Of a stretch of 64,000 nucleotides of DNA, positions 1-64,000 are shown piece after piece. The first letter of the stretch is position 1. Every line of letters starts with the position of its first letter. The DNA is taken from positions 270,002-334,001 of the forward strand of contig NW_003314288.1 of the NCBI RefSeq assembly GCF_000143415.4, in the 5' to 3' direction. A program made the translations under genes and the position numbers. The stretch is from Selaginella moellendorffii. Lineage: Eukaryota > Plantae > Lycopodiophyta. Under the pieces are notes generated by a model, which did not search any database, was not told the origin of the DNA, and saw nothing but the letters and a program-made list of their open reading frames with translations.

Positions 1-173
1 CGCCAGACCCAACCCCTCGGGCAACGGTGGCAACTATTGTCATACCAATACCACCCCGACTGGCAGCGCTGGGCAGCAGCCTTTGCGATTCCTCCCACGT
101 CCACGCCCATGGCCAGCATCATCACAAACATGGCGAGCGCCAAAAACAACACCAACAAAGCCTTGTTCTCCAT
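1..173 (-). CDS. Small secreted cysteine-rich peptide (3' end runs off the window)
   Basis: Hand translation from ATG at 173: MENKALLVLFLALAMFVMMLAMGVDVGGIAKAAAQRCQSGWYWYDNSCHRCPRGWVW... Hydrophobic signal peptide, AAA/Q cleavage-like site, Cys/Trp-rich mature part. Not in the ORF track. Confidence 0.7.
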   Translation of the reverse strand, partial: MENKALLVLFLALAMFVMMLAMGVDVGGIAKAAAQRCQSGWYWYDNSCHRCPRGWVW

Positions 174-235
174 GATTTGCTGACAGACTAAGAGAAGAGA
201 GAAGTGGTTTGATCTGTGAGGCAGGAGGGGCTCAT

Positions 236-242
236 ATTTATA
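236..242 (-). promoter_or_regulatory. TATA box of the Cys-rich peptide gene
   Basis: TATAAAT on the minus strand about 63 bp upstream of the ATG at 173. Confidence 0.5.
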
Positions 243-1449
243 GCTCGAGGCAGCACACAATGCTTTAATGGATTCTACAGAGTTGTCTTGGGACGGCATC
301 GGTTGGTCCTTATACTGCTGGGATCCACATAATATCTCATGCGCTCTCCAACCCTTCAAATGAGGGTCCTTACATGATTTGTTTACACTCTAGCTCAACA
401 AAATCGCCATTCCTCTTCTACCGTTGCTAAAATTTAACAAGCTCATACTACAAGCTTGGAGATAGAGAAAGCCATGGAATTTAGCTCGAAAGATCCTAGC
501 GTTTGAAGCGACACGAGTTCTTGTAAGACCTTCGGCCTGTGTATGGGCTGGAGTTGTTGACACTCTTCAGTTATGTCGTCTCTTTGTCTCCATGCTCTCT
601 CGGTCATCTGTCCATACTGCTATGACTGAATCTCAGTGATTAGCGGCGTCTATTCATCAGCACCACCAACAGTGGCAGCAGCAGCATGAGCATGCCTATC
701 GTGGCAGCCCATTTCAATTTTGCCCCCAATTACTTTGCCCAAATCCAACAGAAACTCTCCCTATGCCCTGCAATGCATGGCTGAGGCCAAAGCATATGTC
801 CTATGTGGCATGGTGATTATGGTACTAGGCCTGACCCATCGGACGGAAATGCCACTATCACCCAAGTGGAGAGATTGCAGTAAGTGGATTAACGGTTATG
901 CCTGAGCTCTGAGCCCACCCCAAGCTCCTCCACCCTCTTCGCATTGTCACGAGACAGTGTTTTGTAGCTTTTGCGCGTGGGTATTGGGAGAGTGATTGCT
1001 GGATGGGGATTTTGTTCTCACAACAGATGCCCAGGGTGGCAGTTGCTGATAGTGCAGCTCTTCACTAGTCTTCAAAAAGCAGAGGGGGAGAACAGAGGAC
1101 TTGCTGACCTATATTGGCATAGTCTATTAAGGCATGTGCTGCAAGCACATGTTTGCCAGCACGTGATGCTCCACCATTTTTATAAGGCATCTTGATGCCT
1201 TTTGTGACACTATTAGAGGCCATGCGCATATCCCACCACCTGCTATGAGAGATGGCCAAATTTCCACAATTATGAGGTAGGCAAATGCTGAGAGCTGCAA
1301 CTTATGAAGCCCCTTTGCTTTCCTTGGGTGTTGAGAGCTTTTTGCCACTGTCTAGACAACCAGGAAACATCTTTGATTTTGAGGGGAATATGAGAGACTT
1401 AGCTCTAAATGCCCTCTTTCTCCTGGCAAATGGTGGTCTACAGCTAGTG

Positions 1450-3000
1450 GGGGTATGTGACAATGCCTAGTGTGCATCTCTAGCACCAGCTGCCATGTGG
1501 TATGTCATGTAACAACACAACATCAATTGGGTCATCCAAACTATTGTAGTCTACTTGACCACTAGAAGCTTGGAGAATGAGAGGCATAGTTTCAGCAATT
1601 AGTCACTCTAGGGATTTGATGGGAATTATGCGAGTTTTGTATGGAATGACATTTATGTATCCTCATGAAATGTATCAAACTAAGTTGTATAACTAGCCAC
1701 TGAATCATTAGAAATGGATTTAGGTGATCTAAGAAGAAAATAAGATCATTGAAGATGCAAATTATATATTGTAAAGAATATTGAGTGCTTTGTGAATTTA
1801 TGTTGGGAGTTATAGGCAAACTTTGCAGAATATTGATGAGAGATAAATAATAAAGATATTATTCCAATGTCTAGATTGTACACTCCAATTATTCATCTAT
1901 TTGAGGATGATGGGAGGTGGAAATCTTACTTGTATTATAGAGTAATTGAAGTATTTATTGCCAAAAGTTGGAGATGAAATATAGTCATAAATCACTTACA
2001 AAATCATTAGATAATCTATAGAGACAAAAAATACATATGTTAAATATACAATAGTGAAAGTTTTGTAAATGATTTGATGTTTTACTAGTGAATGTGAACT
2101 GTTTTTCCAAAATGACACACTTATTGCTTTGCAAAATAGTGGTAGATTTGTTAAAATAAATTGTCAAAACCCTAAAGTTACAGAAAGCATGTTGAAGCAT
2201 ATTGAAAGATTATGAATAAACTCCTTTTATGCATTGACACATACAAAGCCACTAAAATAGATGTTGAGCAACATCAATAGTTTTACATACCTCAAAATAA
2301 CCTATGAGGGGAGTGTAATGGCATGATTGAATAATATATAATTATTTTCAAAGACATAAAGCTATGTGTAATGATGTAGGAGATCATCCCAAAATTGAAT
2401 AAAACAAAAATCTCTATATTGTATAAGCAAATCACTAAGTTGAAGATGCCCACAAACTTCATGAACAAATAAATCTATCAATTAATCCTCACAAATTATT
2501 GTTTGTAAAGAATAGTTTATTGGTGTAGAAATTTGAGAAAAAAATCTATGTTTTGTCACAGATAACTTATTTTCTTCTCTTTTGCTCTGTCCAGTTGGAG
2601 ATTTGCACAGAGATTTATGTCAGACCAAGAGAGCATTGAGAGTGGTTGGAGTTTTATCCGACGATGAACAAGATAATTGGACTGGAGGCACCACTGTTAA
2701 GTCACACTATCTAATCAAGTTGATTTAGAACTAAGAGGAGTCAAGTAAAAGTTGCTTTTGAAGTTCAAAAACTAAAGTAAGAGCAAGGTAATTGTGTCAG
2801 GTCTTTACCATTCATTTGCCTAGATGATGAATAGTGATAACAATAGATTAAGGATTGAGACTAGCATACTTGGCAACAATTGAGGACAAAAGATGAGCAT
2901 TAATACTCCAAATTTTTATAATCAGTAAAGATTATCATAACATGTGTATCACCCTTCAAGAAGTATTGTCAATCCTTAAAGCATTCAACAATGACTGACA
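1450..3000 (+). mobile_element. Possible very decayed DNA transposase remnant (hAT-like)
   Basis: AT-rich, stop-riddled stretch with only faint resemblance to hAT transposase motifs; no intact ORF or termini found. Confidence 0.25.
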
Positions 3001-4465
3001 ACTCTTTGTTAAAGATGTTATAATTAATTTTAACTATAGAATATTTATGGAAAGCAATTGCAAGTGCAAAAAGGGATAAGATATTAATATTAATATTGGA
3101 GCTCAGCTAAGAATATTTTAAAGCCTAAGGTGTTCCAGCCCTAAATCCCTCAAGCCAATTGATACATAAATACATATCCATGATGACAGTAGCTGTAAGA
3201 GGTCTTCCGAAAGGATCTTCACTAGGTTGTGAGCAAAGAAAAATGCTCAAAAAGCAGGTCGTGAGGATGTTTGGTTCCATACCAAAACAAGTCTCTGGAT
3301 GACTGAAAGAGTATGGGAACAAAAAGATTGTAAAGAGAACAAACAATATAAGTATTTCCTAAAGGAATACCATAATGGGTAACTCATCCTTGAGCTTTCC
3401 ACTTGAATTCTCTCTTTGAGCCTATTATGGAGGTTAACAACCAAGTATTTTATTAGACAAATTTGTTACTTCCAAAAACTTACAGTTTGGTATTGTTCCC
3501 TTTCTTTTTCTAGAGAAGAACAAACAAGTTAGCATACCCTTGTACTATGCAATGTTACTATAGTTATTAATTTCCTTATGATGGAAGTTGCTTCTTATAT
3601 ATGATTGTTTTTATATGCTCTTACTTTCTTTCTTTTTGGGTATTTGTATTTCTAAACAGTTCTTTCTCATAAGAGTTTTTCTTCTTAATATGTTTGTTTT
3701 ATTATTATTTTCAGTTTTGTAAGATCTTGATTATTCTCATTTTATTTCTCATGCATATAGGTTATTAGTAAGCAGTGATTGTTTGTATAAGAGTGATTCT
3801 GAGATGTTTAGAGTATTCAAGCTGTGTGACTATGGATAAGTTAGCTTGAACATCACGTATCTAAACTTGCAAGTGGTCTTGCTTTAGTTTCCATGAGAGC
3901 TAAATGGATATATAAATAGTATTTTGAATGAAGACCACAAATAACTGCAGAGATGAAAGTTTGCCAGTGGTGTTGAGTTGTCGCTGAGAAATACGAAATA
4001 CAAACTTGTTAGCTGAAATTGCTTGATACAAGAGTAAAAAGGATCTTGCTTATCGGCAATCCAGAGTGGCCCGTGCCACATTCATAGCCTCCTCCACCCT
4101 CTGTATCTCTTTCATATGCTTCTGCCATTTCCTTTACAGATTCCTTGGCGCCAAGCCTCTCCCAAACTAAGAGAAACAAGCTTTTCCCCTCAACCCTAAA
4201 CCCGCCTTGAAAGTTAGTCAAGGAAATAGTTCCGTGTTTGTTTGCTGGGACATACAGAATAAAGTTTGCAACGTGAAGAAAGTAAAATGACCCAAGGAAA
4301 GCTCAGCGTGCCTGGAGTCAAAATCAAGGAAATATCAACGCCTGGACATTTCATGTATATCTCATGCAAGGCGATACAGAAAAGTGTCTTTTATTCTTAT
4401 TTTCATCCATCAAAGGCAATTACGATGCTGATTCTTAACTGGCTTACCTCCTGAAACCTCCGGTT

Positions 4466-4640
4466 TCAGTTGCCCCAGCAACGATTGTTGCAACCCCTCT
4501 GGCAACGGTGACAAGTATTGTCATACCAATACCACCCCGACTGGCAGCGCTGGGCAGCAGCCTTTGCAATTTCTCCCACGTCCACGCCTATGGCCAGCAT
4601 CATCACAAACATGGTGAGAGCACCAAAAGCAACACCAAGA
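4466..4640 (-). pseudogene. 5'-truncated paralog of the Cys-rich peptide at 1-173
   Basis: 4490-4640 closely matches 10-160. It reads MFVMMLAIGVDVGEIAKAAAQRCQSGWYWYDNTCHRCQRGCNNRCWGN* (ATG 4612, TGA 4466-4468). There is a 2-nt insertion in the signal-peptide region and the original ATG is lost. Confidence 0.65.
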
Positions 4641-4713
4641 ACTCTTCTGCCAAAACTTTACAAGAGTTTAACTCAAAGTTCTATAGAACTTCGAGGGTAT
4701 ACTAGACACGAAC

Positions 4714-6600
4714 CTAGGATATACTGTTTGAAAGCAATACATACGCTCCGGAGTTCTTGTCCTCCATTTCGACCACAGACTCTGTAAGACCCTCGGCCCA
4801 CTTCAAGTCACCCGCAACACTACATGCTGCAAGCAAAGTGGTAAATGCTACATCGTCTCTTCTCACCGGCATGCTCTTGACAATCTCTTGGGCATTCCAG
4901 AGCTGCCCAGCACGCCCAAACAGATCGATCACGCAGCAGTAGTGATCAGCAACGGGAGCAATCCCCCAGTCGTCCCTCATGATCAGAAAGTGGTCTATGC
5001 TACTTAGCAGCCATCCGGCATGGCTGCAACAATTAAGAACATGAATGAAAGTGATATCATTTGGCGTATGGCCCTCGAGAACCATGGCATGAAACAGTTC
5101 AAGGGCTTCTTTTGCATGGCCAGATTTCACGTAGGCCTGCATTATCGAGTTCCAGGTCACCCTGCTCTTCTCCACGGACGAGTCAAACAAGAACTTGGCT
5201 TGTGATATATGCCCTCGTTGGGCATATGCCCCCATCATGGTTGTTAATGACAATGGGTTGTGTTCTGGAACGTTCTCAAAGATCCGCCTTGCCTTGTCCA
5301 TATGCCCAGATTGGGTATATCCCACAATCAGCGTGTTAGCAGCGTTAATTTGCCGCTGGGGCATCTCCTTGTAAATCCTTTCGGCCTCGTCAAAATGCCC
5401 CTTTTGAGAATATGTGTGGAGAAAGCCAGTCCACGACAGTGCGTTATGCTTTGGCATTCGCTCAAAGATCTTGATAGCGTCTTTCAGTTTTCCATCTTGG
5501 GCGTAACATTCAAGCATGAGATTGCAACAAATTACATCGCGATCGGGTATGGAAGCAAACATCCTTTCAACCTCGGAATAATTCCCTCTTTGGGCATATG
5601 CACCCATCATGGAAGTTGACGACCAAAGGTTCCACAGCGGCATTTTCTTAAACATCTCTTCTGCTTCCAAAATCTTGCCATTGTTGGCGTAAGCCACAAT
5701 CACTGTCGCCCATGACACCAGATCCTTGAAGTTGATCTCCTCAAAGATCCTTCTCGCATCATCAAGATGCCCACTCTGGCCATTTGCTTGGATCATCGCG
5801 GTCGAAGCCATGGTGTCCCTCTCCGGAATCCTTCGAAAAATATCTCGCGCTCGATCAAAATCACACAAATCCACGTACGACTGTAGAGCCGTGTTCCACG
5901 AAACAATGTCCCATTCGGGCATCCTCTCTAGCATCGCGGTGGCCTCCTCGTCAAGACCCCCCTGGACGTATCCCTGGACGAGTGAATTCCACGCGACCAA
6001 GCTCTTCTCGGGCAATCCATCAAAGAGACTCTTCGCGTCTTCCACAAGGCCGTGCTGGGCAAATGCCGCAACCATGGTAGCACTCGCCATGGTGTCCCTC
6101 TTGGGCATCCGGTGGAAGGATCTCCACGACTCCTCAAGCCGGCCATAGTGTGCAAAGTAAAGAACCAGCGTCGTCCACGAGATCACGTCCCGGCGGGGGG
6201 TCCGATCGAAGAGCTCCTTGGCCTCGGCAAGATGCCCTTGCTGGGCATAAGCGCGTGCCATGCCATTCCAAGTGACAGTATCCTTCTCGGGCATTCGATC
6301 AAAGAGATCGCGGGCTTGGACGATTTGGCCGTGCTGAGAGTGAGCAGCGATCATGAGAGTCGAGGAAAACTTGTTTGGATCCGGGATGGAGTCGAAGATG
6401 CGGCGGGCATCCGCAACACTGCCGCACTTGCCATACATCTCAACGAGGAGATTGGCGAGGAAGCGGTCGTGCCTGAACTGCGAGGCTTGGATCTGTGCGT
6501 GGATGGCGATGGCACGCTGGAGATCTCTGGGGCTGCTGCAAGAGCGCACGAGCTGGGCGTATCCATGTTTGTTACTACACAAGTCAGTCACTTTTGGCAT
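4714..6600 (-). CDS. PLS-class pentatricopeptide repeat protein with tandem short (S/SS) motifs and an E domain
   Basis: Long intronless ORF with ~31-aa repeats (e.g. DVISWTTLV..FA..G..EE....F.RMP), then P2-L2-S2 (CSHAGW, HYCCVIDLFGRAG) and E domain (FTTLLAAC, AYVLLSN). First ATG at 6600; the track extends to 6633 from a non-ATG codon. Confidence 0.93.
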   Translation of the reverse strand: MPKVTDLCSNKHGYAQLVRSCSSPRDLQRAIAIHAQIQASQFRHDRFLANLLVEMYGKCGSVADARRIFDSIPDPNKFSSTLMIAAHSQHGQIVQARDLFDRMPEKDTVTWNGMARAYAQQGHLAEAKELFDRTPRRDVISWTTLVLYFAHYGRLEESWRSFHRMPKRDTMASATMVAAFAQHGLVEDAKSLFDGLPEKSLVAWNSLVQGYVQGGLDEEATAMLERMPEWDIVSWNTALQSYVDLCDFDRARDIFRRIPERDTMASTAMIQANGQSGHLDDARRIFEEINFKDLVSWATVIVAYANNGKILEAEEMFKKMPLWNLWSSTSMMGAYAQRGNYSEVERMFASIPDRDVICCNLMLECYAQDGKLKDAIKIFERMPKHNALSWTGFLHTYSQKGHFDEAERIYKEMPQRQINAANTLIVGYTQSGHMDKARRIFENVPEHNPLSLTTMMGAYAQRGHISQAKFLFDSSVEKSRVTWNSIMQAYVKSGHAKEALELFHAMVLEGHTPNDITFIHVLNCCSHAGWLLSSIDHFLIMRDDWGIAPVADHYCCVIDLFGRAGQLWNAQEIVKSMPVRRDDVAFTTLLAACSVAGDLKWAEGLTESVVEMEDKNSGAYVLLSNSIS

Positions 6601-6853
6601 ATCACAAATAACTACTACTACAGAAATTAACAATCACTTTTTGCATTTCACAAAGAATTTCATTTACTATATGCTATATGTATAAATTGGCATGTCACAA
6701 AGAACCTTGTAACGAACATTTTTCATTTTGCAAAACTCAAGTTTTCACAAGAACTCTTCATGGTTTTCCAGATAAGAACGATAAGAATGACAGTACTATT
6801 ATTGACACAACCCAAAAGCAAGTAGCAAACAAAACTATCTCGGATGGATGGAC

Positions 6854-7285
6854 TCAAGCTCCAACTTCTCGCGCGACTTCTCTGGCCTTCTCGCTGACAT
6901 GCGACGCAGTATCGGCGATTTTGTGCTTGACAGCGTCGATCTTGTCAGCTCCCACCGGGTGCCTGCCTTTGACGTAGTTGTAGAGCCATGCAACCGCGGA
7001 GCACGCGGTCACGAAGGCCGCGCTGAGCGACACGAATCCTCCGGTGCCGACTGCAACGATCCCAGCCAGCGGCACCAGGATCGGGCTGAAGAGGATGAAG
7101 AGCGGCGTCGCGAGAGCCAGCGAGAGGCCAGCACCGGCCAGAGTGATGCCACCGAGAACTAGAACGATGAGCGCAGCCGTGAGGAGGAGGACTATCCCGA
7201 GCAGCTGGCGGGAATTCGGCGCGCGCTCCCTCAGCCGGCTCATGATGCGGCGAGCTTGCTGCTTTGCTTGATCCTGATCTGCCAT
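6854..7285 (-). CDS. Oleosin
   Basis: 143 aa with a long central hydrophobic hairpin, proline knot PLFILFSPILVP and oleosin C-terminal WLYNYVKGRHPVGADKID. Confidence 0.95.
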   Translation of the reverse strand: MADQDQAKQQARRIMSRLRERAPNSRQLLGIVLLLTAALIVLVLGGITLAGAGLSLALATPLFILFSPILVPLAGIVAVGTGGFVSLSAAFVTACSAVAWLYNYVKGRHPVGADKIDAVKHKIADTASHVSEKAREVAREVGA

Positions 7286-7380
7286 CTCTGGCTCGAAGAA
7301 CGAACGATGAAATGAATCACTTGCCTGTCCCTAGAAACGAGTGAACTTCTTTTGAGCTTGAAAAACCGAGCTTCTGACCT

Positions 7381-7402
7381 GACACTTGGCATGACCACGT
7401 GG
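7381..7402. promoter_or_regulatory. G-box/ABRE (CCACGTGG) plus an E-box-like GACACTTGGC upstream of oleosin
   Basis: CCACGTGG at 7395-7402, about 110 bp upstream of the oleosin ATG; ABREs are typical of oleosin/LEA promoters. Confidence 0.55.
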
Positions 7403-7416
7403 ACCTCGCTTCGTTT

Positions 7417-8681
7417 TTACGAGCGGTTCTTCTTCTTATTTTTAAACTTACCCTGCAAGGCAAAAGAGAAAAACTCGTTTAGCGATAGATAGATGTTTCA
7501 TTCCTTACCTTAAGTTTCTTTACGCGAAGCTTGCCGCTAGCTTTGGATTTTTTGAGCTTCTTGGAGCGAGATGGTTGATCGCCATCGTCCTCGGTAAAGG
7601 CCAAGCCAGCAACATCGTCGGTGAAATCATCCATCAGCCCCTGGAGCCTGTAACTCAAATCCAGAAGCGTTACAGAGAAAAACTCGCGATAGCTCTGGAG
7701 CTTACCCGTTTCGAGAACGCTTTAAGCGTGTCAATCTCTTGCGTTCCACCTTGGACAGAGGAACACGAGTAAACATGTCTTCCTCTTGCTTTGCGCGCGC
7801 GTCCAGCCTCGCCATCTCTCGCTGGAACTGCTTGCTTTCAGCCCCGAGCGAATGCTGGATCTGTGGCAAGAGAAAAACTTTCAACTCACAGGCAACACCG
7901 AGGTTAATGCTTACCTCTTCAGGCCTTCCTTCGAGATCATCCACCATAGATTTGATGTACGAGCTTCGTGAAGCTCGACGCTGCTCTTCCCTTTCGGCTC
8001 GCTGCCTCGTCCTTTTGTCCTTGGCACTCTCTTTCTCGTCCATAGCCGTGGGAGCGATCTTCGGTGGCTTGTAAACGCCACCATTTCCCTACAGAGCAAA
8101 CCGTGATCTTGACAAACACGAGAAAAGAAAACCATGATCTTCGTACCTCCATGTCTTCCTCGATTTTGGAAACGAGCAAGTCTGGATTAGGCCTGTACTT
8201 TAGATCGTCTTTCTCAGCGGCCAGGTACTGATCGCTAGCCGGTGCTGTGGCTTGCTTGAGAAGCTTGTCGATTTGATACTGTAGCTTCTTGTCAATGGGA
8301 CGGATCTGCAAAAACCAGTTTTTATTCTCATATGCTCGAAGCTATTCTTACCTTCTCCAAGAACAAACGAATTTCGGCAAGACGCTGGATGACAGGATGC
8401 TCGGAAAGATCGCATTTCCCTTCGGCTCTCAACAGGATCAAAAACACGAGATGCTGGCAGTAGCTCGATAGAAGCAAATGCTTCACTTCTAGGTAGCCGA
8501 TTCCATCCTTCGTTTGATTCTCCCCTTCTCTCACCTGAAAGGAACTAAGTCATCCAAATGAAAGAACTAGACACTAGAAATCCAATGCCTTGATCGCCAT
8601 TTCCCGCGATTTCTTCTGCAGCTCCTCCAGGCCCTCTCTCATTTCGGCCTCCGGGCGCGCGACCGCCGCCCCTTTTTCCAT
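7417..8681 (-). CDS. NGDN: Neuroguidin / Lcp5-like SSU processome protein (Sas10/Utp3/C1D domain), multi-exon
   Basis: Exons give MEKGAAVARPE..., GIGYLEVKHLLLSSYC, IRLFLEK/IRPIDKKLQYQIDKLL, KYRPNPDLL, YKPPKIAP, EEDMFTRVPLSK and a Lys-rich end (KNKKKNRS*, stop 7417-7419). Introns are about 50-60 nt. Confidence 0.88.
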
Positions 8682-8899
8682 GAAAGGGCGCTAGAACCCT
8701 AAATCCCCGAGCCTGCGAATATTTTAAGGAATCAAATATAGTAGTAGTTTTAGGGTTAAAGGGACAGGGATGGGGTTTCACGAATGGTAGCTGGATTCGG
8801 ATGCTGCAAAAGGTGGGCCGCGTAGATCTAGCGCGAAATCTCTGCCTAGAATCGAAGATCCATGTAATTCGGCGCTCGGGAGCACGCTAGATTCCACAA
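8682..8899. promoter_or_regulatory. Short bidirectional promoter with telo-box-like motifs
   Basis: 218 bp between divergent ATGs; contains AACCCTAAA (~8695) and TTTAGGGTT (~8749). Confidence 0.5.
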
Positions 8900-11800
8900 A
8901 TGGAGACCAGAGTTTCCGAGGTGAGCTGGAACAGCCTCGACAGCCTCGTCTCGGGCGATGATCCGAGTGGATTCGGCTCCTTCTCGGACTTCCTGGCACA
9001 GGCGGATCAAGATGCCGCGGCACGCCCTTTAGATCCGGAGGAGAAGAGTGGGAACAGCGGCAAGGAGGAGGGAAATATCGGTTTTCCAGTGGCTCAAGGC
9101 AACGATGCTTCGTTTGGCTATCAGGGAGAGGATTTCTCCCCAAAGGTCCAGAGTGGTCAAGATTTTGGTAGCTACCAGGATTCTCTAGAGGCGTCGTTTG
9201 GCTCTTTGGCGACAAAGGATGCACCGAGTTACGATCCTTTTGTAGCGAAGGGCAGTCAGGAGGTTTTCAACTACCAGGATCCAGCTCCAACACAGGCTGC
9301 CACTACTGAGAGTTTGGGCTTGCAGTCAAGCCAAAATACTCCGGCTGAGAATTCTATCCAAGCTCCAGTTCCTGCCACGACTGAGAGTTTTGGCTACCAG
9401 GCAGGCCAAAATACTTTGCCTCAGAGTTCTTTTAGCAGCCATCTGGGTGGGCAAGACTTTTCCAGTTACCAAGAAGAAACACTGCAATCTTTTCCCCACC
9501 AGACGCATAGCTACCAGAACGCTTCCGGCTACCAAGGGAGCACGGGCCAGCGTTTTCCACAACAGATGTTCGGCTACCAACAAGGCCAGGATTCTTTTCC
9601 AACGCAGCAAACTGGTCAAGAGAGTTTTAGCTACCAGGGCCAGAATTCTTTCCAGTACCAGAATTCCTTTCAACCGCAGATCCCCCTGGAGAATAGAACA
9701 AGTCAAGCGCAGATTTCTCACGGTGGTTTTAGCTATCAAACGGGCCAACCGCAGGTCTCTCACGATAGTCTTAGCTATCAAACGGGACAACCGCAGACTG
9801 CTCAAGGCTACCAAGTTCCCGAGTACCCCGGATGGACTTACAACTACCAAACTGGGCAATGGGAGCAATCAACTTCCGGCTACTATGGGAGTCAGCAGCA
9901 GTTTGGACAAGGTTATGCTAACTACGCTGGAAACAACGGCAGCACACAGGACTATCACTCTTATACTTCTTCTCAGTATCAATTCGGTCAGCCAGCAAAC
10001 TATGCGGTTACGCCTCCCAGGACACAGGAGGAAGCCTTCAGGTCGACTGCGGGAAGACCACCCTGTACTGTGACTGCGTTTGGTTTTGGTGGAAGGTTAG
10101 TGATTATGAAACCAAAGGGAGCCGAACAGGTAATGAAGGAAAGGAACTTTGCAAGTAGTTTGATTGCTAACCCGCGCAAATTTTGTTTCTGCAGTTCTCG
10201 ACTTCGCAGCCATTTCAGATTTTCCAGATGAATCAGCTGGCAGACTTTGGTCTCGGTTACGGGCACAGCAGTGGCCCGCTTGCTGGCAACGCGTCCATGA
10301 AGGACGTGATGAAATGGTTGGACGAGAAGACTATGAAACTGGAAGAGTCTGGTAGCAGTAACCTTGCATCCTTGCGGTATATGTGGGGGGTGCTTAAGAT
10401 TTGCTGCCAACACTACGGCAACCTTCGGTCGACTGTCAATATTGCAGCAATGGGTAGGCAGGTAGAATTTATTTTTTCTTGAGTGTTTTACTAGGAGGAA
10501 TAACTTACTGTCTTTAATCCAGGATGATAACGGACCTGAAGTAGCGCTTGCGAAGCTGCTAGAGCCAAGTAAGAGCGAAGAGTCATGGGCTTTTGGCTCT
10601 CGCTGTCTACAGACAACTCCAACCGAACAGCAAATGCAGGTTGGGCAGTCTTTTTCTCTTGAGTTGATACAAACAAAGACTTTCTGGCGACAGGCAACTG
10701 CATTTGAGGTGAAAAGGCTACTGATTGCCGGAAAGCAGAAAGAGGCTTTACGGGCTGCTCAAGACGGGCAACTTTGGGGATGTGCTCTTCTTATGGCCCG
10801 GCAGCTGGGAGAGAAGGTACCTTGTCTTGTAGCTTTGATGTATAGACCGTTAGTGATGGTCTTGTGGTTTTTAATAGTTCTACACCGACACTATAGCGGA
10901 GATGGCTCAACGTCAGTTTCAACCAGGGTTTCCCCTCCGGACTCTAACTCTTCTTTATGCTGGTCAACATGCCGGAGTGTTCGTAGGGAACACTAATTTG
11001 TCAAACGTAACGGCGCTTCAACCTCAACCGGTTCCAGCGTCCGCTGTAGATGGTGCAACACAGGTGAAATACTTTTATCAAGCTACTCTCTTGCTTAAGG
11101 AGTGCATGTTGACTTGCAGGACGCAGTAGAAGGAATGCTCGAAGAATGGCAGGAAAACCTGGCTATAATGGCAGCTAACCGAACTAATGGGGACGAGAGA
11201 GTGATTATGCATCTTGGTGATTGTCTCTGGAGACATCGAGATGAGGTATATACATGGTCACACGTTGATGTGTCTCATAGTTTTAACTTGCAGATATGTG
11301 GAGCCCATATTTGCTATCTTGTTGCAAATGCTACTTTTGAGCCTTTCTCCCCTTCTGCCAGACTTTGTCTTATAGGTGCCGACCATTGTAAGTATCCACG
11401 CACGTACGCTAGTCCAGAAGCTATCCAGGTAAGCCGTGTTTGTCCTCAATAACAATTGTTAACGTTTTCTTCATCAGCGAACGGAAGTGTACGAATTTGC
11501 AAGAGTGACTGGCAATTCCCAGTTTATTTTACTTCCTTTTCAGCCATACAAGCTTATTTATGCGTCGATGCTTGCTGAAGCTGGAAAGATAAACGAAGCT
11601 TTAAGGTTGGTTGTGATTCTTAACTGTATGCTTCGTTAACACAAGGTTTCTCTTCGAAGGTATTGCCTAGCGGTGTTGAAAACATTGAAAACAGCGGGCC
11701 ATGCAGCTGATGTGTGCAAAGAAGCGGCTGTAGCCTTGGAAGAGCGTCTTCGTATCCACTCTCAGGTTTGTAAGCGGACACTCGGCGTTTATACTCACTT

Positions 11801-13127
11801 TCCTGTGATCCAGGGAGGCTCGACGTCAATTGTGCAACGGTTTTTTGGCAATATTGGTCTACACAAGATGATAGGCCCTTCGCCCCCGAAAGCTTCTGAT
11901 AATGCTGATATTAATAACCGTCCCGCAACAGCTTCTAGCAGAAGCAGTGTATCACTTGCCTCGTCGGCATCAATGGAACCCATAAGTGATATTACGAGAA
12001 GATCCAACATGCCAGCGAGAAGCATTTCTGAGCCTGACTTTAGGCCTGCACAGGTAACTCGACTTGCTCTTGTGTACCTTCGATTAAGACTTGTATTCTT
12101 TCATCAGATCGTTAGTCCAGCGAAAGGAACGCCAAACAGAGGCGTCTTTACTTCTTTCGTGCAAAGAGCGATGGGCTTCATAAAAACACCTTCGAAGGAG
12201 GTTTGTAGAAGCTTTGGAAAGAGCGCTAGCTGATTGATGGTCGGTATGTGATGCAGGCAAAGCTTGGCGACAGCAACAAGTTTAGATACGACGAGACACT
12301 GAAGCGCTGGGTTGAAGAAGGAGCCGAGGCACAAGCGCCAGAGCTTCCGTTGGCTCCTCCTCCCACGGCAAACAGGCTCGTCTCCCGCGTGGAGGAGAAC
12401 GGCGCTCCTATTTCCATGTCGCCGGAGAGACCACAGCCAACTCCGGAAAGGCCGCAACCGGTTGTGAGTGGAATCCCACCAATGCCTCCAAGCAGTAACC
12501 AGTACGCAGCTCGCGCACGTCAAAACGTTAGATCAAGGTACCGTTTTGGTCATTCCCATCACTCCAGTCTCACGAAGTTTTTGCAGATATGTCGATACAT
12601 TCAACAAAGGTAGCGTAACACCATCCAAGACATCATCGGACTCTCCTCCACTGTTTGGCGTGGTGCCAAAGGCAAGCGCAAAGCCTTTGGCTCCAGCGAG
12701 ATTTTTCGTGCCTGCGGCCGCTGCTGCCGCTGCTCCAGATATCAACAGCAACCATTCGGTGGATCCTTACTCGGCACCGGCCTTTGTCTCCGACACGGCG
12801 TTCTCAAACGGGAATGGAGCATTCGCTCAGCCGGTTGTACAGGATATGAGAAACGATCCGGGGCCAACGCCTGATCATCTCTCGAGCAGCTCTTCGCCAG
12901 CAATGTTCTATTCGAATCACTATCCAGCAGCACCGTCGACCGTCTCGTTGCCGCCACCTCCAGCTCTGGAAGTCACTCCGCCAGTGATGGTCGAGCAGCA
13001 GCAGCAAAACCAACACCAGGAAAGTTCGATTCATCGGCACCACCATCAACAGTCCGGCACAGTGGGATTCGAAGCTGCCAGTTCCTCCGGAGTGTTTGGA
13101 GACGACTTGCAAGAGGTGGAATTGTAA
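8900..13127 (+). CDS. SEC16: COPII scaffold protein SEC16 (MAG5-like), multi-exon
   Basis: Low-complexity Q/G/S/Y N-terminus, then RPPCTVTAFGFGGRL, WGVLKICCQHYG, WQENLAIMAANRT, AHICYLVA, RLCLIGADH..YASPEAIQ/RTEVYE, FQPYKLIYA, AKLGDSNKFRYDETLKRWVEEG, VRSR/YVDTFN and terminal DDLQEVEL*. Confidence 0.93.
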
Positions 13128-13382
13128 ATCACACTCCACAAGTAAGTAGTGTTGCTGGGTGGATTTTGGTAGAGCAGTGTAGCGAAGTAGTAGTCGTGGA
13201 AGGAGGAATTTTTTTTTGGCTGGGGTGATTCTTTGGAGCCACGAGCGAAGCGAGGAAGCTCCTTAAAGTTGCTAGAGAAAGGAAACTCTTTACAGTGTAA
13301 CAAAAAGGCCTTGTGATACCTCGAATAATCTCCCGGATTTAAAATATGGCGCGTGTAGCTCACAAGGCATCGTCTTGGTGGG

Positions 13383-14720
13383 ATGAAACGCTGGTTGTCT
13401 ACGCGCGGTGTGGGCTTTGGAGGAATCGACAAGGATCTTTGATGCTTTGCCGGCCAAGAACATCGCGTCGTGGACGGCGCTCGTGACCGCGTATGCCGAG
13501 AGTGGGCATCCGGGGGAGTTCGATCGAATGGCGGTGTGGGACGTAGTTTCCTCCACTGCGATGGTCAAGGCGCTGGGCGATTGCGGGCGGATTGGATCGA
13601 GCAAGGCAGTGTTTGATGCGATGCCCGAGAGGAACTGCAAGACGTGGGCGACGCTGCTGCGGGGATTTGCTCGCGGCGGAGAGATTGGGCGAGCGAGAGA
13701 AGTGCTGGATATGATGCCCGAGACGAATATGGTAGCGTGGACGATCCTCGTGCAGGGTTTCGCGCAGCGCGGGCGAGTGGGCGATGCGAAGGCCGCGTTT
13801 GATTCCATGCCCGAGAAGAACAGCATCACTCGCGCGGTGATTCTCGTCATGTTTGCGGAGAATGGATTCGTGGAGGAGGCGGAGGATGTCTTCCAGGAAA
13901 TTGTCCACCGAAACGCGATCCTCTAGGGGGCGATGCACTGCTGCTATGCCCAAAATGGGGATTTGATTCAAGCCAAGAGTTTGTTTGATAGGATGCCTGA
14001 GCACAGCGTACTGTCGTGGACGATTATGATCAAGTCATACGCGCGAAACGGTGATGCTGATCAAGGAAAACACTTGTTTGAAGAAATGCCACACAGAGAT
14101 CTTGTTTCATGGAACGCGATAATTGCTGTTTATGCCCAGAGAGGTCGTTTCCGGGCGTTTTCTTTGGTTTGCTGCTGGGATTCCTATTCATGGAACACAA
14201 TTCTAGTGGTATATGCTCTAGATGGAAATATTTGTGATGCTAAGAAAGCGTTCGATGAGATGCCAACTTGGAACTTGGTCTCCTGGAACACGATTCTTGC
14301 AGCATATGCCCAGACCGGGCAGCGACCCAGCTCTTCTGGGCGATGTTTCTTCACGGCTTTGGCCCCGACAAGGCAGCATTTGCCATTGTTTTGATGGCAT
14401 GTAGTTATCTGGGGCTCGTCAAGGAAGCAGTAAGCTACTTCACGGCAATGAGCTTTGACAATGGATTGGATCCTTCGCAAGACCGCTACGCCTGCATTGT
14501 TGATGCTCTCGGACGACTAGGGCGATTGAAAGAGGCCGAGGATGTCCTGGAGAATATGCCTTTGCCAGCAGATGGAGTTGCATGGGCAACGTTTCTTACC
14601 GCGTGCAAAAACCACGGGGAGATGAATCGAGGGATGCATGCTGCGGAATTTACGCCAGTCCAGCCTTGTGAGTGATGCATTGCCTTATGTGATGCTGGAG
14701 AACATCTTCAGAGCAGTTCA
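13383..14720 (+). pseudogene. PLS-E PPR pseudogene, copy A
   Basis: PPR motifs split over ORFs 13408-13926, 13933-14394 and 14268-14675 by a stop and frameshifts; ends in E-domain-like WATFLTACKNHG...PYVMLENIF. Confidence 0.85.
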
Positions 14721-15759
14721 GACTTGATTCTTCACTGTTTTGATGTGTTGACCCAAACATCGATCGTTGATATCCAGCCATTCCGTGAGCCACCCCATCC
14801 CCCATGGATGGAGAGCGGGACGCACAGAGATTGGGCATAGGAGAGTCTTCAGAAATCTATCTGGAGTGTTAAGTGCAGTGGGTTTGCTATAGACAGCAAC
14901 GCAAGATCCAATGCTGCTGTTGTGAATTTGAGCAGCAGCACTGCGCTCCTCCTGCTCCACATCAGTGCCATGCTAGGCGTGGCAATCCAGATTCTCAAGA
15001 CCATGCCGGTGAGAGTCTATCATGAGCTCCTGTTGAAAGTGGGAAGTAGTGGTGTGAAATGCTTGCGTTTGAGGCGCAGGTGGAGATGGGCTCATTGATA
15101 CCTCGTTCCCATTGCCTTCCTTGTATCCTATCTCCCCCGTTGCCTCCCGACATGCTTCATATGTTATCCTCTCTGAGTTCCATATGTTATCCTCTCCGCT
15201 GGGCCTCAGCCCATTCTTGATATTTACGAAGGCTCCATTGGATGTTGATACAGAGAATTAAATTTAAAGACAATTGGCCCACTTGTATGATGGGCTTAAT
15301 CTATGTTGAATGGATTGCTCTTTGCAAAGCATGTATGCAAGGCGATTTTACAAGGAAATTTATCAAATCTTCCGCAAAGTCAATGCCATACCTGTCAAGA
15401 ACCAAATCGTTGGAGAGCTTTAGGAATTAGTATAGGGATATATAGGGATGCATAATGAAGGATAGTTAAGTAATTTGATGATGAGAAGTTTGACATGGCA
15501 CAAGCAGAGTGTGCCTCTCAAGGCATCCAAATCTATGTTCTAGCTCCCATTTGGAAATAAGAAAGATTACAAGTGCCATTCCTATCCCTTCGAAAACAGT
15601 CTTTCTATTCTGCAGGGTGGAGTTTTACATATAATGTTGTTGTCACAAATAATTATAAAGCAAGTATAAGGGAATATTGCTTCTTCAATGGCAACTAGCA
15701 CTTTGTAAAATGTTTTTGGAATATAAGTATATGAAACTTTTCAAAACTATCATGTTGGA
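13383..15759 (+). repeat. Segmental duplication block A (PPR pseudogene plus ~1 kb downstream)
   Basis: Matches 27275-29588 (inverted) and 33533-35750 (direct); cut at ~15759 by the Gypsy integrase. Confidence 0.85.
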
Positions 15760-18700
15760 ATCATCTAACATTTCTAGCATAGCCAATCTTTTCTTGATTG
15801 ATTCTTCTTGATTAATTTGCAGCTGTTCTATAAGCCCAAAGAGCATCATAAACTCTATTATCCCAATCTTTAAGATTGGTTTGTACTATTTTCTTCAGTA
15901 TATTCTTGAGTGTTTTGTTTGTGGATTCGGCTTGGCTGTTGCCTTGTGGATAATATGGTGTAAATTTCTTATGTTTAATGAAGAATTCATCTAGTAAAAT
16001 CTTGATTGTTTCATTGAGGAAATGTGTTCCTCTATCCATTACTATTTCTCGAGGTAATCCATATCTTGTGATAATCATTTCATAAAGAAACTTTGCTGTA
16101 TTCTTTGTTGTCGCTTTCTTGAGTGGTTGGGCTTCTACTCATTTTGTCATATAATCTGTTGCTACCAAAATATATTGATTTCCATTTCTGCTCTTTTGTA
16201 TGGGTCCTACAAAATCTAGGTCCCATCTTTGGAAAGGTTCCATTGCTATAGTTGGATTCAGTTCTTGTGTTTGTTTCTTGGGTGGAAATTGTGTACGCTG
16301 ACAAATATCACAAGTTTGACAAAACTATGAAGTGTCTTTCAATAATGTAGGCCACCATATGCCTGCTTGCAATATTTTCCTTGCTGTAATTTCTTTTGCA
16401 AAATGCCCTCCAGAGCAACTGGCATAGGCTTCTTCTAATAACTCGTGTTTCTCTCCTTGTGAACGTACACATCTTCTTAACATATTATCATGTCAAATTC
16501 TATAGAGTCTTCCTCTGACAACTGAGTATCGTCGTGTCCTCAAGATGAATTATTTCCTTTGATCTTGCGTGGTACATGATGTGGGAACTTTTGTAGTAGT
16601 TAAATAATAAAAGATTTTTTGAAGTGTATTGTGGGTGGTAATCTTAAAAAGATGTGAATCAGGTAAGTCATCGTTGGGGTCTTGTATATTTTCCCCGGTT
16701 GTAATTCTGCTGAGATGATCAACTTATTCATGGTATTTGCCAGGTTTGTGAACTATTTCGAAATTGAATTCCTATAATAACAAAAACCATCTTGCTATTC
16801 ATCCGCTAAAGATGGGTTTATTGAGTAGATGAATCAATGCTTGATGATCAATGAATAATTTTACTTTGTTGGAAAGTAAATAGTGTATAAACTTGGTTAA
16901 GGCATATATCATACCTAAAGCTTCTTTTTCTGTAGTTGTATAATTCATTTTAGATGGAGAAAGTTGTCGACTTGCATAATATAATGGGTGATCACAATGA
17001 TCATCTTTTCTTTGGCAAAGAATTGCTCCTAGAGCATAGCCAGAGGCATCAACTTGTACAAGAAATTCTTGAGTCCAAATTGGTTAGACAAGAATTGGTG
17101 CCTGTGTAAGTTTATCTTTGAGTATCAAGAATGCTTGCTAACATTCTTGAGTCCAGTGATAAAATTTATCTTTCTTGAGTAAATCAGTTAAGGGTTTAGC
17201 GACTTGGAATAGTCTTTGATAAATCTTCTATAGTAACCCATCTTGCCTAGAAAACTTCGCAAACTTTTAAGATCATGAGGTGGTTGCATTTTCATAATGA
17301 CGTCAATTTTAACTTTATCAATTTGAATGCCATGAGTGGAAATAATGTGAGTATTCCTGATTTAACAAGGAAAGTACATTTTTCAGGATTAAGAGCAACT
17401 TGGTTTTGTATACATTTGATAAAACATTTCTTGAGGTATTCAAGGTGTTTGTCTTTAGGTCCAAAAACACTAAAGTCATCCATAAAGACTCGCATGAAAT
17501 CTGTGAGATAATCTTGGAAAGTATTGGTAATGATCTGTTGAAATGTAAATGGGGCATTGGTTAATCCAAATGGCATTCGCATGTATGCGTATGCTCCCCA
17601 TGAACTTATGAAAGTTGTTTTATGTTGATCCTCGACAACTATATGTACTTGATTGTAGCCTGAAAAATGAGTACATCTCATGACCGGTGACGGCATCAAG
17701 TATTTCATCTGAAAATGGGATGGGAAAAACATCTTTTGTAGTTGGATCATTTAACTTTTTGTAGTTCACACAAATGCGTAATTTCCCATTTTTCTTAGAT
17801 ACAATGACTAAAGGTGATATTCATTAGGCATTTTGTATTGAATATATAAATCCTACTTCAAGGAGTTTGTAAATTTCAGCTTTTACTTTTTCAGTGAACA
17901 TTATATTCATCCGATAAGTAGTTTGTTTAATGGGTCGAATTCCTGGAAGTAATTCGATTCGATGTGTACATAAATCAGGTGGTATACCTTTGAGGTCTTT
18001 ATATGACCAAGCAAAGACATCTTTATACTTAGTAAGAAGCACAGTAGCGTCAAGTTTAAAAGGTTTGTCGAGTTGTATAGCTATTAAGACATTTTGTGGA
18101 TTTGAGGGAACCCCTAGATTTAATTCTTCAATATCTTCATTGATATTACGCAAAGTTTGAATTCTTGATTTTCAATGGTGAGAGCTAGTTCATTTTGTAT
18201 ATCTAGGTGATATTTTATAATTTGTAGTTGTTCTGGTTGTATCACTGGTTTTGTTTTTTGTATGGTGGTTTTTGTTGCTTTAAATTCAGTTGTTTTTGAA
18301 TCTTCATAGTCTTGACACTTGGTTACAGGAAGTATCCTGTTGAGGTCAATTTCTTGGATTGCTTTAAGTTCAGGATATGCTTCAAATAATTTAGCTTCTT
18401 CAAGATCGTCTAAGCCTTCTTGCCAATTGTATTCTTGAACTTGTGTTGGTCGGAAACTTCTTGAGATTTTCTTGCTTGTCAATGTTGATATTTTAGTCTG
18501 TCCTTGTTGAGATTGGATACATATCTCATGTTCCATCCAATACTGTGCAAAAACAACTTTGTTAAGCCAAGGTTTGCCTAACAAGATTTTGTAAGAAGAT
18601 TCTTCAATCAACATTTTTAACACAAGAAAGTTAACTTTAAATTTATGTCCTTTGACTGTCATAGAGCCATCACGCATGATGCCTGCTGGTCTGACAACTC

Positions 18701-21700
18701 TTTAATCAACCATGCATACAATGAATGGTGCAGTTTGTATATTGCCGAGTCTTAAAACTTTGCATAGTGCATATTTGATGATATTAACCCCAGAACCTCC
18801 ATCAAGGATAGCTCTTTCAATATGATTTTTGCCGATGTGTACGTTGATACAAGGTACATTATCATCATAATCACCAGGTTGGATTCTTTCAGGTTGTTCT
18901 TGTCGTATTGATTGAGATTAGCATTTTTCTTGTATGCGAGCTTTAGGGATCCTTTGATTACATATCTTTAAGATTTGGTCTTTCATATATGGTGCTATTT
19001 GCAGTATTTGCTGTAGGGTTAAAGTAATTCCCTACTGTAGTATGTGCTCGGCAATGGTTGTATGCTCATCTTGAGTAAAGCTTAATACTTGAGTTTGGTT
19101 GTCTTGATTGTATATTTGATTATTAATAATTTCGGGATCTTTGTTTTGAAGCTCTTATTTAATGGTGTTAAGTATTTTCTTACTCTTTTTCCACTTGGTA
19201 TTCCTGATTTCTAATGCTTGATCACTTTCATCTTGTTCTTCGTTATTATCAGGTTGTTGACATTCATATTGTGTTCTTGTGATTGCCAAAACTTCTAGTT
19301 TTTCAGTCATTAGTTGTTCGTCATCTTCTACATCAACTTTTGGTTGAACTACTTGTGCTGCTGGTGGTCTTCCAGCTGGAGCTTGATTGACTCTTTGGTT
19401 TTGTGGATTGTATTGTTGTCTAGTTTGATTTTCTTGTGGTTGATTTTGTCTTGGTTGATAATTTTGTTGCGATGCTTGATTGTTGTAATTATTATATTGC
19501 CTTTATTGGCTTTGGTTGTAGTTGTTCCCTTGTGGACGTTGATAATTATTTAGTTGTCCATTGTATCGTTGTTGGTTGTAATTGCCTCTAAAATTGTTTT
19601 GTCCTTGACTATAGTTTTGATTTCATGGGGGAATATATCCATGATTATATCCTTGATTATATTGTTGATTCTCTTGGTAATAATAGTTTCTTGGTGGTCT
19701 TTGTTCTTGGTTGTTGTTTCTTTGATAATTTTGCCATAGTGGTCCTCATTGAACATTTTCCACTCTTAAAACTTCGGTAGTATTTCTATATCGACAATTC
19801 TTGGCTATATGTCCTTCCCTATCACAAATTTGACATTTGGGTAAATGGAATTTACAGTCTAAAATAGAATGTCCTTCACTTTTGCATTTTGTACAAAAGA
19901 CTCCTTGTTTAAGTTCAGTTAAAGCCAACTTCTTCAATACATGTCTAATGTCTTTTCCCTGTGTCTGTTTCTTTTTTGTTTTGATTAGTATTTCTTCCTC
20001 TTCATCATCTGAGTTATCATTAGCATGAGAAGATTCACCTTTAATGAATTGCTTAAACTGTTTCTCAAGTTTTAAGATTCCTTGAGACAGTGAATCAACA
20101 CTTTCTTCATTAGGTGTATCAGCTAAGGCTATCATGTTGCAATAGGCTTCTTGTAATCCTTGTATATAAAACAAACTCTTGCTTTTGTCGGTGATGAGAT
20201 CTTTACATTTCTTTGTATGTAATTTGAATTGTCTAGTATAGTCTTAAATTCCTTCCTTTGGTCACTATTTTATATTCTTAATTTGCTCATAATGCTCCTC
20301 CGGTGTTCCTCCGGCTGGGAATTGTTCCTTGAATTGTTCAAGTTTCTATTCATGTGGTACAGAATCCTCTAGTGTATTATACCACTCAAAAGCTTTTCCT
20401 TTAAGTGTGTATGGGAAAAGTATGGCTTGATGCTGTTCTTGATTGTTCATTTTGACAATAATGTTGAATTGTTTTACATGTAATTCTGAATCTTCTGACT
20501 TACTTCCTGTGAAAATTGGATATGTAACCATGCTTCCAATTGTACTCATTGGGTTGATGGTTGCCATAGGTGGTTGTAGACTTTGTTGGTTGAGTTGTTG
20601 TTCTTCTAGATTTGAACAAAACTTTGATGCTGTATATTTTGCTTCTTCAAATGCCTCAAACTCTAAGGCATCTTTGATATTCAATTCTTTGTTATCTTTG
20701 ACTGGGTTGCTCGACTCAGCAACTTGAATTTGTTTATCCTCTTTATCGTACTTATTTAAAATTGTTTCTAAAATTTATTGCTATTGTTGTTCTAATTTCT
20801 TTTTTACTACCTCTTCCTTTTTCACTTCTCCATTCTTTTGTCAAAGATCTCTTTCCCAGATCTTGATTGGGTCTGGTTTCTATTTGTACATTTAGTTTGC
20901 TGAGTTTTCTCAACTTGAATATTAAGGTAAGTTTCTTGAATTTGTGTTTTGCCCGAAGTTATCTTGAGTCAATTGTTGTCCTTCATAGATTGCAAAGTCA
21001 AGCTCTTGTGTCTTGAGTCTTCTGCAAGTTTTGTTTTGTAGTATAAATGCAAAGTCAAGCTCTTGTGTCTTGAGTCTTCAATCAAGTTTTTCTTTCTTGA
21101 TTCTTTCTGAGTTTCGTCCCAAGGTCACTTTCCTGAGTCTAGCTCAGGAAAGGTCTTGTATTTGAAAAATCTAATAGTGTTAGTAAACACGATTTTGTTT
21201 GTTGGAAGGAGGTTTGTTTTGTCATAAATTGATCGATTTAGCTATTTGCTAGTAAATTTGGATACTGCTCGCCAACTTTGGGATCGAGCAAGTATGCAAA
21301 CGATTGCAATTCTCTTTAGTAGTCCAATCTTGAAAAATTGTTTTGATCTCTTACAATGTATTGGTTGTTTTGGAATGCAAGCTCTCACTATGAGCTTTTG
21401 TGTTTCCCAGTCGTTGGTAAGATTTGAAAATGCTGAATATAATGGTGGTTGTATTTTTAATTTCCTAATTCTTGTATGTTTCTTGTCTCAAGTGACGTCC
21501 ATACGTCAAAGTATGGTTTTCAACAGATTCTTGTTGCTTTAAGCCTATGTGTGCGCAAATCTATCCAGCGTGCTCGATTTTGTGATGGTGCATTTCCCTG
21601 ATATCATACTTGCCGGTTTTGTTCTACTTCCCTCTATCGTATAGCACATTCTCTTTCACAATTAGAGTCGATCGCTTTGAGAACTTCCCAAGGTATAGTC

Positions 21701-23267
21701 TCAATTAATATTCTTGCATTATAAGTTTGTAATCTTGACACAAGATCTCCTAAAATACTCCTTAAAATGTTGAGATTTCTTGGACGCACTCTTCCTTGTT
21801 AGTTGCGAGTGATATATATTTCAACGTTGGACCTCAATGTCAAAGTTGAAGTTTATTACTGTATTTAATCTTGGCCCATTGTGATTCTGTCTTAAATTTC
21901 TCCTCCTTTGATTCGTAATCCTTGAACTTTAAAGACATTCCCTTGAACTTGACTCAAGTTCAGGTCCCCGTCAGTTTCTTGAACTCAAATTCCCAATTCG
22001 AATTTGTTGATTGCCCTGTTCTTGATTTCTTAATTCTCCAACTATTCTCATCCGTTCTAAATGATGCCAATATGCTATAGTGTATAGTTCATTAAGAGTG
22101 CTTGCTAGTAGCATTACACCCAGAGGACTTTGAAGAAGTCGGTAAAGTAATTTTGCATTCTCTTCAAAACCTCTAAATCTAAGTGTGTCAACAAATCAAT
22201 GAATTTGTGGTTCAAAGGTTTCACACTGCTATAACTCTTGTTAAATCAATGTTGAAAACAAGTGTTAATAGTTGAAAAGTTTCATGTTTATGTATGCCTA
22301 AGAATTCGATATTTGTTTGTTGAAAGAAGTGTCCACGATTCACCCAAATCAAGGTTCTTCGAGTTGCAAAGAAATCGAAGTAAACATATTTTTCTTTCAA
22401 CATTTCCTCATTTTTGCATTCTTCCTATTTGCTAGACAATTTGTAAAAGAGTCACAAAAGTGTTTCTTGGAGTTTTAGAAAGCAACTGAAGCTTTTTTTC
22501 TCTCCTTTTTCTAAACTTTCATCACTCTTTTTGACGTTGTTTTCTTGGGCTATTTTTTCTCGTTTCTTTCTCTCTGCCGCTGTGGCATTTTCATCCCTGA
22601 GTCGGAGTCTTGCTTTTGCTTGCTTGCAAGTGTCGTATTGCCATTTTGGATAGCATTGTTTGTATGATTTTGCACAATTTCTGAAACCACACAAAAGGCA
22701 ATCCTTGTATCTTGTACAGCTTATGTCTCCAAATGGGCAATTGTGCTCTTTCATTCTTCCTCCATCTCCAGCCACTAGAATTTTTCTTTCGTTGTTTCTT
22801 TGTTGCAAATTCTTGATATATTCGTTTTCTTCAATCTCTCGCTAAAAACGATTATGCTCACACTCTAAGTTTTCCATGACTTGGGTGGCTTCAATCTTCA
22901 AGTGTTCTTCATGTTTTCATGCTTGTTAGCACTTGCTTGCTCTAATTTCTTGTCAGAGATTCTTCAAATATTCTGATCTATAGAATATTCTTCATCTTCA
23001 ACCTCTCACCAACAGGCGGTTATGGAAGATGCTTGGACTTTTTAAGAAGTGGGCGATCACTAGATGATTGTAGTTTTCAAGCATTTAGTCTCTAGCATGA
23101 TTGCCATGCTTCTTGCTGTAAGTTTTTGTCGTCTTTTTTGTTTTGTTTTCTTCTTTTTATTTTTATTTTTTTTTTAATTTTTCCCTTGATTCTTGACTTC
23201 GGCTTCTTCTTTTAGTTGTGGCCAAGGCTTCCAATCTTTGTTCTTTAGGTACTCCTCACTTCTCCTA

Positions 23268-23284
23268 TCCCACCGTAGTTGCCA
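23268..23284 (-). other. Primer-binding site (tRNA-Arg-like, degenerate)
   Basis: Minus strand TGGCAACTACGGTGGGA directly inside the LTR end (...TTCTTCA TTT TGG...). Confidence 0.55.
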
Positions 23285-23287
23285 AAA

Positions 23288-23712
23288 TGAAGAACTACAA
23301 AATCACCTCTACAATGATCTTGTGAATCCTCTCTAATCTAAACTAGATCCAAACATAAAAAGGAAAGAAATACTTAGCCATGTGTTGTTACAAAGATGTT
23401 TATGCTAAGATTAATTTACATCTCACAGCCTTAATCCCCAAAAGGCAATAAGTAAGATAGGCATGGAAGAAAAGAGTGTATGTTATTATGGCCAAGGATA
23501 TAAAAGACAAAAAGGGGATAAGTCTGGAGTGTTATCACCAGCCTATATAACCACTATATGCCCAGTCATCCAAGTTAGGAATTTAAACCAGGAGAAATTC
23601 TGATCTCAATTCCTAACTCAGGAAATGCCTTGTGCCTAAATTAGGATGCAAAATGCATGTACCTCTAGAGGCTTGAAGCTACTCTTTACCAACAATTGGT
23701 GCTAGTGTAACA
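23288..23712 (-). repeat. 5' LTR of the Gypsy element
   Basis: TG...CA termini (minus strand TGTTACAC...TTCTTCA) next to the PBS; no partner LTR in the window. Confidence 0.6.
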
Positions 23713-23749
23713 TCACATGTACTTGGTAGTAGTTGGGAGTTGGTTGCAT

Positions 23750-24845
23750 TTGAACTTCTTTCGAAAGGGAGATTTCTATATCAAACCAAGGTCTCTTCAT
23801 TGGTTTCGTCATTGGGTGGATGAGGTTGGAATGCAAGATCTAACAAAGTGGAAAGAGTTCTTCAGAGTTTTTGAGGAGTAGTTTATGACAATTTGTGAAC
23901 TTGTTGCTCTGTTAATGCAAATAATATTGCCTCCAAATTTGAAGAACATTCCATCTAGATATGTTCTTGTTGGTAAACAAGTTGCCATTACTTTACGGAG
24001 ATTAGGTTTAGGTGATTCTTTTGCTAGATTGACAGAGCATTTTGGTGTTTCTAAAGCAATAGTCTGGAAGTATTGTTAGAAGTTCTCTGACTCAACATTC
24101 CAGCATCTAGGATAATTTCTTTTGTGGCCTGTAGATCTGTCAGTAGTCAAAATAGGTTTTGAGAGTTTTTGTGGCTTCTTGAATTGCTATGGTGCAATTG
24201 ACTACACACATTTCGAAGTTGAACTTCCTAAAAACACTTTTGTAAGTAATTATTACAACAAGGACAAGGATAACTCAATTGTCATGCAAGCAATCATTGA
24301 TAGTGAAGCAAGGTTTTTGGATATTTGAGTTGGAGATCCTGGGAGTTGCAATGACATAACTATTTTGAGGAAGAGTTCATTCTACAAAAGAGCTCAATTA
24401 AATGAGATTCTTAACTTACCAATAGTCTCAAGAGGCCAATACCAGTTTTGGGAGTATATCATTGGAGACTCGGGATACTACGAGCTTCTGTGGTTAGACC
24501 ATTTCCAAGTGCAAATGGAACTAAATTGAGGGAAGCATTCAACTTTTAATTGTCGTCTTTGAGGATGGTATGTGAGAGAAGTTTTGGATTGCTTAAAGGT
24601 CATTAGAGGATGTTTAGGAAGTTGGTTAAAGTTTAGACCATCACTCAGCTAACAGTTGCCATAAAAATAGCTTGCATTCTACATAACTTCATTATTAGTA
24701 TAGATGACATAGGGGAAATAGATATTGAGCTTGAGCCAGTGACTAATCAAACACAAGGCTAGCGACCGGAGCCTCATATCACTGCTACAAAGCTTAGAAA
24801 CATTCTCATTACTTATGTAGTAGACTTAAACAAATCCACTTGAAG
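23750..24845 (+). mobile_element. PIF/Harbinger transposase pseudogene (DDE_Tnp_4-like)
   Basis: QVAITLRRLG.G, CYGAIDYTHF, YYNKDKDNSIVMQAIID, IGDSGY, ACILHNF; several stops. Confidence 0.88.
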
Positions 24846-25602
24846 CTCACAAATTTATTTATTTTAGCGTGCTCACAAACTCAAATTTTGTTTTATTTTT
24901 CAGGGTTTTAAGTAAGAGATTTCAGTACAAGGCTTGAACGCAGGCACAGCAGGGAACCTGGCTGAGAGCATAGAAAGGGGGGCTTGCTGCCAGTGTTGGT
25001 CTGATTCTAACATTCAGGTTCATTTCAGTTCTTCTCATAGGGAAGGTTTTAAAATGATTAAATGATTGCTTGTTGAGTCGTCTGGCAACAAGAGGAAGAG
25101 GGAAGAAAATGATTTGGAATGGCACTGCAGAAGATGCTTGGAAATGCAGCTTGATGTTGGTGACGCAAGGGAATGCAACTTGAGGCCATTGAAGCTGTTC
25201 TATCACTAGAAGTTGGGATCCTACTTGGTCTCCCAACTGTCAAGACCCCCAACAAGATCAAGACTGGAAAATGCTAAAGACAAAGAGAAAAAGCTAGTGA
25301 AAACAAAGAAGAGGCCTTAGACTGGTGTTGATTCAGATTGTGGAGAAATGGAACAAGGCTAACCTATATATACTATAGGTTGATGAAGCTCCACCACTCT
25401 TGAATCGAGGACGGCCTAAATATAGCTGAGGTCGAGGAGGCGCCACATCATCATCAGGGAAGTGTCTCGAGAGTCAGGAATAGGGAAGTGTCTCGAGAGT
25501 CAGGAATGTGGTTTGCAGGTCAGGAATCCGGCGAGAGTCAAGAATGTGGCAAGAATTGGGGGATTCCTGACACCAACAAATTCTTCAAAATTCCCAATGA
25601 AT

Positions 25603-25855
25603 TCGGTGGTAGGGCAGGTGGTAGAAGGCCTGGATATTGTCCAGAAGATTGTGAGTACCAGGGTGGTCAAAGATAACACAAGCAATCTTTACTTCCAGTA
25701 TGTATTTTCTTCTCTTCGTTCCTTGGGAAAAATCTCATCTTGAATCCCCACAACATTGCCAAGCTTATAGGCAATACCCGAGCAGTGGTCATTGAGAGGG
25801 GATTCAATCAACCATACACAAAGATTGTCATTTTGCAGTTTGGCATTCTTGGTAC
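25603..25855 (+). pseudogene. Two-exon 3' fragment of a CYP28-like chloroplast cyclophilin
   Basis: VVGQVVEGLDIVQKI...VKDNTSNLYF, intron, IAKLIGNTRAVVIERGFNQPYTKIVI; resembles the CYP28 C-terminus as I recall it; the intron acceptor reads AA instead of AG. Confidence 0.7.
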
Positions 25856-26681
25856 TTACTCTTGCAAAATTCTTTCTTTCCTTTCAATATAACTCTGATC
25901 CATTTGTGTTTCTATTGCCAGACAACTAATACAAACAGCTTTACGTGAATGCTCATGTCCTTCCAACAAGAATGCTCTATCTAAATTGATGGAATCGATC
26001 CAAGGATATTGGCAGTGGCCATGCAAGGTGGGAATGCTACGCCTAGAATTGTTGATCATGTAAATCATCACATCTTTATCAATTAGAGTATGCTCCTTGA
26101 ATTCTTCCTTCTTCAGATTATGACAACAAATTTCCTTCTAGTTATTTTCCATTGTATCAATGAGGCTCACATTGTTGTCACACAGTGCTCCTGCAAGTTG
26201 TTCTGCAAGTTGTTTTGCAAGTTGTGTGCAGGACTTCTTCCTTAGCCAGCCTGAACTATGCTTTTCAGGATTGTTGTTGTTTTTTGTCATTGCCAAAAGT
26301 GATTATGAACAAAAACTATAAAACATACCTTTAGGCTCTAATTCTCCATATGGAGGTAATAGTGATCATTGTTGTGAAGTTCTTGGTGTTATTAATGATG
26401 ATTGTTGGGATGTAGATGGTGAAAACATTGATTCCTAAGTCTGTTTCTGTGAATTTACAGTTTGACAGTCCTAAAGCCACTTGTCCATCATTCCATAGAG
26501 TTGATCATTGAACGTTGGTGGTATATCATCTTCACGACATTGCTCTGTTGTCATGTTTCAGTACTGCATTTGCCAGTAAGAACATGATATTCATATGACT
26601 TGATTTTGTTGAACTCTTTGTAAATATACTCCCAACAAGATTGGCATTGCCCAGGCAAATGGTTGACACCATGTGTCAAAC

Positions 26682-26978
26682 NNNNNNNNNNNNNNNNNNN
26701 NNNNNNNNNNNNNNNNNNNNNNNNNNNNNNNNNNNNNNNNNNNNNNNNNNNNNNNNNNNNNNNNNNNNNNNNNNNNNNNNNNNNNNNNNNNNNNNNNNNN
26801 NNNNNNNNNNNNNNNNNNNNNNNNNNNNNNNNNNNNNNNNNNNNNNNNNNNNNNNNNNNNNNNNNNNNNNNNNNNNNNNNNNNNNNNNNNNNNNNNNNNN
26901 NNNNNNNNNNNNNNNNNNNNNNNNNNNNNNNNNNNNNNNNNNNNNNNNNNNNNNNNNNNNNNNNNNNNNNNNNNNNNN
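26682..26978. other. Assembly gap
   Basis: Run of N. Confidence 1.
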
Positions 26979-27269
26979 AATTTTTCAACTGTTGCTCTGC
27001 CATTCTACTCAAGACTCTAAAACCATGAATTGACATGTCAGCAATAGTGGTGGGAGGAAATAATTGCCACATCAGCATTTTAACTTGCTATGGCAAGTTT
27101 CATGGTGGTCAACCAGCTAGGCTAGTTTTGAAAAACATTTAAATTGATTTCACTGTCATAATGCCACTATTAAAAAAATGATGGTGACGGTGACATGTAC
27201 TAAGGCAACGTTACTTCAAATTGCTGATGTGGCCATCACAATTTGACTGTGATAGTCACAAGTGTAGTG
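26979..27269. mobile_element. Right end of a CACTA-like DNA transposon
   Basis: Ends in ...AAGTGTAGTG (reverse complement CACTACAC) right where duplication block B begins; subterminal inverted motif GCCACATCAGCA (~27066) / TGCTGATGTGGC (~27222). Confidence 0.45.
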
Positions 27270-27274
27270 TCTAT

Positions 27275-29588
27275 TAAGCAAACCTAAAATATAGTTGAAG
27301 AAATACTCAAAACTGAAGCTATAAAAAATAGGTATTGTGGAAAAATAAAGAATATAAAAATATGATATGTGTGCAAATAGGTCATACACCTTGTGAAAGA
27401 ATCATTTGCATGTCTGGAAACCATAATCTAATGTGACCATCATCTTCTATTTATGCAATCAGCTGTTTGGTGTTCGTTTGCAAATAGCCTACAGAAAAAA
27501 ATTCTATTAAAATAAATATTTGAATTGTAAAGAATACTTGAGGAATGCATAAAAAATATGATCTTATATAACACTTTTTCTCCATCTAGCATGTCATAGA
27601 GGACAAAGTAGCAATCTATTTAAATTATAACTCAATGTAGATTGAAATAACAACTAATTATCCTTGTCTCAAAAGGCAATACCAATCCTGTATTTGGAAT
27701 GATGCTAGACTGAAAGATTAAAGGGAACTGAAGAGTTGAGTCTAGTATTCCTAAGAGTTTAAGAATGATTAAGATTGTACTCCAACATGATAGTTTTGAA
27801 AATTTTCATATACTTATATGCCATGATATTGGAAGAGAAGGGAATAGTTGGTCACAAAACATTTTACAAAGTGCTAGTTGTCATTGAAGAAGCAATATTC
27901 CCTTATACTTGCTTTATAATTATTTGTGACAACAACATTATATGTAAAACTCCACCCTGCAGAATAGAAAGAAAGTTTTTGAAGGGATAGGAAATGGCAC
28001 TTGTAATCTTTCTTATTTCCAAATGGGAGCTAGAACATAGATTTGGATGCCTTGAGAGGCGCACTCTGCTTGCGCCATGTCAAACTTCTCATCATCAAAT
28101 TACTTAACTATCCTTCATTATGCATCCCTATATATCCCTATACTAATTCCTAAAGCTCTCCAAGGATTTGGTTCTTGACAGGTATGGCATTGACTTTGCG
28201 GAAGATTTGATAAATTTCCTTGTAAAATCACCTTGCATACATGCTTTGCAAAGAGCAATCCATTCAACATAGATCAAGCCCATCATAAAAGTGGGCCAAT
28301 TGTCTTTAAATTTAATTCTCTGTATCAACATCCAATGGAGCCTTCGTAAATATCAAGAATGGGCTGAGGCCCAGCGGAGAGGATACCATATGGAACACAG
28401 AGAGGAGAACATATGAAGCATGTCGGGAGGCAACGGGGGAGATAGGATACAAGGAAGGCAATGGGAATGAGGTATCAATGAGCCCATCTCCACCTGCGCC
28501 TCAAACGCAAGCATTTCACACCACTACTTCCAACTTTCAACAGGAGCTCATGATAGACTCTCACCGGCATGGTCTTGAGAATCCGGATTGCCATGCCTAG
28601 CATGGCACTGATGTGGAGCAGGAGGAGCGCAGTGCTGCTGCTCAAATTCACAACAGCAGCATTGGATCTTGTGTTGCTGGCTATAGCAAACCCACTGCAC
28701 TTAACATTCCAGATAGATTTTTGAAGACTCTCCTATGCCCAATCTCTGTGCGTCCCGCTCTCCATCCATGGGGGATGGGGCGGCTCACGGAATGGCTGGA
28801 TATCAACGATTGATGTTTGGGTCAACACATCAAGTCTGAACTGCTCTGAAGATGTTCTCCAGCATCACATAAGGCAATGCATCACTCACAAGGCTGGACT
28901 GGCACGTAAATTCTGCAGCATGCATCCCTCGATTCATCTCCCTGTGGTTTTTGCACGCGGTAAGAAACGTTGCCCATGCAACTCCTTCTGCTGGCAAAGG
29001 CATATTCTCCAGGACATCCTCGGCCTCTTTCAATCGCCCTAGTCATCCGAGAGCATCAACAATGCAGGTGTAGTGGTCTTGCGAAGGATCCAATCCATTG
29101 TCAAAGCTCATTGCCATGAAGTAGCTTACTGCTTCCTTGATGAGCCCCAGATAGCTACATGCCATCAAAACAATGGCAAATGCTGCCTTGTCAGGGCCAA
29201 AGCCGTGAAGAAACGTCGCCCAGAAGAGCTGGATCGCTGCCCGGTCTGGGCATATGCTGCAAGAATCGTGTTCCAGGAGACCAAGTTCCAAGTTGGCATC
29301 TCATCGAACGCTTTCTTAGCATCACAAATATTTCCATCTAGAGCATATACCACTAGAATTGTGTTCCATGAATAGGAATCCCAGCAGCAAACCAAAGAAA
29401 ACGCCTGGAAACGACCTCTCTGGGCATAAACAGCAATTATCGCATTCCATGAAACAAGATCTCTGTGTGGCATTTCTTCAAACAAGTGTTTTCCTTGATC
29501 AGCATCACCGTTTTGCGTGTATAACTTGATCATAATCGTCCACGACAGTATGTTGTGTTGAGGCATTCTATTAAACAAACTCTTGGCT
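27275..29588 (-). repeat. Duplication block B, inverted copy of A/C
   Basis: Reverse complement of 13970-15760 (near-identical spurious ORFs MLIQRIKF..., MEQEERSA...) and of ~35220-35750. Confidence 0.88.
28830..29588 (-). pseudogene. PLS-E PPR pseudogene, copy B (3' half)
   Basis: Same PPR/E segments as 13970-14720, same frameshift and an extra stop. Confidence 0.85.
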
Positions 29589-32500
29589 GCAAATAAGAAA
29601 CCATTAGTGTCTACAATAGATGAGTTTGAGGTTGCTTTCCATTTACGTTTTGCTCCTCACTATAACGTGGAGAATGCTCACACCAAACTTCGACATTTTC
29701 AGCAAGGGAAAATGAAGATTGGGGACTATATTGATAAGCTAACTCGCTTGATTAGCTATGTTCCAATGAAGGATCCAAATCAGAACAACATCCTACTTCA
29801 TTGATGGCTGTCATAGTGAGAGTATGCGGCAACACTTGCGTCATTCTCAATGTACAAAGAGTTTGGAGGACTTCCAACCCTTCTACATAAGTATCGAAAT
29901 GCCGAGTAAAGGTATATGAAAGAACTTCTTGTGTCACCAGGCCATGCTCCTCAACAAACTTTGTGGAAACAAAGTTGTTATCACTTCCACTGTCCAATAA
30001 AATTCACATTGGACTGCCACGGAACACACCCTCTAGCAAGCTGATGCACAAATGTCCTCGACCTTCATCTTGTTCCACACATAGTTAAATTGATGAGCAA
30101 CAATCGAAAGCCTCTTCCTCCAACCGGAATGGTCATCCTCATCATCTTTGTGCTGCAAAGTTTGCAACTTCTTAGTATCTGACTTACCGTTAGTAAAAGA
30201 TTGGCCATTCTTGTTGCCATGTTATTTGCTCTTCACTGTGGATAATCAGCCTTGTAGTGTCCTAGCTCGTGGCAATGATGACAACCTTGTCTATAATTCT
30301 TCATAAAGAATTTCTGCTTTGTTGACCCCTGTGTACTTGAAGTAGCCACCATAGGCTTCAGCTTGTGACGTTTATTCCCATCCTTGTGTCCACAACAATC
30401 ATCACGATGATTCTCAATAGAAAGATTCCTCGAACGCTTGTGAGACTTATACTTATCATTATCAAGTCGACGAGCAGCATCAAAGAGCTGTTTGTTAGCA
30501 AAACTGCACTTGTGGAGACTTTTTATCTCACAGATCTTCATTGTGTGGATCTCATTCTTGGGATATCATAGTTGGTAAAGGTGGATCCGGAGATAAAGTG
30601 GAGTATTAAGCGTGTTTTGTTGGAGTACGGTGGCATTAATGATGTGTGGTTTGGAGAGGGAGTTCAACCTCCAATTTTTATGCTCTCCGTTACATCTTTG
30701 AAGCGGGCTTGTCATAATGGAAAAGCACTTTTGAGTTACTTACTATTTGTTCATGACTTGGGGGACCAAGCCATGTGTGGAGGAGAGGTAGTAGTGCAGA
30801 CTATACTCAAAGAGTTCTTTGATGTTTTTCCCTCTAAAATTCCTCATGGATTGCCTCCATTACAAGGTGTGGAGCATGGGATTATGTTAGAGCCAAGGAC
30901 ATAGCCAATTTACCAATGTCTATTTCAGCAAAAATATGGAAGAGCATAAAGTGCATTTATGCAAGGTTCTTTTGTTACTCCATAACAGAAAACTTTATGT
31001 GAAGAAGAGCAAATATGAGTTTGCAAAGTCGGAAGTGAAATATCTAGGCCATATTATGACATCCAAAGAAGGTGGGTCAAGATGGGTCCAAGGAAGGTGG
31101 CTGTGGTGGAGAACTAACTTACACTAACTTCAGTGGCTAAGTTACGTAATTTCCTTGGTATGGCTAGTTACTATCGACATTTTCAACATAAGTTTGCAGA
31201 GGTGGTTATTTCTTTGGCATGATTGTTGCACAAGAACGTGCCATTCAAGTGGAAAAAACCACATGAGGATAGTTTTGTGGCATTGAAACAGTTGTTAAGC
31301 GACGCTCCAATGCTTCACATTGTTGATCCATCAAAACCTTATGAGGTGATATGTGATGCGAGTAGTTATGCACTGGGAGGAGTTCTCATGCAAAAGGGAC
31401 AACCTATTGCATATGAGAGTCGAACTTTGAATCCCGCAAAGCAATACTATTCCATATATGAGCAAGAGTTACTCTCCATTGTTCACGCTTTACGGATATA
31501 GCAACACTATCTTTATGGTGCAGTGTTCACGGTGTTGACGGATCACAAACCCTTTGTATATCTTTTCACACAGAAGAAGTTGAACACTAGATAAGCTCAT
31601 TGGATGGTCAAACATATGGAATTTAGAGAGTTTCTTATTGAGCATCATTCGGGAAAATTGAATGTGGTGGCGAATGCTTTATCTCGTGTGCATATGATGG
31701 TGTTACAGACACAGTTTTGTCATTATTTGAGTAAGGTGGTTAGCAAGTTTGGGCAGTTGGTTGAGCGTGCTCAGGCTCAGGATGCTGAGGTGGTCTCAAT
31801 GCAAGCTCAGATGGAAGCACCTTTCTCATTAGTGGATGGGATTCTTTACTACAATGGCTATATGTATTTACCACAGGTGGATGTGTTAATTACTCAGGTT
31901 TTATTCCACTATCATGATCATCCAAAGGCTGTCATTTTGGGGGGAAGAAGATATATGAGTTGATTAAGCACAATTTCTATTGGAGGAATATGAAGGCTGA
32001 TATCCTTGAGTACTATAAGTCATGTGAGCTCTGTCAGCGAAGGTAAAGGTGTGACGGGAGAAGCTGGGGGACTTTTTCAACCTTTACCTATTCCTCAGAG
32101 CCGTTGGTGTAGTATCTCTATGGACTTCATCACTTATTTGTCATGAACATAAACGCAAAAGGAGCCAATATGGGTCATAATGGATCGTTTGACGAAATAT
32201 ATGCGATTGTTGGCTCTTCGGAAGAGTGTCACTGCCTTAGACTTGGTTGCGGTCTACTTGGAGAAGGTTTTCCTGATTTTGGTTTGCCAGAGGACATCGT
32301 TAACAATCGAGATTCAAAGTTCACTAGTGGATTTTGGAAGAGCTTTACAAAGGCTATGCAAGTGACTTTGAAACTCTCGAGTGGAGATCATCCTCAAACA
32401 AATGGGCAAACCGAACGTGTGAATCATGGGGTGGACAATATGCTACGCTATAGCATTAGTCAAAGGCAAGGACAGTGGGATCTATATCTTTCATTGGTGC

Positions 32501-33500
32501 AATTTGCCTACAACAATAGCTAACACAGTAGAACCAAGTGAAATCCTTACTTTGCCATGTTTGGAAGGCATCCTCAAATAGCAATGGAGTTGAAATTACA
32601 TTTAAGTAAGGATGTTCAAGAAAATTTTCATTCAGAGGTGACTGATGTAGCCATGGAACTTGATGAGATTCTGGTGGTGTGCAAATGGAATTTGCAAGCA
32701 GCTTAGGATAGAGCGGAGAAGTTTGCTATTGCTAATTCCGGGAATATAAGGTGGGTGATCTTGTCTTTGTGTGAGTGATTTTTCCGTCAAGTGAGCAGTG
32801 AAACACTTTAGTGCCTTTACGGAATGGGAAGAGTGATAAACTTTCTAAGAAAATTCATTCAGTATCTTATGTTAGCCAATTGAAAAGTATACTTTCTCGG
32901 AGTGATGGGCCCAATGCCTCCTTAATGTATACAGCTGTGGAAGATGGATCAAAAGCTTGAGCAGGGTTCCTTAGAAAGGGTGATCACTAGTACAATTCAT
33001 CCTTGGGACAAGGACTTTGTTGGGGGGAAGAATTGTTAAGCGCCAGCTTTGGTTAATATCAGTTAAAGGGAGGCTCAAGGGTTTATGAAGGCATGTTAAG
33101 GGGTGGTTGGGCATTTAAAAGGAGGCATAATCTAGTTTAGGAAGATTAGATCATTGACTTTTTGTGCCGTGTCATAATGTGAAGAATGTCATGGATGGGG
33201 ACATAACACTGGAACTTGTGCCAAATGTCAATAATATCATAAAAAAATTCTTATTCTCTTTCGACATTTATGGATAATAGGAGTTCTATTTCTTGTGCTT
33301 CTTCTCTATCACCAACAAATAACAAAAGTCCTCCTATTCTCTCTCCTCCACTCTCTTTCATAACATGCAATATAGAATTAATGGAGGATGAGTAGTTTAT
33401 GTTTGTTTTTGCTGGAGTCATAAATAGTATAAATGTGATGATCCTGGTGGACTTTGGCTTAGCAATTTCCTCTACTCAGTGTTTAATTGTTTGAAGTTTA
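29589..33500 (+). mobile_element. Decayed Ty3/Gypsy element (chromovirus-like), 5' truncated, with internal inversion and RT deletion
   Basis: Gag (FEVAFHLRF, LRHFQQG), inverted knuckle/protease (LDSGSDNNFVS), DLILGIS, PHGLPP, RNase H VICDASSYALGGVLMQ, integrase ISMDFIT and HPQTNGQTERVN; PPT GGGGGGAAGAA at ~33022 followed by a TG LTR start at 33034. Right LTR end is uncertain. Confidence 0.88.
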
Positions 33501-33532
33501 CTAATCATAAGTCATCAGCATAGATATTATGT

Positions 33533-34130
33533 ATGGAAACACTGGTTGTCTATGCGTGGTGTGGGCATTTGGAGGAATCAAGAAGGATCTTTGATGCATT
33601 GCCGGCCAAGAACATCGCGTCATGGATGGCGCTCGTGAGCGTGTATGCCGAGAGTGGGCATCCGGGCGAGGCCAAGGCAGCATTCAATCGAATGGCGGTG
33701 CGGGATGTAGTTTCCTCCACTGCGATGGTCAAGGCGCTGGGCGATTGCGGGCGGATTGGATCGAGCAAGGCAGTGTTTGATGCGATGCCCGAGAGGAACT
33801 GCAAGATGTGGGCGATGCTGCTGCGGGGATTTGCTCGTGGCGGAGAGATTGGGCGAGCGAGAGAAGTGCTGGATCGGATGCCCAAGACGAATGTGGTAGC
33901 ATGGACGATCCTCGTGCAGGGTTTTGCGCAGCACGGGCAAGTGGGCGATGCGAAGGCTGCGTTTGATTCCATGCCCGAGAAGAACAGAAAAACATGCTGA
34001 TGGAGTTGCATGGGCAACGTTTCTTACCACGTGTAAAAACCACGGGGAGATGAATTGAGGGAGCTAGTCCAGCCTTGTGAATGATGCATTGCCTTATGTG
34101 ATGCTGGAGAACATCTTCAGAGCAGTTCAG
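33533..34130 (+). pseudogene. PLS-E PPR pseudogene, copy C (internal deletion of ~745 bp)
   Basis: Matches 13383-13823, then jumps to ~14570 across a short filler (AAAAACATG). Confidence 0.85.
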
Positions 34131-35750
34131 ACTTGATGTGTTGACCCAAACATCGATCGTTGATATCCAGCCATTCCGTGAGCCGCCCCATCCCCCATGG
34201 ATGGAGAGCGGGACGCACAGAGGATTGAGCATAGGAGAGTCTTCATGAGGAGCATAGTCTTCGAGGATAACATATGGAACACAGAGAGGAGAACATATGA
34301 AGCATGTCGGGAGGCAACGAATGTTAAGTGCAGTCAGCAATGCAAGATCCAATGCTGCTGTTGTGAATTTCAGCAGCAGCACTGCACTCCTCCTGCTCCA
34401 CGTGCCATGCTAGGCGTGGCAATCCAGATTCTCAAGACCATGCCGGTGAGAGTGAGCCGTGGAAGTCTCTCATGAGCTCTTGTTGAAAGTGGGAAGTAGT
34501 GGTGTGGAAAGCTTGCGTTTGAGGCGCGGGTGGAGATGGGCTCATTGCAGTAAGGTGATAGCTCGTTCCCATTGTCTTCCTTTTGTATCCTATCTCCCTC
34601 CAGATGCATGGGACATCCGCTTGCAAAGCATTGCACAGCATGTTGCTGGAGCTGGGCCTCAGCCCATTCGTTGATGGCTAGCATTTACGAAGGCTTCACT
34701 GGATGTTGATACAGAGAATTAAGTTTAAAGACAATTGGCCCACTTTTATGATGGGCTTAATCTATGGTGACTGGATTGTTCTTTGCAAAGCATGTATGCA
34801 AGGCGATTTTACAAGGAAATTTATCAAATCTTCCGCAAAGTCAATGCCATAATCTGTCAAGAACCAAATCCTTGGAGAGCTTTAGGAATTAATATATGCA
34901 TAATGAAGGATAGTTAAGTAATTTGATGATGAGAAGTTTGACATATGTCATCAAACATATTATCTAGCATAACAATCAGGGATGCTCAACATCCCAAACA
35001 ATTCTCCCCATTGGAAATAAGAAATATCACAAGTGCCATTTCCTACTCATCTATTCCCTTTGAAAACTTTCTTTCTATTCTGCAGGGTGGAGTTTTATAT
35101 ATAATGTTGTTGTATAGAGCACTATTGCTTCTTCAATGGCAACTAGCACTTGTTCAATGTTTCATGACCAATCTATTCTCTTCTCTTCCAATATCATGGA
35201 ATATAAGTATATGAAAATTTTCAAAACTAACATGTTGGAGTACAATCTTAATCATTCTTAAACTCTTAGGAATACTAGACTCAACTAGAGATATACTTCA
35301 GTTCCCTTTAATCTTCCAGTCTAGCATCATTCCAAATCCAGTATTGGTATTCAGATTAGAATAGTGCTAGCCTTTTGAGACAAGTATAATAGTTGTTTTG
35401 AATCATTAGGATCATCCTTTAGTGATTTTAATCTACATTGAGTTATAATTTAAATAGATTGCTACTTTGTCCTCTATGACATGCTAGATGGAGAAAAAGT
35501 GTTATATAAGCTCATATTTTTAATGCATCAAGTATTCTTTACAAATCAGATATTTATTTTAATAGCTTTTTTTCTGCAGGCTATTTGCAAAAGAACACCC
35601 ACAAGGTGTATTACCTGTTTAGTATTTGCACACATATATTCTTTACTTTTCCACAATACCTATCTTTTATGGCTTCAGTTAAGTTATAGTCATTTACACC
35701 TTTGAGTATTTCTTCAATTTAGGCATTATATTTTTGGTTTGCTTAAGCAA
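33533..35750 (+). repeat. Duplication block C
   Basis: Direct, more diverged copy of block A; continues into sequence shared only with block B. Confidence 0.85.
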
Positions 35751-36227
35751 ACCAACATAGGATATACCTGGGTATTCTTGAATATTCTATAATTTAATTT
35801 TTGATATTTATTTAGAATAATTTTGTGTTTATAAATTTAAAACATTTTAATAATGGTCATCACGTTGACTACATGGCAAAAAGATGTTCTAATGTATTTT
35901 CAAAGCTTTTAAATCTGAGAAGTACTAGTTCAATGTTTGGACATGTGTTTGCGGGTGTGATTTTGTGGCGAGGAAGCAGGAGCAACAGGAGGTCCTCCAG
36001 ACAAGCTAACTTCTCAAGTTTAACCAGCTGCCACCTCCATGCAAGGGTACTTTCCACGAGCTCAAAGGGTACAGGGCTAGCTCTTGATTTTTTTTGGTTG
36101 TTCTCTAGGCTCCAATCTGTTAGGAGTGATGCAAAGAGACTGTTATGATCAGGCCAGGGATTTCCAACCCAAAGCTATGTTTCTCATACCTGAAAAGAAA
36201 TATACATATCCTCTTGTAGTTTCTCTT

Positions 36228-36925
36228 CTAAATAGAAGACAAGTGCCTGAGGTTGTACATATCGAAGTACAAACCAAAGAAGCAGATCAATGGATCTCCC
36301 CGCGACGCGTCAATCAGCAGTCGAACGAGCCGAGCAGCGCATTCTTGATCCTCTTCCAGTCGATCCACTTTCCTGTAACCAATGGTGCTACCGTTGCTCA
36401 CCAGGTACCAGCCCAGCTCGCTGTCCCATGCCTCGACGTGATATTCCATGACCCTTTGTCCCATGTTTACTGGCTCTCGGATCTCCAGTGCGTTGAACTT
36501 TGAGACCTTGCCAAGATCAAGCTCGATCCAGCCGGTCGACTCCCCTTGCATTGGAGCCCAGAAAGTTTCCATACACTCGTCAAGGATTTGCTTCGGCCCA
36601 AACGAAGAGCTGCGAATGCTGCTTGCTGTCACGGACAAGGGATTCGCTGCTAAGTTGACGCTGAAGATGGAATCTACGGCGGAGCTAAACCGCTCCAGCG
36701 TCTGGAAGTCGGATTCGTCGATCAGTCCCGACGAGTTTGGAGGGACGTTGAGCAGGAGCAAGCAGTTCCTGGCGGATGATTTGTAGAAAACGTCGAGCAG
36801 CTGCTCCAGGGATTTTGGAGCCTCGTTCCTGTGCCAAAACCAACCGGGCCTGATGGAGATATCGCACTCCGGAGGGAGCCAGTCGGTTCCAGCACCAGAC
36901 ATCAAGTACCTGTTGATGTTGCGAA
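36228..36925 (-). pseudogene. C-terminal half of a GH29 alpha-L-fucosidase (with F5/8 type C-like domain), joined in frame to an unrelated Gly-rich leader
   Basis: DWLPPECDISIRPGWFWH, KSLEQLLDVFYKSSARNCLLLLNVPPNSSGLI, EPVNMGQRV, GSTIGYRK; the N-terminal catalytic barrel is absent. Confidence 0.82.
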
Positions 36926-37260
36926 TTGGATCGCCGGACGTGGCTTGGGCTCCTCCGGGCGCGGCTTGGACTCCTCCCGCTGTGGCTTCGGCTCCTCCCA
37001 CCGAGGCTTGGCCTTCTCCTGGCGATGATCCATGGCCTCCTCCTCCCGGAGAAGAACCGCGGCGTCTACTCTAGGAGGAGTAGAACCATGGCCTCCTCCT
37101 CCCGGGGCACCCCCTCCTCGAGCCGCCTCAGAACCATGGCCTAATCCTCCCGGGGCCAGATTCAGAGATCCGCGGCCAACCCCGGCCACCCCGCGCCCTC
37201 CTCCCACTCCATGGCCACCTCTCCCTCCATGGGCACCTCTTCCTCCTCCTGTTGGTGAAG
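36926..37260 (-). repeat. GC-rich degenerate repeats encoding Gly-rich (GGHGS-type) sequence
   Basis: Recurrent CCATGGCCTCCTCCTCC units and ~21-bp GGCTTGG..TCCTCC units. Confidence 0.6.
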
Positions 37261-37952
37261 ATAGAGCACGAGCAGGCCCAGATCCAGCTCGATCGGCCCC
37301 ATTTCGCAGATGTTTCCTCTTCCAACCCTAAAATCGGGCCGTGCCGATCTTCTCGAATATTTCCGGAATAATTTTTAACAACTTCTTAGATTTGGTCGGG
37401 GTTTTTGAAAATTACTTAAGAATCCTCCCTTTTGTTTTCGTGCGAATCCAAAATACTAATAATTTTCCCATAAAAAATAGGGTAAGTACATTACTTTAGC
37501 TTAAGTTATTGTGCAAATAGGGAAAACGTAAATTTTGAACTTTAATTTTCGGGTAACTCTTACTCTTATAAACATCTCTAAACATGCTCATTTAATTAAC
37601 CACCAATGAACGGCAAAGATATCTTTACCAGCACTAATTTTCTAAAAAATTAAAAGCAAAGAAGATATTATCAAACACAACTCAATCACACAATATTTGG
37701 AGCTGGAAGAATTGAATCCAACTTAATTTCAGCAAACTGATGAGGATGGACAATTTTTATTTTCATTTCTTTTGCACTTCTTAATTTACATTTCTTAATT
37801 TGTTTCTACTCTTCTTATACACACTTCTTCGGTGTATTTGGCCCATTATATTTAGCTGAAACACATGTACATGTACACTAGTACACTACGTACTAAGCCT
37901 ATGATACACACTTGTTGCTAATTCTCAACGATTTGTGCATCTGCTGGTTGAT

Positions 37953-37970
37953 ACACACACACACACACAC
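37953..37970. repeat. (AC)n microsatellite
   Basis: ACACACACACACACACAC. Confidence 0.9.
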
Positions 37971-38531
37971 TGTGTAGGGCTAGCTCCATCCACAAGAGAG
38001 CCTGGGCACCAGAGGCTGGAAGAAGTCGTCACAGGAGAGAGCAAGCAGGTCACCACTCACGACAAGCTCAAAAAATCTGGAAGGAAGACGTCGCCGAGGA
38101 GCTGGTGAGTACATTGCAAGAAACAAATGCTGTCGTCACCAGCTTCCACACGTCTTTCAACGTGCTCTAGGAGCACAAACCCAAAGTTGGTCATGCCGCA
38201 AGCCGCCATCACCTTGCTCCCGGAACATGAGGCGGTACTTGCTATCAGCCTTCATACTAAGGCTTATTATCTGAATCTGGGTGCTCTGTTTTGGGGCACC
38301 TGTTGGCAGGTTTAGTCAGCATTCCCCGATTCTGCTACCAAAAAGAAATTTAAATTTAAGACAACCTCCTTTTGCATAGTTTTAACTTTTAAATGTTATT
38401 TTTTTCTCCGTGAAGTTCAGGTTGGCGGCGGTACTTTGACGAGGCATGCTCACTCAGCGCCCCATGTTTCTGCTTGACTCACGGAGGGTTTAAAACCAGG
38501 GATAACTGCAAGAAAGAGCACTGACATGTTT

Positions 38532-41500
38532 TCAAAAGTAGTTGTCACAGGAACATCTGCCATCCTGGAACACATGAACCCGACTGGCATCTTTGCAGAT
38601 GATTAGCCTTTTTTCCAGCTTAGAGATGAGAGCAGTGGCCACATGGCAATCGTCACAAACTCGGAGATTTTTCACAATTCTGATGGTCTCCTTCTGGTGT
38701 GAGTTCACCAGAGCACACCCCAGCGCAAGCTTCTCACTGTGGCCGCACAGGTGATCCTCTTTCTCTTCCTTGGGTATGTCTTTTAGAACGTTGATCACAT
38801 CGCTCGCGTACCCCTCCTCTTTCATTCTCAGCAACAATTGCTGGAGCTTGGCCGCAATCTCGTTGCTCTGTGAGTGACTCCTATCCCCGACAGAAAAAGA
38901 ATGCACTTTTCCTGAGCTAACATCCGTCCACCAGCTTCTCCCGGGCTCCCTGAAGCTGCCTTCACCTCTCATTCTCTCCACAACAGCGGCCCTTTCACTG
39001 AGCATCCCCAGGTTTCCAAATATATTGGCCATCAATGCGTAGGGCGTGCCGCTCTTGGGATCCATCTCCACAAGACGCTCAAACGCGAGTTTGCCGATCG
39101 TGTAATTCTTCCACTTCCGGCAGGCTCCGAGCAGGGACGTCCAAACCACTGCATCCGGTTCAAAAGGCATGGCTCTGAGAACTCTCACAGCTTCGTCGAG
39201 GAGGTTAGCTCGCCCGAGCATATCGATCAGGCACACATAATGCTCCAGACGTGGCTTGACTCCATACTGCTTGGGCATTTCATCCAGAAGCTGCCTTCCT
39301 TTCCCGACCAGACCACCATGGCTGCAAGCGTTCAACACCGAAACAAAACTCACATCGTCAGCTTTACAGCCCTCCTCCTGAGTCATGGAATAGAAACGCT
39401 CCAAGGCCTCGATCGATCGGCCCTGGAGAGTGTAAGCCTGTATGAGAGAGTTCCAGAGAGCCGTGTCGTCCCGAGCTCGGCACTCGTCAAACGCTTCCTG
39501 AGCAGAATCAACATCGCCACATTTGCCGTAGAAGCTCACCAGGCTGGAGCCCAGAACTGGATTGTTTTTCAGCAGCCCTTTATGCTTCGCCAGCTGGTGA
39601 ATCTCCCTCCCGAGCTTGATCGCCATCACACTCCCGCAAGCAACAAGGACACAGGTGTAGGTGCAAGCATCAGCTTGAATGGTGTTATCAGCTCTCAGGG
39701 CAGAGTAATACTCCAGAGCAAGTTCAGCTCGCCCGTTCGTGTTGCAGCCCTGGATGATCGCAGTGTAGGACACAACACTCCGAGTTCCCATGGAGTTGAA
39801 AATCTTGCGAGCCTCCTCAAGCTCGCCACACTTGCAATACATGTCTACCAGGCAATTCGCCACGAACAGATCTAGCTGTTTCTTCTCCTTGCTCAGCATT
39901 GAATGGATCTCCATCCCGATGCGTAGAGCTCTCTCCCTCTTCTCGCTGGATTCGGTAGCAAGTGTGGAGCAGGCACTGATCACCACGACATGAGTCCGAT
40001 CGTCGGGTTGAATGGTGTTATCAGCTCTCAGGGCAGAGTAGTACTCCAGAGCAAGTTCAGCTCGCCCGTTCGTGTTGCACCCCTGGATGATCGCGGTGTA
40101 GGGCACAACACTCCGAGTTCCCATGGAGTGGAAAATCTTGCGAGCCTCCTCAAGCTCGCCACACTTGCAGTACATGTCTACCAGGCAATTCGCCACGAAC
40201 AGATCTAGCTGTTTCTTCTCCTTGCTCAGCATTGAATGGATCTCCATCCCGATGCGTAGAGCTCTCTCCCTCTTCTCGCTGGATTCGGCAGCAAGTGTGG
40301 AGCAGGCGCTGATCACCACGACATGAGTCCGATCGTCGGGTTGAATGGTGTTATCAGCTCTCAGGGCAGAGTAGTACTCCAGAGCAAGTTCAGCTCGCCC
40401 GTTCGTGTTGCACCCCTGGATGATCGCGGTGTAGGACACAACACTCCGAGTTCCCATGGAGTGGAAAATCTTGCAAGCCTCCTCAAGCTCGCCACACTTG
40501 CAGTACATGTCTACCAGGCAAGTCGCCATGTACAGACCTAGATGTTTCTTCTCCTTGCTCAGTACTGAATGGACTTCCATCCCGATGCGTAGAGCTCTCT
40601 CCCTCTTCTCGCTGGATTCGGTAGCAAGTGTGGAGCAGGCGCTGATCACCGCAACATGTGTCCGATCGTTGGGTTGAATGGTGGTACAAGCTCTCAGGGC
40701 AGAGTAGTACTCCAGAGCAAGTTGAGCTCGCCCGTTCGTGTTGCACCCCTGGATGATCGCAGTGTAGGACACAACACTCCGAGTTCCCATGGAGTGGAAA
40801 ATCTTGCGAGCCTCCTCAAGCTCGCCACACTTGCAGTACATGTCTACCAGGCAATTCGCCACGAACAGACCTAGATGTTTCTTCTCCTTGCTCAGTACTG
40901 AATGGACTTCCATCCCGATGCGTAGAGCTCTCTCCCTCTTCTCGCTGGCAGTAGCAAGTGTGGAGCAGGCGCTGATCACCGCGACATGTGTCCAATCGTC
41001 GGGTTGAATGGTGTTATCAGCTCTCAGGGCAGAGTAGTACTCCAGAGCAAGTTCAGCTCGCCCGTTCGAGCCGCAGCCGTGGATGATCGCGTTGTAGGAC
41101 ACAACACTCCGAGTTCCCATGGAGTGGAAAATCTTGCGAGCCTCCTCAAGCTCGCCACACTTGCAGTACATGTCTACCAGGCAAGTCGCCACGAACAGAT
41201 CTAGCTGTTTCTTCTCCTTGCTCAGCATTGAATGGATCTCCATCCCGATGCGTAGAGCTCTCTCCCTCTTCTCGCTGGATTCGGTAGCAAGTCTGGAGCA
41301 GGCGCTGATCACCGCGACATGTGTCCGATCGTTGGGTTGAATGGTGGTACAAGCTCTCAGGGCAGAGTAGTACTCCAGAGCGAGTTCAGCTTGCCCGTTC
41401 GAGCCGCAGCCCTGGATGATCGCGTTGTAGGACACAACACTCCGGGTTCCCATGGAGTCGAAAATCTTGCGAGCCTCCTCAAGCTCGCCACACTTGCAGT

Positions 41501-41789
41501 ACATATCGATCAATCCCGTCAACAAGTAGATGTTGCTTTTGTGCTCATCACTCTTGAGCACAGCTTCATGGGCTTGTTTTCCCAAAGAAAGGGATCTGCT
41601 CTCAGCTGAGTCTCTCACGCGGTGTATCAGCCTCCCTAAACTCACCGGTTCAGCTACAGGTGGGGTATGTGGAGATTTGTAGCGGGCCGTGGTGGCCTTA
41701 CCTACAGCTGGGTCAGCGAGCGACTCGAGTTTTGCAGAGACCCAGGTTGGTGATTTCCTGTTGGCGATCCCTCTCTCCGGTAGAAACAT
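38532..41789 (-). CDS. PLS-class PPR-DYW RNA editing factor (DYW:WW-type cytidine deaminase domain)
   Basis: Uninterrupted ORF (track 38532-41825; first ATG 41789). PLS array, P2-L2-S2, E1/E2, PGRSWWTD, HSEKLA, KNLRVCDDCH, terminal CSCDNYF. Confidence 0.95.
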   Translation of the reverse strand: MFLPERGIANRKSPTWVSAKLESLADPAVGKATTARYKSPHTPPVAEPVSLGRLIHRVRDSAESRSLSLGKQAHEAVLKSDEHKSNIYLLTGLIDMYCKCGELEEARKIFDSMGTRSVVSYNAIIQGCGSNGQAELALEYYSALRACTTIQPNDRTHVAVISACSRLATESSEKRERALRIGMEIHSMLSKEKKQLDLFVATCLVDMYCKCGELEEARKIFHSMGTRSVVSYNAIIHGCGSNGRAELALEYYSALRADNTIQPDDWTHVAVISACSTLATASEKRERALRIGMEVHSVLSKEKKHLGLFVANCLVDMYCKCGELEEARKIFHSMGTRSVVSYTAIIQGCNTNGRAQLALEYYSALRACTTIQPNDRTHVAVISACSTLATESSEKRERALRIGMEVHSVLSKEKKHLGLYMATCLVDMYCKCGELEEACKIFHSMGTRSVVSYTAIIQGCNTNGRAELALEYYSALRADNTIQPDDRTHVVVISACSTLAAESSEKRERALRIGMEIHSMLSKEKKQLDLFVANCLVDMYCKCGELEEARKIFHSMGTRSVVPYTAIIQGCNTNGRAELALEYYSALRADNTIQPDDRTHVVVISACSTLATESSEKRERALRIGMEIHSMLSKEKKQLDLFVANCLVDMYCKCGELEEARKIFNSMGTRSVVSYTAIIQGCNTNGRAELALEYYSALRADNTIQADACTYTCVLVACGSVMAIKLGREIHQLAKHKGLLKNNPVLGSSLVSFYGKCGDVDSAQEAFDECRARDDTALWNSLIQAYTLQGRSIEALERFYSMTQEEGCKADDVSFVSVLNACSHGGLVGKGRQLLDEMPKQYGVKPRLEHYVCLIDMLGRANLLDEAVRVLRAMPFEPDAVVWTSLLGACRKWKNYTIGKLAFERLVEMDPKSGTPYALMANIFGNLGMLSERAAVVERMRGEGSFREPGRSWWTDVSSGKVHSFSVGDRSHSQSNEIAAKLQQLLLRMKEEGYASDVINVLKDIPKEEKEDHLCGHSEKLALGCALVNSHQKETIRIVKNLRVCDDCHVATALISKLEKRLIICKDASRVHVFQDGRCSCDNYF
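39670..41510 (-). repeat. Tandem array of about 5.5 near-identical 333-bp (111-aa) P-L-S units
   Basis: Six copies of DMYCKCGELEEA.KIF.SMGTRSVV.Y; period 333 bp (one unit 330 bp), also visible in the periodic antisense ORFs. Confidence 0.95.
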
Positions 41790-42129
41790 GTTTGAAACTG
41801 CATGAGATTGTTGCACACACACCACACAAACCCTAGCGCCGCACGCATACCCTAGAAATCCCGATTTGTTAGTACTTAACTGTAGCAGTAAAAAGCTCGT
41901 GTTTTCCTGTTTTTTCTTTTTCTAATTCTTATCCTTTTTAAACTTTACAATGTCACAGCTTAACTGCAGCAGCTTAGATGTTTATTGTCTCTTTGATTGG
42001 GCAGTGACCTCCACCAAAGAGAAGGTCACCAGAGCCATAGCACACACCATCAAGACAATCATCAGTGCTCCATCAAGATTATAAATTGAGTGTGAAAGGG
42101 AATAAAAGTTACCAACTTAAACTTAATAT

Positions 42130-43200
42130 ATCGTAAAGTCAGGTATTTGTTTAACGTCCGCTTGGAGCAAACCCTGCTCATCGGATGGCCTCATGACAAC
42201 CCATTACAACCCAGGATGAAAACTCCACATCAAAGCTTAAGGCAGCATCGCTTGTGATCGCCTTCATCTTGCTTTACAAACTGAAGTTATCGAGGTTCGT
42301 GATTGGATAATGCTTGATGGTGCTGAGACTCAAATCATCTTTGTTATGGAAACAACCCCATCACCTCAAGGCATTGTTTTTTATCCCCATAACAGTGGTG
42401 CACTGTTTCCATGTATAGTTCCCGAGGAGGTCCCAGTTCCCAGGATGGCCTTCGGTAAAAGGATCAGGACGCTACATCAGAGAGGGAAATACACTGAACT
42501 GGATCCTAAGGTTCAACTGGGAGAATGCTCTGCAATACACTAGTTTGGGGAGTACCTAAATCTGATTTTATATAGGATCCGGCTCAGTTATCCTGGAGTT
42601 CAGTGTGTCTTTTTTTATGTACAGGTCTAAGCATGGCAGAGAGCTTTTGATGGATAAAATTGACACCAGGCTTATGCGGAAGTTGAAGAATCGGAAGTAC
42701 ATTGTGAACATGTGGAAGACACTGGTGGAAGCTAAGGTAAGCTGGCTTCTTGTGCAGGACAGCATCGCTGTTGGTGATTGGCTCACAGTTCACAAAACTC
42801 TGTGTATTCTATGCAACGAAAACCCCGTGGAGATGCTTGAACACCCCTTCACATGCAAATTTGCAGTTGTATTTGGCTCTTTGATCAGAGATCTAGGTCC
42901 AGAATCAGCTGGTTCATCACGAAATACGGTGACATTTTTCCCTCTGCTCCAACTATGATGAACAGTGGTGAGGAGAGAGAAGCTAGCAAAGCATCCCGCT
43001 AACAAAACCACTAACTGTCTCACGTGACACAACACCTCCAGCCATTAACGGGGTCAGAAAAGAAAGAAAGGATAGGAGCAAGCGACTACTTCTCCTCTTC
43101 CTCTGGAATGTCATCCAGTCATACTCAAAATTAGGAAACAACATCATCCTCAACTTCCCATGTAGCATCATATGGAGAATAACCATTCCACTGAACAAGT
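42130..43200. mobile_element. Rearranged LINE (non-LTR) remnants
   Basis: Plus strand zf-RVT-like WLLVQDSIAVGDWL...CILCNENPVEMLEH.F.C (42605-42958); weak endonuclease/RT-like pieces on the minus strand on either side. Confidence 0.55.
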
Positions 43201-43239
43201 AACTCTCTCCAAGTCTTACGATGTGTGCGCGCTAGCCGT

Positions 43240-44460
43240 TGCTATAACACACAAGTAGGGCCAACCTTCAAACATCTATCTCTGGAATCTTGATGGCAGA
43301 CTGGTCCAAGATATTACCAGAATGCAAACATGCCTTCAACTTCCTACATAGAAGACGGGATGAATCTTCACACCACTAGGCAAGTCTAGTTGATAGGCAA
43401 GGTCTCCAACTCGTTTGAGAATAATCCAAGGCCTACAGTACTGTGGCGACAACTTAGAACTACCTCCACCTTGAAGAGCTCACTGAGCTTCAGACAACTG
43501 AAGGAAAACCTTGTCTCCAACCTGAAACTGCTTGTGCTGACAATGCTCATCAGCCAACTCCTTTGCCTGGTGCACCTTAAGAGAAGCCAAGTTCATACCA
43601 ACAGGGGACCGAGGTTGAAAGCCATACATTGCCATAAACAGAGCCATCTCAATAGCCAAATGGAAGGCACAGTTATGGGCAAACTCTAACAAAGGCAAGT
43701 ACTTCTCCCAAATACCTTGCCTCTTCAGATGACCAACAAACGATCTCAGCATGTCTTCCAGCACCTAATTAACTTGTTTTGTTTGTCCATCTGACAGTGG
43801 ATGCTCATGCTCAGCTTTGTCTCAAGCTTCTGGAACACCGTATGCCAAAACACCAAAGTGAACGTGGGATCCCGATCACTTACAACATCCTTAGGCAGCC
43901 CATAGAGAAATACAGCTGAGCAAGGTCAAAAGCCTTAGCATTCGTTTTCACAAGGAAGAAGTGAGCCAACATCATCACACAATCCACAACAACCCAGATA
44001 GCATTATTGTCTTGAAGTGCGTACTATGAAACTCATAGAAAATGCTATGAGGTTAACTATGGTAGAGACCTTTATGCTTCTGACAATCCATTGTGACTGC
44101 CTGACCGGTCTAACAACTGTGCACATACTTATCAACACCTAACTTCATTCCAGGCCAAAATAAATGCATCTCTACCAAAACACATGTCCTCGATGTCCTG
44201 CACTTGGTGCAACGGACACTCTTACAGAATCCATTGTCAATGACTATCTGAGTCTTTTGAGGATCTTCCCCCACACAGCATCTCGTGGCACCACATGTCC
44301 GAGATAGGTGATCTCCTCTAAGAAGAACTCACACTTTGACAGTTTAGAATACAGCTTGTTCTCCCTGAATAGCGGCAACATTTGCCTCACATGCATTTCA
44401 TGTTCCTCCTTAGTCGTAGGACATCATCAAAGTAGTGTCTCACACATGAGATTGCATAAC
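43240..44460 (-). mobile_element. Highly deleted Gypsy pol remnant (RT/integrase)
   Basis: LYSKLSKCEFFLEEI, VSDRDP.F, QVLEDMLRSFV, WEKYLPLLEFAHN, FQVGDKVFL. Confidence 0.75.
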
Positions 44461-44469
44461 TCTATCAAA

Positions 44470-46794
44470 AGAACTGTTTGATAATAGTTAGCCTTGGCCA
44501 TCATATGAAGCAACATCTTTGCTGAGTTAGAAAAGACTCCTTGAGCATTCCAAAGCTTCAAAACGAGATAGTCAAAGGATCTCAATTAGCAATAAGTTGT
44601 TCTAGCATAGCTAGTTTTATTTTGATCGATTCTTCTTGGTTGATTTTGTATTGTTTTGCCATTCGTAGTGATGAAATGACGTACTCAAGTGGTGTCAAAG
44701 CTTCAAGGCTATAAATGAGCTTGAATGGTGTCGAATTTGTTGAAACCTTATATGTGGTTCGATATGACTATAGGGCATTGTAGATGTGATTGTCCAAGTC
44801 TTTCTGATTTATTTCACGATTTTCATGAGGACGTTTATGAGTGTCTTGTTTGTAAACTCTGCTTGACCGTTGCCTTGAGGGTAGTATGGTGTTAAAGCCT
44901 TGTGCTAGATAGTGAATTCTTGAATTAGAATCTTGATGGTTTCATTGATGAAGTGTGTTCCTTGATCAGTGACGAGTTCTCAAAGTAAGCCATATCTTGT
45001 GATGATGTTTTCGTAAATGAACTTTGTTGTGTTCTTTGTTGTAGCAATCTTTATTGGTTGAGCTTCAGCCCATTTTGTCATATAGTCTATTGCAATTAGA
45101 ATGTACTAGTTTTGCTTGGAGCTTGTCATAAGTGGACCAACAAAGTCACGTCCTCATTATTGAAAAGGTTTGAGTGGAGTTTTTGGATGAAGTTCTTGAG
45201 TTTATTTCTTTGGTGCATACTTGGTTCATTGATAAATGTCACATTTTTTACAGAACTTGGCTTAGTTGTGCCAAAGTGTTGGCCATTAAAGTTTTGCTTG
45301 TAAAATTTTTTGAGTTGTGACTTCTTCAGCAAAATGTCCTCCTACTTGTCCACAATAAGCTTCTTCAAGTAGATCTTGTGTTTCTTTTGGGTTTGCACAT
45401 CTTTATAAAATGTTGCCTCTTCTTTGTTTGCATAGTTTTCTTCCCACGACTGAATATGGTCTTGTCCTCAAGATAAATTGCTTGTGCTTGTTGGAGGTTG
45501 AATATCAACTTGGTATTATTGTTGTTGTAAGGTAGTAGTAGATGTTGTCCATCAAGGTTGGTGATATGTGGATTCAAAGGATATTGAAGTCAAGAAAGTT
45601 GTCCATGTTGTGTTTTGGTTGTTCATCAATTGTAATGTGGTTTAGGTGTTTATGTTCTCTTCCAAGCTTGTAGATGATCTCGAAGTTGTATTCTTGAAGT
45701 AGTAAGAACCATCGTACAATTCTGCCAATGAGGATTGTTTTGTTGAGAAAGTGGAGGAAGTTACCAAGTAGGTAATATCAAAACTTCTAGAGTGCATAGA
45801 TCATTGCTAGAGCTTCTTTTTCAATTGTAGTGTAGTTCATTTTAGCTGAGTTGAGTTTTCAACTTGCATAGTAGGTTGGTCAGTCTTTATGATCTTCTTG
45901 TTGTTGCAAAAGGATCACTCTGAGGGCATAGTTGGAGGCATTGACTTGGATGTTGAAGTTTTTGTTCCAATTTGGTTGAGCAAGTATTGAAGCTTGGGTG
46001 AGGGAATTCTTGAGGTTGATGAAGGCATTTTAACAATCTTGAGTCCAATTGTAAACTTGATTTTTCTTGAAGAGTTCAGCGATAGGTTTTGCAATCTTGG
46101 CGTAGTCTTTGATGAATCTTCAATGGTATCCCATTTTACCGAGGAATGATCAAAGGCTTGTCTTTGTCGATGAGGATTCCTTGTTTGGAAACTATATGTC
46201 TGAGTAGAATTCCTGATTTGACGAAGAAAATGCACTTGTCGAGGTTCAATGCGATTTTGTGGTCACGGCATTTGATGAAGTATTTCTCTAAGCATTGGAG
46301 ATGATCTTCTTTGTTGCTAAAGACACTGAAGTCATCCATAAATACTTGCATAAATTCGGTGAGGTATTCTTGAAAAGTGTCAATGATTGAAACATGAATA
46401 GTGCATTGGAGAGACTGAAAGGCATGTGAAGATAGGCGTATGCTCCCCATGGATTGATGAAAGCTGTCTTGTGTTGATCATCAGGTGCAATGTGTACTTG
46501 ATTGTGTCTACTGAAGCCGTTGAGAAAGGAGTACATTTCATATCTTGCAACTGCATCAAGAATTTCATTAGAGAATGGAATTGAAAAGGTGTCCTTTTGA
46601 GTTGTATCGTTGAGCTTCTTATATTTGACACAAATCCTAAGTTTGTTGTTCTTCTTGGGGACAATGACTAGTGGTGATAACCATTTTAGATTTTGAACTG
46701 GGAAGATGAATCTAACATTTTCGAGTTTTTCAAGCTCTTCCTTAACTTTGGTTTGTATGTTTAGATTCATTCGGTAGGCTGATTACTTTGTTGG
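44470..46794 (-). mobile_element. Gypsy pol remnant (related to 15760-23712), 3' part
   Basis: WLSPLVIVPKKNNKLRICV, HKTAFINPWG, VFMDDFSVF, RNase H and integrase remnants (DQGTHF, PYYPQGNGQAE). Confidence 0.88.
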
Positions 46795-46840
46795 GGGATG
46801 GTCCAAAGTTGAGTTGAGCTCATGAGTTGAGCTCAATTCA
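46795..46840 (+). repeat. Left TIR
   Basis: GGGATGGTCCAAAGTTGAGTTGAGCTCATGAGTTGAGCTCAATT. Confidence 0.85.
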
Positions 46841-47991
46841 ACACAAGTCAACATAGTCAATAAGAAATATTACAAAGGAGATCTAAATTGAACAAATGAA
46901 GGTTCTAGCAAACTTTAAAATATTAAAATACGTAAATATCTAAGTTAAAAGTTTCTATAAGATTGAATTGTTTAAAAAAGACAAAGTTCATGAGAACCTA
47001 TCTTTTATAAAACTATATTATTTTATTATGACAACTGTTACAGCTGTCATATTTGATTTGACTACTTAATATTTTGAATACTTTTACAGCTGTAGATACT
47101 ATTCCTTCATTCAAAAGAGTTTTTAGGGTTCTTGAGAAGATGGGAAGCAAGGAAAATACAAGATCTGTGAGTAAGAGTTGTAGTGCAAAGGAATGTGAGA
47201 ATGTTAATTTTATTTCACTACCACAATCTCCATAATACACTCTTGGTCCTTATTACCCATCTGGGAATGTGGAGACCACTATCACGATTGATAAAAATGC
47301 TCCTGTTACTTCTGAAACAACAATCCAGAGCAAGAGAAATGAAGAAATGAACAGCACAGCAGAAAGCGTCAAGAAATCTACTCCATAAAACTTTCCATGA
47401 CATTTGTAATTTACATATTAATTCATATTAAAAACTCTATTGCTTGCCTATATCGCAATCCTCTCATATGATAAGACCAAGGTATATTTTGCAGTGAATC
47501 CTCATTAAAAGTTTTTGGGAATTGTTTATAAATAATGATAAAAGAAATCAAAATCTTTCGAAAGACTCAAAAGTAATATGACATCAAAGAATCAACTTTA
47601 TCTACATTTCCAAGACTAAAAGGCAATCTCACATGAGAGAATGGTAGCGTGCCAACGTGCTCTACCACTATAATGTGGTCTATATTTCCTTGCAATTTAT
47701 TTCCGTAGACATTTGGCATGTGTATATGTGTAGCAAAGTAGAATTCATCATAATGATAGAGCATGTGTATACACGATAATCTAAAATTCTAGAAGCTCTT
47801 ATGTTTACAAGAAAGCTATGATTATGAAGCCCCATTTCCAAGACTGACATTTAAAGAATCTGAGTATTGTCAGTGTCATAATAAATAAACCGCATTCCCA
47901 AGACTAAAACTTAGTATATAAACTATCTAGAAAAGTTATAGTCATTGTAGGTTTTTTGTTCTCCTTGAGCTCCTTAGAAGTTTATATTGAA

Positions 47992-48543
47992 ATGGCTCAA
48001 AGGAGACCCATTGCTAATCGTACTTGGCCCCCTAGCATTTCATATCAATCTCCACCTCCATCCCCAAGTTCTACCAACATTCCACCTTCAACTCTACATA
48101 ATAATCCTTTTTCTGCTGAGGGCTATAGTGAAGCTGAATTAGAGCTCCCTATATGTGAAATTCCGGATCTTGCTACTAGAGAGGGATTGCCTTTAGCGCT
48201 TCAAGAGCAATGCCACATGTTTTTGCAAGATCTTGCTCCTGACATGGCAGGACTACTTGAAAGCACAGAACGCTATTACATTCGGTGTCCAATATGCTAC
48301 TTTTTCTTGGACAAGACAAATGGCTCTATGGGTTTACAAACTTTTCTTGAGCACTGTAAGAATTGCCCAATGACAGGTCTGGAAAATGTGCACATGTGGA
48401 TGTACAATAGATTCAAGAATGAGTTACAGACACATACCCACTATCGCTTCATGGTGAGGAACAACATCCCCTTGGGAAACACTGCATTGGCTAGTGCAAA
48501 ATATGGGGTTTTTAGGCCACCCTATAGTGAATGTAAGATCTAG
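47992..48543 (+). CDS. MULE accessory ORF 1: Pro/Ser-rich N-terminus plus CxxC...HC...H zinc finger (zf-XS-like)
   Basis: ATG 47992, TATATAAA ~70 bp upstream; IRCPICY...GLQTFLEHCKNC...VH...KNELQTHTHY; similar to ORF 57410-57862. Confidence 0.65.
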   Translation: MAQRRPIANRTWPPSISYQSPPPSPSSTNIPPSTLHNNPFSAEGYSEAELELPICEIPDLATREGLPLALQEQCHMFLQDLAPDMAGLLESTERYYIRCPICYFFLDKTNGSMGLQTFLEHCKNCPMTGLENVHMWMYNRFKNELQTHTHYRFMVRNNIPLGNTALASAKYGVFRPPYSECKI

Positions 48544-48968
48544 AATTACTTTACTATACTATAGTATTGTCACTATTAAAAGAAAAAATATAATAAAATG
48601 ATATTAGTTGTAGGTAACATACCTTGTTCTAGAAGGTGCTATCATATCACATACAATTGTTTACAAAATGTTGAAGGAGGAGATGGCAACACACAAACGC
48701 TACAAAGTGATGGTGACAGGTGAGAATGATAATCTATAATTATGGTATCTTACACTGACACTGACATCTGACAATTTTACTGACATCTGACACTTTCACT
48801 GACATCTAACATATAACAAGCTTTCCATTTTATGTAAGGATGCAATTAACTTTCTTCTGCCTCATCATCAACATAATGATTTCTTTTATACTTCCTCCTA
48901 TAGTGGTATTATGGGGAAGATTCACCTTGCATATGTTGAGCCATGGCTTCTACATAGTCAGGGAGACT

Positions 48969-51900
48969 TCAAAAGCCTCCAATTCTAGAAACTCCAGGTG
49001 ATTGTGATCTATAAAATAGAATGAAATATATATTGAAATTTTAATAAAACATAATTTACCTCCTTGAGGTTGAAGGCAACTCACGAAATCCTCTGAGCCG
49101 GCATTTGAAGAAATGATGTTCTTCAATAGCAAACACCGACCTACCAGAGTCACGTGCTGCCTCCACCATAGAACCACTACCTGCTGTGCAATCAATCACA
49201 ATACCATCTGGTGGGCAATAGAGCTCAAGCAAGACTTGCATTGCTGATGGAGTTCGGAATTGGTACCCTGGAAACGTGTTGCGGATCTGCTCATCCACAA
49301 GGTTGGGTATGATGTTAGTGGAACTGTCGTACCCAGGCAAAACACGTGCTGCACGTTCACTATCACGAAACCCATCATGTGTGTTTCTGCAGAAGGCATG
49401 ATAGGTCTACATCATAACCTGGAAAATAAAAATGTTTAGAAATTAGATAAAAATATAAAATACATACTTACCTTTTCAGGCTTCCCTTGGACGCCCCTCG
49501 TATCAACGCCAATAGGATCCATAATGCACCCGGAAGAGAATGACTTGAAATGAACTTCTGCTGCACATGTCATAAGCTCATACATCCAGTTGGGGTCGTT
49601 CGGTAGGATGAAGACGACATGGCCAGCTTCAAGCATAAGTGCTTCGGACAATAGGAATGCATCGCGCAAGTGGTCAGGTGTGAGAAAGTTCCAATCCTCA
49701 ACTTTCCCATCGATATCTGAAAGACCATCTGGAAAGTCGAAGAGAATGAAGTCCGCAACTGGGAGCACGGGCCTCTGTATCTTTCGGCACCAACGGTTGA
49801 ACTGGCGGCGTATATCCATGTTGATGTCATCTTCCGTGAAAGATGTCAATAATCTACTGTAAGAGCCAATGAAGATACCCACAATGACTCGTTGTGTTAT
49901 TGGGGACACAGGACGGACCTATAAAAGAGCCAAGTGAATGAAAAAAGTAATAAATAGTATGATACCGTCATATGGCGTGTTGTCGATGAGAGTTCCTCCA
50001 ACTCCTCTTCACAAGCATCTCGTCGAGCTGGAATGAAATTACTACCAACAGTCATTGCTGCAAAAAACATGTATTACCACCTTTAGTTTGTAAAATTCAC
50101 TTTTGCTTACCTCGAGGTTGACGTGATATTCGGTGAATCACTTGATCATTGTTATTTACTGGTAAAACCTGATCCAGATCTTGGTTGTTTGATGGTTGAA
50201 TTGGAGCCTGTTCCTGACTGTCTGGTGGTGGAACATGAACTTGATCTGGAGCTTCCTCATCCTCGTCTCCATCGTCACTTGCATTGCCATCGTTGTTAGC
50301 ATTGATAATTTCCTCGCGATCTAGTGTAGAGGTCTCCTTCCCTAGGAGCTCCAACTCCCAAGGGCATTCTATCTTCCGTGCCTTTGGAACTCTCGCAAAC
50401 ATTGTTGGATACATTCCTCCATCTCTTACACCCTTTGCAACAAGTCGAGTGCAAACTGGTGCCTCAAATGGCATGCCTCTATATCGAAGATACCTGTAAA
50501 CAATATATATTAAAAAACAGTCTTAGAAATCATATTATACCTATAAGCTGCACGTCGCATGAAATAAGGTTGACCATGTTGGCAATCATAAGTTGTTGTG
50601 CTTGTAGACTTCTCTGGCAGCCACCCCTCTTCGATCCCTTCCAATGACGTGTTGATGTAGGTGTCGAAAGACATGAATGTGCCATCTGGATCGTCACCAA
50701 TGTGTAGTGCCAAGAACTTCTCACCTTCACTTATAGTTTGCGTGATGTAGACAGCCCTTCTCATCATGTTCTCAAATAGTTCTGGCAGTCCTTTCTCTCT
50801 GTTCATCAAGCAGACATTGAGGAACTCCAGAGTCTCTATCTGTTGCTTATATGGAAGCTTCGATTTTGCGATATTGTAAATCATGTCATCTGGAGTTTTG
50901 TTCACTGCAAAAGTAACATATGCATAATTAAGAAAAATGAAGTGTGATAAAAAACTTACATTCATGAGAAGAAATTTCGGCTATAGTCTCTAGCCACTCC
51001 TTCGGCCTGCGATTGTCTGCAATGCATACTAGTTTCTTCAACTTTGAGGACTTTGCATGCTGAATTTTGTGCTCAATTTGTACAAACTCAGCTGAGAGCT
51101 CTTCCCGACTCTTCTCCGGATATGCAAGTTCGTAAGCATCCTGCTTGACCTTCACCAAAGGCTAAAAACAAAAATAATTAAAAGAGGCTTTTATAAAATA
51201 AAAGGGAAAGACATACCTTACACCACACAGCGAGCATAAAACTGATTGGGTTGTTGAACCAAGTTGTACCGTCATTTCGAGTGCGTGAGTGCCGAACAAG
51301 TGTTGCGAGATCATCACCATAATGTTGGCGGATGTCATCCTCACTCAAGTCTGCCAAAAATCGAAGTTGCTCGATGTCATGGACAAGATTTTGTTTTTGA
51401 ACAGCGAATTGCCCAAGCCTACATTTAAACACAACAAAACAAGTTAAAGTGGAGTTAGAGGTAAAATTATAAAACTTACACATTGATCTTTTGGCAGGCC
51501 AAGATAAGTCTGTTGACATCCAAAGGTCCCCTCGCGTAGACATGGCCGACTGGAACGTTGATATGGTAGACAGGATCATCGCGAAAATGATCGTCGATAC
51601 ACTTCATCCAAGCTCCATATCGGTGGTTACCGTCAATAATTTGGAACATTGTCCCCGCAAGCTGTCGAGTCTCAGGATGTCTGATAAGCATGTCATCAAA
51701 TTCTAGGGACTTCCTCCTCCAAATAGGATCCCAGCTATTCACAATCTCGGGTGTGATAGTAATGATCTCCGTTGTTCCTGGCTTGCAAAAAGAGACTAGA
51801 AACATACCGATATTTGTTGCAAGGCCATTCTGTTTGAACAAGCTGTATATATCCGGGTTGACATACTTGGATGCTGTGCGGACAAGGTTCGTCTGCTGCA

Positions 51901-52477
51901 AACGGCAAAGGGGGATTTCTCTAATCAAGTCACAAGGGCCTGGCCACTTGAGCACCTCAAGTGTTTGGTGAACTGCTTTTTCCCTTGTCCGCATAACAGT
52001 CTCTTGGAAGCGCTTGTCCACCACGTTGTCAGGAAGGTCTGCAACTCTTTCAGCTCCAGGCTGTTCCTCAGGTTCCCTATCGTGAACACCACTAGATTGC
52101 CCAACTTCAGGGATTTGCGTTGGTGGTGGTGGCGGTGGTGGCGGGGGCAGAGGCAATAGTGGCAGTGGTGGTGGCAATGGTGGTGGTGGCGGTGGCGGCG
52201 GGGGCAGAGGCAATAGTGGTAGTGGTGGTGGCAATGGTGGTGGTGGCGGTGGCGATGGAGGTGGTGGAGGTGGTGATGGAGGTGGTGGAGGTGGCGATGG
52301 CGGTGGTGGAGGTGGTGATGGTGGAGGTGATGGTGGTGGAGGTGGTGAATCTCTATCTAAATGTGTCTCTGTTGTGCCAATGGACATGTCGATTGTGATG
52401 TCGTCGTCAGTACCAAATTGAACTTCTCGTGTCTTCTTGGCTCCAACAACCTTTTTCTGTGTTACAATTTTCCTTTT
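48969..52477 (-). CDS. Spliced gene: poly-Pro, ParB/Srx-like domain, beta-class amino DNA methyltransferase-like domain (first exon not found; one in-frame TAG)
   Basis: Nine frame-consistent GT-AG exons: 52477-51480, 51418-51217, 51161-50960, 50904-50541, 50493-50111, 50057-49966, 49918-49472, 49418-49060, 49008-48969. Motifs FQIIDGNHRY, ADFILFDFPDG, LLELYCPPDGIVIDCTAGSGSMVEAARDSGRSVFAIE. TAG at 49407-49409. Confidence 0.8.
52120..52348 (-). repeat. Poly-proline-coding trinucleotide-type repeat with an internal duplication
   Basis: (GGT/GGC/GGA)n runs; PPPLPLLPLPPP occurs twice. Confidence 0.9.
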
Positions 52478-52573
52478 CTGCAAGAGAAAAAGTTTTGTTA
52501 GTCAAACTAAATAAAGATAATGAGAAATTCAAACAGTCAAAGAGAAAAAAAAAATCAAGTGGGCCTAGACTCC

Positions 52574-52782
52574 ACCTCGGGCACTTTGGTTGCCCAGGGG
52601 GCCGAGGTTATTTGAATAACCTCGGGCCCTCCGAGCCCTAAAGTGCCCGAGGTGGCCCCCCGGAGCTCGACCTCGGGCACTTTTGCTCGCCGAGGGGCCG
52701 AGGTTATTTGAATAACCTCGGCCCCTCGGCAAGCAAAACTGCCCGAGGTGGCCCGCCCGAGCTCGACCTCGGGCAGTTTTCT
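52574..52782. repeat. Tandem ~96-bp palindromic (hairpin) units
   Basis: ACCTCGGGCA...CCGAGGTTATT-TG-AATAACCTCGG...TGCCCGAGGT twice, plus the start of a third. Confidence 0.85.
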
Positions 52783-52799
52783 CGCAATCAAGAAAAAAA

Positions 52800-52932
52800 N
52801 NNNNNNNNNNNNNNNNNNNNNNNNNNNNNNNNNNNNNNNNNNNNNNNNNNNNNNNNNNNNNNNNNNNNNNNNNNNNNNNNNNNNNNNNNNNNNNNNNNNN
52901 NNNNNNNNNNNNNNNNNNNNNNNNNNNNNNNN
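52800..52932. other. Assembly gap
   Basis: Run of N. Confidence 1.
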
Positions 52933-52934
52933 CC

Positions 52935-53195
52935 TGCTTGCGCGCTCAATCTCTCCTGCTCGCGCGCTCAATCTCTCCCGCTCGCGCGCTCAATCTCTCG
53001 ATCTCTTGCACGCTCAATCTCTCGATCTCTTGCACGCTCAATCGCTCGATCTCCTTCGCGCTCAATCCCTCGATCTCCTTCGCGCTCAATCTCTCGATCT
53101 CTCACGCGCTCCACTCACGATGCAAACAGTAACCTAATCTTGGTGGCTACCCTAACTCTAATCCTGACGGCTGCCCTAACCCTAACCAATCTCTA
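52935..53195. repeat. ~20-24 bp minisatellite (CGCTCAATCTCTCGATCTC..) followed by telo-box-like AACCCTAA motifs
   Basis: About eight CGCTCAATC units; CCCTAACCCTAACC near 53175. Confidence 0.8.
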
Positions 53196-54009
53196 ATCCT
53201 GGCCGTTCATTCCGAATAACCTAAATCTCAACCATCACAATATCTTTGATCTTATTTTATCTTATCATTATTATTATATGTAAATTATGCTTCTTTATTT
53301 TGTATATTTTAATGATGGTATAACTAGCACCTATCAACATTTCTGTTATTAGAGATATGATATTATATTTTACAAATTATCTAGAAAGGATGCATTCTCA
53401 TCACTATTTTGTACATATTTTGGAATCGTTACAAGAACTTCAAAGAGTATAAATAAGGCACGTTAAAATATGTTGTACTATATCCATCTATGAATGGATG
53501 AATCCTCATCCAGAAATTTATTTTGTACTGTATTAGATCCTAGACAATAGGCACGTGCTTTAAATGTCATTGAGCAGTGTTCACAATTATGGATAAAACT
53601 TGAGTTGTACTACGAATCAAATCTGTTATTGAAGAATAAGATTTGACAAGATTTATTATCATCTACCACTCAAAATTTGACAACTTGACATATCACATGT
53701 GCTGATAGTTAGATTGGATTTCTTGGTTTGACACGTTATAGCTGAATGTCATTACTGGTATCATTATTAACTATCAAACTTCACGTGCTGAAAATCTTTC
53801 CTTGGATCTATGTGTATACATGCATCAGACATCATAATAGATGACAGTAATATTAATACTGTCACACTTACACATGTTAAATTTGCTATAGAATTTAAAT
53901 TTATTTTGTACGTTGTCTTCTTATTACTCTATTTAAATTTCAATTATGTTTCACTATAGATTTTTACAAGTAGCATAAAAAGAGAGAACTCCAAAACCTA
54001 TTGAGAAGG

Positions 54010-57000
54010 ATGGAGAGGTTTCTTCTTCATTTTCGAGATCACCCACCTCTTTCATTCTCTCAGAGTATTGTTTCTGAAAGTTTTTTATGTCGGCGTTTTG
54101 ATCTTCGTCTTGGCTCTATTTCTTTAGAGGCTGTGATCCGCAACGACACCGGTATAGTTGCATACTCGGAGTTTCTTCTTTCTGGTGTGGGCGAGGGTGG
54201 ACAACAATGGGATTTACAAAATTCCAAGTCAAAGGAGATTCGAGTGTTTGGATCTCCAGTCAAAATGCCAAAATGCGCTCCAGCGAAAGTGAATGTGAAG
54301 CAAGAGTCAATTGTTATCCTCTTGTCCTCTTCTAGTTCAAGTGAAGATGTCATGCTAGTGTCGGCGCCAAATTCACCAGCTCCAGCTCCAACTTCAGCAA
54401 TATTCAAAGCCGTTAGCAATGCTTTCCAGTTTTCACAACTCTCAATCGACATGCACTTGTTTTTGTATAGGCTTGTGAGTGAGCTTCCATCCTCCTACAA
54501 CGGCAACATTTTCTTCGAGCTACCACCTCTTGTCAGCAGCACAGGTTCCAAACGGAAGGGGATGGAAACCAAGCAGGATGTCCACAATTGGTGCAAGATC
54601 AAGACCACACACTTTCAACATTTTGAAGGCACAGTGTCTATAGTTCATTGTGGCGGGCATTTAGATTGTGTGGATGAAGCATGCAATCGAGACCGCTCTA
54701 GAAACTCTATATTTTTCAAAAACTCTATGTTTGGATTCAAATGTCGATTCTGCAAAAATGCTCCTCTATGTCGTGCTATCTGCGATGCCAAGATGTACTA
54801 CTTTCTTCCATGGGATGGAGTGGCTGGAAGAGCTGCAGTGCATGTTGGCACACATATGCATCCAATGCAGGAAGGGATACAAAGGAGTTCTCTCAACCGT
54901 TTCAAAGATGCTGTACAGGAAGAGACTATGAGAAACTCATCTGCAACTCCGAAGCATGTTCAGAAGACCGTTCTCAAGGATTTTATCGCAAATACCTTAC
55001 TCAATCCAGGTTGCCAAAAGACTCAACTAAACGAGGATAGCTTGCGGGACTTACTACGAGGAGTACAACTTGCTACTAGCCTAAGGAGGTACATCCATTA
55101 TTTTTCATACGTTATAATAATAATTTTTTCTTACATTATATTGTTTAGGATAAAATCTTGGATGTGTGAATCTCGAGAGGGGAAGTTGCAATCAAAAATT
55201 GACTCCATCCTTGAATTGAAACGGACTTGTCCATATGAGTTCATCCACAGAAGTTTGTTTCCAGACCAAGTTGTGAATGAGCAAGAGCGCCCCTTCGTCT
55301 TCAAAATGTCTACCATGGGCCCTGCCTCTGGCGTAGATCTTGTCTCCCGAATGGACATGTTTGGGTCCAGTGACCTTGTAAATGCATGGGTACATTTTGA
55401 CCATATGGAGCGTGTATCCGGTTGGACAACCATGGGAGCTCATGTATATGATCCAAGGTAATTTTTATTCTCATTATATTGAAATTGTTATAATATTTAT
55501 GTTTTTATAGGCTACGTTGTAATTTAACAATTGCGACAGCAGAGTTTAAAGTACAAGACCAGACAGCACAGGAAATATTTTGGAAGTCCCTCTCTGATAT
55601 TGTCCTAAAGCGGACTGGTAAGCCTGCAAACTTTCGTGGTTTCATGGCAGATGGGGCTGGTGCAAACTGGAATGGTATCCGAGCAGTTTTTGGGAATGGT
55701 CAACCATTGGAAGGTCGTGAGAGGACTTGTGAGTTCCATTGGGCTCAAAGCCTAAACCAGCACTGCCACCTTATCAAGCCAGAGTTTCAATCAATATTTA
55801 AGGAGTTGTGCAAACAATGGCAGGTTGCACCTTCTGAAGAAGAGCATGAGGCAAAAGCAAATGAGATCCGAATGTGGTGGCGTGAAGATGGCCATACAGA
55901 CGTAAGTTGCCTACCACAACTTGAGTCATGGTTAGGATGGTGGGAAGTTAGGATGTTCCAATGGGGACATCACTCTTTTCAGGTTGGTTTATATTTTTTC
56001 TTCTCCTTTTATTACCTTTTAATATTGCCTTTTCCATTAGGATCAACCACTTGAGGACCTCGCATACACCCCAACTGTGAATCTCTCCGAAAGTAAGCAT
56101 TGGAGTTGGCGTTCCTCTGAGGCAGGGAAAGGGAAGATGAGTCTATACGAAGCCTGTCTATCAGATTTGATACGTGCTATAGAGCAATCTTCAAAAGCAC
56201 TGGCATTCGAGGAAGGAAGATATATGGGAACAGAGCCTTCTGTTGAGATGTTACATGATAGGATGAAGAGAAAATTAACTCCACCCGCCCGAACAGTGGC
56301 AACTGCAGTTGAGGAAGTGGTCCGTGGCACATCTATGGAGTACACTCCCCGAGCTTCTATTGGTGATATGAAGACTATTCACTCAAAGCGTCGTTTTTCC
56401 TTTGCTGGGGAAGATGTTGGTACGGACCTTGGAGCAAAAAGCTCCCACAGGCCTGATGTTGAGTACCATTCTGCTCCAAGACACCGCTCTCGGACTGAGC
56501 CACCTCAAGTGGCTGATGAAGAGAGTGCATCGCAACAGGTTGAAATTGCTTACCGTAGTGTGGAGCCGAAGCAATGGGCAATCCGACGTGTGCCAGCAAA
56601 ATCAAATGTAAGGTGTGTGGGGATGCTTCCGAGGGGCAAGTGTTGGGCCTGGATTCGTGGTGAAAAATCTGCTTCTGTTCCAGCCCCATGTTTCTATGGG
56701 GAACGAAAGCAAGCAGGATTTTCAAGATGGTGCTGGCTATATTGTTGCAACACCGACGCCAACCATACGAAGCGACTTGAAGACACTATAGTGACTAAAC
56801 TTGATGCAGTACCTAAAGAATGGCCGGTTGTTAATGGGGTCGCGCTCACCTCGGATGAGATTGAAAACCTTGAGAAATCTGGTTTTAATCTTGAGAGGAG
56901 AGTTGGAGACATGAGTGACAGGAGCAGGACTATTCCTACAGAGATGCACAGGAGGCCAGCACGAAAAGGTAAAGCAGTTAAATTTATTGGTACCGTCTCC

Positions 57001-57318
57001 AAGCAGAAGCAAGGTAAAATAAACTTGGCTCAAACACTTGAGTGTGAGATTCTCTCCACGAAGTACATCACTGCGCTTGCAAAGGAGTACATAGTCAAAA
57101 CAGAAGGTGGAGAGTACACAATTGCCATTCACGACTTTCCTTCTTGCACATGTCCAGACTTTATGAAGCACGAGGAACATGGGAAGGCATATGCTCCTTG
57201 CAAGCATATGTACTACATCTTCATCAACATCTTGCACCAGGATCCTAAAGTGGATATTCATATACACCAAGCAAGCCTTACTATTGCTGAGTTGCAAAAA
57301 ACTTTTGGAACTAATTAG
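54010..57318 (+). CDS. Mutator-superfamily transposase: GCM-like Zn domain, DDE core, C-terminal SWIM finger
   Basis: CGGHLDC...CRFC...C...H.GTHMHP; VHFDH; FMADGAGANWNGIRAVF...CEFHW; NLSES; SCTCPDF...PCKH. Short GT-AG introns at ~55089-55148, 55458-55510 and 55983-56040 keep the frame and I found no stops. Start may be ATG 54010 or 54265. Confidence 0.85.
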
Positions 57319-57409
57319 ATTTCTCCAACACTATCGATGTTTATTCTCTATCAATAAAACTTATTATACTTTATATAATTAATACAAATGTGCTTTTTCA
57401 TTTCACTTT

Positions 57410-57862
57410 TCATTTTATATGCTTCCGAGTGTTCTTCTCGCAATACTGCCCATAGTACTCGTGTGTCTCCATTTCTGTCTTTACCATCTCAAAAAAGATT
57501 TCATGGTAGTCTTTCGGGTGCATGATGTTGCAGTGTGTCGCAAGAGCATATATACCATCATACTGATCGTTGCCATTGTTTCCACCAGACGCTAGAAAAC
57601 ATATGGGGCACTTCTTGAAAGTGGCAGAATTGCATTTTTCTAAAACAAGTAAGAGGGCATTCTTTTTCACCCAATTTGTTGCACCCTCTGTCATTGCATT
57701 TATCTCCAACTCATGATCACTATCCTCACTATCCTCTCTTTCATTCTCTTGTGTGATTTGGTTATGCTGTGCAATGGGATAGTTATTGCATCTCCTAGCC
57801 TTTGAGCCCTGGGAAGAAAGATTGTGAGAGTTAAAATTACCAACACTAAAACCTATAGACAT
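57410..57862 (-). CDS. MULE accessory ORF 2: acidic linker plus CxxC...HC...H zinc finger (zf-XS-like)
   Basis: KKCPICF...DQYDGIYALATHCNIMHPKDYHEIF...KTEMETHEYY; similar to ORF 47992-48543. Confidence 0.65.
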   Translation of the reverse strand: MSIGFSVGNFNSHNLSSQGSKARRCNNYPIAQHNQITQENEREDSEDSDHELEINAMTEGATNWVKKNALLLVLEKCNSATFKKCPICFLASGGNNGNDQYDGIYALATHCNIMHPKDYHEIFFEMVKTEMETHEYYGQYCEKNTRKHIK

Positions 57863-58344
57863 TTGTGGGTGTATTTCCCTTTTTTCGAATGAGAGTGTGA
57901 ATGAAGATCTATAAATTCTAGACAGTATGCTACGACAAACCCCTCAAGAATGTATTCTACAAAGAACCAAGTCTTTCTTTTATATGCAATAAGCTTACAT
58001 CAACGGTTATTTTTTTTCCTTTCAAACGGTTATATGGCTTCATATAGAATCTTATTTCAAATTTAATAATTTTTTAATTCTGACAAACCTAACATTTACT
58101 AGCCAAAAAGCATAAAGTACAAATTTAAAGAAGTGACAAGAATACTCTTTTTTCAAACATTTTATTTTATGTTCTAACAAATGTCCCTATCATTGCATGT
58201 AGTAAATATTTAAATTATTAGAACAAAATGTGTTCTTTAGAACATTTTTATCTATATAATATATAGAGAGTTATTAAATTATTAGGTTCGCTATAACCTT
58301 AAAATTTTAAAATTTATAATGTTTGTACTAAATTACAATTGAAA

Positions 58345-58404
58345 ATTGAGCTCAACTCGTGAGCTCAACTCTTCAACTCGTGAGCTCAAGTATGGTCCAC
58401 ACCC
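58345..58404 (-). repeat. Right TIR
   Basis: Reverse complement GGGTGTGGACCATACTTGAGCTCACGAGTTGAAGAGTTGAGCTCACGAGTTGAGCTCAATT. Confidence 0.85.
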
Positions 58405-60600
58405 CTTTGTTGGTACCACTTATGATTGAAGTTCAATCCGATGTGTGTAGAGTTCAGGTGGAATTCCTTGTAAGTCGGTCTAGATGTGAAGTTTTTTTTA
58501 TTCTTCAGGTGTTCCAAGGTTAATATCTTGAGCTGGTTCTTCAAGGTTGAGTATTGGTGTAAGTCGTGATCCTTCTTGTCTTAGACCTAGTTGTTCTTCG
58601 AGTGGAATTTTTTGATGCGTTGGTTTAAACTATTCAAGTTTGATGCTTGAATGTTCTCATTGTTCTTTCATGTGTGCTAGTGTTGTCTTTTCTTTCAAAT
58701 CTTGGTGTTGAAAATCTTTATTTTGAAGTTGAGGATCTTGATTGCTTGTTTTCTTCAGGATAATTTGGTTGAGATCAATTTAGATTAGTATTTTTAATTC
58801 GGGGTATGCCTTGAGAATTTGAGCTTTTCATAGCTGTCGAGTCCTTCATTCTAGTCATATTGTTTGATTGTGGTTAGTTAAAATTTCTTTGCAATCTTCT
58901 TTACAATATTGGTAAATAGTTGTGGAGCATCTTTATATCCTCCAAGGGTGATGGTATTGTTCCTCTAGTATGTGATAATGTCTATTGTCTTGAGCTAAGT
59001 TCATTTGAGGAGTACTTTGTAGCAGCTTTTGTCTTTCGCCATCTTGAGTATGATAAAAGTTACCTTAACTTTTTTATCTTTAATCTTGATAGGAATGTTG
59101 TGCACAATTCCTAATGGTTGTACACTTCGATTGTCGTCCATCTTGACATTGAAGGGTGTAAAGTGGATTGGTTCAAGTCCCATTGCTTTGTAGATTGAAT
59201 ACTCAATAATGTTGATATTTGCTCTACCGTTTATGATTATTTATATAACTTTGTTCTTTCCTATCGTGATTGGGATGCATGGTACATCTTCATCATAGTC
59301 GCTAGATTGGATATTTGCCTTATGGGATGAGTTGTTGGTTTTTTTCTTGACTTGAGTTGAAGGTTTTTGGTGGAGAAGCTTGACATATCTTGAGAAGTTG
59401 TTTTCTCAAGTATGAAGCCACCTATGAAAGTTCTAGAAGGGTGAGTGTGATACCTTGTTGAAGAATGTTGGTGATGGGCTTTGGTTGTTCCTCTTTTCTT
59501 GATAGAGTTTTAGTCACAATTTCCTGATCATCTTCAACTTCAGGTTGTTGTTGTTGAAGGGTTTGTTAAATTGTGTTGATTAGTTTCTTGCTTTGTTGCC
59601 ATTCATGCCTTGAGATTCTTGCATTTTGTCTTAGAGTTCTTGTTCTTTGACTTTTCCTCAAGGTCATCTTTAGAAGTGTAGTGTTTTTTTTTACTTCGAG
59701 TTAGAGCACTTACTTCAAGTTCATCTTTAAAGTGTTCATCTTCGATTTAGTCGATGTTGATATTTCTTGTTGTTAGACGAGGTCTTCAATGTTGCTGATC
59801 TTGCTAAAGAGGTCGATTACCTTGATTTTGTTGTTGTTGGTATTGGGGTTAGATTTCTTGAGTTTGAGGTTGCTATTAATAGTTGTTGCGAGGAAATACT
59901 CTAGATGGTGGATCATATTGTTGATTTTGCTGTTAATAGTTTAGTTATTGCAGAGGTGGTCTTTATTGTCGATTATTGTGGTATTGTTGTTGATAGTTGT
60001 TTTGCCGGGGTGGTGGTCTCCATTATTGGTTGGTTGTCTCTTTAAGGCTATTGATAAGCTTGTTGGTATGGTCACTGATACTGATTGTCTTGGTTGCCAT
60101 TGTTGTATTATTGATGGTATCTAGGGTTAGGGTTATATGTACCTTGATTATGGTAGTTTAGTTACCACTGCTGTGGTTCTTGTTTGAGTTGATTGTAATG
60201 TCTTTTAGTTGGTGTAAGAGTTCAAGGTATGTTCTTGACTTGTGTGATTTTAGTTGCTCTTTTGTATCGACAGATCTTTGCTATATATCCTTCTTTTTCT
60301 AGATCTAACACTTAAGAATCAGTAGTTTACACTCTGTTAGGATGTGTCCTTTGTTTTTACATTTTGTACAACATACTCTTTCTTTAAGTTCGTTTTTTAT
60401 TGTAACTTTCTTGAGTATTTTGGTAAGTTCTTGATTCTTGTCTTTCTTCATGACTTCAAGTTTGTATTTTTTTTATCATCATATGAGTCATTTGTTCTTC
60501 TTGTTTCTACTCTTAAAAATTTTTAGAGCTATTTTTCAAGGTTCTTGATTTTCTTGGAAATATTGTCAATAGAGGTCTTGACATCTAGATCTTTTAAGCT
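58405..60600 (-). mobile_element. Gypsy remnant, 5' part (gag knuckles, protease, start of RT), continuous with 44470-46794
   Basis: CTKCKNKGH, IINGRANINI protease remnant, VKMDDNRSVQPLGIV, GIPPELYTHRIEL; collinear with 17900-20100. Confidence 0.85.
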
Positions 60601-61210
60601 CTATTTCGTTAAAGTGGGATTTATTCAGTAAAATGGGACTAGGTATAAATTTTCAAGTATTTGAAAATGACGTGAAATTATATGTTTTTTGTCCAGGGGC
60701 TAGACATATCTGGGGCATGGTGACTAGCGCGGTGACTTTGTGTTCAGACTGAGTCCATCTGGTTGTATAATAAATCTCATTGTCAAGGTGAACAAGCCGA
60801 ATCTGAAGCTAAAGAAGAGCGATGGCATGCGCGCACACACTATTTGTTTGTTCATTGAGCGTGTGGTGAGCTTTCCAAGATGAACATCATTCCTATTAGC
60901 CAGACATATAACTTAATGGTGAGAACATTTAGATATTATTCAATGTTATCTTTTTCTAACGAATCTAATTATGAAGGTGTAGCAAGAGGCATTGCTAGTC
61001 TGGAGAAGTCATTTAACTCATTTGACCCTTAGTGTATTTTCATGAAACTAAATAACATTCATATTATTAAGGAATTTCTCTAGTACCTTTTTTTTACGAC
61101 ATAGAGGCTTGCATTTCTTTCAAAGGTGATTTAGTAAAAGGCCTGAGGGCACATGCCATTCTATTTCTCAGACCGGTATTAAGATATACTAGTGCAAAGG
61201 GCCACATGCC

Positions 61211-64000
61211 ATCACGCCTCCTCTGATTCAGATTCAGATTGTTCACCTTGAAATAAAATACATTAGAAACTTAGTAAAGGAATATTAATGAATCTCACCT
61301 TGAACCCGGGTTATGAATGCTCTTGCTGCATCTCTTGCATGGTCTGGCAAGGTGATGGTGGCACTCTGCTTCCGCATCCAACCATGCACAACATTATCCA
61401 CCGATATGCTCATGCTGGGATCCCTTGGATTCAGCACCCATCTCTTTTCTAAGCAATCCTTCGTATATCCGGAACTTGGCTTGAACCACTCCACAGTTAC
61501 ATTGAAGGAGTTAGTTTCCGCGTCCTCCTCTGCATCAGTGATGCAGCGCCCCACCCATATCATTTGTTTTTTATTATTGGGTCTGACAAGCACGACCATT
61601 CCTTTGCAGACCTGTACTGGATTGAATGCTGAATCCGGCTTCTTGTTCCTCGGCCCACAATAGTGATCCTCAACATCGTTATCTGTCACTGCATTTCCAG
61701 AGGACATTGTTCCGCTACTATCTGGTGCTCTAGGTTCTGGCCAAAAGGACTCTTCCAATTCTTCATATACAACCGGCCCATTTTGGATAGCAGATATAAT
61801 CTTCTCCCAGTATTCGAGCAAAGGCTTGCACCTCTTAAAATAGGATTCTCCACCAAACACCAACCCCCTCTTCCAGAAGGCAATATGCTGTCTAATCCCG
61901 GCCACTATACTTTCCTGGTCTTTGAGTCCATCCGGGTGCATCGGCCGTGGGGAACCCTGAGGAATCATAGGTTCCCCAGTTATGGGATCTCTCTTGAAGA
62001 GTTCAATGCCATCCACTGGCAGCCACACTGTGTCCCATTCTCTCATCTTGTACCTCATCACTGGAGCACCGTCACGCATGCTGAAATGAAACTGAAGAGG
62101 CTTGGAGTGGCCAATCAGCGTTTCGGATCCGTCCCTGATGTAGCCTCTTACAAACCCCTTAAAGTCTGGAACCTCTGTCACAAGTGCAGCTTCAACAATG
62201 CCTTTGATGCAATTTTGGAATTCATCGTAGAGTTGTGGGAGGGTGAGGACATTGGATCGCCGGAGGGACTCTGCCAGGTGACTGAACATGGCATCGACGT
62301 CTTCATGAGTGTGCCCAACCATGAGAAAGCCAAGTGTAACCGTTTCAAATATGCCTTTGGCAACAAGCATCGCCAAGTACGCGAAGACGTACATGTTTTT
62401 GTTCTCACTGCCAGCATTGTCTGTTTGGAGCAGAAGATGGGGTGGAAGGCCACATCGGCCGCAAGAACTTCCTTGAGATTCTGCTTCGTTTGGATGAGGC
62501 TGTGCATTCACCGGGCGACCAGCCTCGTCGGAATGGCATGAGGCCTCACGTGATAACCCTACAATCTGACGGCCAACATATTCACTGGGATGGCATGGGG
62601 CCCCATGCGATACTGCAAGCCTTTGCTCCTCCTCCAGCTGAACCCTGTATGGGGTTCGATCGACAAGGGCCTTATGCAAGGGTTGGCCGTTCAGCTCAGT
62701 CTGCGCACTTTGCAGAGACCTTAAGTGTTTTGCTAGGGACGCAATCATCATGTTTGCACCCCCGCCACCCCATAGAGGTACAAAGAAGTTCCCATAGTTC
62801 TGGGCACCATGCCCATGAGCGATTATGCCAAACAGAGACACAGGCAGCTGCATGGATGAAGAGATTGCCTTGGGGGCAGGATTGAGTCGAGGTAAGCACG
62901 TCTTTTTCTGGTCCATTTTGTCGTGGATGATGCAGAGGTAAGAGTCAGGTCTCTCCATGGAGAGAATCCTGTTATGATAATATGCAGTCCTGCAGCTTCT
63001 CTACTCGATGTTGTGGTCGAGCCGCCTTCTAACCAACGTCTCTCGCTCTTGAGCACTGCAAGAATTCTTCGACAAAGCCATTTTGATAGCAGTGCACTCG
63101 TCACACTTTGAAAAGCTGGAGTACTTTCCTATACTCACATCCCTGAACCTGTTGCTCCACAATCTACTAAATCAAGATTGGCTCAGCTTCCTGTAGCCAT
63201 TACTCTGGAGTTCCCAATTCACATCTTCCAATATGGCCCCGTTGGTATACATGGAAGGGAGAACTCGTTGGGTGTCTCGTGTTCCATCTTCCAAGAGGCG
63301 GGTTTTATGTGGTTGTTGCTCGCTACATGTCTCGACAAACCTCTTGAAGATTGCCTCTCCATATACAACATGACCCCTGGTTTTGTGCGTACCGTCGTTC
63401 CCATGGATTGCCTGTTGAACCCTTTGTTCCTCGAACTCAGTTTTGATTCTGTAGAATGTGCTTCGAGGGACTCCATAAATGATTCTCCATGCCTTCATGC
63501 AGACCAAACCCCTCTGGAAGACCATGCACCCCACCTAATGTTCTGAAGCATCAACAGATGACCGTAATGCCTCATACACAAAATTGCGAGCTGCCTTCCA
63601 GGACAATGTCTTGTATCTTGCTCTCTCCTCTTCAATAGCATCCCAATCAGCATGTTGACAGCACCTCCTCTTGCAACAAGCAACTGTCGAGACCATTCGA
63701 ACCTCCATCGCCATTTTCTGCCTTTTCGGTTCGTTGCTCAGATCCCTTTGGCTGCGCTGTAGGAAGGTGTACTTTCTTTTCCCATGAAGAGATGTTCTAT
63801 CATTAGTTGTAGTGGTGTTTGATTGTGAATCCTTCACATTCTCAAACACTAAATGCCTCAATTTCCACCGCACAATGCTTCCAATAGTCAGACTGTTTTC
63901 TTCTGTGTCAACAACCTCTAAAATCGCAACTCCAATATCATCCCAGCCCAATTCTTGATTAGCAACCGCATCTCTTGGATCGACAACTGTGGCTAAGCCC
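61211..64000 (-). mobile_element. Sola-like DDD transposase pseudogene (5' end beyond the window)
   Basis: One reading frame with three stops (63535, 63172, ~63001). CCKRRCC, VCMKAWRIIYGV, FSKCDEC, IHDKMDQKK, LQTDNAGSENKN, FLMVGHTHEDVDAMFS; probable short last exon GEQSESESEEA* after an intron at ~61249-61298. Superfamily assignment is tentative. Confidence 0.75.

What the first reader, a model, noticed from the sequence alone, without database searches (positions are those of the whole stretch)
39670..41530. Natural 'designer' PPR: near-identical repeats that cover all four RNA-recognition codes
Seen: the six P motifs are almost identical, yet their 5th/last residues read N/N, N/D, T/N, T/D, T/D, T/D. 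The S motifs read T/S, T/S, N/S, T/S, N/S, N/S. Half-motif variants (YNAII.GCGSNG vs YTAIIQGCNTNG; RACTTIQPN vs RADNTIQPD; QLD vs HLG) reassort independently between units. Established PPR code: NN=C/U, ND=U, TN=A, TD=G, NS=C, TS probably A. This predicts a target of about A-Y-n-A-U-n-C-A-n-A-G-n-C-G-n-C-G upstream of the edited C. Inference: unequal crossover or gene conversion between two ancestral unit types generates new specificities combinatorially, as in TALEs. That offers a route to the very large editing-site numbers in Selaginella and a ready scaffold for engineering.
Basis: partly seen in the sequence, partly recalled or inferred. Interest (0 to 1): 0.82.

Follow-up and report, generated by a model that had tools for sequence, protein, structure and literature searches.

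The report
Shuffled near-identical PPR editing-factor repeats
A spikemoss gene for an organelle RNA-editing enzyme builds most of its RNA-reading tract from six almost identical 111-residue blocks. In at least eight related genes these blocks change in number (4 to 9) and swap small cassettes that include the base-choosing residues, so each gene is predicted, but not shown, to read a different RNA.

Summary
Minus-strand ORF 38532-41825 is an intact PLS-class PPR-E1-E2-DYW gene. Positions 39669-41531 hold 5.5 tandem copies of a 333-bp unit (S31 + P36 + L44 residues) at about 95% nt identity.

I recovered seven more uninterrupted ORFs and one fragmented locus of the family from the public S. moellendorffii assembly. 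Public gene models splice the arrays out. The eight uninterrupted ORFs, one with a broken DYW end, have 4-9 units and eight different code strings. Exchange between units is well supported (Rmin 15; clustered tracts copied from other units).

Four of six code positions (S5, P5, P-last, L-last) are balanced two-state polymorphisms, ranking 5th-9th of 111 codons. Sixteen non-code codons vary as much, and the enrichment is modest (Fisher p 0.009; circular-shift 4/111). Unit pN/pS is 0.6-1.0, so selection is unproven.

The window copy lacks an N-terminal motif that most paralogs keep. Its expression, its array order in long reads and its RNA target are untested.

The scan had already found this family on other DNA of this genome (s1-361244, s1-422237). 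I found no paper describing it.

Verdict: a real new variant of a known kind, with recombination-driven PPR diversification inside PLS editing factors.

The parts
38532..41825 (-). Whole uninterrupted ORF of the PPR-E1-E2-DYW gene. It has 1097 codons counted from a mechanical GTG. The first ATG is at 41789-41787 and the stop at 38534-38532.
   Evidence: ORF list. Pfam: PPR_2 3.7e-87, PPR 9.2e-79, E_motif 6e-09, Eplus 3.1e-05, DYW_deaminase 2.6e-30.
41532..41789 (-). N-terminal leader plus a first, diverged L-type motif. Relative to paralogs L002/L003 this copy and L001 have lost 86 bp and 5 bp. That removes an N-terminal motif (MEWKTFF..SYPDFK) and brings a new ATG into frame.
   Evidence: DNA alignment of four loci. 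AF2 pLDDT is below 50 for model residues 1-45.
41199..41531 (-). Unit 1: S (TS) 41439-41531, P (NN) 41331-41438, L (VD) 41199-41330. The first 8 codons lie outside the near-identical repeat.
40869..41198 (-). Unit 2: S (TS), P (ND), L (VG). It is 110 codons long, with a one-codon deletion in L.
40536..40868 (-). Unit 3: S (NS), P (TN), L (VG).
40203..40535 (-). Unit 4: S (TS, with the LYMAT/EEAC markers shared by unit 4 of L001 and L003), P (TD), L (VD).
39870..40202 (-). Unit 5: S (NS), P (TD), L (VD).
39669..39869 (-). Unit 6, S (NS) and P (TD) only. Near-identity ends at about codon 65 of this unit.
39108..39668 (-). Unique C-terminal PPR motifs: an ordinary 36-residue L, then S, P2, L2 and S2. 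This part is 94-99% nt identical among family members.
   Evidence: Sequence read against the PLS motif pattern. Paralog comparison.
38823..39107 (-). E1/E2 (E and E+) motifs.
   Evidence: Pfam E_motif residues 907-965 and Eplus residues 974-1001.
38535..38822 (-). DYW cytidine-deaminase domain with intact HSE and CDDCH zinc-binding signatures. The C-terminus reads DNYF.
   Evidence: Pfam DYW_deaminase 2.6e-30, residues 1005-1096. Motifs read in the translation.

Best explanation
What it is. The window carries an intact nuclear gene of Selaginella moellendorffii for a PLS-class PPR-E1-E2-DYW protein, the kind that directs C-to-U RNA editing in organelles. Its RNA-binding tract is one diverged L motif, then 5.5 near-identical 111-residue S-P-L triplets, then a unique L-S-P2-L2-S2-E1-E2-DYW tail. 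In the repeated triplets the L motif is lengthened to 44 residues.

The family. The gene belongs to a young multi-locus family. I saw nine loci in the public assembly, which holds both haplotypes. The tail is conserved, while the triplet array changes in two ways.
(a) Unequal crossover in register adds or removes whole 333-bp units, giving 4 to 9 units.
(b) Short gene-conversion tracts copy small two-state cassettes from one unit into another.

The cassettes are S5 T/N; P5 with P12/P13 (N-GS or T-NT); P30/P31 with P-last (CT-N or DN-D); and the L C-terminus with L-last (D or G). Because three of them carry the 5th/last code residues of S and P motifs, every gene ends up with a different predicted recognition string for nucleotides of about -9 to -25 upstream of the edited C.

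Shown here: the gene and its domains, the array, the cassettes, their reassortment, and the copy-number differences.

Inferred: that the proteins edit RNA, that the S and P motifs follow the canonical code here, that the different strings mean different targets, and that any of this is adaptive.
For: Domain architecture: Pfam PPR families, E, E+ and DYW, with HSE and CDDCH intact in the translation.

Fold: the AF2 model has mean pLDDT 90.8 and is a continuous helical-hairpin solenoid. The repeated L motif forms a longer hairpin, with helices of 15 and 20 residues.

Array: TRF period 333, 5.5 copies, 95% matches. Variable columns fall into linked blocks.

Family: uninterrupted ORFs at L001, L002, L003, L004, L006 and two at L007, with 4-9 units and eight different code strings. 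A further locus, L005, is fragmented.

Unit order: the window's units are reproduced position by position in L001. There are 0-3 nt differences on the diagonal (codons 9-65) against 1-16 off it.

Unit gain or loss: L001 has exactly one more unit than the window. L007 minus-strand units 3-5 and 6-8 are 0/999 nt different.

Conversion tracts: 9 of 11 differences between W_U4 and L003_U4 lie in codons 61-83 and switch P-last. Ten of 16 differences between W_U5 and L003_U5 lie in codons 29-47 and switch P5.

Recombination statistics: 324/780 incompatible site pairs, Rmin 15, 22/2000 permutations. The first four genes gave 0/2000.

Code positions: S5, P5, P-last and L-last rank 5th-9th of 111 codons by entropy.

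Tail: pooled lineage-private changes in the first four genes are 15 nonsynonymous to 11 synonymous, omega about 0.4 (my arithmetic). Pairwise omega is 0.2-0.5 except W-L001, where it is 1.0 on 9 changes.
Against: - No functional data exist. No RNA run is on record as holding this copy, and the RNA-like contigs laid carry the 5' end of the paralogs, not of the window.
- The window copy and L001 lack the N-terminal motif that most paralogs keep.
- The window lineage has 5 private nonsynonymous changes against 1 synonymous in the tail.
- Seven private letters in its 3' part were not seen in any of four read sets. This particular copy may therefore be under relaxed constraint or come from another accession.
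- Unit pN/pS of 0.6-1.0 fits neutrality as well as a mix of constraint and diversifying selection.
- Sixteen non-code codons vary as much as the code positions.
- Array order was not confirmed by reads that span it.
- N-terminal motifs of PLS factors usually contribute less to target choice than the C-terminal ones, and the C-terminal motifs are the same in all copies (my own knowledge).
Confidence: 0.8

Rival explanations
1. Neutral by-product. The family is a set of young, partly redundant and partly decaying duplicates. The near-identical array is kept similar by concerted evolution. The cassette mosaic, including the code residues, would then be neutral shuffling of old differences with no effect on which RNAs are edited, and the window copy may be on its way to becoming a pseudogene.
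For: - Unit pN/pS is 0.62-0.99.
- Shared polymorphisms run at roughly the neutral nonsynonymous-to-synonymous ratio: 23 to 8 informative sites, my classification of the sites listed.
- The window and L001 lost the N-terminal motif.
- The window tail has 5 private nonsynonymous changes to 1 synonymous.
- The L007 plus-strand copy has a broken DYW end, and L005 is fragmented.
- No RNA evidence exists for this copy.
Against: - Eight ORFs of 919-1491 codons stay open through highly recombinogenic repeats.
- Pooled tail omega is about 0.4 (my arithmetic).
- The variable states at S5, P5 and P-last are only the canonical code residues T/N and N/D, and they are kept at balanced frequencies.
- Enrichment at code positions survives a circular-shift control that preserves clustering, with 4 of 111 shifts reaching it.
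Confidence: 0.3
2. Homogenised old array. An ordinary, diverged PLS array was made nearly uniform by gene conversion. Purifying selection protected the specificity residues and their neighbours, so the cassettes would be preserved islands rather than newly shuffled modules.
For: - Differences are concentrated in short, highly divergent patches. For example, 4 nonsynonymous and 0 synonymous changes lie in codons 61-67, inside units that are otherwise 94-98% identical.
- The similarity covers a non-integer 5.5 units with sharp edges.
- Unit-unit pS (0.05-0.08) exceeds paralog dS (about 0.03), so the array predates the gene duplications.
Against: - The same few cassette haplotypes recur in many positions and in all combinations. 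Seven of eight possible S.P code words are seen.
- Positional orthologs in recent paralogs differ by whole cassettes.
- Unit number varies from 4 to 9.
- Preservation alone does not produce these patterns; active exchange is needed.
Confidence: 0.2
3. Assembly chimera. The mosaic order of units in the window is an artefact of assembling near-identical 333-bp repeats.
For: - Short-read unitigs break at the array edge (39704-39729), and none spans the array.
- The public assembly has an N gap inside the L002 array, further Ns in the L006 locus, and a perfect 999-bp duplication at L007 that could itself be an artefact.
Against: - The same unit order recurs at independently assembled loci. U1-U5 and the terminal unit recur in L001, and U1-U3 and most of U4 recur in L003.
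- The reading frame is kept through 1.9 kb of repeats in eight ORFs.
- Units differ by about 5%, which is enough to place Sanger-length or long reads.
Confidence: 0.05

Closest known systems
PLS-class PPR-E1-E2-DYW organellar C-to-U RNA editing factors, with the (P1-L1-S1)n-P2-L2-S2-E1-E2-DYW architecture as summarised in PMC8110955 and PMC10482289
   Same: Same motif order, E1/E2 motifs and DYW deaminase signatures. The nearest proteins outside the family are ordinary PPR-DYW proteins of lycophytes, ferns and seed plants, at 30-44% identity.
   Different: In ordinary members the triplets of one protein are diverged. Here they are 86-95% aa identical, the L motif is 44 residues instead of about 35, and the unit number varies between close paralogs.
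Restorer-of-fertility-like (RFL) P-class PPR gene clusters of angiosperms (PMC5075784)
   Same: PPR genes in which unequal crossover and gene conversion duplicate, insert or move single motifs. Variability there is concentrated at RNA-contacting residues, giving a flux of new specificities.
   Different: RFL genes are P-class, have no deaminase and occur in seed plants. Exchange there is mainly between clustered paralogs whose motifs are not near-identical. Here the exchange is among near-identical S-P-L triplets inside and between PLS-DYW genes of a lycophyte.
Synthetic consensus PPR editing factors, e.g. dsn3PLS-DYW (PMC8110955) and the S-type dsnS designs derived largely from Selaginella S arrays (PMC8809517)
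   Same: Repeated consensus-like P-L-S or S modules in which 5th/last residues set the base, fused to E1-E2-DYW.
   Different: The designer proteins vary only the code residues by design. The natural units also vary at about 16 other positions, and the function of the natural proteins is untested.
TALE repeat arrays of Xanthomonas (comparison from my own knowledge, not tested here)
   Same: Near-identical tandem repeats, one base per repeat, and specificity altered by recombination among repeats.
   Different: TALE repeats differ almost only at the two RVD residues and read DNA. Here only 4 of 20 highly variable codons are code positions and the units are triplets of three motif types.

Membership tests
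PLS-class PPR-DYW RNA editing factor | Alternating P, L and S pentatricopeptide motifs ending in P2-L2-S2 | tested here: met
   Pfam PPR families match along residues 93-886. The motif register was read in the translation. The AF2 model shows regular helical hairpins throughout.
PLS-class PPR-DYW RNA editing factor | E1/E2 (E, E+) extension motifs | tested here: met
   Pfam E_motif 6e-09 (36.5 bits, cut-off 27.3) and Eplus 3.1e-05 (24.1 bits, cut-off 24).
PLS-class PPR-DYW RNA editing factor | DYW cytidine-deaminase domain with HxE and CxxCH zinc-binding signatures | tested here: met
   Pfam DYW_deaminase 2.6e-30 covers profile positions 1-92 of 93. HSE and CDDCH are present in the translation.
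PLS-class PPR-DYW RNA editing factor | Import into mitochondria or plastids | tested here: inconclusive
   The N-terminal 45 residues are predicted disordered. The start codon differs from that of the paralogs because of 86-bp and 5-bp deletions. No targeting predictor was available.
PLS-class PPR-DYW RNA editing factor | Site-specific C-to-U editing of an organelle transcript | not testable with these tools
   No organelle genome or editome sequence was reachable, and no assay was possible.
Designer-like / TALE-like array (repeats identical except at specificity residues) | Unit-to-unit variation confined to the base-specifying residues | tested here: not met
   Twenty of 111 codons have a minor-state share of at least 15% across 49 units. 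Only 4 of them are 5th/last positions. S-last and L5 are nearly invariant.
Recombination-diversified PPR family (RFL-like mode of evolution) | Evidence of exchange among repeats or paralogs, and change of motif number | tested here: met
   Rmin 15 and 22/2000 permutations. Clustered conversion tracts. Unit number 4-9. The window's 3' part is closest to L006 (99.1%) while its 5' part is closest to L001.
Recombination-diversified PPR family (RFL-like mode of evolution) | Diversifying selection (omega above 1) at RNA-contacting residues | tested here: inconclusive
   Enrichment of variation at code positions is modest: Fisher p 0.009 and circular shift 4/111. Unit-wide pN/pS is 0.6-1.0. No recombination-aware site model was run.

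The most novel reading that the evidence does not exclude
This family may be a natural combinatorial generator of RNA-editing specificities. A handful of two-state cassettes, carrying the 5th/last residues of S and P motifs, would be continually reassorted by gene conversion and unequal crossover among near-identical triplets at several loci. New recognition strings would then arise in single steps and be selected as organelle editing sites appear. That would be a TALE- or RFL-like arms-length mechanism inside PLS-DYW editing factors, helping a lycophyte service thousands of sites.
Probability: 0.25. Interest if true: 0.78.

Novelty: new variant of a known kind. Interest (0 to 1): 0.6.

Why it matters
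How plants with thousands of organelle editing sites acquire matching specificity factors is an open question. This family offers a concrete, testable route: module shuffling rather than point mutation.

It is also a natural experiment on the PPR code in PLS motifs. Nearly isogenic proteins differ by defined cassettes at S5, P5 and P-last and by the number of triplets. Binding or E. coli editing assays on a few paralogs would measure what each cassette and each extra triplet contributes.

In practice, public gene models of S. moellendorffii splice these arrays out. Models of 223-617 residues are annotated where ORFs of 919-1491 codons exist. Such proteins are therefore invisible to protein-level surveys.

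Tried and rejected
- Word-index protein search with the array of the full-length protein. It found only ordinary PPR proteins at up to 35% identity, so the family seemed absent. The reason was mis-spliced short public models. Searches with a three-unit piece and with the unique tail found them.
- Exact look-up of the window protein from its first ATG: not on record.
- Reads. All 24 runs are kept as Logan contigs and none is on record as RNA. Unitigs in the array are 60-130 nt long, so neither unit order nor expression of this copy could be judged. The RNA-like contigs at the 5' end carry the paralog-type sequence, with CATCAC and ACAGG insertions and an NKFFSESYPD-coding loose end.
- Target-site scan with the predicted code: not done. 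No Selaginella organelle genome or editome sequence is reachable with these tools.
- Pfam on the paralogs' N-terminal 100 residues: no family. The 'PDF-like' label for that motif rests on earlier scan notes, not on my test.
- Literature. Seven searches found nothing on near-identical PLS triplet arrays or their shuffling in Selaginella. Gutmann et al. 2020 (Mol Plant), the most likely place for such a remark, is not held, so prior description cannot be excluded.
- Recurrent point mutation as the cause of the four P code pairs: rejected. Each state is linked to 3 further nucleotide changes nearby.
- The + strand 67-96-residue ORFs in the array: antisense echoes of the repeat, not genes.
- The big representative-protein search, the complex prediction and the fold searches were not used. 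The family assignment was not in doubt.
Full report
WHAT IS THERE

The region lies inside one long minus-strand ORF, 38532-41825. Counted from a mechanical GTG it has 1097 codons; the first ATG is at 41789. Pfam finds PPR families along most of its length, followed by the E motif, the E+ motif and a full-length DYW deaminase domain (2.6e-30). The HSE and CDDCH zinc-binding signatures are intact in the translation. Related proteins and loci place it in Selaginella moellendorffii.

Tandem Repeats Finder reports one array at 39675-41504, with period 333, 5.5 copies, 95% matches and no indels. In protein terms each unit is 111 residues: an S motif of 31, a P motif of 36 and an L motif of 44. The tract runs as a diverged L motif, then S-P-L five times, then S-P, then a unique L-S-P2-L2-S2-E1-E2-DYW tail.

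An AlphaFold2 model built on 50 homologues has mean pLDDT 90.8. It is a continuous solenoid of helical hairpins. The lengthened L motif forms a longer hairpin, with helices of 15 and 20 residues.

THE OBSERVATION

S motifs are TS, TS, NS, TS, NS, NS. P motifs are NN, ND, TN, TD, TD, TD.

The variable columns of the six units fall into linked blocks:
- S5 (T or N).
- P5 with P12/P13 (N-GS or T-NT).
- P30/P31 with P-last (CT-N or DN-D).
- L6.
- The L C-terminus with L-last (I-M-Q-D or V-V-H-G).

The blocks occur in all combinations. Because each state is tied to several neighbouring nucleotide changes, recurrent mutation cannot explain this. 'Almost identical' holds best for the S motifs (91-100% aa). 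The P motifs are 78-97% identical.

A FAMILY HIDDEN BY ANNOTATION

A search with the full-length protein found only ordinary PPR proteins at about 35% identity. Searches with a three-unit piece and with the unique tail found short S. moellendorffii gene models at 79-98% identity. Fetching their loci showed that the models (223-617 residues) splice out the repeats, while the DNA carries uninterrupted ORFs:
- L001: 7 units.
- L002: at least 5 units, with an N gap inside the array.
- L003: 7 units.
- L004: 4 units.
- L006: 5 units.
- L007 plus strand: 6 units, with a broken DYW end.
- L007 minus strand: 9 units.
- L005: fragmented.

The public assembly holds both haplotypes, so these nine loci are fewer distinct genes. 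All eight uninterrupted ORFs, the window's included, have different S/P code strings. Seven of the eight possible S.P code words occur.

EXCHANGE BETWEEN UNITS

The window's units match L001 position by position, with 0-3 nt differences on the diagonal (codons 9-65) against 1-16 off it. L001 has exactly one extra unit.

Between recent paralogs the differences cluster in tracts that carry the haplotype of another unit. Nine of 11 differences between W_U4 and L003_U4 lie in codons 61-83 and switch P-last from D to N. Ten of 16 differences between W_U5 and L003_U5 lie in codons 29-47 and switch P5 from T to N.

Among 29 distinct internal units there are 40 informative sites, of which 324 of 780 pairs fail the four-gamete test. 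Rmin is 15, and neighbouring sites are more compatible than in 1978 of 2000 site-order permutations. The first four genes gave 0/2000. The window alone is weaker. Its six units over codons 9-65 give Rmin 2 and 56/2000. Its four internal units over the whole unit give 436/2000, which is not significant.

L007 minus-strand units 3-5 and 6-8 are identical over 999 bp. This is either a very recent three-unit duplication or an assembly artefact. The window gene is itself mosaic at the family level. Its 3' part is closest to L006 (99.1%), and its 5' part is closest to L001, with which it shares two deletions.

Unit-unit pS (0.05-0.08) exceeds paralog dS (0.008-0.037), so the array is older than the gene duplications.

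IS THE VARIATION AIMED AT CODE POSITIONS?

Partly. Across 49 units, S5, P5, P-last and L-last are balanced two-state polymorphisms (entropy 0.97-0.98) and rank 5th to 9th of 111 codons. S-last and L5 are nearly invariant.

Twenty codons have a minor-state share of at least 15%. Four of them are code positions (Fisher p 0.009). A circular-shift control that keeps the clustering reaches this overlap in 4 of 111 shifts. With the first four genes the figures were p 0.006 and 3 of 111. These tests are not independent of shared ancestry and linkage.

The most variable codons are P13, P12, S25 and P16, which are not code positions. Unit pN/pS is 0.62-0.99, against 0.2-0.5 for the unique tail between most paralogs. 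That fits relaxed constraint as well as a mixture of constraint and diversifying selection. The array is therefore not designer-like in the strict sense.

STATE OF THIS COPY

The window and L001 share an 86-bp and a 5-bp deletion. These remove an N-terminal motif present in L002 and L003 and in L004 and L006, and they bring a different ATG into frame. Earlier scan notes call that motif OSB-type PDF; Pfam finds nothing there.

In the tail the window lineage has 5 private nonsynonymous changes and 1 synonymous. Seven private letters in its 3' part were absent from the contigs of all four runs laid, which instead carry the state shared by L001, L002 and L003.

All runs are short unitigs and none is on record as RNA. 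Neither array order nor expression of this copy is established.

MECHANISM, AND WHAT IS INFERRED

From established knowledge of PLS editing factors, S2 pairs with nucleotide -4. The array would then read about -9 to -25. With the canonical code the window string is A-Y-n A-U-n C-A-n A-G-n C-G-n C-G. The next two motifs are a unique L (n) and an S read as G (5th/last S/D). P2 follows and reads U (N/D).

An extra unit, as in L001, shifts all upstream units by three nucleotides. These are inferences. TS meaning A is uncertain, and L motifs often do not follow the code. The C-terminal motifs, which are usually the most important for site choice, are the same in all copies.

COMPARISON WITH WHAT IS KNOWN

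By architecture the gene is a member of the PLS-DYW editing-factor class.

The mode of evolution resembles the RFL P-class PPR clusters. There, unequal crossover and gene conversion move single motifs and variability sits at RNA-contacting residues (PMC5075784).

The look resembles synthetic consensus editing factors such as dsn3PLS-DYW (PMC8110955). Monotypic S arrays are already known from Selaginella (PMC8809517).

Weaker internal triplet similarity also exists elsewhere, at 50-70% identity with a lag of 101-102 residues in fern, Ginkgo and Diphasiastrum proteins. So this family is the extreme of a continuum.

I found no paper describing near-identical PLS triplets with reshuffled code residues. 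The most relevant survey is not held. The scan itself had already noted the same family on other DNA of this genome (s1-361244, s1-422237).

VERDICT

The selection, target and engineering parts are untested or only weakly supported. I rate it a new variant of a known kind, with interest 0.6.

Noticed in passing
L001:2003-5596, L002:10001-11977, L003:10001-13705, L006:6001-9090, L007:6001-10150: Public S. moellendorffii gene models of this family (223-617 residues, e.g. P0121, P0130, P0134, P0147, P0151, P0154) place introns inside the repeat array. The DNA carries uninterrupted ORFs of 919-1491 codons. This is probably an annotation artefact, and it hides the arrays from protein databases.
   Followed up: yes
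window 41700-41830; L003:10001-10130: Paralogs L002, L003, L004 and L006 start with a motif MEWKTFFRDPTFWWDNRFKKKNKFFSESYPDFK. Earlier scan notes call it OSB-type PDF. The window and L001 have lost it through shared 86-bp and 5-bp deletions and use a new ATG. Pfam finds no family in that stretch.
   Followed up: partly
L007 minus strand, ORF 11465-15937 of the reverse complement: This is a nine-unit family member in which units 3-5 and 6-8 are identical over 999 bp. It is either a very recent three-unit duplication or an assembly artefact.
   Followed up: partly
window 4714-6633 (-): A second, unrelated PPR ORF of 639 codons made of monotypic S-type motifs, as is typical for Selaginella. The ORF ends inside the E motif and has no DYW domain.
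   Followed up: no
window 38460, 38641, 38700, 38771, 38843, 38864, 39460: The window has seven private letters here. L001, L002 and L003 and the contigs of all four runs laid carry the other letter. The window's exact copy may therefore come from another accession or haplotype than those runs.
   Followed up: partly
window 36228-37001 (-); L003:14084-16904: An ORF with an F5/8 type C domain and a weak alpha-L-fucosidase match lies downstream of the PPR gene. A similar neighbour (Ferritin_2 plus F5/8 type C) follows the L003 copy, so the duplications were segmental.
   Followed up: no
P0014 (Adiantum), P0015, P0049 (Ginkgo), several Diphasiastrum proteins: Other PLS proteins show internal triplet periodicity at a lag of 101-102 residues with 55-70% identity over 222 residues. 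Partial triplet homogeneity is therefore not unique to Selaginella.
   Followed up: no
window 61285-62958 (-): A 557-codon ORF with a DUF7869 domain (1.4e-42), probably transposon-related. Earlier notes describe transposons in this part of the window.
   Followed up: no
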